A stretch of DNA of 64,000 nt. It comes from a virus. The position numbers and the translations under genes were made by a program. The stretch is taken from positions 29,802-93,801 of the IMG/VR virus record IMGVR_UViG_3300045996_002640; one strand, 5' to 3'. Each line of letters starts with the position of its first letter. Position 1 is the first letter of the stretch. Below the pieces are notes generated by a model. The model did no database searches and was not told where the DNA came from. It saw only the letters and a list, made by a program, of their open reading frames with translations. Of the stretch, positions 1 through 64,000 are shown one piece after another.

Positions 1-110
1 GACGCTTCGCTCGGCGCCGTCAAGTCGTACGAAATCGCGAGGGAAGTGAATCGATCGAACGCACCGATCCCCTCGGCCTCGACTCGGACCGTGTCAGGGC
101 GTCGCTTCAT
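1..110 (-). CDS. 5' fragment of a probable Mu gp44-like baseplate hub protein (runs off the window edge)
   Basis: ATG at 110 gives MKRRPDTVRVEAEGIGAFDRFTSLAISYDLTAPSEA and overlaps the end of the circularisation gene; position matches Mu gene order. Confidence 0.5.
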   Translation of the reverse strand, partial: MKRRPDTVRVEAEGIGAFDRFTSLAISYDLTAPSEA

Positions 111-1032
111 TGGGCACCGGTAGGGTGATGACTGAGCCCTTCTCGACGAAGAGCGGATTGACTCCGGGGTTCAGCCGGATCAGGTCCTCCACGTTCTTGT
201 TCGTGTTCACGGCAATCGCGTAGAGGCTCGACGTGTCTTCGATCACGATGCGCGCGATCCCTTCCGGGCTGAGGTCTTTCTTCGCCTTGCGCGCAGTGCT
301 CTTGAGCTGGATCAGCTTCCGCTGCGTCACGCTCGCATCGGGGTCCGTGAGCTGCCGCCGCGCGCGCTCGGTGGGCCGCTCGGTGGTGAACGCGCGGAGC
401 ACGCGGTTCGTCGCCGCGACTACGATCCCCGCCTGAGCGTCCAGGTCCTGCACCGTGTCGCCCGGGAAGTTCGCGATTGCCTCGAGCTTCGCCGCCGACT
501 CGTTCAGGTCCGCCAGCGTCGAGTCCCAGGTGGCGTCGCTCGCCGCGCTGAACGTCGTCTGCTGCGCGAGGATGAGAGCCGTCGCCTTGACCGTGGGCGG
601 ATTGAACGCGCGCGCGCCGACCGCGTCTTCGTTGTCCTCGACCCAGGTGAACGTGGCCTTCGCCTCGTCCCGAACGTCGTACGCCTCGACCCTCGAGTAG
701 GTCAGCGCGCGCGCTCGGATCTTCCCGACCGTCGGTAGCGTCAGGTCACCGGTCTCGTGCAGATCAAACGATCGAATGAGGTCGTTCAGGATTGCCGGGT
801 ACAGGTCGGCCTTCATGCCGGGCTCGAGCACCGAGTTGTTGAAGATCACCTCGACACGCCAGCGCCGCGCCTTCGAGCCGGTGTCGTCGATCTTGGCGCC
901 GTCGCGGTACGGCCGCTCGCGCTCGACCAGGCGGTTCGCGCCGTCCTCGCTGATCGAAGTGCAAGCGAAGAAGAGCTCCTTGCTGGAGCTCACCTTCCAG
1001 CTCGCGGGAGGCATCGACTCGAAGAGGGTCAT
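94..1032 (-). CDS. Mu gp43-like DNA circularisation protein with C-terminal LysM-like domain
   Basis: N-terminus (ASWK..LVERERPYRDGAKIDDTG..G.LTLPT.G) fits DNA_circ_N; C-terminus SLYAIA..VEDLIRLNPGVNPLFVEKGSVITLP is LysM-like; follows tape measure; ATG 1032 has a GGAGG SD. Confidence 0.8.
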   Translation of the reverse strand: MTLFESMPPASWKVSSSKELFFACTSISEDGANRLVERERPYRDGAKIDDTGSKARRWRVEVIFNNSVLEPGMKADLYPAILNDLIRSFDLHETGDLTLPTVGKIRARALTYSRVEAYDVRDEAKATFTWVEDNEDAVGARAFNPPTVKATALILAQQTTFSAASDATWDSTLADLNESAAKLEAIANFPGDTVQDLDAQAGIVVAATNRVLRAFTTERPTERARRQLTDPDASVTQRKLIQLKSTARKAKKDLSPEGIARIVIEDTSSLYAIAVNTNKNVEDLIRLNPGVNPLFVEKGSVITLPVPNEATP

Positions 1033-1049
1033 GCCCTCCCCCATAACAC

Positions 1050-3041
1050 TCAGCCGGGGGTCGGTGCGTGCCCTGGCGTGCCACCGCCGCGCGGAGTCGG
1101 GGGGCCCTTGCTCGTCCCCGTCGGGGTGCCCTGAGGCACCGAAATGTTGTCGAGCGACGCGCCCAGGCGAGCCACGGCCTTCGCCGCCTTGTCAGACGAC
1201 GCCGCCAGCTCGTCTTGCTTCTTGCGCGCGTTGTCGGCCTCGAGCGTCGCGAGCGAGGTCTTCAGCTTCGAAAGCTGTTCGTTGAACTCGGTAACCGGGT
1301 GCTTCACGTCGCCGAACTTGGTCGCCCACGAACCGAAGAGATCAGCAGCGACTCCCGGGCCGCCCTCTTTCTCCATCGTCTTGATCTTGCGCTTGAGCGC
1401 CTCGGCTGCCTCCTCGCGCTCTTTCATCGAACCGACTCCGTGCGACACCATCGAGTCCGCGGTTGCTGCGGCGTTCGAACGGTCGAGCTTCTTGTCGAAG
1501 TGCTCGTCGAGCTCGGCGTCGATCGCTTCCTGACCGATCTTGTACGCAGCGATTGCGGCGCCAGCGATCATCCCGAAGTTCATCGCGAGACGCTTCCACC
1601 CACCGTTCTTCTCGACCGTGCCCATGAAGCCGTCGCCGGCTTTCTTGAGCCGCTCCTCCGTCCCGTCGGCAAGCTGGAGCTTCTCCATCATCTTCTCGCC
1701 GAAGCCCGACGCGAAGCCGCCAAGGGCGCCCATTCCGACCTTCGCGCCGATCGCCATACCGCCCGCCAGGAGCGGGTGCTTCGTGATGAAGTTCAGGAGC
1801 TTGATCAGGCCCTCGGCGAGCTGCGGGAGGTTGTCCGCAAGCTGGTCGATCGCGTCCATCATCTCGGGCTTTCGGAACGCCTGCTCGACCTTCTCAATCG
1901 CCATCTTGAGTCGGTTCGACGGGTCCTCGAGCTGCCCCGCCTTGCTCTCCTCGACCAGCTTCTCGTAGGTCAGGGTCGTCTTCGAAAGCTTGTGCATCGC
2001 CACGTCGAACGCCGCGAGGCCCTCGAGGGTCGCCTCCTTGGTCTTCATTCCCTGCTTTTTCGCGTCGTCGAACGCTTGCTGAAATGGCGCCGTGAGCTCG
2101 TCGAAGACCACGCGCTGCTCACCACCGAGCTTGCTCGTGATCGCCTTGCGACCCTTCTCGGTCTCGAGCAGCTTCCTGATCCGGTCCATGCCGGTCATCT
2201 GAGGATCGAACTTGATCCCCGCGTCCTTCTGGAGCGCCTTCAAGTCCTTCGACCCGGTCTTCAGAACCTGGAACAGCTTCTTGAGCGCGGGCTCCGCCTT
2301 CTCGCCCACGCGCGCGTTCAGCATCTCGAGCATCCCGAGCAGCGAGCTCAGGCCCTCGCTCCCCTCGAAGCCCGCGTCGACCGCCTCGCCGGCGAGCAGG
2401 CCGAACTTGGAGCCGAGCTCGTCCAGGCTGAGCCCGCCGGCGTCGCTCTTCTCGATGAACGCCGCGAGCATGTCGGGCAGCGCCGCTGCGTCCGCGCCAA
2501 ACTTGCGCCGGAGCATCGAGGCGACGTCCGCCAGCTTCCCGACCTCCTTGCCGCTCGCGCTCGCCGCGTGGCCGATCTGCTCCATGGCGAACCGGGCGAA
2601 GTCCGCGTCGCCGGTCTCAGCGAAGATCCGCTCCATCGCATCGGCGAGGTCGCTCGAGCTCTGGCCCGTCGCGTTCGCCGCGTCCTCGGCGTCCTTCATC
2701 AGGTCCGCCCAGCCCACGGTCACCTTGCCCGCCTTGTTCATGGCGAACTCGATGTCCCGGACCTTCTCTCGGAAGCTCACCGCGCGCGAGACCATCGACC
2801 CAATCCCGACCGCGCCGCCGAGCGTGGCCGCCGTCGCAAGGTGACCCTTGAGCATCCCGCCCACGTCCGAGAGGCTCTGCTTCATCCCGTTGAGCGCGCC
2901 CATGCCGCCGCTCGCGAACGCCTCGCCGAAGTTCTTGCGGATCGCCGATCCGAACTCGGACGTCTTCCGCTTCATGGCGTCCATGGTCGCGACGAAGCTC
3001 CCGCCGTTCAGCGTGAGCTTGATCATGGCTTCCTTCGACAT
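1050..3041 (-). CDS. Tail tape measure protein
   Basis: 663 aa, Ala/Gly-rich and helical with hydrophobic segments; directly after the tail chaperone; SD GGAGG. Confidence 0.85.
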   Translation of the reverse strand: MSKEAMIKLTLNGGSFVATMDAMKRKTSEFGSAIRKNFGEAFASGGMGALNGMKQSLSDVGGMLKGHLATAATLGGAVGIGSMVSRAVSFREKVRDIEFAMNKAGKVTVGWADLMKDAEDAANATGQSSSDLADAMERIFAETGDADFARFAMEQIGHAASASGKEVGKLADVASMLRRKFGADAAALPDMLAAFIEKSDAGGLSLDELGSKFGLLAGEAVDAGFEGSEGLSSLLGMLEMLNARVGEKAEPALKKLFQVLKTGSKDLKALQKDAGIKFDPQMTGMDRIRKLLETEKGRKAITSKLGGEQRVVFDELTAPFQQAFDDAKKQGMKTKEATLEGLAAFDVAMHKLSKTTLTYEKLVEESKAGQLEDPSNRLKMAIEKVEQAFRKPEMMDAIDQLADNLPQLAEGLIKLLNFITKHPLLAGGMAIGAKVGMGALGGFASGFGEKMMEKLQLADGTEERLKKAGDGFMGTVEKNGGWKRLAMNFGMIAGAAIAAYKIGQEAIDAELDEHFDKKLDRSNAAATADSMVSHGVGSMKEREEAAEALKRKIKTMEKEGGPGVAADLFGSWATKFGDVKHPVTEFNEQLSKLKTSLATLEADNARKKQDELAASSDKAAKAVARLGASLDNISVPQGTPTGTSKGPPTPRGGGTPGHAPTPG

Positions 3042-3044
3042 GGG

Positions 3045-3365
3045 CTACCTCCTCCTGCGTTTCTTTCGTTCGGCGAGCGCCGCCCGCTTGGCTTCGATCT
3101 CGGCTTCGGCTTTCTTCTTCATCTCTCGCCAAATTCCAGCGAGCTCTGCCGCCGGCGAGGGATCGATCTCGATCGTGTTCTTCAGGACGTCGTGTCGGGC
3201 GGGCCCTCCGCTGAGGAGCTCCCAGAGCTCTCGGGTGTTGAGGAGTCCGGCGTCGAGGTCTCGGACGATGGCGATGACGATGGTGCGGTCATCAAGCTCC
3301 GCAGCAGGAGCGCCGTAGTAACTATGAAGGCGTTCTGCGTTGCGCCATCGATACCGACTAAAGGG
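3045..3365 (-). CDS. -1 frameshift extension of the tail assembly chaperone (gpGT-like)
   Basis: CCCTTTA at 3365-3359; the -1 frame is open for 106 codons (PFSRYRWRNAERLHSYYG...ERKKRRRR*) and ends just before the tape measure start. Confidence 0.75.
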   Translation of the reverse strand, partial: PFSRYRWRNAERLHSYYGAPAAELDDRTIVIAIVRDLDAGLLNTRELWELLSGGPARHDVLKNTIEIDPSPAAELAGIWREMKKKAEAEIEAKRAALAERKKRRRR

Positions 3366-3919
3366 CTGACATCCCTCCGTTCAGAAATGCTCGAGAGCAG
3401 CGCCATGTAGTCGCTGCGCGTGAGCTTCTTGACGTGGGGATTCAGCTGCTCGCGGTAGAAGTTCATCCGTTTCGCTACGAGCGTCAGCGAGTCTTCTTCG
3501 TACGTCCGCTCGAGCTCGAGCTCGTCCATGGTGAGCGACTCGTAGGGCGGAGTCGGAGAGCGGACCGCGCGCCAGAGGTTGCAGATCGTTTCGAGCGACG
3601 CGAACTCGAGCGGGTCGCGCTTCAAGTCGATCCCCTCCTGCGCCGCGAGCTCATGCGCGCGGATACGCGCCTTTCGGTTGTCGACCAGGCGAGGCACCCG
3701 CACCCGGATCGGGACCGACTCGAACTTGCCGTCCTTGCGCCGGCGGAGGATCTGATCCGGGAAGTAGAGGTAGCCCTGGTGCTCGACGATCTCGAGCTCG
3801 CTCCACGGCTTGGTCTCGATCGCCTTCGAGAAGATGTCCGAGCGCGCCGCGTCGATCTCGTCGTCGAGCGTCTCGTCCAGCACTTCCATCACTTCTTCGG
3901 GGGTCAATTCGCGGGGCAT
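3182..3919 (-). CDS. Tail assembly chaperone (gpG-like)
   Basis: Between tube and tape measure; contains an in-frame slippery heptamer C CCT TTA. Confidence 0.75.
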   Translation of the reverse strand: MPRELTPEEVMEVLDETLDDEIDAARSDIFSKAIETKPWSELEIVEHQGYLYFPDQILRRRKDGKFESVPIRVRVPRLVDNRKARIRAHELAAQEGIDLKRDPLEFASLETICNLWRAVRSPTPPYESLTMDELELERTYEEDSLTLVAKRMNFYREQLNPHVKKLTRSDYMALLSSISERRDVSPLVGIDGATQNAFIVTTALLLRSLMTAPSSSPSSETSTPDSSTPESSGSSSAEGPPDTTS

Positions 3920-3930
3920 CGGGGTCTCCT

Positions 3931-3968
3931 GAAAAGCGAAGGGCGGGCCGCTTTTGGCGACTCGCCCT
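3931..3968 (-). terminator. Probable intrinsic terminator after the tail tube gene
   Basis: Stem AGGGCGAGTCGC/GCGGCCCGCCCT followed by CGCTTTTC. Confidence 0.5.
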
Positions 3969-4012
3969 CAGAACGCAGCTGCTTCGGGTGCTGAAGACGG
4001 CCGGCGTTCGTT

Positions 4013-4384
4013 TTAGTCCTCGAGGTGTCCGACCACGACGATGTTCTGTTTGATCGCGTCGTCGATCGGGAGCTCGGTGCCGACTTGCTTGATGGCACCG
4101 TTGATCGTGAACGTCTGGCCCGGGACCTTGATCCGGAGCTGGACGATCGCGCCTTGCTTCAGCTTCTTGAGCCAGTCGCGCTCCTGACCGTCTTCGCTCA
4201 CCACGAGGTCCATGGTGACCGTGGTCTCCTCGACGCCGAACGTGATCCCCGCACCCTTCTGCCGGATGGTGTGGACCTGCTTTGCGTTGTTGGTCGTGTC
4301 CATCTTGATGTTCACGGCCGTGACCAGGTCGCCCGTCTCCATGGCGACCTGACCGCGCGGAAAAACTTTTTGCTCTGCAGCCAT
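4013..4384 (-). CDS. Tail tube protein
   Basis: 123 aa, beta-rich, immediately downstream of the sheath; SD GGAG. Confidence 0.75.
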   Translation of the reverse strand: MAAEQKVFPRGQVAMETGDLVTAVNIKMDTTNNAKQVHTIRQKGAGITFGVEETTVTMDLVVSEDGQERDWLKKLKQGAIVQLRIKVPGQTFTINGAIKQVGTELPIDDAIKQNIVVVGHLED

Positions 4385-4398
4385 GGTCTCCTACTTCC

Positions 4399-5922
4399 TC
4401 AATTCGGGCGGCGCTGAACAACGACGCCGATCTTGGCGAGCGGCGCAATGATGGTGACCGGGACCACGATATCGACCTGAGTCGGGTCGCTCGCGTTCAC
4501 CTGGACGATGAGCTCGCCGTTCGCGATTGCGGTATCGAGCGCCGCGCGGAGCGCCACGCCCTGACGACACCAGAAGGCGATTCGCGAGATGACGAACGCC
4601 TTGATGTCGCGCTCCTCTACGACTCCCGGAGGCGGAGGCTCGGCGCCCGGCAGCGAATCCTTGGCGATCTTCGCGTTCGGGAACGCCGCGGGGAGCGCCG
4701 AGCGCAAGTCGCGAGCGATCACGTACGTCGAATCGACGTTCTGCACGTCGAGCAGCCGGCGGTCCGCTCCGCCCGCGCTGTCGATCGAGTAGTTCGTGAT
4801 CGGCCGCACGAGGTAGAGCTGCGACGAGGCGTTGAACGCGAGGATCGAAATCCCGTTGGTGAGCGCGTCCTCGAGCTCGGCCACCGTCGGGTTGTCCGCG
4901 ATGGTGTCGGCCGAACCGTAGACGTTGTCCATGAGCTCGCCGATCCGGTTGCCAGCCGGATCGATCGAGACCATCGCGAGGCGCCCGCCGAGCTCGCGCG
5001 CTGCCAACTCACCGGGAAGCGAGCGAGCAGCGAACGCGAACACCCACTCGAGCACCTGACTGTTCCGCCCGATAGCGGCCGTCTTGGTGTTCGTCATGGT
5101 CGTCGAAGTCGTGGCGATCACCGCTTGCTGGAGCTTGGCGTTCAGGCCCGAGTTGAAGTTACCGATATGGGTCAGCAGGCGAGCCACGTTCGAACCCGAG
5201 CCGGTCGTCTCGGCGTCCGTGTTCGAAAGGCACGGCAGGATGTACGCGTACTCGCGGCCGCTCGCATTCGAGAGAACCGTGGTGATGTCCGCGTCGGTCG
5301 TACCGCCCGAGAGGTTCGTGTAGACCACCGCGCCGGTAACCGTCTCGGTCCCAGTCTGCACCAGCAGGGTGACCTTGACCCGGATGTCGTTCGAGATCCG
5401 CCCGGTGGTCTTGCCCGTGATCGTGATGATCCCGACGCCGCCCGAGCTCGCCGTGACCGGCAAGTCCTGAGTCTTGGCAACGATCGCGTTGACCGCTCGG
5501 GTCTTGAAAGTGTCGGTGCTCTCGCCGCTGTTCCATTCGACGTCGAACTCGCGCCCGGCGATGTCGAAGTGCACTGCCGTGTTCCCGGTCGGCACGTTCG
5601 TCGCGGTGATGTTCAGCGTCGCTGCCGTCGCACCAGGGGTCGGAGAAGCGAAGTCGATCTGCGCGTCCGGCGCCTTGAGGTAGATCTGCTTCGCGGCGAG
5701 GTGCCCGATCGTACCGACGCCGAATGCGGTACCGGCCGACTCGGGACCAGCGCCCGCGCGGATCTCGGTGTCGTTCGTCAGCGTGCCGGCCGAGCCCTTC
5801 GGGGCGATCAGCAAAACGCGGAGGATGCCAGTACTCGGCGCCGCCGCGCCGGCCAGCAGGTTAATCGAGAGGTAAAGACCCGGCGTGACCTTCGCCGGGC
5901 TGACCGCGACCGGAATGCTCAT
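4399..5922 (-). CDS. Contractile tail sheath protein (Mu gpL-like)
   Basis: 507 aa; PGLYLSIN N-terminus; C-terminal LEDALTNGISIL..RPITNY..LLDVQ..VQVNASDPTQVDIVVP typical of Mu-type sheaths. Confidence 0.9.
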   Translation of the reverse strand: MSIPVAVSPAKVTPGLYLSINLLAGAAAPSTGILRVLLIAPKGSAGTLTNDTEIRAGAGPESAGTAFGVGTIGHLAAKQIYLKAPDAQIDFASPTPGATAATLNITATNVPTGNTAVHFDIAGREFDVEWNSGESTDTFKTRAVNAIVAKTQDLPVTASSGGVGIITITGKTTGRISNDIRVKVTLLVQTGTETVTGAVVYTNLSGGTTDADITTVLSNASGREYAYILPCLSNTDAETTGSGSNVARLLTHIGNFNSGLNAKLQQAVIATTSTTMTNTKTAAIGRNSQVLEWVFAFAARSLPGELAARELGGRLAMVSIDPAGNRIGELMDNVYGSADTIADNPTVAELEDALTNGISILAFNASSQLYLVRPITNYSIDSAGGADRRLLDVQNVDSTYVIARDLRSALPAAFPNAKIAKDSLPGAEPPPPGVVEERDIKAFVISRIAFWCRQGVALRAALDTAIANGELIVQVNASDPTQVDIVVPVTIIAPLAKIGVVVQRRPN

Positions 5923-6257
5923 TTGCCCTTCTCCTTGGACTTCTCAGCCGCAGCCACGGCCGTCTCTTCCGCCGCTTTCGCAGCCTTTGCCTCAGCCTCG
6001 GAAGCCGCCGCTTGCGCCGCGAGCCACGCTTCGTACGCCGCCTCGGTGCGAACGATCAGAACGCCCGCGTTGACGCAGCGCGTGTACTCCTTGAGGTAGG
6101 AGCTCCACTCGCCGAGCGGGATCTTCACGACCTCGTCCGCGTTGAACGTGCTCTCGCCCGTCGCGAGGTTCACGGTCGCGCCGATGTGAGAGCGCGTTCC
6201 GTAGCGCGAGACGAGCGCGCCCGGCTTGCACGAAACGAACTTTGCTTCCTCGGGCAT
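5919..6257 (-). CDS. Small hypothetical tail-region protein (Mu gp38 position)
   Basis: 112 aa, ATGA-coupled to the sheath; aromatic motif YLKEYTRCVNAGVLI. Confidence 0.6.
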   Translation of the reverse strand: MPEEAKFVSCKPGALVSRYGTRSHIGATVNLATGESTFNADEVVKIPLGEWSSYLKEYTRCVNAGVLIVRTEAAYEAWLAAQAAASEAEAKAAKAAEETAVAAAEKSKEKGK

Positions 6258-6326
6258 GGGGTATCCCCGCCCCTATCACTCGAGGTCAAGAGAACACAAG
6301 CGCGACCCGCGTTGGGCGCCCGACGC

Positions 6327-7421
6327 TCAGCGACGCGGACCGAGACCAGGCGCGAGGCGAAGCAGCGACATCCAATTGTGAGGGGTCGTGATCACCCGGC
6401 TCGGCACCTGAAGACCGCCCGAGCTCACCTGCGCGGCAGTGAAATACAGAAGCTTGCCGAAACGCGCGTCGGCCGTCGAGATCCAAGCCCCGCCGTCACC
6501 ATCGCAAACGACGCCCCACCCTTCGCCGTATGTGGCCGAGCTGTAGGTCATCGAGGCTTCGGGCGCTGGGTTCGAAGCGACGCTCGTAAGGGCCGCTACA
6601 GTCGCCGCGCTCCAGCGCTTGAGCGTGTTCGAAATGTAGTCGAACGCGTGCAGGCGCCCGGCGTGAAATGCGATCCCGCCGATACCCGTGTCGCCATCGG
6701 TCGAAGCGCTGACATTCGACCCCTGCATCACCTTAACCGCCGGCTGGACGCCACCCTGCTTGAGCTGCGCCGGCGAGAGCGCCCACAGCTTGTTGGCGGC
6801 GCCCATCCAAACGTTGCCCGCCGCATCGAGGCACGTGTCCCAGGAGTTGCCGTTCGAATCGCTCGTCTCGATGACCCCCTGCATCGGCCACGCGTCGTTG
6901 GTCAGCAGCTGGTCGCGCTGGATCAAGCAGAGCGCTCCGCGCGTCAGAACGATCTCACCAGTCAGAAGTTCGACCACCGAGCGGGCGCCGCGCGGAGAGA
7001 TCATCCCGAGCTGCTCGGTCGAGATCCGCCGCACCAGCGGCGAGACCATCCCACCGTTCCGGGCCGCTTCCGGGTGCACCGTCCAGCGCTCGTAATCGTT
7101 GCTGACCGGGTCAAGGAGCCCCTCGCTCATCGCGACGATTGCCGTGCCGTCCTGAGTGATGCAAAGGCCGTGGCCGACGCCCGACCAAGGCACCGTTTCG
7201 AAATCGAGCGTGATCGCCGGCGGCCCGCTGTAGGCAGCCTGCGTCATCTGGTCGTGCGTGTACCCGATGAGCTGGAGCCACGTGTCGTTCGAATTGTCGA
7301 GCCCCCACAACGCGACCGGTACCGCCGGCGCCGCCGCGGGAACCTCGGGATAAGGCCCCTGCTCGAACGGGTTCGCGGGCTCGATGATCAGGTCTCGAAC
7401 CAGGCGGGTCTTCGTTTTCAT
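6327..7421 (-). CDS. Putative beta-propeller (NHL/Vgb-like repeat) protein
   Basis: Start MKTKTR overlaps the upstream stop (ATGA); repeated G-x-C/A-x-D-x-x-G-x-x-W blades (GLCITQDGTAIV, TCLDAAGNVW, GIAFHAGRL, GVVCDGDGGAW). Confidence 0.6.
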   Translation of the reverse strand: MKTKTRLVRDLIIEPANPFEQGPYPEVPAAAPAVPVALWGLDNSNDTWLQLIGYTHDQMTQAAYSGPPAITLDFETVPWSGVGHGLCITQDGTAIVAMSEGLLDPVSNDYERWTVHPEAARNGGMVSPLVRRISTEQLGMISPRGARSVVELLTGEIVLTRGALCLIQRDQLLTNDAWPMQGVIETSDSNGNSWDTCLDAAGNVWMGAANKLWALSPAQLKQGGVQPAVKVMQGSNVSASTDGDTGIGGIAFHAGRLHAFDYISNTLKRWSAATVAALTSVASNPAPEASMTYSSATYGEGWGVVCDGDGGAWISTADARFGKLLYFTAAQVSSGGLQVPSRVITTPHNWMSLLRLAPGLGPRR

Positions 7422-8353
7422 TCCTCGGCCTCGCCCTGCTCGAGATCGACCGTCGTGTTGAACCGCTTGAGCTCGGCGTACTCGCGTTCGTCGAGCCGCT
7501 CGATCGTCCGGGTGAGCGCGATCGTGATCCCGAAGAGCTGCATCTGCTGAGCGAGCTCGCGCGGCAGCGCGCCAGCCTTGCCCCGACTCCTGATCTGAAT
7601 GCCCGTCGGGTTCGAGATGATGACCGCTCCGTCCTCGATCGTCTGGCGGTCGGTGAGCCGCTCGGTCACCATGTCGACCAGGCGCACGCCCTCGTTCGCG
7701 CGCTCCTCGGCGCCGTCGTTCCGGTCGACCACGATGCAAACGACGAACGTCTCGGAGTAGATCTGAACGCCCTCACCAGCGCGCGAGCGAGCTCGAGCGA
7801 GAGTACTCGTCGCCAAACCGTCCGCCGGTTCCGAGCCCTGCCAGATCACGAAGATACCGGGCAGCGCGCCGAGGTAGGTGCGCCAGAGCTCGAGCGTGTT
7901 CAGCTGCGTCCCTGGCTCGCCGATCGCCGCGCCGCGGAGGAGCGGGCCGTCCTTCGGGTTTGCGTCGGTGCCCTGGGTGGTCGGGGCGACCACCCGGGCG
8001 ATCGGTTTGAAGCCAGGGACGGGCGGGTCGATCCGCATCTTGGTCCCGGGCTCCAGCGCCGCGTTAAAGCGCTTGCCGCCGAACATGGCCTTGGCCTGGA
8101 CCGTCCCCCCGTTCGGGAATTGGTAGGCCCCGCCGCGCCCGGCGTTGCCCATCGCCTGGGCCATGAACGCAAGGTCGTGCCTCAAGCCCCCGTTGACGAC
8201 CGGAACGAAGAACGTCCCGGGGAGGAACTTCCTCGGGTTCGAGTCGACCGGCGTGACCTCGATCTGGCAAACCGCCTGCTCGCCGGCGAGCGGCGCAGCG
8301 GTCGAAATCAGGCAGCGAGCGATATCGACCAGGTTGTTCGCGACGAACGCCAT
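7418..8353 (-). CDS. Probable tail terminator/completion protein (Mu gp37-like position)
   Basis: 311 aa; LPGIFVIWQG and FVVCIVVD beta motifs; position between gpG-like gene and sheath. Confidence 0.5.
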   Translation of the reverse strand: MAFVANNLVDIARCLISTAAPLAGEQAVCQIEVTPVDSNPRKFLPGTFFVPVVNGGLRHDLAFMAQAMGNAGRGGAYQFPNGGTVQAKAMFGGKRFNAALEPGTKMRIDPPVPGFKPIARVVAPTTQGTDANPKDGPLLRGAAIGEPGTQLNTLELWRTYLGALPGIFVIWQGSEPADGLATSTLARARSRAGEGVQIYSETFVVCIVVDRNDGAEERANEGVRLVDMVTERLTDRQTIEDGAVIISNPTGIQIRSRGKAGALPRELAQQMQLFGITIALTRTIERLDEREYAELKRFNTTVDLEQGEAEE

Positions 8354-8360
8354 GTTGCGA

Positions 8361-8825
8361 TCATGCGCCTACCACCTGAGCAGCGATCAGGTCGACCGCG
8401 TCCTGTTGGATGAGCTCCATATCCACGTTGAAGAAATCGCGGAGCGGAATCACCTCGCGAGGCTCGGGGCTCACGTGGAAGACCGCGTACTCATTGTTCG
8501 TGAACGCCATCGCATAGTCGTCGCCGAAGTCGGGCATCACGCTTGCGGCCATCACGCCCGTGTCCTGGAGAATTTGGGCGCCCTTTCCTTCCTTGCGCCG
8601 GCGCTTGATCGTCTCGGGAGCGAGCTCCTTCCACTTCCCCGCCGGGCTCGCCGCGCCTTCGCTTTCGAAGTTCTCCTCTACCGCGCCGACCATGTCGCTC
8701 GCCACGATCTCGAGGACGTTCCGGAGGTTCTTGGCCTGACTCTGGATCTGCTTGAGGACCGCTTCTAGCGCCGAGGTGTCGGTGCCGACCGCAACCACGC
8801 CGTTCGCTTCGAAGACCATCGCCAT
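8361..8825 (-). CDS. Phage virion morphogenesis protein (Mu gpG / P2 gpS family)
   Basis: NFESEG..GKWKELAPETIKRR..ILQDTG..TNNEYAVFH..IPLRDFF family signature. Confidence 0.85.
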   Translation of the reverse strand: MAMVFEANGVVAVGTDTSALEAVLKQIQSQAKNLRNVLEIVASDMVGAVEENFESEGAASPAGKWKELAPETIKRRRKEGKGAQILQDTGVMAASVMPDFGDDYAMAFTNNEYAVFHVSPEPREVIPLRDFFNVDMELIQQDAVDLIAAQVVGA

Positions 8826-8828
8826 GGC

Positions 8829-9014
8829 TCACTCCTCGAGGTCGGGTTCGGTCAGCGGGAGCGGATGCTTCGAAGCCATCGGCTCAGTCGGGATCTCGTC
8901 TTCGTCGGTGTAGACCAAAGTGATGTGGCAGCGCGGGCACTCGCGCGGGAGCGGGAGCAAGATCGACAGCTCGCACACGTGGCACCGCTGCCAGCGATCG
9001 TCAGAAGCCACCAT
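8829..9014 (-). CDS. Small zinc-ribbon protein
   Basis: CHVC...CPRC, 61 aa. Confidence 0.45.
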   Translation of the reverse strand: MVASDDRWQRCHVCELSILLPLPRECPRCHITLVYTDEDEIPTEPMASKHPLPLTEPDLEE

Positions 9015-9618
9015 GACCCGTCGGGTTCCTCTTGTCCGGAGCGAAGATGAAGCGCGGCTCGCAGGGCGAGCTCAGCTGCGGGTTCACCGCACCGCCTTCC
9101 TGGACGCCGACGCCGACCCGGGTCTGAGCGTTCGTATGAAGCGCCGAGCGTGCGAGCCTGTCGAAGTAGTCGTTCGCGCGCTCGTACTGGGCCCAGTAGC
9201 GGCCCTTACCGTCCGAGCCAAGGAGCTGGCCGCGCTGCTCGACCGCGAGCTCCATCGCCACCCAGGCCGCGTGCCGGCGCGCCAGACGGTCGGTCCTACC
9301 GATCTCGTCGATCTGGTCCCGGACCGGCCAGGCCTTGAGCAGGTAGCTCGCCATGTGATCCTCCGCCGCGCAGAGGATCTCGATAAGTGGCATCGAGTCG
9401 CGGACCCCGTCGCCGTTGAAATCGAAGAGCTGGTCGATGACCGCCGCGCCGCCCGCAACGTTCTCGAGGTCCTTGGGCGTGAGGAACCGAGGAGTCGCGA
9501 CGAAGATCGGAGTCGGGTCGCCGAACGTCCGAACGCGAACGCGCGCGCGCCCGGTCGAGAAGAAGAAAGCCTTCCCCTTACCGAAGCCGCGAACGCCTAC
9601 TCGAGCGACGCCGCCCAT
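9001..9618 (-). CDS. Head-tail adaptor (Mu gp36 / DUF1320-like)
   Basis: FLTPKDL..ILCAAEDHMASYL..QYERANDYFDRLARS pattern; position after capsid genes. Confidence 0.7.
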   Translation of the reverse strand: MGGVARVGVRGFGKGKAFFFSTGRARVRVRTFGDPTPIFVATPRFLTPKDLENVAGGAAVIDQLFDFNGDGVRDSMPLIEILCAAEDHMASYLLKAWPVRDQIDEIGRTDRLARRHAAWVAMELAVEQRGQLLGSDGKGRYWAQYERANDYFDRLARSALHTNAQTRVGVGVQEGGAVNPQLSSPCEPRFIFAPDKRNPTGHGGF

Positions 9619-9621
9619 GGC

Positions 9622-10077
9622 TCAGGCCGCCTCGTCTTCGACCTGCCACTCAGAGCCAAGCTCGCCCGCCTCAAACGCCGGCGTGGTGCCGTCGCTGATG
9701 GGGATCGCCGGATCGAGTTGCCCGCGCACCAGGACCGTCCCAGCGCCAGTGCCGAGCGTTCCGAACGAGAACCAGAGGCCCACGCTCGAGCCGCCGGTGC
9801 AGGGCGGGAACACGATCGGCGCCGCGTTCGTCACCACGTTTCCGACGACCGAGAAGCCCGCCGCCGAGCGCACGACCCCTACTCGGGCGTAGCCGGTGTA
9901 CGCGACCTCGTTCGTGGCCTGGCTTCCGTTCGGACCCGGGTCCGCGCTGTGAAGCGCGACGTAGAACTGGCCCGCTGCAGCCGAGGGCTGGAGGCCGTCC
10001 GAATCCCCGATGTCATCGAACGGGATGTTCTGAAAGAGGAGCTTGAGGAGCGCGGTAGCGCTGAGGTTGCCGAGCAT
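9622..10077 (-). CDS. Conserved virion structural protein
   Basis: YVALHSADPG..NEVAYTGYARV..VTNAAPIVFP..G.L..I..G.TP.F.AG.L motif common in phage structural regions. Confidence 0.65.
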   Translation of the reverse strand: MLGNLSATALLKLLFQNIPFDDIGDSDGLQPSAAAGQFYVALHSADPGPNGSQATNEVAYTGYARVGVVRSAAGFSVVGNVVTNAAPIVFPPCTGGSSVGLWFSFGTLGTGAGTVLVRGQLDPAIPISDGTTPAFEAGELGSEWQVEDEAA

Positions 10078-10091
10078 GGTGGGGAGCCTCC

Positions 10092-10128
10092 AAACAGAAA
10101 GACCCGCTCAGGCATAACCCGAGCGGGC
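10092..10128 (-). terminator. Intrinsic terminator after the capsid operon
   Basis: GGCCCGCTCGGG-TTATG-CCTGAGCGGGTC followed by TTTCTGTTT. Confidence 0.7.
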
Positions 10129-10154
10129 CGATCTTGTCTCCTCCGCCTCGCGCT

Positions 10155-10565
10155 TTATTCGAGCTCGACCGCGTCGAGCTTGAGCAAGTGAGCGGCTTCC
10201 TCTTCCGAGCACTCGAACACGGTGCCGGCGGGAATGAAGCCGTCCTTGGCTGCCGGGTGAATCATGCGAATGTCGTTCTTCGCCTTCACCTTACCGGCGA
10301 ACACCTTGGATTTCGCTTTCGTCTTCTTGGGCGAGACCTTGGTGCTGAACACGGGAGGAACGTCGTCCGCGCGCGAAGCGGGCGGTGCCGGCGGAGGCGA
10401 ATCCTCCGATTCGGGAACCTCTTCCTCGGCCTCGGTCTCGAGCTCCTCGTCTTCCGTTTCAGCCTCGGGGGTCGCCGCTTGGGCGCCCTTTTCTTCGGGC
10501 TGGGTCTCGGGCTTGGTCTCGGCGCCGGCCTTCGGGGGCTGGGTCGCCGCTTTTCTCGTTGCCAT
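10155..10565 (-). CDS. Hypothetical protein (acidic low-complexity N-terminus, small C-terminal domain)
   Basis: 136 aa, SD GGAG; IPAGTVFECSEEEAAHLLKLDAVE resembles small domains found after capsid genes. Confidence 0.65.
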   Translation of the reverse strand: MATRKAATQPPKAGAETKPETQPEEKGAQAATPEAETEDEELETEAEEEVPESEDSPPPAPPASRADDVPPVFSTKVSPKKTKAKSKVFAGKVKAKNDIRMIHPAAKDGFIPAGTVFECSEEEAAHLLKLDAVELE

Positions 10566-10587
10566 CAGATCTCCGTCGGGGGGTGTT

Positions 10588-10624
10588 GATAGGGGTCCGA
10601 ACCGCTCGGACTCAGACCCCTATC
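10588..10624. other. Stem-loop just downstream of the major capsid stop codon
   Basis: 10-bp inverted repeat GATAGGGGTC...GACCCCTATC. Confidence 0.5.
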
Positions 10625-10632
10625 ATGCCGGG

Positions 10633-11679
10633 TCACTGAATGACGCCGGAGATCAGACCGCCGACGACCGTGCTGGTCATCTTGGCGATGTCCGCCATGC
10701 TGGTCACGATCATCGTGCCGCCGAGCGGGCCGCGGTCGTTCACGAAGAACTCGCGCGTCTCGAAGCCGGTACCGCTCGGGCCCTTGCGACGGAAGGTGAA
10801 CGTGCTCGCGATGTCCTCGCCCGAGGTCGGAACGCCGGGCGGGGAGTGGGTGGCGACCACGTAGCTGTCCCCGAGGAAGGGAACGATCGAGCCCGCGGCG
10901 TTCCGGTACTTGGCGCCGCAGACGTGCACCACACCGACCGCCGGGATCACGAAGTCGATCATCCGATTGACCGCGCTCGCCTCGTTCAGGCTCTGGATCG
11001 TCGATGCCATCGCGGCGTCGCCGTTCATGAACCGGAAGTGATCGCGCACCTTGTCGTGGCGAATGAAGTAGTTCGCGACCTTCTGGTTCATCCAGAATTC
11101 GACCGGGCTCATGACCGAGCGATCAGCGATCGTCATCAGATCGAAAATCGGGTCGGAGCTCGCCCCGCCGTTCCACTGGAATCCGGCCGCCAGGGTGACC
11201 ACGTTGTTCGCGTTCCACGAACCGGACGTGGTGAGCAGCGTCCAGACGTCGAGCTCGCGGTCGATCTGGAGCGCGCGCTTGCAGCGCTGCATCGCGGCTT
11301 GGCGCGGCTTGAACGCCTTCACCGCGTTGAGCTCGGTCACGGTCGGAACGAACGCGCCGACGAGGCGGTCGACCACCTTGTAGCTCAAGAGCTCGGTCTT
11401 CGCGTCGACCTCGGGCACGCGCTGCTGGTGCGACGCCTTCACGTGCACCGGCTTGAACGCGTCGTCCGAGCTCATGCTCCGGTACTTGTCCTCGTCCACA
11501 TCGACGAGGATGATCTTGCTGGCTTCGTCCGCGCGGTAGTTCGGGACGTTGTAGCCGGCGAGATAGGTGGACATCTCCTCGGCCACGTGGACGTCGGACG
11601 GGCTGAGCGCCAGCGTGACCTTCTGGCCTGCCTTGCCGATCGGGCTGTCCTCGGCGAGGACGATCTCCATGCGTTCCAT
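10633..11679 (-). CDS. Major capsid protein
   Basis: 348 aa; LAGY..YRAD..W....SDPIFD motifs of lambda gpE/Mu gpT-like HK97-fold capsids; follows protease and cement genes. Confidence 0.85.
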   Translation of the reverse strand: MERMEIVLAEDSPIGKAGQKVTLALSPSDVHVAEEMSTYLAGYNVPNYRADEASKIILVDVDEDKYRSMSSDDAFKPVHVKASHQQRVPEVDAKTELLSYKVVDRLVGAFVPTVTELNAVKAFKPRQAAMQRCKRALQIDRELDVWTLLTTSGSWNANNVVTLAAGFQWNGGASSDPIFDLMTIADRSVMSPVEFWMNQKVANYFIRHDKVRDHFRFMNGDAAMASTIQSLNEASAVNRMIDFVIPAVGVVHVCGAKYRNAAGSIVPFLGDSYVVATHSPPGVPTSGEDIASTFTFRRKGPSGTGFETREFFVNDRGPLGGTMIVTSMADIAKMTSTVVGGLISGVIQ

Positions 11680-11772
11680 TTTCTTTGCTCCTGAGAGGTT
11701 CGTTTTTTCCCGGCGCTCTGCCGGCCGATTTCTTTGGATAGAGCTCGGGTGTTGAGGCCCGAGCCCTGTTGG

Positions 11773-12165
11773 TTAGTTCGCCTCGCCGCCCGGACCGGTG
11801 AGCTCGACTTCGAAGTACTCGGTGTTGGCGCCAGCGGTGAGCGCGGTGCCGATCGTGCTGTTGCCCGAGGCAGCGGCCACGCCGTCGCCATCTGCGTCGC
11901 TCGTGACCTGAGCGCCCTGCGCCACCACGCCGCCGCCGAGGACGATCGCGACTCCGCCGATCTGCACGTCGCCGTACTCACCGTTCGGGATGTCGGCCAT
12001 CGCCACGCCGTAGAGCGGGTCGGTCGCCGCCGCGCCCACGCGGATGGTGCCAGGCACGCCCGCGGAGTGGAGCTTGACGATCTTACCCTTGACGATCGTC
12101 GAACCCGAGTCGTTGTAACCCGCCCGGATTTCCGGGGCGATCACGCGTTCCTGATTGAGTCCCAT
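11773..12165 (-). CDS. Capsid cement/decoration protein (DUF2190-like)
   Basis: 130 aa; GVA..GEYGDVQIGGVAIVLGGG..G..VTSDADG..IGTALTA pattern. Confidence 0.75.
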   Translation of the reverse strand: MGLNQERVIAPEIRAGYNDSGSTIVKGKIVKLHSAGVPGTIRVGAAATDPLYGVAMADIPNGEYGDVQIGGVAIVLGGGVVAQGAQVTSDADGDGVAAASGNSTIGTALTAGANTEYFEVELTGPGGEAN

Positions 12166-12217
12166 TTTCTAAATCCTCGTTCTGGAGAGCTGTAGTTTCG
12201 GTCGCCCAGGGTGACGC

Positions 12218-14008
12218 TCAGTCGGTGAACTGGACGCCGCTCGCACGGAGGCCGTGCGCCTCGGCGGTGACCGCATCCCAGTCGAGCTTCGGGTTCTGGG
12301 CCTTGACCCAGTTGCAAACGCGGTCGAAGGAGTTGAGCCCGGAGATCCCGGCGAGGCTCACGCTCTTCACGCCCTCGCCTGCATTGGCGCGACCGACCTG
12401 CTCGAGCCGCACGCCGCCGGCGCCGTCACTCACGAGCCGCGTCTCACCACCGAGCTTGCTCTTCGAAATGCTCTGCAGCAGGTGCGGAGCCTGGCCAGGG
12501 GTGATCGCGCCCGGTGCGGGCAACGGGTACTTCTCGAGGAACTTCGGCTTACCGAGCGTCTTGCGCTCGAGCTTGATCCCAGCGACGACCGACTTGCGGA
12601 ACGTCTCGGGCAAAGCGTCGAAGCCCGGCTGCGAAGCGGCCGCCTTCTCGGCGTCCTCTTCGATCTCCTTATCCTCGGCAGCCGCCTTGGCTTCGCGCAG
12701 CTCCTTGAGCTCGGGCATGAGCGCCTCGAGCTCCTTCACCTGCGTGAACATGTTCGCGATCTTGTCGGTCGCGCCCGCACTGTCCTCGATCCCGAGGGCC
12801 TTGCAGATGGCGCCGAGCTTCTCGACCGCCGACATGGCCTTCGAGGATTCCTCGAGGATCACGGCGTCGATCACGTTCGGCGAGAGGTGTAGGTTCTTCG
12901 CGAGCGCGATACGGAACGACAGAGTCGCATCCGCCGCTTCGAGAACGGCTGCTTCGGTGTCGATGACGCGGAAACGGGTGGCGAGAGCCTTGATGATCGT
13001 CATGTTCTTCTTCTCCAGTACGGCCGGCGCTGGTTCGGCCGGGGAGGGTGCGGGAGCCGGAGCCGGCTCGGGGTTCTTGAGTGCTTCCTCTTCGAGGAGT
13101 CGCTGCAGCAGGTTCGCGCCCGCCGCGAAGACCTCCTCGTTCAAGGAGAGAGCGGGCAGATTGAAGATCTTGCGCATGGCGCCGACGAGCTCGTCGAGCT
13201 CCACGCCGAGGGGCGCCATCCCGGTCCCGACCCATTCCTGGACCAGACCGATCTGCTTGAGGACGTCGCCGATGCCCGCGGTGTTCGCGAGGCCGAACAG
13301 GTTCCGGAGCTTCTCGAGCGCGTCCTTCGGTGAGCTCGCGGCGTCGTAGTAGTAGTACCCGAGACGCGCTTCCGCGGGCTCGCGACGCTCAGCAGCGAGC
13401 GGCGTCATTCCCTCGATAAACGGCTTGTTCGTGAGCGCGATCGACGTCAGGTTCGCGCCGATGTCCGCGCCCGTGACCGGGTCGATCGAGTGGAACAGAA
13501 CTGTGACCGAACTCCACTGGTACCGGCCCTCTTTGACGTACGAGCGCGCCGGCTCGAGCCAAAGCGTGTACGCCCAGAGCTGCACCTTGCCGTCCGCGCC
13601 GACGCGAGTGTTGAGGTCGTAGACCCAGCCTTGCGCGGGGGCTCCGTTCACCGGGATCGAACCGCTCGTCGGGTTCATCTCGGAGGCGTGGTGGAAGTCC
13701 CAGGGAACGACCTTGCTCGCGCCGACGCCCAGTGCATCCGCCTTGTAGGCGGGGTGCGCTCGGAAGTTCTTGATGATCTGGTCGAAGACGCCCTGATCGA
13801 ACTTGAAGGCACCCGCTGAGTACCCGGCGTAGGTTCCCTCTTGCGCGACCTGGACCCACACCGGCTTGTTCTCGTCCGCCGCCGGGAGCGCCGTGGCGTC
13901 GAGCAAGATGGACGCGACCGCCGACATAGAGCCGGGCTTCGCCTTGAGCACCACCGGTTTCGGTTGGGCGCCCAACGCAATCGCGTGAGGGTTTCGGAAT
14001 CGGGGCAT
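12218..14008 (-). CDS. Mu gpI-like prohead protease with C-terminal scaffold
   Basis: DFHH, APAQGWV, W...ARSYVKEGRYQWSS, LTSIALTNKPFIEGMTPL are Mu-like protease motifs; helical C-terminal half. Confidence 0.9.
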   Translation of the reverse strand: MPRFRNPHAIALGAQPKPVVLKAKPGSMSAVASILLDATALPAADENKPVWVQVAQEGTYAGYSAGAFKFDQGVFDQIIKNFRAHPAYKADALGVGASKVVPWDFHHASEMNPTSGSIPVNGAPAQGWVYDLNTRVGADGKVQLWAYTLWLEPARSYVKEGRYQWSSVTVLFHSIDPVTGADIGANLTSIALTNKPFIEGMTPLAAERREPAEARLGYYYYDAASSPKDALEKLRNLFGLANTAGIGDVLKQIGLVQEWVGTGMAPLGVELDELVGAMRKIFNLPALSLNEEVFAAGANLLQRLLEEEALKNPEPAPAPAPSPAEPAPAVLEKKNMTIIKALATRFRVIDTEAAVLEAADATLSFRIALAKNLHLSPNVIDAVILEESSKAMSAVEKLGAICKALGIEDSAGATDKIANMFTQVKELEALMPELKELREAKAAAEDKEIEEDAEKAAASQPGFDALPETFRKSVVAGIKLERKTLGKPKFLEKYPLPAPGAITPGQAPHLLQSISKSKLGGETRLVSDGAGGVRLEQVGRANAGEGVKSVSLAGISGLNSFDRVCNWVKAQNPKLDWDAVTAEAHGLRASGVQFTD

Positions 14009-14451
14009 CAGGAAGCCTGGTCAGCAGCAGCGAAGAAGACTTCGATCACGACCTCGCCGGCGGTGAGGCCGAGCAGCGTGTGGGCACCGTCCGGAGTGAA
14101 CGTCGCCTGGAGCAAGCGACCGCCCTGATCGCCGATTGCCACACCGGCAGTACCAGCGACCGGGTTCGCGCCGCCGGCGGTGCCGCCGAAGACGTCGAAC
14201 GTAGTGACCACTCGGTCCGGGTCCGCGGCGTCGCCGAGGATGAGGCCGACGGCCGAAGCCGCGCCGCCCGTGAACTGAGTCTTCAGGTCGATCGAGCGAC
14301 CGAGGATGACCGCGCCGGAAGGGAAGCGACCGAGGTCGAGCGCCTGAGCGGCACCGTTCGCCGCGGCAGTGAGGTCCGCGTGAGTGATCGTTCGCTTGAA
14401 CTTTCGGACGCGAGCGCCGTACGCCTGGTTGAGCCGTGCGAAGATGTTCAT
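14008..14451 (-). CDS. Hypothetical, possible head decoration protein
   Basis: 147 aa, beta-rich, Gly/Ala-rich, coupled to the protease start. Confidence 0.6.
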   Translation of the reverse strand: MNIFARLNQAYGARVRKFKRTITHADLTAAANGAAQALDLGRFPSGAVILGRSIDLKTQFTGGAASAVGLILGDAADPDRVVTTFDVFGGTAGGANPVAGTAGVAIGDQGGRLLQATFTPDGAHTLLGLTAGEVVIEVFFAAADQAS

Positions 14452-14503
14452 CAGGGTTTCTCCGGGCGTTCTCTAAAAACCGCCTCGAACTTCGCGAACC
14501 CAA

Positions 14504-15109
14504 TCACGCGCGAAGACTGCGTGTCAAGCGCGCTTGATCGACCGAGCGCGCGATCTCGATCAGCCACTCGGCGAACGCGGGAGGTGATTTGCGTCGCTGC
14601 TCGGCGCTGCAGACCTTGATTCCGTCGGGTACTGGACCGCGCGGAGCGTTGCGCGAGCCGCTCGCCCAGTGCGTCGGCACGCCTCCAGTGCGCACGCCTT
14701 GCTCCACGAAATCGCGTGGAGCTCCTACGATGTAGAGCCAGGTCTTTTTGCGAGCGACGTGCCCCCACGCGCATTGCTCGACCTGGATCGTGAAGCCGCC
14801 GTACGTGTCCATGAGCTCGCCGGGGCGAGGGAGCTCGACCAGCTTCCAGAGCGTCGAGTGAGCAGGGTGCTCGAGCACGCCTCCGAACACCCGCACCTGA
14901 GCCACAGCGATCAGCGCGCAATCGTTCTCAGCGCCTTGGTACAGCTGCTTGAGCTTCGAGTAGGGGCCGCACGGAGGATGCGCGACGACCGGCCAGGGCC
15001 CGGCGTACCCGCGCGCGTCGCGCTTCGCATCCCAGCAAAACGACGACCCGAGCAGCTCCGGGTAGGGGCCGTTCGGGTCGATGTAGAGCGCTGCAACTCG
15101 AGCGGTCAT
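14504..15109 (-). CDS. Short C5-cytosine methyltransferase-like protein
   Basis: ATG overlaps the portal stop; VVAHPPCG (motif IV-like), VLEHP (motif VI-like), GH..RKKTWLY (motif VIII-like), TP..FAEWL-like C-terminus. Confidence 0.55.
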   Translation of the reverse strand: MTARVAALYIDPNGPYPELLGSSFCWDAKRDARGYAGPWPVVAHPPCGPYSKLKQLYQGAENDCALIAVAQVRVFGGVLEHPAHSTLWKLVELPRPGELMDTYGGFTIQVEQCAWGHVARKKTWLYIVGAPRDFVEQGVRTGGVPTHWASGSRNAPRGPVPDGIKVCSAEQRRKSPPAFAEWLIEIARSVDQARLTRSLRA

Positions 15110-17778
15110 TCCGGCGGGAACAAGACCGTCGCGTCGAACCCGTCGTCCGGCAGATCCTGAATCTCGGAGCCGGTCCGGATCGTCATTCCCTTGGCGCGCC
15201 TCGGGCTCATCGAGGCGACGCGGCACCGGCAATTGAAGCCCCACGGAGGCCCGCCCTTGGTTCGCCAGAACGAGTCGTCCGCTCTCAAGACCCAGCCGTG
15301 CACCGCGCCGTGCGTCTCGCGCTGCCGAGCGTCGCGCACGGTGTAAATCCGCCAGTAGGGCCGAGCCTCGATGCGCGCCGGCTGGCTCATCTCGGTGCGG
15401 CGTCCGACGTTGTAGGCGTCGACCACGTTCGTCCGGTAGACAGTCTCGAGGTGGCTCGGGTTGAGCGAGCTCATCCCCGCCGACTGGAACCTGTCCTTGA
15501 GGTCCTTGGCAAACGAGTCGAGCGACCGCCCCTCGCTGATGGCGCGGGTGAGCTCGGCCTGCGCGACCGCGAGCGCCTTGTCCGAGGCGAGCCCGGCGAC
15601 CGTGAACGCGCGCTGCTTCGCCGCCGACTGGAGCCGGTCGAAGACCGAGCGCGTAACCGGCTGCTTGCTCTTGAAGTAGCGAACCGCGTCGGCGTACGGC
15701 ATCCGGGTGAAGGTCGGCTTCTTCTGAGTGTTCGGGTCCGGCGCCGCGGGTTGGGCACCCGAGCCGTCGTCGTCCTCGTCATCGTCGCCGCCGCTCGCGA
15801 GCATCACGCGGAGCTCTTCGCGCCGCTCAGCCTCTGCCTTCTCGGTCTCGGGAGTCGGGAACTCCTCCGGCTCGACCACGATTTCGTTATCGGCTTCGTA
15901 CTGGCTATCCAGCATGCCGGTCATCGAGCCCTTATTCACAGCGCTGTTCACCAGGCGCGAGAACGGGAGGAGGTCCAGACGGGCGTGCGCTTTCTTGAGC
16001 GCTCGGTTGATGTCGCTCGCCTTGGTCTTTCCCTCGACTGCTTCGGCCAGCGCCGAAGCCCACCGATCGGTGACCAGGGAGGCCGAACGCACCGACCGCG
16101 TGATGATGTCCTCGAGCGAGCCGTGGATCGTCTCGGGCTGCTTGAGCGCGGGGCCCTTGGCGAGATGGACGTGGCCAGCGTGCGGGTCGCCCTCGAGGTT
16201 CGCGCCGAGACCGGCCATGCGAGCGACCAGCTGGTCGATCATTTCGGAGCTCAGGGCGACCGCTGCAGCGATCGAGATCGGGCCCACGTTGGGCAGCGTC
16301 TTGCTCGGGTCCTCCTCGGTGGGCTTGGCCTCGGTCGGAGCCGGCGAGGGCTCAGGCTCGGGCGTGGACGCCGGCGTGGGGGTCGGCTCCGGCTCGGGGT
16401 CCTCGCCCGGGAACACGACGGTCGGCTGGCGATTGCCGAGCCCGGTCGCGTCGACCATGACCAGCTTCGGTTCGTTCGCGGTCGGGCGCCGGAAGCCGGC
16501 GATCTCGTAAGCCTCGTCCAGCGAGATCTCGAGGCCAGCATTCAGGGCCGCCTGCAGGCGCTCGGTCTCGGCCTTCTGGTCCGTGGGGATCTCGGCCCGG
16601 ATGACGAACTTGGGCGCGTGGGTGAGCGCCGCCGCGCCGAAGTTCAGGGCGATGATCGGGTCGGTGAGCGTGTCCTCGACCGCGCTCGCGACCAGGTCGC
16701 AATCCCCGGTGAAGATCAGCAGCTGGTCGTCCTGCATGATCGAGCTCTGCATCCCAGCGCCGAGGCCGTTCGAGACCGCGTCGGTGGTGCCAGTCTGCCC
16801 GAGCACGAGCTTCGAGATCTGGCGGTCGCTCTCGGCGATGACGTCGCTATGCACCGCGCCGGCGGTCGTCCCCGGCTGCACCGTCTCGAGCTTGGTCCCG
16901 CGCGGCATGCGGACCGAGGTGTTCCCGCCCAGAGCGTCCGCCGCGCGCTCGGCGTCGATCAGGTCCTGCGGCCCCGCTTGACTCTCCTCGTCCACGGTCA
17001 CGATACGCCACGGCTTGCCGAAGAGCTCGAGCAGGATCATTCGGTCGCGCGCGCCGAAGCGCTTGAAGAACGACCAGTACATGCAGCGCGGCGCGAGGCC
17101 CTCGCGCTCCGGGTACTCACCGAAGAGCTGCGGCTTGAACTGGACGAACTTGGGCCAGAGCGCGTCGAGCTCGAGCCCGAGCGGGACGAAGCCACCGCCG
17201 AGGTAGTTGTCGTCCGAAAGCCTGAGCTCACGGCGCGGGCCGAAGTGCAGCCGGCGAGGGTGAATCCAGGAGAGCTCCGCGGCGTACCAGGTGACGCCGC
17301 GCTTGTCCGGCTCGCGCAACACCCACTGGGTCTCGAGCGCCGCGCGCGCGTCGAAGAGCCCCCATGCGAGCTGCCGAATCCCTTGGGCGAACTTCTCGAT
17401 CTTGAGGATCTGCTCCCTGACGATCTCGGCGTAGAGCTTGGCGGTACCGGGGTCGACGCCCGGTCCCTCGGCGGGGATCACGTCCCAGGGCGCCGCCGCG
17501 ATAGCGTTGAACCGCTTGTTGAGCACCGCGGTCAAGTGCGGGTCGAGCGCGCAAGTCTCACGGCTCAGGTCCGTGAGGTCCTTCATGTAGCCGGCCTGCG
17601 CGTTCCGGATGGCGATCTCGATCCGGTCGAGGTTCAGCGACCGGCCGTAGTAGGTGCGCCACTCCTCGGAGCGCGGGGGCTGCTGGTAGATCAGTCGCTT
17701 GAGCTCGTCGGGCGTCGCCGTCGAACGGATCTGACGAGTCTCGGGATAGGCAGTCGCGCGGATAGGATGGCGAGGCAT
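15106..17778 (-). CDS. Portal protein (Mu gp29 / DUF935) fused to a Mu gpF-like head morphogenesis domain
   Basis: Portal motifs (DPHL...R, ELFGKPWR, ISKLVLGQTGTT) followed by gpF motifs (RAFTVAG, HLETVYRTN, RPYWRIYTVRDARQRETH, PPWGFNCRC) in one uninterrupted ORF; start ATG 17778 or GTG 17808. Confidence 0.9.
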   Translation of the reverse strand: MPRHPIRATAYPETRQIRSTATPDELKRLIYQQPPRSEEWRTYYGRSLNLDRIEIAIRNAQAGYMKDLTDLSRETCALDPHLTAVLNKRFNAIAAAPWDVIPAEGPGVDPGTAKLYAEIVREQILKIEKFAQGIRQLAWGLFDARAALETQWVLREPDKRGVTWYAAELSWIHPRRLHFGPRRELRLSDDNYLGGGFVPLGLELDALWPKFVQFKPQLFGEYPEREGLAPRCMYWSFFKRFGARDRMILLELFGKPWRIVTVDEESQAGPQDLIDAERAADALGGNTSVRMPRGTKLETVQPGTTAGAVHSDVIAESDRQISKLVLGQTGTTDAVSNGLGAGMQSSIMQDDQLLIFTGDCDLVASAVEDTLTDPIIALNFGAAALTHAPKFVIRAEIPTDQKAETERLQAALNAGLEISLDEAYEIAGFRRPTANEPKLVMVDATGLGNRQPTVVFPGEDPEPEPTPTPASTPEPEPSPAPTEAKPTEEDPSKTLPNVGPISIAAAVALSSEMIDQLVARMAGLGANLEGDPHAGHVHLAKGPALKQPETIHGSLEDIITRSVRSASLVTDRWASALAEAVEGKTKASDINRALKKAHARLDLLPFSRLVNSAVNKGSMTGMLDSQYEADNEIVVEPEEFPTPETEKAEAERREELRVMLASGGDDDEDDDGSGAQPAAPDPNTQKKPTFTRMPYADAVRYFKSKQPVTRSVFDRLQSAAKQRAFTVAGLASDKALAVAQAELTRAISEGRSLDSFAKDLKDRFQSAGMSSLNPSHLETVYRTNVVDAYNVGRRTEMSQPARIEARPYWRIYTVRDARQRETHGAVHGWVLRADDSFWRTKGGPPWGFNCRCRVASMSPRRAKGMTIRTGSEIQDLPDDGFDATVLFPPE

Positions 17779-17821
17779 CGCGCCCGGGACGGTAACACCC
17801 GGGCGCACGCTCGAACAGGCA

Positions 17822-18259
17822 TCAACTCGCGACCTTGATCAACTCGACGAGCTGTCCAATCAACCCGCGCAGCTCCGCAACACCGCCATTCCGAGCGCGA
17901 CGCTTCGCTTTCGTGACCGGCTTTGCTTTCAACTTCGGTGCAGGCGCGGCGAGAATCGCCGCCTCTTCTTCTCGTTCGTCGCGCATGCGCTTCGCCGCCG
18001 GAAACAGTGCAAAGCCGAAATGCTCCCAGAGCTCGAGCGCCGTTCGAACCCTCGGCTGCACCGTCCAGCGCGGGTTGGTCGCGCTCTCGATCGCTTTCCA
18101 AAGATTCCCCGGATCGACAGGCCGCCCGACTAGGAACTCCAAGTTCACCGCGAGCTCTTTCTTCGTCAGCCGATATTCCAAACGCTTTGCCTCGAACATC
18201 TCAGCCGAGCTCTTAGCAAGTCGAATCCGACGGCCACCGTCAACGCTGATCAAGTTCAT
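17822..18259 (-). CDS. Putative XRE/Cro-type HTH regulator
   Basis: KRLEYRLTKKELA...NLWKAIES pattern; SD AGGA before ATG 18259. Confidence 0.5.
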   Translation of the reverse strand: MNLISVDGGRRIRLAKSSAEMFEAKRLEYRLTKKELAVNLEFLVGRPVDPGNLWKAIESATNPRWTVQPRVRTALELWEHFGFALFPAAKRMRDEREEEAAILAAPAPKLKAKPVTKAKRRARNGGVAELRGLIGQLVELIKVAS

Positions 18260-18303
18260 GTCCTGGTCCTTCTGGGCGTGCACCGCCCAACACCAGGTTG
18301 CCT

Positions 18304-18648
18304 CTACGCCGCGCGAGGTGGCCTTAGTGCCAACGGAAGGGACGAGAGACACCGAGCCGCCGGCGAGGCGTCGTCCGCCAGGAAGGCGAAAGCGGTGAAC
18401 GCCCCGCCGAGGTCGGGCTCGTGGAACAGGACGGGCCGGGCGCCCATCGCTCGGACCCGGGCGTGGGTAGCGCTGAGCCCGGCTTCCCCTCCCCGCTCGC
18501 CCAGGATGGCCACGTTCTGGCTTTCCCGGCGCCAGGCTAGCGCGTCCTCGGGCCTCAGGATGGCGAGCTCCACGGCCGCGTGTAACGCCTGGGCGAGCTC
18601 GAGCCCAGGGGCCAGGTCCTCGCGCACCACCACGTACAACTTCATCAT
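18304..18648 (-). CDS. Peptidyl-tRNA hydrolase, PTH2-like (phage type)
   Basis: LYVVVREDL.PG...AQALHAA..W......VAIL..FHEPDLGGAFTA..LSSLPLAL; SD AAGGA. Confidence 0.75.
   Translation of the reverse strand: MMKLYVVVREDLAPGLELAQALHAAVELAILRPEDALAWRRESQNVAILGERGGEAGLSATHARVRAMGARPVLFHEPDLGGAFTAFAFLADDASPAARCLSSLPLALRPPRAA
18323..18333. promoter_or_regulatory. Operator-like site CTTAGTGCCAA
   Basis: Identical to the arm of the inverted repeat at 29817-29851; upstream of the HTH gene. Confidence 0.4.
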
Positions 18649-18700
18649 GGTCGGTTCCTTTCCGTGAAGGTCGGCTCGAGCCCGAGGCTCGGCTTCACGT

Positions 18701-18778
18701 TGGAGGGCTGAGAGGGATTCGAACCCTCGACCTCCGGGTTCATTACGCCCGGCGCTCTACCACTGAGACTACCAGCCC
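18701..18778 (-). tRNA. tRNA-like gene with 9-nt anticodon loop (no assignable anticodon)
   Basis: GGGCTGG/TCAGCCC acceptor stem plus T-CCA; D arm AGTGGTA; CCGGG-CGTAATGAA-CCCGG; GAGGG-TTCGAAT-CCCTC. Confidence 0.75.
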
Positions 18779-18785
18779 GAAGAAA

Positions 18786-18872
18786 TGGGCGCCCGATTGA
18801 GGACTCGAACCTCCGGCCTACGGTTGCGCGATTACGGCGCTCCCGTCGCTCTGCCGCTGAGCTACTCGGGCG
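18786..18872 (-). tRNA. tRNA-like gene with elongated anticodon arm
   Basis: CGCCCGA/TCGGGCG acceptor stem plus C-CCA; GCTC-AGCGGCA-GAGC D arm; ACGG-GA-GCGC-CGTAATC-GCGC-AA-CCGT; GAGG-TTCGAGT-CCTC. Confidence 0.7.
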
Positions 18873-18874
18873 AA

Positions 18875-27215: not shown

Positions 27216-27674
27216 CTACTCGGTTGGGTTCATCTTCTCGAGCTCGGCGCCGAGCCGGTCGATCTGGTCCGGGTCGGGAACCAGCTTCTTGGCGCGCGCC
27301 GCGAGGATTGCGTTCGACACCAGCATGTTCGCCATCCGGAGCCGCTTGCCGGCGAGCTGCTCGGGCTGAGGCTTGAGCGTGATCACCGCGATGAGCGGGC
27401 CGAGCCCGAAGCCGATGTGGACCATGGTCGGGTCGTTCTTGTCGATATCGACGACGATGTTCTCGCGCACCGACGGGAGCGTCTCGTGCACCGCAAGGAA
27501 CGTCGGCACCCCGGTCTCAATGATCGTACCCTCGATCGCCGCCATCCGCGGCACGTACTCGTCCGCGCCAAACTCGAAGTCGGCAAGCGCGATCGTATTG
27601 CCGAGCGCGCCAGCAGCCTTGTACTCCGCCGGCGTGGGGACCGGACCGCTCTTCACCAGAACCAGGTACTTCAT
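27216..27674 (-). CDS. Hypothetical protein with C-terminal tag
   Basis: MKYLVL start; ends IDRLGAELEKMNPTE. Confidence 0.75.
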   Translation of the reverse strand: MKYLVLVKSGPVPTPAEYKAAGALGNTIALADFEFGADEYVPRMAAIEGTIIETGVPTFLAVHETLPSVRENIVVDIDKNDPTMVHIGFGLGPLIAVITLKPQPEQLAGKRLRMANMLVSNAILAARAKKLVPDPDQIDRLGAELEKMNPTE

Positions 27675-28021
27675 TTCGTCGTCTCCTCGAGGGCCGCGAA
27701 CGCGGCGTTCAATCCAGTCATCGCTTCCAGCACTGGGTCGTCCGACTCGCGATAGACCGAGATCTTGATCAGGTGGGACACCAAGACCGGCATCTTGCCG
27801 CGCACGTCCGAGACCAGCGCATGGCAAAGGACCGTGTCCGCGTCATCGGTCACGATGATCTGGAGCTCAGCGAATGCGTCCGGTGCCTGCAGCGCGCGCG
27901 CCGCGACGACCTTGAGCCCGAGCAGCTGAGCGCTCAGCCCAGCCTGCGTGCAGACCGCCTGGCACGCAGCTCGCGCGGCGATGACGTCGGTTGGCGAAAC
28001 GGACACGTCGTTCAATCCCAT
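27671..28021 (-). CDS. Hypothetical protein
   Basis: 116 aa, coupled; C-terminus only weakly tag-like. Confidence 0.6.
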   Translation of the reverse strand: MGLNDVSVSPTDVIAARAACQAVCTQAGLSAQLLGLKVVAARALQAPDAFAELQIIVTDDADTVLCHALVSDVRGKMPVLVSHLIKISVYRESDDPVLEAMTGLNAAFAALEETTK

Positions 28022-28734
28022 GGGCGGTCCATCTTCTCGAGTTGGGCGCCCAACTCGTCCAACAAATGAGGGTCGAGGCGCACTCGCTTACTCGGTACCG
28101 GCTTGCTCACCATGCCCTGCAGCGCGCGCGCGACCAGCGCGAACGGGACCTCAACGTTCCCCTCGCCATCGTCGGCCAGGCTGTCTTCGAGGGGCACCGT
28201 ACGCGTCGTGCTGCCGAAGCCGCCAGGCGCGCCGCTCTGAATCATCAGGTGCGTCGGGGCAATCGCCGAGATGATGCGCCCTCGCCAGACCGGAAAGTCC
28301 CGGTCGGGACCGGCGCAATAGAAGTTGAACGGCACCGTGATCGGGCGAGGCTTCTCCGTCATGACGCCAGGCGCGGCGAGCTCGACCGTAGTCTTTTCGA
28401 TCGCGACGCCATTGATGGCGCCGGCCGCACGCACGGCCCCGAGCTTTGCAAGCACCCAGTGCAGGTAGACCCGGTGCGTTCCGAAATTCTCGACGTGCGC
28501 ACCCGGGTCAAGAGGCGTCGAAAAGAGCACGTCCTTGGCGAGCACCGCGGGCTCGTTCTGTCTCGTCAGGCTGAGCTTACCGAACGTCGCCGAGACTGGT
28601 ATTCCCTGTCGCTCTCCGGCGCCGATGTAGTTGCCGGTGCTATCCAGCACCGTGAGCGAGATCGTGCGATTCGCGGAGTCGGTCAAGAAGACGCCGAGCC
28701 CGTCCAGCTCGACCAGGTTCTTAGTCCTGGTCAA
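28012..28734 (-). CDS. Hypothetical protein with C-terminal tag
   Basis: Ends LLDELGAQLEKMDRPWD. Confidence 0.75.
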   Translation of the reverse strand: MTRTKNLVELDGLGVFLTDSANRTISLTVLDSTGNYIGAGERQGIPVSATFGKLSLTRQNEPAVLAKDVLFSTPLDPGAHVENFGTHRVYLHWVLAKLGAVRAAGAINGVAIEKTTVELAAPGVMTEKPRPITVPFNFYCAGPDRDFPVWRGRIISAIAPTHLMIQSGAPGGFGSTTRTVPLEDSLADDGEGNVEVPFALVARALQGMVSKPVPSKRVRLDPHLLDELGAQLEKMDRPWD

Positions 28735-29222
28735 AGCAAGACCCCGGTGTCCTTGATCGGGCCGACGACCGTGCCCTCGGCGCGCAAGCGGTAAGCTTGG
28801 CCGAGCTGGTAGTACTCGCGCGGGAAGCCCTCACGCGGCTCGCCATCAAAGCCCTTCTCGAACGCGTTGGTCTGGTCGATCCAGTCGACGATCGAACCGC
28901 CGAGGAGCCGAGTGAACGCGCGCGCCGATTCGTCCGACATCGGGTAGGCGTCGAAAAACATCTTCAGCACCGCCACGTTCGACCGGATCGCCGCCATCCG
29001 GTTCGCCGCCGTCCAGCCCGCGCGCCTGGCCTTCGCCTCGGTGCTGGCCAGGTTCGCCATAAGCGTGACCGCTCCCATCGGGCAGCAGCGGCCGTAGGTG
29101 ACCGGCGCGTCCCGCCCGAGATGGGCGCCCATCGCGCCGGCGAGCAAGCAAGCGTCCGCGACCTTGGCGGCGAACCGCCGGAACTTCTCATCGTTGGGCC
29201 AGGCCCGAGCTCGTCGTCCCAT
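28731..29222 (-). CDS. Hypothetical protein
   Basis: 163 aa; CCPMGA and F.KGFDG motifs; start 6 nt after GGCATTCT. Confidence 0.65.
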   Translation of the reverse strand: MGRRARAWPNDEKFRRFAAKVADACLLAGAMGAHLGRDAPVTYGRCCPMGAVTLMANLASTEAKARRAGWTAANRMAAIRSNVAVLKMFFDAYPMSDESARAFTRLLGGSIVDWIDQTNAFEKGFDGEPREGFPREYYQLGQAYRLRAEGTVVGPIKDTGVLL

Positions 29223-29242
29223 GGCTCGAGAATGCCCCGAAC

Positions 29243-29279
29243 GAAAGAAAGCCCCCGAGGACCATCAACCTCGGGGGCC
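29243..29279 (-). terminator. Intrinsic terminator downstream of the lipoprotein gene
   Basis: GCCCCCGAGG-TTGATGGT-CCTCGGGGGC followed by TTTCTTTC. Confidence 0.8.
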
Positions 29280-29339
29280 TTCCGCGCCTGGCCCGCAAAC
29301 TGTCTCCTGGTTCCTAACACGAACCAGGCGCTGCGGACA

Positions 29340-29798
29340 TCACTCGATCGTCTCGGCCGCGAGCCAGTCGCCCGAGCTCGCGCCGAACGCGACCACCGTC
29401 ACCATCTGGCCGGTGCGGTTCTCGTACTCGAGATCGGGCGAGACCATGTCCGAGCTCCCGTCGAGCACCCGGAACGCGAGCTGCTCGCCGCTGGTGAAGA
29501 ACCGCGCGCGGCGATTCGGCGGGACGACGAACTTGAAGAACGTCCCGTCTGCGTCGCAAGGCTCAGCGACCGTGACCGCCGTGCTCCAGTTCTGGCCGAC
29601 CACAATCTCGGCCTCGCAGGAGAAGCAGCTGTCGGGAACGTACTCGGGAGCGTCCGAGCATGCACCCGAGCAATCGATCTGAGCGAAGCCGTCCGGGGTC
29701 GCGCAGGCGAGCGGCTCGCCAATCGACCCAGCGAGCTCGCCCGCGACCGAGCACCCAACCAATCCAAGAACCATCGAAACCAGGAGGAGCGTTTTCAT
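29340..29798 (-). CDS. Cys-rich lipoprotein
   Basis: MKTLLLVSMVLGLVG-C lipobox. Confidence 0.7.
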   Translation of the reverse strand: MKTLLLVSMVLGLVGCSVAGELAGSIGEPLACATPDGFAQIDCSGACSDAPEYVPDSCFSCEAEIVVGQNWSTAVTVAEPCDADGTFFKFVVPPNRRARFFTSGEQLAFRVLDGSSDMVSPDLEYENRTGQMVTVVAFGASSGDWLAAETIE

Positions 29799-29805
29799 GT
29801 GGTCC

Positions 29806-29851
29806 AGGATGCCCATCTTAGTGCCAAGTGCAACACCTTTTTGGCACTAAG
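29806..29851 (-). promoter_or_regulatory. Promoter with inverted-repeat operator for the lipoprotein gene
   Basis: CTTAGTGCCAA-N13-TTGGCACTAAG inverted repeat; TTGCAC -35-like and CATCCT -10-like elements. Confidence 0.6.
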
Positions 29852-30644
29852 CGCCGCCCGGCCCGGCAAGCTCGAGAGAAACGGCATGCGAGGCACAGGC
29901 CCAGATGTAGGCACCGCGCGAGCCGCGCCCGGGGAGCCGAGCTCGGGCGACCCCTGGGCACTTCGGCTTCGTGCAGTAAAAAATCTCGATCCTGCCCTTA
30001 CTGCCGCCGTAGCCGCCGCGCCCGCGCGTCCGGCGGTACCCGATGACCAGGCACTTCGCGCATTGGAAGACGCGGCCCTTGGGCTCGGCGGGGAGCGGGT
30101 AATCGCGCCAGGCGTGGTCGCAATGAGTGTGGTCGGGCTGGGCTGATTCCTCGAGCGCCTCGAGCGCCGGCGAGCCTTTCGATTCTGAAACCTCGGGGCC
30201 GACCTCGGGCGCGTCCTCGAGCGCAACGTGGGCGACCGCCTGAGGCTCGGCTTCACGTTCTTCGGGGGAGACCCCGGAAACCCCGGAGTTGCCCTCGAGC
30301 GGTCCTCGAGCGAGGTCGGCCGACCTTTCTGGGTAATCCACAGCGGACCCCCCGGTATCCAGGCCAGGGCCCTCGAGCGCCCTCGAGCGGTCCTCGTTTG
30401 GGTTGGCCGACCGCAAACGTACGCCCGACGTCGGTTCGCTCCTGAGCTCGTAGTGCACCGGCTCGCGCGGGGTCGCCCGGATGTCCTCGCTCGGGTTCAC
30501 GTTGATGACCGCGCCTTGGATGACCTGGACCTCGGTGGTGCCGTCCTTGCGCCGGCGGACGACCCTGAGCGGGGGGATCAACCCGAGCCCCCGGAGCAAC
30601 GTCGTCTGCTCGCCCTCGTTCAACCGACCAAACGGGATACGCAT
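29847..30644 (-). CDS. Hypothetical protein with C-terminal Cys/His zinc-binding domain
   Basis: CDH..CAKC..CTKPKC..CASH; starts right after the TerL stop. Confidence 0.6.
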   Translation of the reverse strand: MRIPFGRLNEGEQTTLLRGLGLIPPLRVVRRRKDGTTEVQVIQGAVINVNPSEDIRATPREPVHYELRSEPTSGVRLRSANPNEDRSRALEGPGLDTGGSAVDYPERSADLARGPLEGNSGVSGVSPEEREAEPQAVAHVALEDAPEVGPEVSESKGSPALEALEESAQPDHTHCDHAWRDYPLPAEPKGRVFQCAKCLVIGYRRTRGRGGYGGSKGRIEIFYCTKPKCPGVARARLPGRGSRGAYIWACASHAVSLELAGPGGA

Positions 30645-30645
30645 C

Positions 30646-32268
30646 TTAGAACCCTCCGCCTTGTGACTTGGTCGGGCTGCCTGCATGGGCGCCCGAAGTT
30701 TGCTCTGCTGGGTTGGCGAGCCCTTGCCTCGCGAGCCAGAGCGACGCGAGATGGTCGCCCATGTGGGTGCGCGAGCTGTAGCCCATGCACTCGTCGCCCA
30801 GCTGCTTCATCACCTGAGCGGGCTCGCCCTCGCTCGGGCACGGCCACTCCCAGAGCCCCTGCATGAGCTCGAAGAACACGCGCTCCACGCCGTTCTGGTG
30901 ATCGCTCTTGGAGCCGTGGGTCGTGTAGAAATAGACGACCGGAATCCGCTTGTCGCTCGCCTTGAGGTGGTCGGCCACGAAGCGCTGCGCGGCGTTCGAC
31001 TCGACGAAGACCTTGGAGTCGTAGCGCAAGGCCTCCTCCTTGATTCGGCGCACGAGCTCGGGCCCGTTCCAGCGTCCGCTCTGGAGGTTCACGATCCGGC
31101 GCTGCTGGTTCTCCTGGACCTCGACCGTGCAGATTGAGCTGAGGTCGCTCTTATCGCCGCCGAGCCCGCCAACGTCCACGCCCGTGTAGTGGCGCAGGCC
31201 GTTCGGCTCGAGCTTGCGTCCGAGCTCGAGCCCGCGTCCCTGCTCGTAAGCCTCCAAGATCCAAGCGCGCTCGCAGCGCGAGGCCTCGTCCGCGAACGGG
31301 TCGCAGAGGTACATGCGGGCCCAGACCGCCGGGAGGAACTCGTTCTTCAGCGCCTCGATCGCCGCCTTGCTCCCGTACCTCGAGTGGCCGGGCCAGAGGA
31401 CGGACAGGACTTTCTTCGTAGGGGCCGCCGGCGAGCGCAGGCGCCAGAGCTCGGGGTGCTTCGGCACCTGAACGATCAGGTCCCCGTACGCCTCCTTGAT
31501 CTGGTCGACGCTCAGGCCCTCGACGACGATCTGGCCGTTCACGTCCATGGTGAGCGTCGGCCAGACTCGGGCGTAGCGATAGGTCAGGTCGTCCGGGTTC
31601 CAGGGCGTGTTGGTGATCGCGATCCGCTGCGGCCCTTGGTCAACGCGCGTGACGAAGTCGTTCTGGAACTTCCGCGCGAGCTCGTCGCGCTGCTCGAGCG
31701 TGGTGGTGTTCTCCTCGTTCAGAACATCGTCCGCGTAGAGGTGCGTGAGCCGGGCGCCCAAGACGCGCGTGCCGAGACCGAACGCCCTGAGGCTCGGGTC
31801 CTTGGCGACGCGCCTGCGCTCGACCTCGAGCACCGTGTCAGACCACTTCGCGTTCGGGTCGGGATGCTTCCGGAGCTTCGGGAAGACGAGCCGCAGTGAA
31901 AGGCCCTCCTCGACGTAGCTCTTGAAGATCTTCACCGGCATCGAGGCCTGCGCCTCGCTCGCGCTCACGATACCGACACGGGCTTGTGGGTCCCGACCGA
32001 GCTGGTGCGTGAGGTGCGACGAAAGCAGGAACGTCTTCGAGGCGCCCGTCGGCATCCTGATCACGCTCCGGCGATTGTCGTCCATGAACCTGAGGACCAG
32101 GTGCTGGTGCGGGACGAGCCGAACGGGATCGCCGCTCTCGGTGTTCATGGCGAACTCGGCCATGACCGCAGGGTCTTCTCGGGCCTCGCCCGCGTAGGTG
32201 GCGACGGCCGTTAGCAACTTCGCTTGCTCCTCAGGCGTCAACGCCAGGAGCGGGTTGGGAGCGCTCAC
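30646..32268 (-). CDS. terL: Terminase large subunit
   Basis: LVPHQ Q-motif, IRMPTGASKT Walker A, HLYADD Walker B, TNTPW coupling motif, YTGVDVG and GDHLASLW nuclease aspartates; GTG start 32268. Confidence 0.9.
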   Translation of the reverse strand: MSAPNPLLALTPEEQAKLLTAVATYAGEAREDPAVMAEFAMNTESGDPVRLVPHQHLVLRFMDDNRRSVIRMPTGASKTFLLSSHLTHQLGRDPQARVGIVSASEAQASMPVKIFKSYVEEGLSLRLVFPKLRKHPDPNAKWSDTVLEVERRRVAKDPSLRAFGLGTRVLGARLTHLYADDVLNEENTTTLEQRDELARKFQNDFVTRVDQGPQRIAITNTPWNPDDLTYRYARVWPTLTMDVNGQIVVEGLSVDQIKEAYGDLIVQVPKHPELWRLRSPAAPTKKVLSVLWPGHSRYGSKAAIEALKNEFLPAVWARMYLCDPFADEASRCERAWILEAYEQGRGLELGRKLEPNGLRHYTGVDVGGLGGDKSDLSSICTVEVQENQQRRIVNLQSGRWNGPELVRRIKEEALRYDSKVFVESNAAQRFVADHLKASDKRIPVVYFYTTHGSKSDHQNGVERVFFELMQGLWEWPCPSEGEPAQVMKQLGDECMGYSSRTHMGDHLASLWLARQGLANPAEQTSGAHAGSPTKSQGGGF

Positions 32269-32827
32269 TCTCGGAATAGAAGCAGAGCGGGTGTCAGCGC
32301 ACAAGCCCGGCGAGTGAATTCCAGAATTGACCGGAACGCCGCGCGAGGCGACGCGAGCTCGAGCTCACTTCCGAAATGGGCGCCCGTCGCACCGATGCTG
32401 CGCGCGCTCCGAGCTCACTTCCGGAATGCTCCGCTTACTTCGCGGGAGTCTCGGAAGCATTCGATCACTTCCGAAAGTCGCTCCGAAGTATCGGCAGTGG
32501 CGAGCAGGTTCCGGCGACTTTCGGAATTGGCGAACGGCGCTCGTGACCTCACGCAAAAACGGAGGCACTTCCGGAATGCCCTCCAGTTTTTCGCAGCGGT
32601 ACCGTGCTCGCCATCGGCTTTCAGAATTCGGGCCCGAGGCGCGCGGGTCGGGCCCGAGCCCGGCTCACTTCCGAAAGCTCCGCTTACTTCGAGCCACTCC
32701 GAGCGCAGGTTCAGCGACTTTCGGAATCGGTCGGTTTGCTGCGCGGAGTGCCGAGCAGGTTCCGCGACTTTCGGAATTGGCGAGTACTCGTCGCCGCGCC
32801 TGGTGATGGCGAGGGCAATTCCGAAAT
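32266..32827. repeat. Non-coding array A: 12 copies of a CACTTCCGGAAT-like motif at exact 50-bp spacing
   Basis: Cores start at 32266, 32316, 32366, 32416, 32466, 32516, 32566, 32616, 32666, 32716, 32766, 32816. Confidence 0.9.
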
Positions 32828-32923
32828 GAGGTCGGCCCCCGGCGAGCGGCGCTAATAGGGCGGGCTCATTCGGGGGCCGGTGCTGGGCAAAAGTCGAGTT
32901 GCCCACTGCGATGTGTCTTTCCG

Positions 32924-33187
32924 TTATTCGAGCTTCGGCTTCGTCAGGTGTAGCCAGACCTCGACCTGATTCAGAAGTCGGTCGAGTCTTGCGTGCTCGG
33001 CTTCGAGGAACGAGCGCATTCTATCTTTCGAGACTGGTGAGCATGCGATGAGCAACCCGCCTGTTGGCGTTACGGAAACCTGGGTGGTTCCGATGCGGGC
33101 GTGCTGGTTCATGCCGGTCTCTTTTGCTCGGTCTCGGAGGTCGAGGGCGGCGAGGATCTGGACGTCCTCTTCCGAGAAGTTGGGCAT
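32924..33187 (-). CDS. Hypothetical protein
   Basis: 87 aa, fits the operon packing. Confidence 0.6.
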   Translation of the reverse strand: MPNFSEEDVQILAALDLRDRAKETGMNQHARIGTTQVSVTPTGGLLIACSPVSKDRMRSFLEAEHARLDRLLNQVEVWLHLTKPKLE

Positions 33188-33190
33188 CTT

Positions 33191-33610
33191 TCAGCGCCTC
33201 CGCTTCGGGCGCTTCGCGCGTTTCGTTTTCACCTTGGTTTTCTTCCGCGCCGGCCCGAGCACTTTGGCTTTTCGTTTTGCGGCCAGCGTTTTGCGGCGCG
33301 AGACCGGGACGAGGGGGTTGACGAGAATCGGCTCCTGGGCGAGCTGCCAGAGCCGGTCGATCTTCGCATTCAGAGAAGCGGCCGCTTCTCGCGCCATCTG
33401 ACGCGCTCGCTCCTTGGCTTCCGAAAGTAGCTCGTGAGCATCGCGGCCCATCAAGTGAGAGCCGGTCACTTTCCGAATGCCCTCGCCGATCACGCGCCGA
33501 GGCTGGACGTACGCGCGATTCGGAAAGACGCCCTGCTCGAACTCGACCATGATGATCCCGCGGGTCAATGCGTACTTGGTCGAGTAGCCGATGAAGAAGT
33601 GCGTGCTCAT
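33191..33610 (-). CDS. Hypothetical protein with basic tail
   Basis: STKYALTRGI motif; K/R-rich C-terminus. Confidence 0.65.
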   Translation of the reverse strand: MSTHFFIGYSTKYALTRGIIMVEFEQGVFPNRAYVQPRRVIGEGIRKVTGSHLMGRDAHELLSEAKERARQMAREAAASLNAKIDRLWQLAQEPILVNPLVPVSRRKTLAAKRKAKVLGPARKKTKVKTKRAKRPKRRR

Positions 33611-34065
33611 GGCTCGGCTTTCGGAAGCTCGGGCGCCGGCGCGAGGCGCTGAGCCTCGAGGATCGGGAGGTTCGCTTCCGTCGGCACGTAGATCGTGTCG
33701 TTCTTGCCGCTCTCGAGCGTCTGAATCCAGAGGTACCGGAGGTAGGCGTCGTTGCCCTTGAGGCTCTCGCCGATGATCTGGTTCGCCTGAGCGACGCCGC
33801 GAGCCCGCACGACCTCGGCCTCGGCGAGCTTGGACGCGCTGTCGAGCTTCGCCTGAGCCTCGAGCACCGAAACCCGGCGAGTACTCTCGGCCTCGGCGAG
33901 CGCCGCTTCACCCGAGGAGCGGGCTGCGTAGATCCGGTAGTGCTGGCAGCCGGTGAAGGCGCCGACGACCAGCAGGCAAAAGATGACGAGCGCGCCGAGC
34001 AGCGTGAGGCCTGAGGGGCCGTCGCCGTTCGATTGGTTGGAGTCGGGTCGGGGGATGGTTTTCAT
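33607..34065 (-). CDS. Membrane protein, SPFH/stomatin C-terminal coiled-coil-like
   Basis: TM segment then GEAALAEAE..AEAEVVRARGVAQANQIIGESLKGN..YLRYLWIQ..IYVPTEANLPILEA. Confidence 0.75.
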   Translation of the reverse strand: MKTIPRPDSNQSNGDGPSGLTLLGALVIFCLLVVGAFTGCQHYRIYAARSSGEAALAEAESTRRVSVLEAQAKLDSASKLAEAEVVRARGVAQANQIIGESLKGNDAYLRYLWIQTLESGKNDTIYVPTEANLPILEAQRLAPAPELPKAEP

Positions 34066-34355
34066 TTCGCGGGGTTCCTTTCACCGAACGCGCTGCGCAG
34101 CGCTCGGTACAAGAGATCGACAGCGTAGAGGCGCAGCCTCGGGAATTCTTTCACCTCACCTCGGCGAACGACGTTCTTCACTTCGACGGCTGCAATCTGG
34201 CGGTCGGTCGCCTTGAAGCCGCCCTTGCACGAAAACAGGTACTCGTACTCGCCCGTCGAACCATCGCCGCCCGTGTTGTGAATGATGCCCTCGTGGAGCA
34301 CGCGAGCGCGCGCCTTGTTGCCCTGAGGCCAAAGCTCGAGCCTGATGTAGATCAC
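34062..34355 (-). CDS. Conserved phage hypothetical protein
   Basis: IRLELWP.G..I.N.GG....G.Y..F.R......DL..RAL pattern. Confidence 0.65.
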   Translation of the reverse strand: MIYIRLELWPQGNKARARVLHEGIIHNTGGDGSTGEYEYLFSCKGGFKATDRQIAAVEVKNVVRRGEVKEFPRLRLYAVDLLYRALRSAFGERNPAK

Positions 34356-35068
34356 TCGTCGTTCTCCTTGAGCCAGCGTTCAGCTGCCTCGATTGCAGGT
34401 AGGTACGAGACGCCCGAGCGGGCGCCGACGACCAGGTTCCGGATCACGTCGCGCGCGTCCCTGGCGGTCGCCTCGGCCTTGTGAAGTAGGTCGAGCGCCT
34501 CAGGGTGCAGCTTGGTCCTGAGGACCTCGTCGTACGCCGCGCGCGGGACGTACTCGGTCGGGGGGTTCGGCATTTCCTCGCCCTGGAACGGGAAGCACGT
34601 CGCTCCCATGAACTCGCCCGTGACCGGCTCGCGCTGCACCCACACGGCCTTCCAGCGCTTGCCCTCGAGGACGGCCGTCGCCTCGGGAATGGTCGGGCCG
34701 CCGAATCCCTTGGGCGCCCAAGGCAAGGGTGGCGGGGGAGGTAGCGGGGTCGGAACGAAGCCCCCCGAGCGCGGAGGGGGTGCGTTCGGCTCAGGTCGCT
34801 CCGTGTCGCCCTCGTCGCCCGCCTTGATGGCCCGGCCGATGTAGCGCCAGTCGCCCGCGTGGCAGGCGCACGGGCAAGGCGTGACCCGGCAATAGGGCGA
34901 GCCTCGGCGCCGGCACTCGTCGCAAGGGGTTGGACAGCTGGTGCACATCACGGTCCGGACGGCCTCGCCGTCCTTGCTGAGCGCCATCTCGTGCGTGTCC
35001 GAGCACGTGACGCAAACTGGGTCTTTCGGTAACTCGCTCACAATCCACCTCCGCCGAACATCAGCCAT
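34352..35068 (-). CDS. Cys-rich zinc-binding hypothetical protein
   Basis: CVTCSDTH..CTSCPTPCDEC..YC..TPCPCACH; start uncertain. Confidence 0.6.
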   Translation of the reverse strand: MADVRRRWIVSELPKDPVCVTCSDTHEMALSKDGEAVRTVMCTSCPTPCDECRRRGSPYCRVTPCPCACHAGDWRYIGRAIKAGDEGDTERPEPNAPPPRSGGFVPTPLPPPPPLPWAPKGFGGPTIPEATAVLEGKRWKAVWVQREPVTGEFMGATCFPFQGEEMPNPPTEYVPRAAYDEVLRTKLHPEALDLLHKAEATARDARDVIRNLVVGARSGVSYLPAIEAAERWLKENDE

Positions 35069-35375
35069 CCGCCTTTGCTGGGAGCTCGTAAGCCCTGACC
35101 CGCGTCGCGAGCTCGGCAAGGTCGCTCGCTCGCTGCATGAGCTGCTTCGACCACTCGACGTGTTGGACGCCCATCTCGAGCAAGACGTCAGCGACCACAC
35201 CTGGTGCGCGCTTGAGCGCTGCATCGCGCCGGCGCACGCCGAGGTTGTACCAGGACCACGAGTACTTGGTCCCGTCGAGCTTGATCTCCTGGACTCCAAC
35301 CTCGTAGGTGCCGTCACGAGACGGGCGGACGATCACATCAACGCCGCAGAACTCGGTTCGGATATCCCGGCTCAT
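35061..35375 (-). CDS. Hypothetical protein
   Basis: MSRDIR start, ATGA-coupled. Confidence 0.55.
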   Translation of the reverse strand: MSRDIRTEFCGVDVIVRPSRDGTYEVGVQEIKLDGTKYSWSWYNLGVRRRDAALKRAPGVVADVLLEMGVQHVEWSKQLMQRASDLAELATRVRAYELPAKADG

Positions 35376-36097
35376 CGAACTTCCAAGGTCTGCGCGATGG
35401 TAGTCAACCAGTCGAGCTCGCCGAGCGCCCGCTGCTCGGCCCGCTTCGCTTCCCTGAGCGCGATCACCTCGACCAGCTGCCCGAGCCGGTGCTTCAAGAT
35501 CCCGGTGCACAGGACCTCGACCTTGCTCGCCTGAAACGAGCTCTTGATCCGGAGGAGCTCCGGTACCGCCGGAGCGCCGAGACCGCCCGAACACTCGATC
35601 TCGAAGTCGACCGCACCCACCTTTGGCAAGCTCGGCGTCGCCAGGAACCGAGTGGTTGCGACCGAGCGGTGTTCGACCCACGTGATCTTCGATCGGAGGG
35701 TCCAGTCGGTGATCACGTCGACCACCCGGATCGTCAGCGTCTCACGCGCCTTGGCGAGCGCCGCCGGGTCGGGCGGGGGCTCGGGCTCCTTGGGCGCCGG
35801 CGGGACCGCGCGCGCCGCCTTGTTCAGACGGTCGATCGCCATCTTGGTCCCGGCGGAGAGCTGCTCGCTCTTGACCGTGACGCCCTTGCCGATCGGGCCA
35901 AACTTCACGTCCACACCGTTCGCGCTGCGCTCGAGATCTTCGAAGCTCAGCGAGGTGCTCGGCTTGAAGATGTATTCGCCGTTTGCGTTCTTGTCCCAGG
36001 TGAACGACTTGGTCGGGCTATCCTGGAGCAGGCGCTTGAGCTCGTCCTCCGTCGGGACGATCGGGTGCTTACCCGGCTTCGTGCCTTCCTTGCTCAA
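35372..36097 (-). CDS. Hypothetical protein
   Basis: 241 aa, coupled. Confidence 0.65.
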   Translation of the reverse strand: MSKEGTKPGKHPIVPTEDELKRLLQDSPTKSFTWDKNANGEYIFKPSTSLSFEDLERSANGVDVKFGPIGKGVTVKSEQLSAGTKMAIDRLNKAARAVPPAPKEPEPPPDPAALAKARETLTIRVVDVITDWTLRSKITWVEHRSVATTRFLATPSLPKVGAVDFEIECSGGLGAPAVPELLRIKSSFQASKVEVLCTGILKHRLGQLVEVIALREAKRAEQRALGELDWLTTIAQTLEVR

Positions 36098-36288
36098 GGG
36101 GCCTCCGTGGCCGTCTCGGAATCCCGAGCATCGTGGTCAATCAAGAGGAGCTCGAGAGCGACCGTCGCCGCCCGAGCTCGCGCGAGGAGCTCCTCCACGT
36201 TCTTGCGGACGGTGAAGCCGCTATCGAACAGAACGATCAGCGCAGCGGTGCCGATCTCGAGGGGTAGCGCTGCTAGTTTGGCAATCAC
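36094..36288 (-). CDS. Small hypothetical protein
   Basis: 64 aa, SD AAGGA. Confidence 0.45.
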   Translation of the reverse strand: MIAKLAALPLEIGTAALIVLFDSGFTVRKNVEELLARARAATVALELLLIDHDARDSETATEAP

Positions 36289-36520
36289 TCGGGCGTTCCT
36301 TTCGCACCTCGTCGCCGCCCAGCATGAGCGAGCCGACGAGGTACCCGAATGATGCCAGCATGAACAGGAGAACCACCGCGATGATCAGCCGCTGGATCGC
36401 CGACTGGACCTGGACATCGTGAGCGAGCTCCGCCCGCTGCTCGGCGTTCAGGCGCTCGCGCAAGTCGGGATCGCGCTCGAGCAGTTTCTGCACCCAGTCG
36501 TGGTCGAAATCGGTCTTCAT
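36221..36520 (-). CDS. Small membrane protein
   Basis: TM segment LIIAVVLLFMLASFGYLVGSLML. Confidence 0.55.
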   Translation of the reverse strand: MKTDFDHDWVQKLLERDPDLRERLNAEQRAELAHDVQVQSAIQRLIIAVVLLFMLASFGYLVGSLMLGGDEVRKERPSDCQTSSATPRDRHRCADRSVR

Positions 36521-36990
36521 GGCAGAACCATCAGGTCGAGTTGGGCGCCCAACCGGTCGATGTCCTCGGGCTCGCCGCCGCTCGGGACCGACCGCCAGAT
36601 CCCGTGCAGCATTTCCTGCATCGCCAGGTATGGCGATGACCAGCCTTCGAGCACGAGCGTGTTCTTCAGGTCGATCAGCGTGTTGACGTTCTGATCGTAG
36701 AACGTGCCGGGGCTTTTACTCGAAATGAGATCGGCGCACGCCTCTTCGATCGACATACCGGTTCCCATGCTCGAGACCCGGTTGGGGCCCATATCCATCA
36801 CGACGACCCAAACCCCGAACGCATCGCGGTCGAGACCCGCCGGGTAGATCATCGCGTTCGTACATCGCGCCTGAACCAGCATCCACGCGTAGTTCAGCTC
36901 CGCGGTTCGACCCAGGCTCGGGAACGGCTTGTTCCGCAGGCCCTTCATGATCGTCGCCGCGAGAGGGCTCAGGTACGTCGCGTCAGCCAC
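36517..36990 (-). CDS. Hypothetical protein with C-terminal tag
   Basis: Ends EDIDRLGAQLDLMVLP; start uncertain. Confidence 0.7.
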   Translation of the reverse strand: MADATYLSPLAATIMKGLRNKPFPSLGRTAELNYAWMLVQARCTNAMIYPAGLDRDAFGVWVVVMDMGPNRVSSMGTGMSIEEACADLISSKSPGTFYDQNVNTLIDLKNTLVLEGWSSPYLAMQEMLHGIWRSVPSGGEPEDIDRLGAQLDLMVLP

Positions 36991-37579
36991 CGAGCTCCAT
37001 CCGGTCGAGCTCGGCGGTGAGCCGGTCGAAATCGGCAAGCTCGGCGGGGAGCGGCTCGGTCCAGAACCAGTCGAGGAACTGCTTCGGCCCGACCCCGTCC
37101 ATGCGGTCCAGCCAGGTCTCGATCGGCCATCGCGACTGCACGCCGTCGATCGGGAGCGCCACCATCTTGTCCCGGAAGTCGAAGTTCAGCCGGAGCTCCT
37201 GGAGCCCGAGCTGCGCCGCGTAGACCGCCGTCGCCGCCTTGGCGGCCTCCTGGTTCATCGCACCGTTCCAGGTGTTACCCGAGACCCCCGTGCCGGCGCT
37301 CAAGTAGGCGTTCGCGACGACGCCCCACCACGTGTCCGCTTGACCCTCGATCCTCACCCGAGTGCCCTTGCACTCGGTCGCCGCCGTCAAATGGAAAAGC
37401 CTTGCACCGTCAAACCTCATCGAGAGTCGATGATCGAACCGCGGGTTGATCATCGACATCAAGGTCCAGGCCGCGCGCTGCGCCAGCGGTGCGTCGCCGA
37501 GGCCCTTCTCACTCGGCCGCTCGCCACCCTCGATCATCTTCCGCGCGAGCGAAAACGACACCACGATCTTGGTGTTCAC
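36983..37579 (-). CDS. Hypothetical protein with C-terminal tag
   Basis: GTGA-coupled start; ends DFDRLTAELDRMELGG. Confidence 0.7.
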   Translation of the reverse strand: MNTKIVVSFSLARKMIEGGERPSEKGLGDAPLAQRAAWTLMSMINPRFDHRLSMRFDGARLFHLTAATECKGTRVRIEGQADTWWGVVANAYLSAGTGVSGNTWNGAMNQEAAKAATAVYAAQLGLQELRLNFDFRDKMVALPIDGVQSRWPIETWLDRMDGVGPKQFLDWFWTEPLPAELADFDRLTAELDRMELGG

Positions 37580-38190
37580 GGCAGCTCCATCTGGTCGAGC
37601 GCCTCGCCGAGCGCGTCGGTCGACGAGGTGCGCGACCCGCCAGGGAGGCAACCCCACACCGCGAAGCAGACACCGTCGGGCGAGAGCTCGCGCCTGAGCT
37701 TGTCCTTCAAGCGCCGCTCAGACGTCGGCAGCATGAGAGCGCCGCCGAAGCGGTCGTAGGCGACGAGCTCGTCGCGCTCGCGCTCGAACTGGACCGGGTC
37801 CTTCGGGTCGCCCTTCGAGAAGCAGCAAGCGACCGCGAACGCGAGCGAGCGCGTGTAGGGCAGCACCCTGCGGTCGGCGGCCAGCGCGCCGTTCATCCGC
37901 TCGGTCACCACCGTCAACGCCGAATCGAACCACTCATCGAGGCGCGCCGGTGCGAGGTCGTAGACCATCGCGTTGTCGCCCTTCTGAATCACTCGAAAGC
38001 CGGTGAGCGCGGTGCCCTGGAGGTCGGGTAGGTTGTCGTGCCAACCGACGCTCCATCGCTCGTCGAGCTCGGACACCTGAACCAAGGCCCAGATAGCGGC
38101 CGCCTCCGCCGAACCCTTCGTCGGCTTCGCCTTGGCAATGTCCGGGAGGATCGTCCGGAGCTCCTCAAACAGTCGGGGGATCGCGATCAT
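37576..38190 (-). CDS. Hypothetical protein with C-terminal tag
   Basis: Ends TDALGEALDQMELP. Confidence 0.75.
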   Translation of the reverse strand: MIAIPRLFEELRTILPDIAKAKPTKGSAEAAAIWALVQVSELDERWSVGWHDNLPDLQGTALTGFRVIQKGDNAMVYDLAPARLDEWFDSALTVVTERMNGALAADRRVLPYTRSLAFAVACCFSKGDPKDPVQFERERDELVAYDRFGGALMLPTSERRLKDKLRRELSPDGVCFAVWGCLPGGSRTSSTDALGEALDQMELP

Positions 38191-38217
38191 GCTTCGACCG
38201 CATCATGCCCCGGTGCC

Positions 38218-38553
38218 TCAGCGCGGGAGCTCCATCCGGTCGAGCTCGTCGCCGAGACGGGCCAGGTCCTCGGCCGCTTGCTTGCGCGCTAGACGCCCGC
38301 GCGACCGCTTGTTCGGCTTGGCCTTACCCAACTCGATCTTGACGTTATCGACCTGGAGCTTGGTCAGCTTCCCGTCACTATCGTAATAGACGAGCTCGCC
38401 CTTCAAGATCAGCTCGTCCGTCTCGAACAGACCGTACGAAAGATCGGCGGCGCCGAGGGCACCAACCCCCCGATCCGCCATGGTCAACTCGACTACGACC
38501 TTCCCATCGGCCGCGTCCTTGATGGCCGTCCCGACCGGCTCACGCTTGCTCAT
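38218..38553 (-). CDS. Hypothetical protein with C-terminal tag
   Basis: Ends DLARLGDELDRMELPR. Confidence 0.75.
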   Translation of the reverse strand: MSKREPVGTAIKDAADGKVVVELTMADRGVGALGAADLSYGLFETDELILKGELVYYDSDGKLTKLQVDNVKIELGKAKPNKRSRGRLARKQAAEDLARLGDELDRMELPR

Positions 38554-38942
38554 TTTGGAAGCTCCATCTGGTCCAGTTGGGCGCCCAATTCTTCCACCTG
38601 AGCCTCTGCCTCAGCCCGGTCAAACGCCCGCGGTCGGCCCCTTGGGCGCCGGGGCTCGGGCGGTGTCATGTCGACGCCGTAAGTCGCGTTCTCCTCAGCC
38701 TTGAACCAGCGCTGACCATCGGCCGATTTCATCAGGACGGCCCGGTGCCCCGACCGGAACTCGGCCTCGTACTCGAGCACGGCCGGGCCAAAGCTGACCA
38801 TGCCGCCACGTCCGTACACCGTCGATGACTTGTCCGAAACGCTCAGCGAGGTGCACTCCCACTCGTCGCCAAGCTCGTCGGGCCATCGAGCGCCGTAGCG
38901 CTCGAAATGGTCCCGGCCTGCCTCATACACCAGGTTTGGCAT
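38550..38942 (-). CDS. Hypothetical protein with C-terminal tag
   Basis: MPNLVY start; ends VEELGAQLDQMELPK. Confidence 0.75.
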   Translation of the reverse strand: MPNLVYEAGRDHFERYGARWPDELGDEWECTSLSVSDKSSTVYGRGGMVSFGPAVLEYEAEFRSGHRAVLMKSADGQRWFKAEENATYGVDMTPPEPRRPRGRPRAFDRAEAEAQVEELGAQLDQMELPK

Positions 38943-39561
38943 CGTCGACCGCCTCGCCGCTCGCAAGGAGCTCAGCGCGCACACCAATCGCGGGCCGCTC
39001 GCCGCGGAGGAGAGCCGCGATGTTTTCGCTCCCGAGCGAGGCCACGACCTGCTGGAGCGTGCGCTCGACCTCGGCGCTCAGCCCACCGAGATTGACCTGC
39101 ACCGGGGCATACGTGCCCATGATCTTCGCGACCTCGCGTTCCGCCGCGACGACCGCCGAATGGTCGCCCGCCGCCTTCGCCTTGACGATCGTGTCCTCGA
39201 GGCGGATCAGCTGCCGTCCCTTGGCGAGCTCGCGCGACTGACGCGCGTAGCCGTAGATCTGGAGCTCGGCCTCCTCGATCACGCGCTTGAGCCTGTCCTC
39301 CTCGTCCTTCGGAAGCGTCACCTTGGCCGGTGGGTTCTTCTGATCGGCGCCCGCCATCTGAAGACGCAGCTGGTGCAGCACGTCCTCCATCGCCGCGGTG
39401 TGAGCAATCAGGTTGCGGGCCTGCCTGACGAGCTCGCGAAACTCGAGAGGCTCGCGCTTCGGCGCCTTCATCATCGGGCGAGCGCCTTGGTAGGAGCTCG
39501 CAGGCGCGTTCGCTTTTCGCTTCGTCTTCGGTGGGGGTACCGCAACCTGGGTCGCCATCAA
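38923..39561 (-). CDS. Probable terminase small subunit
   Basis: Helical 212 aa with AVVAAEREVAKIMGTYAPVQVNL, typical of TerS oligomerisation ends; lies downstream of ParB/MTase genes and upstream of TerL. Confidence 0.5.
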   Translation of the reverse strand: MMATQVAVPPPKTKRKANAPASSYQGARPMMKAPKREPLEFRELVRQARNLIAHTAAMEDVLHQLRLQMAGADQKNPPAKVTLPKDEEDRLKRVIEEAELQIYGYARQSRELAKGRQLIRLEDTIVKAKAAGDHSAVVAAEREVAKIMGTYAPVQVNLGGLSAEVERTLQQVVASLGSENIAALLRGERPAIGVRAELLASGEAVDDAKPGV

Positions 39562-39791
39562 CTCACACTCCGGTCCATGACTTTGACGGGTCCGCTGAAG
39601 ACCCGGTCGAGCGCCGCGACGACCAGCCTTTCGACGCGAGCTCGGTCGATCCGGTAGAGGCGCGCCAGCATGGCCAAGGCCAAGGTCGCCGTCTGGAGCT
39701 GCAGCGCTTTCGCCGCCGCACCGGCTCGGACCTTGGCCGTGCTTTGCACCACGCTCGCGGCGTTCTTCACCGCGAGCTCATCGAGGATCAC
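39558..39791 (-). CDS. Small hypothetical protein
   Basis: GTGA-coupled start (VILDEL). Confidence 0.45.
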   Translation of the reverse strand: MILDELAVKNAASVVQSTAKVRAGAAAKALQLQTATLALAMLARLYRIDRARVERLVVAALDRVFSGPVKVMDRSVS

Positions 39792-40456
39792 CAGCTCAGC
39801 CAATCGGAAGTCGTCTCCTCGGCCCAACGCCGCGGGCCGCGTCGCTCCCAGTAGATTACCGCATACTCGTAGTTGTCGGTACCCCCACCCGTGAAGCTCG
39901 GTCGCTCGACCACGAAATCGACGTGCTTGGGCCGCCGCTTCCGGAACAGATCGTACCGGTCGCTCGTGTGCAGGAAGCTCGCGCGCAGGAGGACCGAGCA
40001 CACGCCGTCGACCGCGAGCCGGTCGAGCATGCGCTCCACGTGGGACCGCGCGATCGGCTCGCGCTTCACCTTGCCCTTGGCGTTCCGCATGACCTCCTTC
40101 GTGGTCGGGTCGCGCAGCGGACGGCTGAACGGCGGGTTGCCGGCGATGAGCTCGTACTCATTCGAGCCGAGACCGAGCTCCAGGAAGTCGCCGTGAAAGA
40201 AGATCGCGCCGTAGCTCTTGGCGTACTCCTCGGCAGCGGGGTCAAGATCGATCGCGTGGATCTTGATGTCCTGGCCCCAACACCCTCGAGCTGCCGCGAT
40301 GTAGGAGCCCTTCCCGCTCGAAGGCTCGAGCATGAGCGTCGCCGAGCTCGCGCAACCAAAGCTCCGCGCGCGAATCATCTGCGCCTGAGCCAGCCTCGTA
40401 TCCGTGTAGTAGCGGTCGAGCTCGTCCCGCTCGGCCGCTTCGTCGTCGTTTGCCAT
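39788..40456 (-). CDS. N6-adenine (amino) DNA methyltransferase
   Basis: DRYYT, LEPSSGKG (motif I), GDFL, IAGNPPF (motif IV), RPSFTGGGTD..Y....W. Confidence 0.85.
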   Translation of the reverse strand: MANDDEAAERDELDRYYTDTRLAQAQMIRARSFGCASSATLMLEPSSGKGSYIAAARGCWGQDIKIHAIDLDPAAEEYAKSYGAIFFHGDFLELGLGSNEYELIAGNPPFSRPLRDPTTKEVMRNAKGKVKREPIARSHVERMLDRLAVDGVCSVLLRASFLHTSDRYDLFRKRRPKHVDFVVERPSFTGGGTDNYEYAVIYWERRGPRRWAEETTSDWLSW

Positions 40457-40464
40457 CCCGACCA

Positions 40465-40971
40465 TCATGCCGCGGTCAGGTACAACACGTAGCCGGCGCC
40501 GAGCTCCTCGAGGCGTTCGAACCGAAAGATGGCGAGCTCGCCTGCCATGGTGATCACGAGCGGCTCGCCCAGATGGGCGCCCAAGCCGCGCGCCTGGACG
40601 CCGATGCACCACGGCTGGTTGTTCTTTCGGAACATGAGCAGCGGCACCCGCTTCTCCTCGCTCGCTGCCGCGGTGCACTGTTCCCACCAATCCCAAGCGC
40701 GGTGCTTCTCGCCTGCAAGGAGCTTGGACCACTTCCAGTTCTGCTCCCGCTTGACCTCGACCGAGAACGGCCAGATCAGGGAAGTCGTCATCAGGTCGCC
40801 AGCCGCGTTATAGGCCGCGCGAATCGCAGGCGTCGACCACCCACCGCTCAGCGGCGTCGAGACGAACTTCGTACCGGGCTCGACAGGCTCCCACCACGCC
40901 GCGAGAACGCGGGCAGCTTCGCGCTCGCCCGCTTTTCCTTTTGCCCGCCCGTTGATGCGGCCCGATTTCAC
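40465..40971 (-). CDS. Holliday junction resolvase-like PD-(D/E)xK nuclease
   Basis: GRAKGKAGEREAA..GDL..FSVEVKR..WWEQ..PLLMFRKN..W. Confidence 0.8.
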   Translation of the reverse strand: MKSGRINGRAKGKAGEREAARVLAAWWEPVEPGTKFVSTPLSGGWSTPAIRAAYNAAGDLMTTSLIWPFSVEVKREQNWKWSKLLAGEKHRAWDWWEQCTAAASEEKRVPLLMFRKNNQPWCIGVQARGLGAHLGEPLVITMAGELAIFRFERLEELGAGYVLYLTAA

Positions 40972-41415
40972 AACGCACCCGCTTTCGGAAGTGCCCCGCG
41001 AATTCGGCGAGCAAACTCCGAACCGAGGCGATTTAGGAAGTGCCCCGCGTAAACGACGAGCAAACTCGAAACGACCTCGGGTTCTGGAAGTCGCTCCGGT
41101 TTTTGCGGCGCAAACTCAGAACCGACCTCATTTTGGAATTGCCCGCGAAAAATCGGAGGCAATTCCAAAACCCGACGCGTTTTGGAAGTCGGCACCAAAT
41201 TCGCGCGGCAAATCCAAAACCGACCGTCTTTCGGAAGTCGCTCGCAAAAATCGGAGGCAATTCCAAAATCGGAGCCGTTTGGGAAGTCGCGCTCGTTTTT
41301 GCGCCGGTCTTTCCGAACGCGCGCCTTTTCGGAAGTGCGGCTCGTATACGGGGCGCAAACTCGAAACCGCCCGCGTTCAGAAAGTAGCCCGCGAATTCGC
41401 GCGCCGAAAAAGAAA
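40963..41415. repeat. Non-coding array B: 9 units of 49-50 bp with TTTCGGAAGT cores and inverted half-sites
   Basis: Cores at 40983, 41032, 41082, 41131, 41180, 41229, 41278, 41327, 41376; each is preceded by a GCAA(A/T)(C/T)(C/T)C(A/G)(A/G)AA half-site. Confidence 0.9.
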
Positions 41416-41458
41416 GCGCGTCCCTCGTCGTTTTCGCCCTGGTTTTCCTGAGCGAAAC

Positions 41459-42592
41459 TCATCGGCAGCAGCCAGGTGAGAAGTAGATCGCCTCCTCCGC
41501 CTTGGTCTTGTTCGAGCCCATGGTCGAGCGCGTTCGCTCCCAGAGAAAGACCTCCCAGCCAGGGAGGTCGTAGTCGCCGGCATGACCGCAGATCGCGACG
41601 CGCATCTTCGGGTTCTCGCGAGCCCAGTCGCAGACAGCCTGAGCGACGACGCCCGCGCGGTACACGCCCTCGTAGCCCTCGTAGGGCGGGTCGAGGAAGA
41701 CGGCCGTCTCGTCGCCGCCGTACGACGAATTGAGGCAGCGGTCCCAAGACCCGTGGATCACGCGCACTCGCTCGAGCCGCGTTGCGATCCGTCGCAGCCA
41801 GAAGAACGCCTGGTAGCCAGCGCTCGTCCACGCCTTGATGTCGCCGCCCGAACTCGAGAAGGCCCCGCGCTTCGCCTGGACGCCGCGCCCGGCATTCCCG
41901 GTGTGAGGGACCGAGCCCTTGCCCTCGGGACCCTTGCCGCCGCGCCCGCGCGCCTGAATGCCCGAGCCGCCGCCGGCGACCGCGGGGATCTTACCCCTGG
42001 CCTTCACGCTCGCGCCGTCCGCGCCGATGGCGAGCAGGCCACGCCCGGTCGAGGCGTGCTCAGGGACGCGGCCGCGCGCCTGGATACCCTGGCCAGCTGC
42101 CGTCACGCGGGGGATCTGAGCGGGGTCCTGGAGCGCAGGCTCAGGCGCGCCGCCCCGATCCCATTCGCACCAGCCCGAACCGATCCACGCGCACTGCCCG
42201 TAGAGCCACCACCCGGCGACCTTGGCGTCGCCTGGCCAGTTGGGGTCCTGGAGCTCGGCCGCGAGTCTCTCGCGCTGCTCCATGAGCCAGCCGTGCCGCG
42301 CGCCGATGTCCACGTGGCTCACCGGGTAGTCCGCGTACTTGGCGACCTCGTCGTTCTGGTAGACGACCGCTCGCCAGAAGTTCGCGATAAAGCCGTTCCA
42401 GTCACCCACCACCTCGAGCGGGCAAGGCGCCGGCGCGGCGAGCAGCACCGCGGCACTCCCGCAGAACGGTTCGAGGTACTGCTTCGGCCTTCCGAACCGA
42501 TCCCAGACGATCGGTGCGACGTCGCGCTTGCCCCCGAAGTAGGGGAACGGAGCCCTAAGAGGCTCGTTTGATTCGGTTGACGGCTTTGCCAT
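41459..42592 (-). CDS. Dam/D12-class N6-adenine DNA methyltransferase
   Basis: FPYFGGK, YLEPFCGSAAV, VFLDPPY. Confidence 0.9.
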   Translation of the reverse strand: MAKPSTESNEPLRAPFPYFGGKRDVAPIVWDRFGRPKQYLEPFCGSAAVLLAAPAPCPLEVVGDWNGFIANFWRAVVYQNDEVAKYADYPVSHVDIGARHGWLMEQRERLAAELQDPNWPGDAKVAGWWLYGQCAWIGSGWCEWDRGGAPEPALQDPAQIPRVTAAGQGIQARGRVPEHASTGRGLLAIGADGASVKARGKIPAVAGGGSGIQARGRGGKGPEGKGSVPHTGNAGRGVQAKRGAFSSSGGDIKAWTSAGYQAFFWLRRIATRLERVRVIHGSWDRCLNSSYGGDETAVFLDPPYEGYEGVYRAGVVAQAVCDWARENPKMRVAICGHAGDYDLPGWEVFLWERTRSTMGSNKTKAEEAIYFSPGCCR

Positions 42593-43169
42593 CCTTCGAC
42601 TTTCCCATCAAGAAGTGATGCCCGCACGACGGACACTCGACCTCGGTCTCGGCCTTGATCGTCGTCTTCGAATTCTCGGGCGGCAACGTCTGCGGAGCCG
42701 AGAGCGCCGCGAGCGCTGAGTCGTCGATCCCGATCGAGAGCGCAAACATCGGGTCGCCCGTGTTGATCTCGGCGATGAGCGCCGCGAGCGGCTCCTGCTG
42801 GAACGACCCCCGGCGAGCGTCGAGCTTGACCGTGAGGGCCATCGCCTGCGCGCGCGTCAGGCCGTGTAGGAAGACCATCGGGCCTTCGTCGTAACCAACG
42901 TCTCGAGCGAGCTCCCACCGGTGCTCGCCGTCGATGATCACGTTCTGGACGTTGCCCTTCTCGTCGGTGCCCCAAATCGTGAGCGCGTGGCTCGCGAGCC
43001 AACCGTCGGTGAGAAGCCCGTACCGAGTGCTTTCCTTCTGGAACTCGGTCATTTCGTTGGGGTTCCAGTCGTTCGGCTGCACCAGCTCGAGCGGCTTCAC
43101 CTCGACTATGCCCTCAATACGAGGGCCTTGCTTCGGCGCCTTGCTGGCGCGCTTCGATGCTTTCGGCAT
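42555..43169 (-). CDS. ParB/Srx-like N-terminal domain protein
   Basis: PNDWNPNEM, IIDGEHRW, C-terminal CPSCGHHF. Confidence 0.8.
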   Translation of the reverse strand: MPKASKRASKAPKQGPRIEGIVEVKPLELVQPNDWNPNEMTEFQKESTRYGLLTDGWLASHALTIWGTDEKGNVQNVIIDGEHRWELARDVGYDEGPMVFLHGLTRAQAMALTVKLDARRGSFQQEPLAALIAEINTGDPMFALSIGIDDSALAALSAPQTLPPENSKTTIKAETEVECPSCGHHFLMGKSKDGKAVNRIKRAS

Positions 43170-43173
43170 GCGA

Positions 43174-45033
43174 TCAGACTACCAGGCGAGACCCGTGTTC
43201 GTCTGCGATGATCTCGAGCCGGCGCGGGATCGCGTCGAGCACGTCGTCTTGGTGCGCGGTGATGAACGCCTGCTCGAAGCCGTAGCGACCCGAGAGCATC
43301 GTCACCAGGTGCGCCGCGAAGAGACGACGGTTCGCCTTGTCGAGCGCACCAAACGGTTCGTCGATGAGCGCGACTGACCAAGGCGCTGCACGCCGAGCGC
43401 GGAGGTAGCTCGCCGCCGATAGCTGCAGCGCCGCGCCTGCGAGATCCTCGGCGGCGCCTGAGATCCGCGAGAGCTCAAAGAACGGCTTCTCCTTGATGGC
43501 GAGCCCGCGCGCCGCGCCGCACTCGCACGTCTTGACCTTGTGGCTCTTCGGGAACCCTCGACCGCAAACCGCGCACGAGCTCGCTGGCTTCTTGCCCTCG
43601 GCCTCGAACCGCGCAGCGAGCCGGAGGTCGATGCCCGACTCCTCGAGCATGGCGTTCGCCCCGACCTCGACGAGATGGGCGCCCTTCTGGGCGACCTTGC
43701 GCTGAGCTTTCTTGCAGACCTCGAGAGCGAGCCCCGCCGCTCGCGCGGTCCGCGCCTTAGCGACAAGCTCAGCTTCGAGGAGCGCGAGCCGCTCGACTAC
43801 CCCATCGGCCATCGCAAGGTCAGTCTTCAGCTTCGCCACCTTTTCTGCAGCGATTCGCTGGGAGGTTACTCGAGCGGTGACATCCGGGGTCGGCCGACCC
43901 TTGGCCTCGAGCTGCAGTGCTTTCGCCTGCTCCCGCAGTGCATCGAGCCGCGCGTTCGCCTTCTCCCAGGCGCGCTCCTGCTCGGCCGCCAGCGTCTCCT
44001 CTTGAGCCAGTGCCGCGAGCTCGGTCTGCAAGATCGCGAGCTCATGGTCGAGAGCTGCACGTTGCTCGAGATCGCCGGCGCTGCGCGCACGCACCCACTC
44101 GGCGCTCGGGCACTCGGCTTGCGTGACCGGGCAAGCGCCATCGAAGCCGTGGTCGATCCGTTCCTGGATCGTCTCGCGCTCGGCGTTCGCGACCGCCCAT
44201 TCGCTGTCGAGCTCCTTGCGCCGAACAAGGCGCTCGGGCGGGATCACTGTTCTGGGAAGCGCGTCGAGTGCCTTGCGCCCGGCTGCCCCATTCGCGTCGA
44301 GTTGATCGAACGACGCCTTCTTTCGGTCGAGCTCAAGCTCCCTGGTCTCCTTCGCGAGCTCGGCCTCCGCCTCTGCGAGCTTGGTGCGGAGCGTCTCGAC
44401 CAGCGTCTCGGCGGGCCCGTAATGCTCGAGCGTAGCGAGCTGCCGCTTCGCCAGGTCAATGAGCTTCACGTGATCCTCGGCCGCGAGCTGCGCACGCTCC
44501 TGCTCGGTCTCGGCCCGCTCGATCGCCTCCTCGCCTTGCTGCAGGTCGAACCAGGCCGTGTACCGCTTCATGCGCTCGGTCGAGCCCTCGGTCGCCAGCC
44601 GGGCGATCTCCTTCTGCTTGGCGAAACAGGTCGAGAAGAAGTCGATCTCTCCGAGTCCGGTCCGCTTGGCCACCTCGATCTGAGCCGGCGGCCCACCACA
44701 CGTCTCGTTCGTGTTCGAGTCGCTGAAGACCAGCTGCGTGCTCTTGCCGCGCGAGCGCGAGCGCACCGCGTGCGTCCCGTCGCTGAAGTGCAGCGTGACC
44801 GAGGTCAGGTCCTCGTCCCACGAAATCACGTCGTCCTCACTCGGCGCCAGATGCCAGCCGAAAAGCACGTACGGAATCATCGAGAGAAACCAGCTCTTGC
44901 CCGCCCAGTTGCTCCGATCGGCGTCTGCCTCGTACCGCGCGACGATCGCGTAGCACCCCGGCTCGAGCTCGATGGATTGCCCGCCGAGGTAGGGCCCGAA
45001 GTTCAAGCTGTCGATCTGGGTGATGTGGGTCAC
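43174..45033 (-). CDS. SbcC/Rad50-like ATPase
   Basis: NFGPY, NWAGKS Walker A, KQ Q-loop, coiled coils with CPV hook, ISG signature, LIDEPFGALD Walker B, ITAH. Confidence 0.9.
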   Translation of the reverse strand: MTHITQIDSLNFGPYLGGQSIELEPGCYAIVARYEADADRSNWAGKSWFLSMIPYVLFGWHLAPSEDDVISWDEDLTSVTLHFSDGTHAVRSRSRGKSTQLVFSDSNTNETCGGPPAQIEVAKRTGLGEIDFFSTCFAKQKEIARLATEGSTERMKRYTAWFDLQQGEEAIERAETEQERAQLAAEDHVKLIDLAKRQLATLEHYGPAETLVETLRTKLAEAEAELAKETRELELDRKKASFDQLDANGAAGRKALDALPRTVIPPERLVRRKELDSEWAVANAERETIQERIDHGFDGACPVTQAECPSAEWVRARSAGDLEQRAALDHELAILQTELAALAQEETLAAEQERAWEKANARLDALREQAKALQLEAKGRPTPDVTARVTSQRIAAEKVAKLKTDLAMADGVVERLALLEAELVAKARTARAAGLALEVCKKAQRKVAQKGAHLVEVGANAMLEESGIDLRLAARFEAEGKKPASSCAVCGRGFPKSHKVKTCECGAARGLAIKEKPFFELSRISGAAEDLAGAALQLSAASYLRARRAAPWSVALIDEPFGALDKANRRLFAAHLVTMLSGRYGFEQAFITAHQDDVLDAIPRRLEIIADEHGSRLVV

Positions 45034-45197
45034 TTCGCCACTTTCTTCCGAGGCTTGAGAATGAGCGTCCTCAGGTGCTCGGCGAGCGCGTCGCCCACCT
45101 GGTCCAAGATCCAGGAGTGAGTCGCGGTTCGCTTGTCGACCAACCGGAGCAAGTAAAGCGTTCGGCGCACGGTCAAGGGTTTGGGTCGATTGCTCAT
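45030..45197 (-). CDS. Small hypothetical protein (55 aa, below the ORF-track cutoff)
   Basis: MSNRPKPLTVRRTLYLL...KKVAK*; ATGA/GTGA-coupled at both ends. Confidence 0.5.
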   Translation of the reverse strand: MSNRPKPLTVRRTLYLLRLVDKRTATHSWILDQVGDALAEHLRTLILKPRKKVAK

Positions 45198-46210
45198 GCG
45201 GCTGCCTCATCGATCGCCACGTCAACCAGCTTCCGAAGCTCGGCCTCGAGGTCCTCGTCTCCAAATTGCCAGGTCGCCGCGAGCGCGCGCGCGACGTCCG
45301 CGAAGCTATCGCGATCCTCAGCCACCGGTGCGGCTGGCTGGTACTCCTTGCTCGAGACCGTGCCATCGATGCCAGCCGCGCGAAGCGCACTCTCAGCAAG
45401 CTCCACGTTCTCGTCGTTGGCGAGCACCACCCGAACGATGTCCCCGGGCTTGGCCTGGTCGAGCTCAGACGCCGAGAGCGAGAACACGCGCCGCGCGGGG
45501 AGCTTGTGGCTCTCGAGCTTGGTCGTGCGCGAGTCGGTGTCCGCGACCAGCAGGCGCGGCTCGCTGTCCTCCTCGGCGAAGTTTAGGCGCGCGCTCGAGC
45601 CGATGATCTCGACGCCCTTGTAGAACTGGGCCTTGTGGTAGTGCCCGCCGATGGCGAGCGCTTGCGGGAGGCACGCCTTGATCTTGTCGACCGGCCAGAA
45701 CACCTCCCGCCCGCGCGGCATGCTCGTCGTCTCGCTGCCCGGCGTGATCCCCTTGAGGTTCAGGTGCCCGACAACCAGGCGCACGCCGCTGCCGAACTCG
45801 GCCGTCTGCTCCACGATCGCGCTCGGGTCGTAGGCGAGCGCTCGTGCGGTGAACGGCAGCCACAACACCTCGCCCGAGCACGTGACGTCCGGCTGCGAGA
45901 TGACCGAGTAACCAGCGGCGCCGATCGGGTCGAGCGTGCTCGCGCCGGTGCCGTCCTCGACGACGTCATGGTTCCCGGTGACCCAGATGGACGGTACCGG
46001 AGCCTGCTCGGCGAACCGGATGGCGCGCGCAACGCAGCGATGGGCGCCCATCCCAGGGTCGCACAGGTCGCCCGCGAACACGATCTGGTCGACCTTGAGC
46101 ACCGCGGCTTGCTCGCAAGTGAGCTCGAGCGAGTCGCTCAGCTCCTCGAAACGCGGAACGCCCGCAGTGCGGGCGTCCAGGTGTAAATCGGAAATGAACA
46201 GGTACCTCAC
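45194..46210 (-). CDS. SbcD/Mre11-like metallophosphoesterase nuclease
   Basis: SDLHL, AGDL, GNHD, GH and GHYH motifs. Confidence 0.9.
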   Translation of the reverse strand: MRYLFISDLHLDARTAGVPRFEELSDSLELTCEQAAVLKVDQIVFAGDLCDPGMGAHRCVARAIRFAEQAPVPSIWVTGNHDVVEDGTGASTLDPIGAAGYSVISQPDVTCSGEVLWLPFTARALAYDPSAIVEQTAEFGSGVRLVVGHLNLKGITPGSETTSMPRGREVFWPVDKIKACLPQALAIGGHYHKAQFYKGVEIIGSSARLNFAEEDSEPRLLVADTDSRTTKLESHKLPARRVFSLSASELDQAKPGDIVRVVLANDENVELAESALRAAGIDGTVSSKEYQPAAPVAEDRDSFADVARALAATWQFGDEDLEAELRKLVDVAIDEAAA

Positions 46211-47493
46211 GGCTTCTCGACTTTCTTCCTCCGAATCGGCACCGGCGCCGGTGGGGGTTGGCTTGATGATGCCGCGAGCTGCTCGCGCAACGGCTTGGCG
46301 GTGAGCCGAGGATCGTCCTCAGGCGCCGGGCGAGCTGCGTCGTGCGCGAGCGCCTCCGCCTCTGCTTCCTCGGGCACCTCGCCCTCGCCGAGGATCAGCG
46401 ACTCTTGAATCGCCGCGAGCTCGAGCGGGTGCGCGTGCAGGTACTTGAGCGCCTCGATCTCGCTCCTGCCGATGATCTCGCCCTTGTAGGCGTGGACGCC
46501 CTTACCCTTCTCTTGCTCGATGATCCTCAGGCGCTTGGCCACCTCGAGCGTGTCGTAGGCCTGGTCAAAGCCCTCCGGGAACATGGCCCCGTTGCTCGTG
46601 TAAAAGAAGCAGTCGGTGTACTTGCCTTCGAGCGCGCTGAGCTTCGTCTTCACGATCCTGACGCGGTGCCGCTCGCCGATGATCTGTCCCGGACCAGTTT
46701 TCGTTTTGCCGACCTCGGTCCAGCCGTCGCGCTCGACTCGCATCACCAGCGACGAGTCGAAGTAAATCGCGCGGCCGCCCTGGACCTTGTAGTCCGGCGA
46801 GTACTTGTTCGCCTTGTCGACGTTCTCGCTCTCTCGAGCGATGAGCAAGATCGAAGCGTTCGCGCGGTAGGCGAGCGGCACGAGCTCGTCCATCCATTGC
46901 CCGTTGAGCGCCGCCTTCATCATCGCGCCGCGACCCTTGGCACCATCCACGCCGCCTTCCTCTTTGAGGATCTTGGCGAGCAGGTTCTCGGGCACGAGTT
47001 TTCGAACCGAGTCGACGACGACCAGGGCCGGCGTGCTCTCCGGGATCTCGCCTGAGTCGCGAGCCTCCTGGATCTTCACGCAGAACTCGCGCACGCCCTC
47101 GACGACCTCTTCGTACGAAAGCGGCCGCATCGCGACGAAGCCGGGGTGGTGAGCGAGCTCCTCGCCCATGAGCTTCGTGATCCAGTCCTCGGGCGTCGTC
47201 ATCTCGGCGTCCACGAAGCCGTAGAAGCCATCCGCCTCGAGGAAGCTCTGCCCGATCCCGTGCGAGAGGACGGTCTTGCCGTGCCCCGACGGACCGTGCA
47301 CCAGCACGATCCGTTGCAAGGGCCACCCGCCAAGGCGAGTGGCTCGGTTCAGCTGCGGGAACCGGGTGCGGACGATCTTGACCTTCGTCAGCACCTGGGT
47401 CGCCGGCTGCCATTTCTCAAATCGGCCGGCGACCCTCGCGAATGCTTCCAACCGGTTGGTTGCTTGCACTCGCTTGCTCGGGACTCTCACCAC
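46207..47493 (-). CDS. RecA/UvsX-like recombinase
   Basis: GGWP..RIV..HGPSGHGKT, FVDAE, VVVDSV, GGRAIYFDSSL, KTKL. Confidence 0.9.
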   Translation of the reverse strand: MVRVPSKRVQATNRLEAFARVAGRFEKWQPATQVLTKVKIVRTRFPQLNRATRLGGWPLQRIVLVHGPSGHGKTVLSHGIGQSFLEADGFYGFVDAEMTTPEDWITKLMGEELAHHPGFVAMRPLSYEEVVEGVREFCVKIQEARDSGEIPESTPALVVVDSVRKLVPENLLAKILKEEGGVDGAKGRGAMMKAALNGQWMDELVPLAYRANASILLIARESENVDKANKYSPDYKVQGGRAIYFDSSLVMRVERDGWTEVGKTKTGPGQIIGERHRVRIVKTKLSALEGKYTDCFFYTSNGAMFPEGFDQAYDTLEVAKRLRIIEQEKGKGVHAYKGEIIGRSEIEALKYLHAHPLELAAIQESLILGEGEVPEEAEAEALAHDAARPAPEDDPRLTAKPLREQLAASSSQPPPAPVPIRRKKVEKP

Positions 47494-49046
47494 GTGATCT
47501 CGTCCCCTTCTGCGGGCGCTGCCTCGCCGCCATCGGCCTCGGCGGGCGCCGGCTCATCCGGGGTCATCGCGTACTGCACGCCGCACCCGGGGCATTTGGT
47601 GTCGGTCTTTCGCATCGCATGCCCGCAATCTTCGCAAGGGTCACCGAGCTCCTCGGGCGGGATCGCAGGCGCCGCCTTGATCCGAGTGGTCGGAGGCTTC
47701 GGCGGGGGAGCCTTTGCCTGGGCCGCTGCCGCCGGTTTGGCGGGGGGAGGCGGTGCCTTGGCGGCCGCCGGAGCCGGCTTCGGCGCCGGCGCGGGAGCGG
47801 GCTTACCAGCGGCCACCGTGGGGGGCTTGGCCGGCGCGGGAGCGAGCTTGCCAGCGGGGGCCGGCGCGCGGGGCGCGGCCGCCGGTTTGGCGGGAGGAGG
47901 CGCCGCCTTGGCGCGCGCCGGAGCCGGCGGAGGGGTAGGCGCCGGTGGGGGCTCGGGCTCGCCACCAACCTCGGGCACGAGGCCATCGTCCGCACCCGCG
48001 ACGTTCGCGCCGTAGTCGAACGAGGTGTCCGGCTCGCCCGGTTCCTTCGCCTGCATCGCCTCGGCCGCCGCGAAGAAGTCGTCAAACGGCATCTCGATCG
48101 CGGCGAACTGCTCCATCTGAATCCGGAGCGCTGAGGCGTCGCCCACCCGACACGTCTTCTCGAGGCTCGGCGGGTCGAGGTCGACGATCAGCTCCCGGAT
48201 CGCTTCGGGGATCTCGTCGACCTCGAGCTCGACCACGTCGTACTTCTTCGAGAACTCGGTCTCGTTCTTGTGATACTCCCAGCGGAAAGGCGTGGGGTTC
48301 TGGAAAGGCGAGCCCTTCTCCTTCGAGCGGGTGCGCTTGATGCGATGCGCGATAGCGCTCTTCATCTTCTCGCCGAGCGCCGTCGTCTCGACCGCAATTT
48401 GGATCCCGTTCTCCGGCCTGTCGTTGTCAGCGATGACGAACACGTAGTTGCACTTAGCCGCGTAGTTGTCGCGCCAGGCGCCGTCGTCGCCACCGATGTT
48501 GATCCCTGCCTGCTTGATGCGAGCGAAGTCCGCGTCGCTGAGCTTGTCCTTTTTGAACTGACCGATCATCGCGCCGGCGTAGATCACGCGCTCGCGGTCG
48601 CTCTTCGGGTGCGCGCCCTCGTCGATCTGGAAATGGAAGATCGGCTGCAGGATGTCGATCTCGCGAGCCGCAACCAGCTGCCGCACCCACTCGCGCAGCT
48701 TGCAGACCGGGCAGATGACCGGCGGGTTCTCGCGCATGCCGGAGTCCCGGTCGATCCGGTACTGGTCGATGAGCACCGACTCGTCTTCCCAGCAGTTGAA
48801 CTCGCGACTCCAGATCGCCCGCACCGGCTCGTGCGTGTCCTTATCGTCCCAGCTCTGGAGCTGAACGATATTGTGCTGCCAGAGCGCCGCGAACGGGGCT
48901 CGGGTATGGAGCCACACGTCGATCTGCGGAGGCTCGAACTTCTTCCAGCCCTTGAGAAACTGGGTCTTGCCGAACGAGTTGGTCGAGTGACCGAGGTACT
49001 CGTCCAGGTCCATGACCCGAAGGCCGCCCTTGGTAATCGTCGTCAT
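47487..49046 (-). CDS. Putative ssDNA-binding/recombination protein
   Basis: Between UvsY-like and RecA; CPVC motif, long Pro/Ala/Lys linker, zinc ribbon, acidic tail ending in W. Confidence 0.5.
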   Translation of the reverse strand: MTTITKGGLRVMDLDEYLGHSTNSFGKTQFLKGWKKFEPPQIDVWLHTRAPFAALWQHNIVQLQSWDDKDTHEPVRAIWSREFNCWEDESVLIDQYRIDRDSGMRENPPVICPVCKLREWVRQLVAAREIDILQPIFHFQIDEGAHPKSDRERVIYAGAMIGQFKKDKLSDADFARIKQAGINIGGDDGAWRDNYAAKCNYVFVIADNDRPENGIQIAVETTALGEKMKSAIAHRIKRTRSKEKGSPFQNPTPFRWEYHKNETEFSKKYDVVELEVDEIPEAIRELIVDLDPPSLEKTCRVGDASALRIQMEQFAAIEMPFDDFFAAAEAMQAKEPGEPDTSFDYGANVAGADDGLVPEVGGEPEPPPAPTPPPAPARAKAAPPPAKPAAAPRAPAPAGKLAPAPAKPPTVAAGKPAPAPAPKPAPAAAKAPPPPAKPAAAAQAKAPPPKPPTTRIKAAPAIPPEELGDPCEDCGHAMRKTDTKCPGCGVQYAMTPDEPAPAEADGGEAAPAEGDEITW

Positions 49047-49075
49047 TCTGTTTTCTTTCCCTTCGTTCCTTGAAA

Positions 49076-49669
49076 TCAGCGGCTACCGCCAACCATCGCC
49101 GAGAGGCTGTAGCGGCGGCCACTCCAGAGCTCGGACATCTTGTCGCAGAGCTTCACCGTCTGTTCGCCCTTGAGCAGGCGTTCGTTCACCTCGCGCCACT
49201 CGTCCGGGTACATGGACGCCGCGCGGCCGGTGACGTCCGCGTCGGTGATCTGCTTCGAGCGCTTGCCGGTCTCCTTTTCGACCTGGAGCGCCGCGATGGC
49301 CTGGTCTCGCATCGCGCCGATCGCGACGTCGAAATCGACGCGCATCGCCTCGAGGGCCCACTTCGCGTTGATGTAGAGCCGGTGTGCCCTGAGCGCGAAC
49401 CGCTCGACCTTGTTCAGGGCCTCGCGCGTCACCTGAGCGGGCGCGTTCTCGACGAGCTCGAGCTCCGCCTCCAACTCGGTATACTCGGCCACGATATCGA
49501 TCTGGTCGTTGATCACGATCTCGGCGAGCCGGCCGTGGTCGTCGCGGAGCTGAGGGGTCTTCGAGTAGGGGGCGTTGCTCGGCGCGCTCGCCCGCGGCTT
49601 GTATTCCATTTCGTCGACCGCCGCGTTCGCGGCCAGGTCCTTCGCGTCGTTCGCTTTCACTCTCGGCAT
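49076..49669 (-). CDS. UvsY-like recombination mediator
   Basis: Helical 197 aa with KQITDADV..PDEW..LWSGRRYSL pattern; sits in the recombination cluster. Confidence 0.5.
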   Translation of the reverse strand: MPRVKANDAKDLAANAAVDEMEYKPRASAPSNAPYSKTPQLRDDHGRLAEIVINDQIDIVAEYTELEAELELVENAPAQVTREALNKVERFALRAHRLYINAKWALEAMRVDFDVAIGAMRDQAIAALQVEKETGKRSKQITDADVTGRAASMYPDEWREVNERLLKGEQTVKLCDKMSELWSGRRYSLSAMVGGSR

Positions 49670-49744
49670 GCGATCTCCTTGGTCACCGCATCATGCCCAC
49701 CTGATCGTCGGTCGGGCGGACGGAGATCGCCTCGCTCGGTCAAC

Positions 49745-52282
49745 CTATGACCGAGCACTGAGCGGCGCGAAGAGGTCCGTCTGTCCTGCCTCGGCGGCCT
49801 TCGCCGCGCGTGCCTTCGCCTGGCTCTGACCTCGGACCTTGGGCGGCCGAACCTTGACCCATTTCTCCCAGCCAGCCTTCGGGAACGCCGCCTCGAGCAA
49901 GCGCTGCGCGGCCGGGAAGACCTTGCCCTCCCAGAGCTCGTAGCGATCAACCGTGCCGTCCCAATCCTCGGCCGGTATGTATTTCTTCGGCGAGCTCGAG
50001 CCATCGACGCACAAGTAGAAAATCTTCGTGCCCTCGCGCACCTCGCGCCCGCGCTTCTTGAGCTCCTTGGCCACCATCACGTGCGGGGGTTGGGCGCCCA
50101 TCGAGCCGTCCTTTTTCTCCTTGGCCTTGTACTCGTTCAGCGGCTTCGCGAGCCCCTGGCTCTGGACGACGTCGCCGAGCTCGAGCGGCTCGTCGAGCAC
50201 CCGAGTCTTCCAGCGTTCGACGATCGCGACCGCCTGGTCCAGGTCCGGGTCCTGATCCTCCTGCATCACGTGGAGAATCACCTCGAGCTGGAAATCCCGG
50301 GTCATCTTGAGCGCGTCGCCGCGCTTGTACTCGAGACCCCGGATCTCGGGCTTAGCATCCGGCTTCGGCGCCTTGCCCTTGTAATGCAAGTAGCGGCCGG
50401 TGTAACGCTTCGCTGAGACGAACGTCAGCCTGGAGAACGCTTTCTCGTACGCCAGGGAGACCGTGTTCTTGGCGCAGCCGCGCTCGGCGAGAAGCTTGGG
50501 GTAGAGCTCGGCATTGCACCACTCGACGAACCGGGCGTACTCGTCGACCGTGCATCCGATCGCGAAGACCGAGTCGGTGTCCGCGTAGATCGCCTTCATG
50601 CCGCGAGCCTCGGCCGCCTTGATCGTCTCGAGGATCAGCCAGGCGCCTGCCTGGCTCACGCTCTCCGCCGCATCTCGATCGAAGAACCGCGAGGTCGGTG
50701 CGCCGACGACGCCGTAGAACGAGTTGGCAGCGATCTTGTAAGCGGTCGTCCGGCGGTCAGCGTCCTTCCACTCGGGCGAGTTGGGCGGGAAGCTCGCTTT
50801 CTTCTTGTTCCAGACCTTGCGGAGCTCGAGCATGCTCGCAATCGCCTCGGGCAGGATCCCCTGCTCCGACTGATCGAACGGAACGCACGTGATTGGCACG
50901 AGCGCGCAGCCCGGCGGGATCGCCTTCTCGGGGTCCCAAGGCACTCGCGGGAGGTAGTGCGGGCGGGAATCGTTCGGGTCCTTCGCCTTCTCGCGCTTGG
51001 TCTCAGGGCTGATGTTGAACGAGATCACGATCGACGGGTACATCGAGGCAAAGTCGCAAACGTGGACGTCGCGCTGGATCCCCTTGCCCCGAGGCTCCAT
51101 CACGTACGCGCCTCGGAACTTGTCGCTCGCGCCTTCGTTGTAAACCTTGGTCTTCGGCTTGAGCCCGCGGCGCTTGTAGAGCCGCATCATCAGGGCCTCG
51201 ACCTGGTACTGAGGGTTGGTCGCTCGCGAGTCCGGGAACACGCCGCAGACCTCAGCGATGGTACCGAGCAGCGCCAGGTACCCGGTCTCGGCCTCGATCC
51301 GCGGCATGAGCATCGTGTCCTGCACGCAGTAATCGAGCAGTCGGATTCGTTCGTCGCCACCGGCCTCCCAGGCCTCCCAGGTTCGCGAGGCGTCGAAGTC
51401 GTGCTTACCCTCGCCGAGGATGGCGTGCGCGATGGCATCGAGCGCGTAGCTCTGCTTCTCGTCGCCCGACTCGGCCGCCATCTTGTTCGCCCGCTCGAAC
51501 TGCTCCAGATGGTCGAGATAGAGCCAGCGCTTCGGCTGCACCGCGATGCGATGCTTCATCGACCTCGCGACGATCATCGGGAAGTCGTAGGTGTCCCCGG
51601 ACCAGGATCTGATCTGCTGGTAAGGCAGGAGCGCGCGCCAGAGCGCCACGAGGAGCTCGCGCTCTGACTCGTCGGTGTCCTCGGCGAGCAGGCCCTTCGC
51701 AACCACCCGGCAATCCTCGTCGACCAGGACCCAGCACAAGATCCGGGCCTGTTCCTTCTGGCTGAACGGCACCCGGGAGTCGGCTTCGATGTCCAGGTAC
51801 ACCGCGCGAGGTAGCGCGATGGCCGGCTCATGATCGACCAGATACCGAGTGACCGCGTTGACGTCGCCCTCGTAGGTCTGGATCTTGGCCTTCTCGAGCA
51901 GCCAAGCGCAGCCCTTGCGACGCACGTCCCAGTCGCGCCAATCGATCCGGGTCCACTCGCCCTCGCGCTCCATGGCGAGCACCGAGGGGCTTTTGCGGAG
52001 CGCGCGCTGCGTGTCGTCGTCGAGCTCGCTCGAACGCACGTAGCAGCTCAGGCGCGCCGGCGCGCGCTTCACCGTCCCATCTGCCCCGACCAGATGCAGC
52101 GCGTTGCCGGAGACGTAGATGTTCACCAACGCATCGACCGGCGGAGCGCTCGGCACCTCGGGGGGAGGAGGCGCCGTGAGCGCTGCGCCGGTCGTTAGTT
52201 TGACGCGCCGAAGCTTCAGGGGCGTGGTCGAAGGGGCGGCTTCGGCTTCGGGCGCGGTGTGTCCAAGGCGAATGCGGGGCAT
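49745..52282 (-). CDS. Family B DNA polymerase with 3'-5' exonuclease
   Basis: YLDIE, YDFP, YCVQD; DFASMYPSI; KIAANSFYG; YADTDS; KRY. Confidence 0.97.
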   Translation of the reverse strand: MPRIRLGHTAPEAEAAPSTTPLKLRRVKLTTGAALTAPPPPEVPSAPPVDALVNIYVSGNALHLVGADGTVKRAPARLSCYVRSSELDDDTQRALRKSPSVLAMEREGEWTRIDWRDWDVRRKGCAWLLEKAKIQTYEGDVNAVTRYLVDHEPAIALPRAVYLDIEADSRVPFSQKEQARILCWVLVDEDCRVVAKGLLAEDTDESERELLVALWRALLPYQQIRSWSGDTYDFPMIVARSMKHRIAVQPKRWLYLDHLEQFERANKMAAESGDEKQSYALDAIAHAILGEGKHDFDASRTWEAWEAGGDERIRLLDYCVQDTMLMPRIEAETGYLALLGTIAEVCGVFPDSRATNPQYQVEALMMRLYKRRGLKPKTKVYNEGASDKFRGAYVMEPRGKGIQRDVHVCDFASMYPSIVISFNISPETKREKAKDPNDSRPHYLPRVPWDPEKAIPPGCALVPITCVPFDQSEQGILPEAIASMLELRKVWNKKKASFPPNSPEWKDADRRTTAYKIAANSFYGVVGAPTSRFFDRDAAESVSQAGAWLILETIKAAEARGMKAIYADTDSVFAIGCTVDEYARFVEWCNAELYPKLLAERGCAKNTVSLAYEKAFSRLTFVSAKRYTGRYLHYKGKAPKPDAKPEIRGLEYKRGDALKMTRDFQLEVILHVMQEDQDPDLDQAVAIVERWKTRVLDEPLELGDVVQSQGLAKPLNEYKAKEKKDGSMGAQPPHVMVAKELKKRGREVREGTKIFYLCVDGSSSPKKYIPAEDWDGTVDRYELWEGKVFPAAQRLLEAAFPKAGWEKWVKVRPPKVRGQSQAKARAAKAAEAGQTDLFAPLSARS

Positions 52283-52315
52283 GTCCAGCGACGGATCATG
52301 CCCCCTAACACGGGG

Positions 52316-53527
52316 CTACTCGCCACGTCGCCTGGTGATCACCAGCTGCAGCGCGTTGCCGTCATCCACGATCATGTAGCGGGTGACCGTTCCATTCTCG
52401 TGGTGCTCTTCGCACCAGGGCTTGTCGCTCAGCGCCTCGGCCGGCTTCGGCTTCTTGCCGCCGCGCGCCGTCGCCTTGAAGAGCGGTAGCTTGATCGGCT
52501 CGTCCGAAACCCGCACCAAGATCGAGACCGCGTTCAGCACGTCGCCCGGCGTGACCTCGGACGCGCCGCCGCGCTTGGTCCGCACGCTGTCCCTGAGCTC
52601 GCGCACGCTCGAGCCCTGAGCCGCCTCGGCCGCCTTCTGCTTCCTCAGGTCCTCGGGCAGGCCGACGATGACGCGGCACTTCTCCATCCCGTACGCCTCG
52701 ACCTGATCGGCCGTAAACGTCTGGGAAACCTCCATCAGCGAGTAGGCGGTCTCCTTCTCGAGCCCGAGCTCCTCCTTCACGAACGCGCTGAACACGCGGT
52801 ACTTCGGCGCGCCCTTCTCGTCCTTGCGCTCGTGCCAGAGGTTGTTGTCCTTGATGAACCGGAGCCGGTCGCCGAGCTTCCAGAGCGCTTCCGTCGTCGA
52901 CTGCTTGAGCGCTCGCACCTCGTCCATGATCTTGTCGAGCGCCGACTCCCGCTCAGAAAGCTCGAGCCCGTCGGCCGCCTTGACGATCGCGGTCGTTGCC
53001 TCCTTGGCAGCCTTCGCCGCCTTGGCCGGCTTTGGGGGCTTGGCCTTGCCTACCGCCTTGTCCTTGGCGATCTGTTCGGCCTTGGCCTTCGACTCCTTGA
53101 CCTCCTTGCTCTTGGAGACCGACTCACCCTTGCCCTTCACCAGCGCGAGCTTCGGCGCCGCCGCCGGCGCGGGGGCACTCGTCTCCTCGACCACCTCGGC
53201 GCTGGTCTCGATCTCGGTGACCGCCTCGGGCGCTTCCGCCTCGGGCGCTTCCGCCTCGACACCATCCGGCGGTTCCGACTCGCCAGCGTCGCCGCAATAC
53301 GGGCAGCACGCGTAGTCGCTCAGGCTCGCGCCGTTGCAAGCCGTGCACATCATCAGGAGCTCGGGGTCCGACTCCGCCTTCTCGGCAAAATGCTTCCGGA
53401 GCACTGCCGCCGTCGCCATCACCGTGCGCTCCGGCTTGAGCCCGTAGTGCTTGCAAGCCTCGGCCATCACGTCGGCCTTCATCACCGAAAAAACTGGCGC
53501 CTTCGTTGCTGCAGCTGCTTCCGTCAT
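52316..53527 (-). CDS. Hypothetical DNA-binding protein (zinc ribbon plus HTH-like region)
   Basis: CTAC..CPYCG; WKLGDRL..IKD..LW..FSAFVKEELGLEKETAYSLM. Confidence 0.6.
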   Translation of the reverse strand: MTEAAAATKAPVFSVMKADVMAEACKHYGLKPERTVMATAAVLRKHFAEKAESDPELLMMCTACNGASLSDYACCPYCGDAGESEPPDGVEAEAPEAEAPEAVTEIETSAEVVEETSAPAPAAAPKLALVKGKGESVSKSKEVKESKAKAEQIAKDKAVGKAKPPKPAKAAKAAKEATTAIVKAADGLELSERESALDKIMDEVRALKQSTTEALWKLGDRLRFIKDNNLWHERKDEKGAPKYRVFSAFVKEELGLEKETAYSLMEVSQTFTADQVEAYGMEKCRVIVGLPEDLRKQKAAEAAQGSSVRELRDSVRTKRGGASEVTPGDVLNAVSILVRVSDEPIKLPLFKATARGGKKPKPAEALSDKPWCEEHHENGTVTRYMIVDDGNALQLVITRRRGE

Positions 53528-54114
53528 TTTCCGTCACTCCTCATTTGGTTGATCTCAGTTTTCACGAACCGACGTGCATCGCCCGGTTCATAGAACCGGT
53601 AGTAGAGCGAGAGACGCGGGTCCTCGTAAATCGATTGTGCGGCGAGGTCCAAGTCTCCCTCTGCCGAGATGACCGCTGCAAGCGCGATCGAACCGCTGCG
53701 CGTCGAAATCTGATCGATGAGCCGCCGGAGCTCGCTCCTGGCCTCGACCGACTTATCGGGTCGCTGCGTGCTTTCGTGCTCGAAATGATCCAGGTCAACG
53801 TCACCAACAACCTCAGGGGTTCCCGCGCGTCCGCCACGCCGGAGCTGCCGCCGCAACCATCGGTTGGTCCGAGCGACCGCCTGGAAGATCAGGTACCGGT
53901 CTGGGTTGCTTGAGCGTTTCGCGTCGTAGCTCTTGAGCGCACGCCAGGCCACGAGCTGGAGCTCCTGCCGAATGTCGTCCTCGCCGATACCCGGAATCTC
54001 GGGCGCACGCTTTAGGACGTACCGAGCGACCCGATCCCAGTCAGACCGGGTGCGCTGGAAGAATTCGTGCGGGCCCTCGTGGCCCTCAACTACCAGGGAA
54101 GCATTCAGAGTCAC
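53524..54114 (-). CDS. Sigma-70 family RNA polymerase sigma factor
   Basis: Region-2 signature EDDIRQEL.LVAWRALKSYDAKR..RYL......NRWLRR; region 4 degenerate. Confidence 0.7.
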   Translation of the reverse strand: MTLNASLVVEGHEGPHEFFQRTRSDWDRVARYVLKRAPEIPGIGEDDIRQELQLVAWRALKSYDAKRSSNPDRYLIFQAVARTNRWLRRQLRRGGRAGTPEVVGDVDLDHFEHESTQRPDKSVEARSELRRLIDQISTRSGSIALAAVISAEGDLDLAAQSIYEDPRLSLYYRFYEPGDARRFVKTEINQMRSDGK

Positions 54115-54117
54115 AGA

Positions 54118-54729
54118 TCACCATTTCCCCGGCTCATCGCCGGAAAAGAACGAATCGAGCTTCTCGAGCTCGCCCGCGAATTCCTCGAACGTTGGGGCCT
54201 CGGCCGCGACGATGTCGGCCAGCGAATCGCCGGCCTCCTCCTGGACGCGGTAGCCCGCGAGCCTGAGCGCTCGCACCATGAGCGGGGCCCCGATCGTTCC
54301 CGTGAGGTCGCCGCGCCTGAGGATCTCGCGCACCAGGTCAGCGGTGTAAATCTGGGTCAGGTCTGCAGCCGTCACCGGTGGCGCACCAGGCGCCGGCGCT
54401 GGTCGCTTAGGCCCTTGCCGAACGATCGCGCGAGCCTCGGCTGCCATCGCGTCGTCGAGCGCGTACCAAGCCTTCACGTTCCCGTCCCAGCGGCAGCCGA
54501 TTAACTTGAGCTCGTCCTTCACATCGAAGGTCCCGCGCCCGCGAATGTAGCGATCGAGCGGGACCCCAATGCTCGAAAGTTGGGCGCCCGGCGCGGCCGC
54601 GCGCGGAGGCGCAATCTGCGGGTAGCCCTTGGGAGGAGGCGCCGCGATAGGAGCCCGAGGCGGTGCCGACGAGAACAAGTCATCGATATCGGTGGCGTCG
54701 ATCACTTGGCTCAAGTCATCAAAGTCCAT
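54118..54729 (-). CDS. Hypothetical protein with DUF5710-like domain
   Basis: TFDVKDELKLIGCRWDGNVKAWY. Confidence 0.65.
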   Translation of the reverse strand: MDFDDLSQVIDATDIDDLFSSAPPRAPIAAPPPKGYPQIAPPRAAAPGAQLSSIGVPLDRYIRGRGTFDVKDELKLIGCRWDGNVKAWYALDDAMAAEARAIVRQGPKRPAPAPGAPPVTAADLTQIYTADLVREILRRGDLTGTIGAPLMVRALRLAGYRVQEEAGDSLADIVAAEAPTFEEFAGELEKLDSFFSGDEPGKW

Positions 54730-54758
54730 GCGCCTCGGGTTCCTTCCGCCTCAGGTCC

Positions 54759-56036
54759 TCAGTTGTCGATCCCGGTCGAGCCCCTCGCCGGCAAGGCGAA
54801 AGCCTTGGTCGCGTCGGTGAGCGCGCTCATGTAGTCGACGCTCGCCGCGTGCTGAGTGCTGCCAACGTTCACCACTCGCTTGGCGCGCGTAATCAGCGGG
54901 CTCGAAGCGGCGATCGTCGTTTCGATTGCCACCGTGTAGAGGTCGATCCCCTGCGCGGCCATCGCGTCCAGCGCCTGGTTCTGACCCTGGTGATTCTGAT
55001 CCTCGCCATCGGTCACCAGGATCACGTCCGCGCCGACGAAGCCCGCGGCCGCGAGGTCGCCCACCTCGTCCAGGCCGACGCGCAGGGCCTTGGCGATGTC
55101 CGTGCCGCCGCCGAGGCAAGAGCGCATCATGTCGAGGACCGCGCGGTGATCGCCCGGCGGGAGCTTGGTCACCTTGCAGCTCATCCCGTAGTGGACGACC
55201 GCCGCCATTCGGTTGCCGGCATGCGCGACGCGAGCCAGCGCGGTGCAGGCCGCTGCCGCCCAGACCGTGCGGTTCTCGTCCATCGAGTCCGACTCGTCCT
55301 TGAGCATCACCAGCGGGCCGCGCGTGCAGGGCACCGTCGTGGTCTGCTGGTACTGAATCGCCTGGTCCTCCATGAGGCGGATCGCCGCCGGGTCAGTGAG
55401 CGCGTCGTCGAAGAGCTGCGTGATCTCGGTCGCGACCAGCTTCTCGAGGTCGCCGCCCGTAGTGACCGAGCTCGTCTCCCCGTCGCCGTTGATGGTCATC
55501 GTCTGGCCGTCCTGGAGCGCCTCGTACATGCGGCCCGCCATCTCGGCGATCTTCACGACGTCTCGGATCTCGTCGTTGTCGAGCTTCGAAACCTCGATCG
55601 CCATTTCCCAGGAAGGCTCCGTGCCGGCCTGGCCATTGCCGTTCACCCCCATGTTCTTGTCGAACACGTGAGCGAGGTTCCGGCGCTGCTCGAAGGCTTC
55701 CCATGCCGCCTTCGCGAGCTCCTGGTTCGTGGGGGCCGCTCCGCGCGCGCCTTGAGCCTGGAGCGCCTTGGCGCGCCCGAGCTGCTCAATGATGCAGGCG
55801 AAGGCGAAAGCCGCGGCAATGGCGCTCAGGGCCTGGACGTGCGGCACCGCGGTGCTCGGCATCTGGACCTGCACCGCTGCCTCGAGGGTGTCGGGGTCGT
55901 AGCTCTGATCGCCGTGGCCGGTGATCGCGTTCCAAATCGACTCCCCTTCGTCCTGGAAACCCAGGATCGCCTTGCATGCCTCGGCCAGGTTATCGACCGT
56001 GCTGTGACGCCTGCGCGCTCGCTGAAAAGTCATCAT
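54759..56036 (-). CDS. VWA-domain protein (ViaA/CoxE-like)
   Basis: GPLVMLKDESDSM MIDAS, GGGTDI, ADVILVTDGE; SD AAGGA. Confidence 0.85.
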   Translation of the reverse strand: MMTFQRARRRHSTVDNLAEACKAILGFQDEGESIWNAITGHGDQSYDPDTLEAAVQVQMPSTAVPHVQALSAIAAAFAFACIIEQLGRAKALQAQGARGAAPTNQELAKAAWEAFEQRRNLAHVFDKNMGVNGNGQAGTEPSWEMAIEVSKLDNDEIRDVVKIAEMAGRMYEALQDGQTMTINGDGETSSVTTGGDLEKLVATEITQLFDDALTDPAAIRLMEDQAIQYQQTTTVPCTRGPLVMLKDESDSMDENRTVWAAAACTALARVAHAGNRMAAVVHYGMSCKVTKLPPGDHRAVLDMMRSCLGGGTDIAKALRVGLDEVGDLAAAGFVGADVILVTDGEDQNHQGQNQALDAMAAQGIDLYTVAIETTIAASSPLITRAKRVVNVGSTQHAASVDYMSALTDATKAFALPARGSTGIDN

Positions 56037-56073
56037 GATGGTTTGGTTCCTTTTTTCCTTCGTTCGAAATCGG

Positions 56074-57288
56074 TTATCGGGTCGCAACCTGAGGCTTCGG
56101 GCTCGCCGCCTTGATCAGCCCTTCCATCCGGTTCTTCTCGCGCTTGAACTCATCGATCAGCGGCTTGATCGTCTTCAGCCAGTTGGCCTCCCGGATCGCG
56201 TTCGCCTTGATAAATTCGTTGATCCGGAACGCCGCCTCGGTCGCCTGCTTGGCGAAGTTCGGGGCCTGGCTCGGGTCGGTCGCGTTCTTGCACTGGCGAA
56301 TCGCCGCGTTCAGCAAGTCGACGACGTGCTTGACGTTGTCCTGATCGACCCTCTGGGCGATCTTGTCGACCGCGGTGTACTGCGCCTCGGTTGCATCCCA
56401 GGCGCAGAACTTGATCACCTCGAAGTCGTCGACCTTGACCTTGTCGCGCCCGGCGAGCCAGGCGTTCGCCCTGAGGACCGCGAGCATGTTCACCAGGCGA
56501 CGGTCACTCACGTCGAGTTGAACCTGCAGCATCTGATCGGTGATGTGGAGGAGCTCTGAAAAGATCAGGTCCGGGATCGGAAGCTGGCTCGACTCCTCGA
56601 CGACCGCGTCGAGCTCGGTGAGCGAGACCGTGTGCCGAGGCGCGTAGCGAGGGGCCGTCGCGGCTTGCTGGAGCATCCGTAGCCGGTCCTTATTCGGCGC
56701 TTTCTTCTTCGCCACCTGAGGTTGGTTCGCCACCTGAGGATCTGGACCGGCTTCCAGCTTCTTGATCGGAACCCGGATCATGAGGCGGTCCCAGAACGCC
56801 GCCGCGTGCTCGGTCTTGGCGCGCACCTCGGGCCAATTGGTCGCCGCGCCGCAGCATCGCAGCGGGATCGGCTGGCCGTCGTACTCGCGCTCGTTCATCG
56901 CGGTGAGCATCGAGTTGATAGTCCCGGTGTTCGCCTTCAAGACCTCGTCCAGGATCGCGAGCTCGCAATCAGCAAGCCGGCCCGTCGTCGCTCGCTTCCA
57001 GCGGTTCTCCTTGAGCTCGCCGAGATCGACCGGGCCGAAGATCTTGTCCTCGGTGGCGAAGGCGCCGCAAAGCACCGAGAACGTCCGCGCGCCGGTGACG
57101 TGCGAGAAAGCCGCCTTCATGATCTGGGTCTTCGCCGTGCCGGGCGGCCCGACCAGGATGAAGTTCTGACCGGTGATCAGCGCGAGCAAGATCGCCCGCA
57201 CCGCTTCCTGGCGTTCCACGAACGCGCCGTTCAGCTGCGTTTCAATTTCGGCCAAGCGAACCCGTACTTTTTTGGTGTCGATACTCAC
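56074..57288 (-). CDS. MoxR/RavA-like AAA+ ATPase
   Basis: GPPGTAKT, IFGP, LDEVLKA, NSMLTAMNER, AFWDR, SDRR. Confidence 0.9.
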   Translation of the reverse strand: MSIDTKKVRVRLAEIETQLNGAFVERQEAVRAILLALITGQNFILVGPPGTAKTQIMKAAFSHVTGARTFSVLCGAFATEDKIFGPVDLGELKENRWKRATTGRLADCELAILDEVLKANTGTINSMLTAMNEREYDGQPIPLRCCGAATNWPEVRAKTEHAAAFWDRLMIRVPIKKLEAGPDPQVANQPQVAKKKAPNKDRLRMLQQAATAPRYAPRHTVSLTELDAVVEESSQLPIPDLIFSELLHITDQMLQVQLDVSDRRLVNMLAVLRANAWLAGRDKVKVDDFEVIKFCAWDATEAQYTAVDKIAQRVDQDNVKHVVDLLNAAIRQCKNATDPSQAPNFAKQATEAAFRINEFIKANAIREANWLKTIKPLIDEFKREKNRMEGLIKAASPKPQVATR

Positions 57289-58268
57289 TGCATCCTCCCG
57301 AGCTTCTCGAATTCGTCCGCGCTCGCGCGGCTCTGTTCCTCGATCATCGTGTTGAACTGGGTCATCGCCCGTTCGATGGTGCTTCCGAAAGAGACCGCCT
57401 TCTCGGCGAGCGCGAGGCGGTAAGCCTCGACCCGAATCATGAGCTCTTGGCAGTGCTCGATCCGGGTGATGATCCCCTTGCGCTGGAGCTTGCCGTCCTT
57501 GGCGAGCTCGATCCCTTCGAGGATCTCGTCGAGCTCGGCCTTCACCGCCTCAGCCGCTGCGCCGCCGATATTGCGCGCGGTGCGCCCTGAGTCATCGCCG
57601 AAGAGCGGCTGGATCGTCGCGAAGAACTCACCGAGCTTCTCGATCGAATCGAAGAGCTCCCGGATCGTTTCGGCCTTGGTCGCCGGGACCCAGTAGACGC
57701 CGCCTCGGCTCCGGAAGGGCGCCCAAAAACTCTCGTTGCCCGCCGCGACCAGGGCGTGGCTCAGCTCCTGGTTCTCGACGTGGTCGATGAGCTCATTCGC
57801 GCGCTTCGCGATGTCCTCGGCGACCCTGAGGCATTCCGGCAGCCCCGGCTTACCCTCGGGGGGAAGCGCGATTGCCGTGTCGGTTGCCGACTGGATTCGA
57901 ACCCGCGCGCCGCACACCAGGTCGTCGCCGCCCTCGCCCGGCTTGCCTTGGCGCTCGTACACCCCGATTGCGACCGGCGTGTCGCGGTTCGGACGTTCGA
58001 GCGGCCGTGCGACGATCCGCTCGCCGAACTTGATCCCGTTGACCGAGGCCGTCTGCAGCGCTCGCCCCGGCGAGCTCAGGTCCCAGGCCAGGCAGCTCTC
58101 GAAGCCGAGCCGGCGAAAGAGGTCGTGCACCGCCTTGCGAGGCGCCTTGAAAGCGCCGAAGCGCCAGGTCACCAGGTCGCCGAGGTAACCCCCGGTCGCC
58201 GCCGGCACCGGGCTGCGGCGCTGGCCAGTCTTGTGCAGGCCTCGCGCCTGCTGCGTTCCCGCGTTCAT
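57285..58268 (-). CDS. Hypothetical protein of the GGVY(F/W)VP family associated with AAA-VWA modules
   Basis: LGDLVTW..RSRGGVYWVPA..C-terminal coiled coil; ATGA-coupled start. Confidence 0.65.
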   Translation of the reverse strand: MNAGTQQARGLHKTGQRRSPVPAATGGYLGDLVTWRFGAFKAPRKAVHDLFRRLGFESCLAWDLSSPGRALQTASVNGIKFGERIVARPLERPNRDTPVAIGVYERQGKPGEGGDDLVCGARVRIQSATDTAIALPPEGKPGLPECLRVAEDIAKRANELIDHVENQELSHALVAAGNESFWAPFRSRGGVYWVPATKAETIRELFDSIEKLGEFFATIQPLFGDDSGRTARNIGGAAAEAVKAELDEILEGIELAKDGKLQRKGIITRIEHCQELMIRVEAYRLALAEKAVSFGSTIERAMTQFNTMIEEQSRASADEFEKLGRMQ

Positions 58269-58489
58269 GAAACCTCCAGAGTCGAGCGCCGCACTTCGTG
58301 CACGCCGCCGACCGTTCGAATGAAAACCCGTCCGCTGCTCGTGCCGTGCGGGAACACCGAAATCACCGTTCCCAGGCGCGCCGCGCTGAGCTCGCGCTTC
58401 GCTTCCTCGATCGCGACGTCCTCCGTCGCCTTCCTGGCGAGCCGCCTTGGCTCGTCCAGCCCGATCACAATATCGAAGCTCCCGATCAC
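58265..58489 (-). CDS. Small hypothetical protein
   Basis: 74 aa, coupled at both ends. Confidence 0.55.
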   Translation of the reverse strand: MIGSFDIVIGLDEPRRLARKATEDVAIEEAKRELSAARLGTVISVFPHGTSSGRVFIRTVGGVHEVRRSTLEVS

Positions 58490-58809
58490 TTGGAAGCCTC
58501 GTCGATCGGAACTTCGCGTCTCGAAATCCTACCCGTCGTCTTCGGGCGGGTATCGAGCCCGACCGTCTTCGCGAGCTCGTAAGCATCGAGGCCGTGCTGC
58601 ACACCGAGCCTCAAGATCTCTTCGGAACAATCGTCCAACCCGAGGAGCTCGGCGGGAACCTCCTGCATCGGGTCTGCGGCCAGCGCCTCGAGCAGCGCAA
58701 GGACCGCTTCCGCCACTTCCCGCCCTCGCTTCTCGGCGATTCGGGCAACCAACCCCTGATCGATCTCAGCCAAGCACCAGCTCCTGCCTTGAGCGATTCC
58801 GCGCAACAC
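58486..58809 (-). CDS. Hypothetical protein
   Basis: 107 aa, first gene after the 58848 promoter/operator. Confidence 0.5.
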   Translation of the reverse strand: MLRGIAQGRSWCLAEIDQGLVARIAEKRGREVAEAVLALLEALAADPMQEVPAELLGLDDCSEEILRLGVQHGLDAYELAKTVGLDTRPKTTGRISRREVPIDEASK

Positions 58810-58844
58810 CGACCGCCGGTGCCCCGTTTCGCCGCAGGCAGGAG

Positions 58845-58876
58845 CATTAGTGCCTCAGTGGCACTAGGAATTCAAC
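58845..58876 (-). promoter_or_regulatory. Promoter with TAGTGCC-N5-GGCACTA operator
   Basis: TTGAAT-17-CACTAAT on the minus strand with AT-rich upstream DNA; inverted repeat 58848-58866 lies in the spacer. Confidence 0.55.
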
Positions 58877-58891
58877 CCAATTCTGCTCTTT

Positions 58892-59164
58892 TTACGCAGC
58901 CGGCTCTGCCGCAGGACTCGGCCCGTTCATATTCCGACGAGCCAGCAGATCGGGCTTGATCAGTTTCGCGTTTTCGAGGGTCCGGACGTACCGGAATAGG
59001 CTCCGGCGGGTCACCCCGAGCGCTGTCATGAGCTCGGTCACCTTGGTCGTCCCAGGCTTACCCGCGGCGTCCTTGAGGAGCTTCGCGGCTTGCCGGTGAT
59101 CACCCTGCATCATCGCGATCTGAAACGCGCCGAGCTTCGTTGGTTTCTTGGTCGTCTTGGCCAT
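58892..59164 (-). CDS. HTH DNA-binding protein
   Basis: VTELMTALGVTRRSLFRYVRTL. Confidence 0.7.
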   Translation of the reverse strand: MAKTTKKPTKLGAFQIAMMQGDHRQAAKLLKDAAGKPGTTKVTELMTALGVTRRSLFRYVRTLENAKLIKPDLLARRNMNGPSPAAEPAA

Positions 59165-59390
59165 CGTCGTCGCTCCCATAATGCCGCAGCCGCTGAGCCT
59201 GCAGGCGGATCTCGTTCACCATCTTCCAGTCGTCAAGCAAGTACACCAAGCGGTAAAGCTGCCGCCGCTCGATTCCAAGCAAGCGCGCCGCCGCGTCCAT
59301 CGTGTGCCCGACACGCATCGCCCACCGAAGATGCTCCTTCGCGCGCTCGGGGGCGGTCTGAACCAACGCGCCGAACCAGGAGTAGTTCAC
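59100..59390 (-). CDS. Fis-type HTH protein
   Basis: MDAAARLLGIERRQLYRL; GTGA-coupled start. Confidence 0.65.
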   Translation of the reverse strand: MNYSWFGALVQTAPERAKEHLRWAMRVGHTMDAAARLLGIERRQLYRLVYLLDDWKMVNEIRLQAQRLRHYGSDDDGQDDQETNEARRVSDRDDAG

Positions 59391-60328
59391 CAAAGCCTCG
59401 CGTAGAGCTCGTCCAACGGAATCGAGTCTGCGTCCTCGCCGGACGGGAGCTCGACCACTCGCAGCGACTTCCAGCGCTTGAGCGACGCCACGATCTGCTG
59501 TGCTGCTGAATCGCCCGCCGAGCCCGAGTCCTTCACGTACACGAATTCGTCGAAACGCTGGAGCTCGAGCAAGTGCTCCGGCGCGACCTGGCTCCCGCAA
59601 AGCGCGCCGATGAATTGGGCGCCCGCACGCTCGCACGCGAGGACCTTAAGCACGCCCTCGGCGAGCACCACCGTGCCGCCTTCCTCCGGCCAGTACTGCG
59701 CTCCGAAGATCGCCCACTCGACCGGGTTCTCTTCGCGCTTCGGCGTGAGGTACTTGGGCTCGCGACCGAGAAAAGAGCGCGCCTGGTAACTCTGGAGCGC
59801 GCCATCGCGCGCGTAGACCGGGAACACGAGGCGCCCGGTGAGCCGCCCGTACGCGCCGTAGGAAACGCTCCAGCGCTCGATCTGCTCGGGGGTCAAGCCT
59901 CGACCAAGCGCGTAGTCGCGAGCGCGCGGGAGCCACTCGTCAAACGGCTTCTCGATGAGCCCGCCCGGCAGCTTGAACGAGTGCTGAGCGCCGGTACCGA
60001 TCCAGGGCCGCTCCACCACCTCGGTCTCAGTCGCCACGAAGTCGTCGAGCAGCAGCCCGCTCGCGCGCATCCACTCAAACGCGTCGTCCAGCGTGCAACC
60101 GAAGACCGCCATCACCAGATCGCCAGGGAGACCGCCTCGATGACACGAGAAGCAATGGTGCCTGCCATGCCGATCGTTCGCCGGCTCGTTCCGGATCGAC
60201 CACGAGGCCTTGCGGTCGTCGTGGTCGGGGTACGGGCATTGCGCCCAAATCTCGTTGCGGCGACCTTTCTTCTCCCGGTCGGCAGCGATCCCGAGCGCCG
60301 CGAGCAGGCGCGGAACGTCCGCCTTCAC
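59387..60328 (-). CDS. DNA primase (CHC2 zinc finger plus TOPRIM)
   Basis: CPYPDHDD..S.S..HCFSC..G; RLVFP..YQAR..PKYL; LAEG; D.G.AG; GEDAD. Confidence 0.9.
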   Translation of the reverse strand: MKADVPRLLAALGIAADREKKGRRNEIWAQCPYPDHDDRKASWSIRNEPANDRHGRHHCFSCHRGGLPGDLVMAVFGCTLDDAFEWMRASGLLLDDFVATETEVVERPWIGTGAQHSFKLPGGLIEKPFDEWLPRARDYALGRGLTPEQIERWSVSYGAYGRLTGRLVFPVYARDGALQSYQARSFLGREPKYLTPKREENPVEWAIFGAQYWPEEGGTVVLAEGVLKVLACERAGAQFIGALCGSQVAPEHLLELQRFDEFVYVKDSGSAGDSAAQQIVASLKRWKSLRVVELPSGEDADSIPLDELYARLW

Positions 60329-60510
60329 AGCTTGATCCCGTAGCGAGCGAAGAACGCGCGGTCGGCTTCGACCCGATCTCGAAACGCCCTCGAGCGGCGG
60401 TTCAGCTGCCGCTCCTGACGCAGCTGCTGCTTCATGCGCGTGCGCGCCGCTTTCTTGGTCTCGGGCGTAAGGCTCTCGGCGTAGCTCAGGACGGAGTCGA
60501 AGCTCGGCAT
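60325..60510 (-). CDS. Small basic hypothetical protein
   Basis: 61 aa, fills the gap between MTase and primase. Confidence 0.55.
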   Translation of the reverse strand: MPSFDSVLSYAESLTPETKKAARTRMKQQLRQERQLNRRSRAFRDRVEADRAFFARYGIKL

Positions 60511-61509
60511 CTAAAATAGATTGCCCTGCCGACCAGTCACGTCGTGGCAATGCGGCGAGAACCAGATCTTCTCCTTGGCCCGGTTCTCGTTCTTGCCGTA
60601 CCCGCGGTTCGCCTGCCACGAGTATTCCTGCCACGATTTGGGCATCTCGTGCTCGCCCTCGAAGCCGCAAAGCGCGATCCGGAGGTCGGGGTCGTCGCCG
60701 TTCTCGAGGGCCCAGGTTCGGACCGCAACCGAGATCCCGCGTTGATCCACGCCATAGAGGTCGGCATCCCTCAGGTCGAGGTCGTAGGGCGGGTCCAAGA
60801 ACACCGCGCATGGCCGGCGGCCCCCGACGAACTTGCCCTGCCCGAGCGCCGCCGGCGTGACGACGCGCTTCCAGTCGCCGGCGACCAGCCGGACGTGCCT
60901 CAGCCGCTGCTGCAGCGCCGCGAACCATTCGAGCGCCGGCGGCGCCGTCGCGCCTTCGAGGCCTCGGCTCGGTCCACCGATCTGAGGTTTCTGCTGCTTG
61001 GTCCCGTGCACGCCCCGGTCGTTGCCGATGGACGGCAGCCGGTTCACGCCCTTGCTCAACCCAGCAATGTGCGGCTTCTTGTGGCGCGCGCTTGCCTCGC
61101 TGCACCAGCCTGATCCGATCCACTGGTTGATGCCCCACACCCACCACCCGGCGACCTGGGCATCGAAGAAGTCTGGGTCGGTGAAGAGCCGCGAGCGGAG
61201 CTCAGGGAGCCGCTTCATGAGCCAGATGTGGCGAGCGCTCAGGTCTGGCTCCGAGACCGGCCAGTCGCACCAGCGCGCCGTCTCCTCCGGCGCCGCCCGC
61301 ACCGCGCGCCAGAAGTTCGAGACGAAGCAATCGCGGTCGTTGATGGTCTCGATCTTCCCAGCGCCGCCCGGCCGCTTGAGCAGCACCGCGAGCGAGCCCG
61401 CGAACGGTTCGACGTAATTCGGGACGTCGCCGAACGCACGCCAAACGACGTCGGCCACCTTCGTCTTGCCACCGAACCAGGGAAAGGGCGCCCTCAAGAG
61501 CTCGCTCAC
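60511..61509 (-). CDS. Dam/D12-class N6-adenine DNA methyltransferase (paralog of 41459-42592)
   Basis: FPWFGGK, YVEPFAGSLAV, ETIND, VFLDPPY. Confidence 0.9.
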   Translation of the reverse strand: MSELLRAPFPWFGGKTKVADVVWRAFGDVPNYVEPFAGSLAVLLKRPGGAGKIETINDRDCFVSNFWRAVRAAPEETARWCDWPVSEPDLSARHIWLMKRLPELRSRLFTDPDFFDAQVAGWWVWGINQWIGSGWCSEASARHKKPHIAGLSKGVNRLPSIGNDRGVHGTKQQKPQIGGPSRGLEGATAPPALEWFAALQQRLRHVRLVAGDWKRVVTPAALGQGKFVGGRRPCAVFLDPPYDLDLRDADLYGVDQRGISVAVRTWALENGDDPDLRIALCGFEGEHEMPKSWQEYSWQANRGYGKNENRAKEKIWFSPHCHDVTGRQGNLF

Positions 61510-63083
61510 CGAGCTCCTCGCGCGCGCTTGGCCTTGAACTTGTCCTTCGGGTCCTCCATGTCCGCGAAGACGTCTCCCTGGCCCGTGTCGCCACCCGGCG
61601 GGTCGTAAGCGATCTTCCGACCGTTCTCGATCGAGCCGTGCTCGCCCGACCAGTCAAACTCGACCGCGAGCGGCCACTCACCATACCGCTGCTTGAGCAC
61701 GTCGACCTCGAGCACCTCGGCGTCGAGTCGCTTCCAAAGCCCCGGTCGGTGGATACCAAACATCGTGTCGACGACCTCGAACCAGGCGCTCGAACCCTTG
61801 ATGCCTTCGCGCGTCGGTCGCTTGTCGGCTCGAGCCTCGAGGTCCTTCGCGCGCTGCTGGTGCACCAACACGCCGTGCACGTTCGTCTCGAGCATGATCG
61901 CCTGCACGCGGTAGAGCGCTTGCTCCTCGTCGTCCGGGTCGGTCTCGCGCAGGCACCGTTTGAAGAGATCGAAGATCGCCATGTCGCAGCCGGCGTCGGC
62001 CACGTACCGGTGAACGATGTCCAGGTTTTCTTCGTTCGTGATCCGCTTCTTGGCGCCGTGCGCGCGCCCGAACGGCAGGTCCATGAACTTCACGTAGCCG
62101 GCGATCACGTCCATCTGCTCTTCGAGCAGCTCCTCCTCGCGAGGCGTGAGCTTCCCTTCGAGCAGCGCCGTTCGCGAGAGGCCGAGTCGGAACGCCGCGA
62201 GGAGCTCAAGTGCCGTCTCGCTCTTGATCTCCCAGGCGCCGTAGAGCACTCGGTTGCCGAGCTCAACCTGCCCGAGCGCGACCCTCAGGCTGAACACCGA
62301 CTTGCCCGAGCCAGGGACCCCGGTTACGAGCGAGAGCTGCCCCGGCGCTGCGCCCGGCGTGAGGATCGGGCGACCCGTCAAGCTGTCGACGTCGAGCCCC
62401 TCGATCCCGTAATTGAACCGCGCGCGCCCGTTCTTCCGCGCCTTCACCTCGGCGATCTGCGTCCGCACGAGCTCGTTCGGGTCCCTGAGGTACCGAAGCT
62501 CGCCGCCGGCCGCTTCGAACGCGAGCTGGATCGAGCGAGCCGCCGCGCGCACCGAATCCGGCGGAGTGGTCGGGTCCTGGAGCAACTTCAGGATTGCGGC
62601 GATCGGCCCGTTGACTGCCTCGATCCTCGCCTTGTCCCACGCGAGCGCGTCCAAATGGTGACCGAGGTTCGGCGGGAGCTGCTTGTAGCTCGCCAGCAGC
62701 TTGTCGACGTACCCACCGTCAGCCTTGCCGCCGGTCACCTGGTGCAGCGCCGCCGCTGAGTACTCGAGGTTCTTTCGGTCGAGCTCGATGTAGCCGCGCC
62801 AGATCTCGGCGTGCTTGTCGCCCAGGAACATCTCCGGCCGCGTCGCCCGGACGAGCTTCGCACGGGTATCCCGATCGCTCGCCGCTACGATGAGGACCTG
62901 TTCGTTCACCAGGTCGTGCGGGATCACCAACTTGTCGGGCTTGGGCGGCCCGCCTGGGCCTTTCCGTTGGGCGCCCGACGGAGCGCTCGGCGGATCAGCA
63001 GGGCGTTCGACAACGCGGGGGACTGGCCTTGGCGCAGCCGGCTTCGAGAGCGCCGTTGCGGTCGAGACTTTCACTCTCGGCAT
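61506..63083 (-). CDS. Replicative DnaB-like helicase
   Basis: N-terminal PHD...EQ....F....H..IW; GVPGSGKS; AWE; IFD; HQQR; RPT...IKGS; KQRYG. Confidence 0.9.
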   Translation of the reverse strand: MPRVKVSTATALSKPAAPRPVPRVVERPADPPSAPSGAQRKGPGGPPKPDKLVIPHDLVNEQVLIVAASDRDTRAKLVRATRPEMFLGDKHAEIWRGYIELDRKNLEYSAAALHQVTGGKADGGYVDKLLASYKQLPPNLGHHLDALAWDKARIEAVNGPIAAILKLLQDPTTPPDSVRAAARSIQLAFEAAGGELRYLRDPNELVRTQIAEVKARKNGRARFNYGIEGLDVDSLTGRPILTPGAAPGQLSLVTGVPGSGKSVFSLRVALGQVELGNRVLYGAWEIKSETALELLAAFRLGLSRTALLEGKLTPREEELLEEQMDVIAGYVKFMDLPFGRAHGAKKRITNEENLDIVHRYVADAGCDMAIFDLFKRCLRETDPDDEEQALYRVQAIMLETNVHGVLVHQQRAKDLEARADKRPTREGIKGSSAWFEVVDTMFGIHRPGLWKRLDAEVLEVDVLKQRYGEWPLAVEFDWSGEHGSIENGRKIAYDPPGGDTGQGDVFADMEDPKDKFKAKRARGAR

Positions 63084-63097
63084 GGGAGCGGGGGACC

Positions 63098-63616
63098 CTA
63101 CCTCGAGGCGCGCGTCTTCTGCGCGACCATGTAGTCGGTGTACATCGTTCGGGACGAGAACACGAGGCGCCAGCCCGGTCGGAAGTCACTCGGCGGCCGG
63201 CCGTTGTCCTTCGCCTTGGTGCGCTTGAACAACTCGCGCTTGAAGATCCAGTAGATGAAGCTCGCCATGTCGACCGGGTTCTCTCGGAACTCCTCCCGGA
63301 GCATCCGACGCGCCGCGCTCTCGGCGCCCTGCATGTTCTTGCGAGCGATCGGCGTCGAATCGGTGATCTCGCCGGGCGGGACGCCGTACAGCTTCTCGTG
63401 CATGATCGCGTAGTACATGACGAGGTGCCGAGCCGTCGCCTCGCTGAAATCACCAGCGATCATCGCCTCGGTCTGCTCACGCACCTTGTTCGAGCTCGCA
63501 CGCCGCGGCTTGCGCGTCGAGAGCTTCGAGACCAGCGCGTCCGTCGCCGCCTCCTGCTGCCGCCGGATCTCGTCCTGGCGAGCACGGTTCATCTGAGCGA
63601 CCGAGTAGCGCGGCAT
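63098..63616 (-). CDS. Hypothetical protein
   Basis: 172 aa, upstream of the helicase. Confidence 0.65.
   Translation of the reverse strand: MPRYSVAQMNRARQDEIRRQQEAATDALVSKLSTRKPRRASSNKVREQTEAMIAGDFSEATARHLVMYYAIMHEKLYGVPPGEITDSTPIARKNMQGAESAARRMLREEFRENPVDMASFIYWIFKRELFKRTKAKDNGRPPSDFRPGWRLVFSSRTMYTDYMVAQKTRASR

Positions 63617-64000: not shown

What the first reader, a model, noticed from the sequence alone, without database searches (positions are those of the whole stretch)
32266..32827. Array A: twelve short near-palindromic motifs at exactly 50-bp spacing, ending on the TerL start codon
Seen: motif (C/G)A(C/A)TT(C/T)C(G/A)(G/A)AA(T/A), core close to TTCCGGAA, begins at 32266 + 50n for n = 0 to 11 with no phase slip, while the 38-bp spacers are mostly dissimilar. 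Some spacers share remnants (CTCCGCTTACTTCG twice; GCAGGTTC..CGACTTTCGGAAT three times). The last copy in transcription order contains the GTG start of terL. No credible ORF covers the region. Strict length conservation despite sequence divergence implies selection on geometry. Inference: a protein-binding lattice (pac/TerS wrapping site, iteron origin, or centromere-like array analogous to the 12 x 43-bp F sopC), or an RNA processed into 50-nt units with variable segments.
Basis: partly seen in the sequence, partly recalled or inferred. Interest (0 to 1): 0.82.

Follow-up and report, generated by a model that had tools for sequence, protein, structure and literature searches.

The report
Exact 50-bp protein-docking lattice before terminase
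An uncultured 94-kb phage carries, just upstream of its DNA-packaging gene, a 12-letter near-palindrome repeated every 50 bases exactly; it is almost certainly a docking track for an unidentified DNA-binding protein, but its job (packaging, gene timing or replication control) is still open.

Summary
Twelve copies of sACTTyCGrAAk sit at 32266+50n with no slip. The same register continues through two small genes to 33627, giving 28 slots.

The signal is in the DNA, not in a protein or an RNA:
- The region has no codon periodicity.
- The spacers are unrelated in sequence.
- Two homologous spacer blocks carry 1-nt offsets, yet every distance is still 50 bp, so the spacing itself is selected.
- The in-gene copies encode different amino acids.

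The motif is confined to this lattice and to sister array B (40949-41440): nine 49-bp units holding inverted site pairs and phased A/T tracts, in the opposite orientation. A and B are the two longest non-coding stretches of the 93.8-kb record. They bracket an 8-kb block containing a resolvase-like nuclease and a small-terminase candidate identified by synteny.

No comparable array was found in distant relatives or in the public collections. The one close relative could not be fetched.

The best reading is a cooperative protein-docking lattice (about 0.85). Its role is unresolved: packaging or terminus marking about 0.3, transcription gate about 0.22, iteron-type replication control about 0.15. 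A sopC-like centromere and a processed RNA are disfavoured.

The parts
32266..32827 (+). Array A core: 12 copies of sACTTyCGrAAk at exactly 50-bp spacing (n=0-11). The asymmetric flanks have the same orientation in all copies.
32266..32277 (+). Copy n=0, overlapping the probable GTG start of terL (32268-32266, minus strand).
32554..32603 (.). Unit n=6: an extended imperfect palindrome with an A5 and a T5 tract about 16 bp either side of the site. It resembles an array B unit.
32833..32879 (-). GC-rich hairpin (CGGCCCCCG...CGGGGGCCG) between the p87 stop and the first array unit. It has no U-tract.
32866..33415 (+). Decayed part of the lattice (slots n=12-22), overlapping p87 and the 3' part of p139. 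Phases +1 and 0 are the top two of 50.
33416..33627 (+). In-register extension A': sites at 33416, 33467 (+1), 33516 and 33616 (slots 23, 24, 25, 27). They lie inside p139 and at the p152 stop / p139 start.
30646..32268 (-). terL, the large terminase subunit.
   Evidence: phrog_38, E 6e-41
32924..33187 (-). p87, an ORFan small protein with an alpha-beta3-alpha model. It lies under the lattice and is a candidate binder, unproven.
33191..33610 (-). p139, a small protein with a Lys/Arg-rich C-terminal tail. Its gene carries three in-register sites. It is a candidate binder, unproven.
38923..39561 (-). p212 (called as 183 aa, P0030), an all-helical protein. Its family lies upstream of terL in 8 relatives' loci, making it a small-terminase candidate by synteny only.
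40465..40971 (-). PDDEXK / resolvase-like nuclease, the first gene after array B.
40949..41440 (-). Array B: nine 49-bp units (one of 50). Each has a strong minus-oriented site, a weaker plus-oriented site 17 bp away, and an A/T tract 17 bp on the other side.
41459..42592 (-). D12-class adenine DNA methyltransferase, the last gene before array B.

Best explanation
Array A is the best-preserved part of a 1.36-kb DNA lattice: 28 slots of exactly 50 bp, from 32266 to 33627. Each slot holds, or once held, a 12-bp near-palindrome built on a TTCC|GGAA core. A sequence-specific protein binding as a dimer, not yet identified, reads the site. The proteins bound at successive sites must fit a fixed register, most simply by wrapping or coating the DNA into a higher-order complex. 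Sister array B, 8 kb upstream and in the opposite orientation, carries the same site in pairs. This part is shown or strongly inferred, at about 0.85.

The proposed role is inferred, at about 0.3. The two arrays would mark where the packaging machinery engages replicated phage DNA. Either array A is a pac-like terminase docking platform next to terL, or A and B are the two edges of a terminal-repeat or maturation segment that also encodes the resolvase-like nuclease and the small-terminase candidate. p139 and p87, whose genes lie under the lattice, and p212 are the first proteins to test as binders.
For: Shown:
- Exact register over 12 strong sites plus 4 more after a 600-bp gap. The background rate is 6e-4 per position, and all four fall at phase 0 or +1 of 50.
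- A residual in-phase signal persists in the gap. A phase z of 3.47 or more occurs in 0.9% of random 550-bp stretches, and here it falls on the lattice phase.
- The spacers are random in sequence. Homologous blocks n3-5 and n8-10 carry 1-nt offsets while all distances stay at 50 bp.
- The motif is confined to arrays A and B in 93.8 kb.
- The region is non-coding.
- In-gene sites encode LSEA, IRKV and VFPNR.

For the packaging role:
- The lattice ends on the terL start.
- It covers the position where small-terminase genes usually sit, and known pac sites of P22, SPP1 and P1 lie inside or beside terS (established knowledge).
- The A-B interval holds a PDDEXK/resolvase-like nuclease and p212, whose family is syntenic with terL in 8 relatives' loci.
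- Among cultured phages, TerL is nearest to Autographiviridae terminases, which cut at defined ends (remote, 26-27% identity).
- In relatives G001 and G005 the largest non-coding stretch also lies 2-5 kb upstream of terL, and in G005 it is repeat-rich.
Against: - No termini or read data are available.
- Known pac and cos sites span 0.1-0.25 kb with at most about 7 repeats, not 1.4 kb at a 50-bp pitch.
- 50 bp per site does not fit wrapping around a single TerS ring.
- Relatives with the same TerL and p212 families have no such array, either within 10 kb of terL in about 40 loci or anywhere in four whole records. These relatives share only the replication genes and TerL.
- p212 is not confirmed as a TerS by Pfam, PHROGs, PDB sequence search or fold search.
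- The sister array and the module-boundary positions fit a regulatory or replication role equally well.
Confidence: 0.3

Rival explanations
1. Transcription gate. The arrays are operator or roadblock tracks for a phage regulator that controls entry of transcription into the DNA-maturation block (after B) and into the packaging/structural block (after A). All genes in this genome run the same way.
For: - A and B are the two longest non-coding stretches in the record and sit at module boundaries.
- Each array ends at or within 15 bp of the start codon of the next gene.
- Sigma70-like promoters (TTGCAA-N17-TAAGGT) occur only in the cassette region and before the tRNA-like genes, so late genes need another control.
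- GC skew changes regime near 35 kb.
- Two small HTH proteins are encoded in the early region.
- An earlier scan note describes a 46-47-bp-pitch box array tied to promoters in another phage (unchecked).
Against: - No promoter or terminator could be recognised in or beside the arrays.
- The motif is absent upstream of the other late operons.
- 12 to 28 sites at a fixed 4.8-turn pitch is far more than known operators need.
- A and B have opposite orientation relative to transcription.
Confidence: 0.22
2. Iteron-type replication element. B would be an origin (paired sites plus bent, low-GC DNA) and A an auxiliary or control array. The layout resembles P1 incC/incA, P4 ori/crr, SPP1 oriL/oriR or EBV oriP DS/FR. 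The initiator's own gene would carry sites, as in lambda O.
For: - Two arrays share one site, one simple and one composite.
- Array B holds 25 A/T tracts per kb against 1.5 genome-wide, phased with the sites, and is among the lowest-GC spots at 0.50.
- B follows the replication/recombination module.
- Sites lie inside the p139 gene.
- Tandem arrays of 9 or more sites are mostly replication-control or partition elements in known replicons (established knowledge).
Against: - There is no AT-rich unwinding element; the lowest GC is 0.50-0.53.
- No recognisable initiator is present.
- The pitch is 49-50 bp instead of about two helical turns.
- The cumulative GC-skew minimum lies at genome position 10.9 kb and the maximum near array A. 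If the skew reflects replication, this argues against an origin here.
Confidence: 0.15
3. Polar barrier pair. Oppositely oriented arrays flank the skew maximum and act like Tus-Ter or RTP-Ter traps, or like rDNA barriers, stopping replication forks and/or transcription.
For: - A and B have opposite orientation.
- The detrended cumulative GC-skew maximum at window 34943 lies between them.
- Each B unit pairs a strong and a weak site 17 bp apart, reminiscent of the RTP core plus auxiliary sites (from recall).
Against: - The site is nearly symmetric.
- The skew shift can equally reflect gene class.
- No phage precedent is known.
- The exact pitch is not explained.
Confidence: 0.05
4. sopC-like partition centromere bound by the ParB-like protein.
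For: - There are 12 direct repeats of about 50 bp, each with a short inverted repeat, as in F sopC (12 x 43 bp; PMC3177203).
- A ParB-like gene lies 1.1 kb from array B.
Against: - No ParA (PF13614), no Pfam ParB_N and no integrase were found in the record.
- The ParB-like protein has no Pfam hit and no HTH. It resembles the ParB domain attached to methyltransferases.
- It is conserved in relatives that lack arrays.
- The gene set is that of a virulent myovirus.
Confidence: 0.03
5. An RNA processed into 50-nt units (CRISPR-like or ToxI-like).
For: - The whole region is probably transcribed, since all genes are on the minus strand.
- Folding z-scores are -3.5 for A and -6.4 for B.
Against: - No Rfam family matches.
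- No hairpin is shared by the units.
- The plus strand folds almost as well, as palindromes do.
- The conserved part is only 12 nt.
- The lattice runs on into coding genes.
- No spacer matches anything in the phage genome.
Confidence: 0.02

Closest known systems
F plasmid sopC / SopB centromere (12 x 43 bp, each with a 16-bp inverted repeat; PMC3177203)
   Same: About a dozen direct repeats of 43-50 bp, each presenting one short palindromic site for a dimer.
   Different: In sopC the whole unit is conserved; here only 12 bp and the spacing are. There is no ParA and no HTH-ParB here. The host element is a virulent-type phage, not a plasmid. Here the lattice runs into genes and has an inverted sister array.
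Iteron replicons and bipartite origins (lambda ori inside gene O; P1 incC/incA; P4 ori/crr; SPP1 oriL/oriR; EBV oriP FR + DS). Details are from established knowledge, not tested here.
   Same: Two separated arrays share one protein site. One array is simple and one is composite and bent. Sites lie inside a coding gene.
   Different: The pitch is 49-50 bp instead of about 2 turns. There is no AT-rich unwinding element and no recognisable initiator. GC skew does not point here.
Phage pac/cos recognition regions (P1 pac hexamers in pacA, SPP1 pacL/pacR, lambda cosB) and the short-repeat arrays beside the T7 terminal repeat (the T7 case is from recall)
   Same: Repeated protein sites next to or inside terminase genes. 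TerL here is distantly T7-like.
   Different: The extent is five to ten times longer. The 50-bp register is strict. There is a second array 8 kb away. The binder is unknown.
Dispersed phage operator systems (mycobacteriophage stoperators from recall; SPbeta SPBRE/MrpR, PMC10516654)
   Same: A phage-specific site used many times by one regulator.
   Different: Those sites are scattered singly at promoters across the genome. Here the sites are confined to two tandem arrays and the spacing is selected.

Membership tests
Type Ia partition centromere (sopC-like) | Tandem direct repeats, each with an inverted-repeat binding site | tested here: met
Type Ia partition centromere (sopC-like) | A cognate ParA (Walker ATPase) gene in the element | tested here: not met
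   PF13614 gives no match in the 93.8-kb record. The record is about 83% complete.
Type Ia partition centromere (sopC-like) | A ParB with an HTH DNA-binding domain | tested here: not met
   PF02195 gives no match. The ParB-like protein has only PHROG hits and weak zinc-ribbon hits, and no HTH.
Iteron-type replication origin | Repeated initiator-binding sites | tested here: met
   Arrays A and B
Iteron-type replication origin | An adjacent AT-rich unwinding element | tested here: not met
   The lowest 100-bp GC is 0.50 in B and 0.53 beside A, in a 65% GC genome.
Iteron-type replication origin | An initiator gene next to or containing the sites | tested here: inconclusive
   The p139 gene carries sites, but the protein has no family or solved relative.
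Iteron-type replication origin | A cumulative GC-skew minimum at the site | tested here: not met
   The minimum is at genome position 10,944 and the maximum at window 34,943. Skew in a genome with all genes on one strand is ambiguous.
Phage pac/cos terminase recognition site | Located beside or inside the terminase genes | tested here: met
   The lattice ends on the terL start.
Phage pac/cos terminase recognition site | Bound by the small terminase; the first packaging cut maps here | not testable with these tools
   This needs reads or virion DNA and purified proteins. The TerS itself is only a synteny-based candidate.
CRISPR array | Near-identical repeats of 23 nt or more, with unique spacers and a leader or cas genes | tested here: not met
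   The conserved part is 12 nt and degenerate. Some spacers are related to each other. No spacer matches the phage genome. cas genes were not searched.
Known structured RNA (Rfam) | A match to a curated covariance model | tested here: not met
   Only two tRNA matches elsewhere in the window.

The most novel reading that the evidence does not exclude
The two oppositely oriented arrays would be a phage-encoded chromatin-like device. A protein filament with a fixed 50-bp register spans genes as well as spacer DNA. It acts either as the paired boundary markers at which a long terminal repeat of about 8-9 kb is cut and duplicated, or as a polar barrier pair trapping replication forks and transcription around the skew maximum between them. 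Neither role has a described phage precedent in this form.
Probability: 0.1. Interest if true: 0.85.

Novelty: new variant of a known kind. Interest (0 to 1): 0.62.

Why it matters
Phased arrays of protein sites are known as centromeres, iterons and operators. A lattice is unusual where only a 12-bp site and an exact 50-bp pitch are kept, where indels are visibly compensated, and where the register runs on through protein-coding genes. It implies a rigid protein-DNA assembly with a step of about 17 nm that no characterised phage protein explains.

Because it abuts terL and has an inverted partner 8 kb away, it offers a concrete, testable handle on how a large uncultured myovirus defines where packaging, late expression or replication control begins. 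The site and pitch are simple enough to test directly by EMSA, DAP-seq or cryo-EM with three or four candidate proteins.

Tried and rejected
- **Pattern scans found nothing related.** The motif-plus-spacing pattern in viral contigs and genome contigs returned only unrelated hits: coding repeats with periods that are multiples of 3, a 50-bp duplication in an AT-rich contig, and repeats in Thiomargarita and giant viruses. The array B composite pattern hit only a conserved coding sequence of AT-rich phages.
- **No DNA match.** The region has no blastn match in 50,697 cultured phage records.
- **Periodicity scans in relatives were negative.** Autocorrelation and stacked-information scans detect only A and B here. 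They found nothing comparable in about 40 loci or in four whole records. The only hits there were periods of 63, 66 and 96 bp, all multiples of 3 and probably protein repeats.
- **Binder not identified.** p87 as a YbaB/EbfC-like protein is only a lead: the model has pLDDT 70, the Foldseek rows are insignificant and the best VIA Z is 5.3, to unrelated folds. p212 as a TerS has no sequence or fold confirmation. p139 has no family and no PDB relative.
- **No promoters or terminators recognised.** Neither sigma70-type promoters nor intrinsic terminators were found in or beside the arrays.
- **Literature.** Searches for regularly spaced repeats upstream of terminase gave nothing specific.
- **SPBRE/MrpR.** This system was read and rejected as a close analogue, because its sites are single and dispersed.
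Full report
**Context.** The window is bases 29802-93801 of a 93.8-kb IMG/VR virus record. The record is linear and about 83% complete. GC is 65%. All convincing genes lie on the minus strand. In the direction of transcription the order is as follows.
- Replication and recombination module:
  - helicase, 61.5-63.2 kb
  - DNA polymerase, 49.7-52.3 kb
  - UvsX-like recombinase
  - SbcCD
  - a ParB-like protein, 42.55-43.18 kb
  - a D12 methyltransferase, 41.46-42.59 kb
- Array B.
- A PDDEXK/resolvase-like nuclease, a second methyltransferase and about 8 kb of small genes.
- Array A.
- terL, followed by more small genes.
- Portal, protease, major capsid protein, tail sheath and tape measure.

The phage is therefore a large contractile-tailed phage. 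Among cultured phages its TerL is nearest, remotely, to Autographiviridae terminases: 26-27% identity over about 190 residues.

Twelve copies of sACTTyCGrAAk start at 32266+50n without any slip. With one mismatch the consensus has 24 matches in the window against 4.1 +/- 2.2 in shuffles, and 23 of them lie in A, its extension or B. A weight matrix built from the twelve copies scores highly nowhere else in the 93.8 kb.

The region is non-coding. GC is flat in all three codon phases. It is the longest stretch without 3-base periodicity in the record, and array B is the second longest. The ORFs that overlap the arrays match no Pfam family.

The copy at n=0 contains a GTG in frame with terL. The 84%-identical homologue starts at the same residue, and the N-terminal alignment with 15 homologues favours this start or an earlier one. 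The database call for the window's own protein starts nine codons later.

**The spacing itself is selected.** The 38-bp spacers are no more alike than shuffled sequence: 0.31 against 0.29 +/- 0.009. Units n=3-5 and n=8-10 are nonetheless a diverged block duplication (lag 250 bp). Within it, the shared stretches GCTCCGCTTACTTCG and GAGCAGGTTCC sit one base off relative to the motif, yet every motif-to-motif distance is still 50. Indels therefore occurred and were compensated.

**The lattice is longer than reported.**
- After a 600-bp gap, four further sites stand at 33416, 33467, 33516 and 33616, which are slots 23, 24 (+1), 25 and 27. The background rate for such scores is 6e-4 per position, so about 0.5 are expected in 840 bp.
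- In the gap (slots 12-22), phases +1 and 0 are the two best of 50. A phase z of 3.47 or more occurs in 0.9% of random 550-bp stretches.
- These slots overlap two small genes with coding-like GC periodicity: p87 (32924-33187) and p139 (33191-33610).
- The three sites inside p139 encode LSEA, IRKV and VFPNR, so they are not a protein repeat.

The lattice thus spans 28 slots, from 32266 to 33627.

**Array B.**
- Nine strong minus-oriented sites have centres from 40986.5 to 41379.5, spaced 49 bp apart with one 50.
- Each strong site has a weaker plus-oriented site 17 bp away and an A5/T5-type tract 17 bp on the other side.
- A/T tracts reach 25 per kb in B, against 1.5 genome-wide. GC falls to 0.50.
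- Array A has no secondary site, but its unit n=6 is an extended palindrome with flanking A5/T5 that resembles a B unit.
- B does not extend into its flanking genes.

**RNA and other readings.** No Rfam family matches the arrays. Folding z-scores are -3.5 (A, minus strand), -2.2 (A, plus strand) and -6.4 (B), which is what repeated palindromes give. No hairpin is common to the units.

No sigma70-type promoter or clear intrinsic terminator lies in or beside either array. The phage does have 12 cassette promoters, TTGCAA-N17-TAAGGT, at genome positions 3.8-13.5 kb. One similar promoter lies before the tRNA-like genes. No spacer matches anything elsewhere in the phage genome.

**Comparative evidence is thin.** The 84% TerL relative could not be fetched. 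The relatives that could be reached have 30-40% TerL identity. They share only TerL and the replication/recombination genes, in conserved order, and no structural genes.
- None has an A/B-type array within 10 kb of terL in about 40 loci, or anywhere in four whole records.
- Pattern scans of the viral and prokaryote collections found nothing related.
- In two relatives the largest non-coding stretch lies 2-5 kb upstream of terL. In one of them it is a complex C-rich repeat region between the p212-like gene and terL.

**Candidate proteins.**
- **p212 (38923-39561).** It belongs to a family found upstream of terL on the same strand in 8 relatives' loci, at distances of 68 bp to 6.3 kb. This makes it a small-terminase candidate by synteny. 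Its AlphaFold model is all-helical (pLDDT 81). No family, PDB sequence or fold match confirms the assignment.
- **p139.** It has a Lys/Arg-rich tail and no known relatives.
- **p87.** It is an ORFan with an alpha-beta3-alpha model. The resemblance to YbaB is not significant.
- **Two small HTH proteins.** They lie at 58.9-59.6 kb beside the primase/helicase genes.
- **ParB-like protein.** It has no Pfam ParB_N domain and no HTH.

ParA, integrase and Terminase_2 are absent from the record.

**GC skew.** The detrended cumulative GC skew peaks at window 34,943, between A and B, and bottoms at genome position 10,944. The interval 32-35 kb is the only run of three positive 1-kb windows. With all genes on one strand, this may reflect gene class rather than replication.

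**Verdict.** It is well supported (about 0.85) that array A is a DNA-level docking lattice for a dimeric protein, with selection on the site and on the pitch. The role is not settled. I rank the readings as follows:
- packaging or terminus marking, 0.3
- transcription gate between temporal modules, 0.22
- iteron-type replication control, 0.15
- polar barrier pair, 0.05
- centromere, 0.03
- processed RNA, 0.02

The remaining probability covers roles not considered here.

It works like sopC, iteron arrays and pac regions in being a repeated protein site. It is not a member of the sopC class, because ParA and an HTH-ParB were tested for and not found. It also fails two origin criteria: there is no AT-rich unwinding element and no GC-skew minimum at the site.

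The scan had noted this stretch and array B before, on this same DNA. An unrelated phage with a 46-47-bp-pitch box array was also on record.

Noticed in passing
window 38923-39561 (minus): The p212 protein family lies upstream of terL on the same strand in 8 relatives' loci, at 68 bp to 6.3 kb, so p212 is a small-terminase candidate by synteny. Here it is separated from terL by 6.6 kb and array A. No family or fold match confirms it.
   Followed up: partly
window 32000-36000; whole record: The detrended cumulative GC skew peaks at window 34943, between arrays A and B, and bottoms at genome position 10944. The interval 32-35 kb is the only run of three positive 1-kb skew windows in a genome with all genes on one strand.
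   Followed up: partly
window 58892-59179 and 59100-59636 (minus): Two adjacent small HTH proteins lie beside the primase/helicase genes. One is winged-HTH-like (below threshold) and one matches HTH_8/Fis-type at 22.8 bits. Both are possible regulators or array binders.
   Followed up: partly
G000 genome 3.8-13.5 kb (outside the window) and window 18990: Twelve near-identical promoter modules, TTGCAA-N17-TAAGGT, carry a palindromic spacer (GGTGCCAGCCTGGCAC). One TTGACC-N17-TAGGGT promoter lies just before the two tRNA-like genes. No such promoter occurs anywhere else.
   Followed up: partly
L023:4576-5044 (record G005): A complex C-rich tandem-repeat region (units of 14, 29, 68 and 113 bp) lies between the p212-like gene and terL of a distant relative. 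It is the largest non-coding stretch of that 68-kb record.
   Followed up: partly
records G001, G002, G004, G005 against the window: Phages sharing TerL and the replication/recombination genes in conserved order (helicase, polymerase, UvsX, SbcD, SbcC, PDDEXK) share no detectable structural genes with this phage. This is a strong module mosaic.
   Followed up: partly
window 32628-32657: The spacer of unit n=7 is itself a 30-nt GC-rich palindrome (87% self-complementary).
   Followed up: no
G000 genome 16.85-17.8 kb and 26.95-27.65 kb (outside the window): Strong periodicities of 66 bp and 96 bp lie in or near long ORFs. Both periods are multiples of 3, so these are probably protein repeats.
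   Followed up: no
window 15106-17838 (minus): The portal protein (phrog_113) is fused to a C-terminal domain matching 'minor head protein and DNA pilot' (phrog_220), giving a 910-aa protein.
   Followed up: no
window 42555-43178 (minus): The ParB-like protein ends in a weak zinc-ribbon signal. It is conserved 6-8 kb upstream of terL in several relatives and sits beside methyltransferase genes, so it looks like the ParB domain of ParB-methyltransferase fusions rather than a partition protein.
   Followed up: partly
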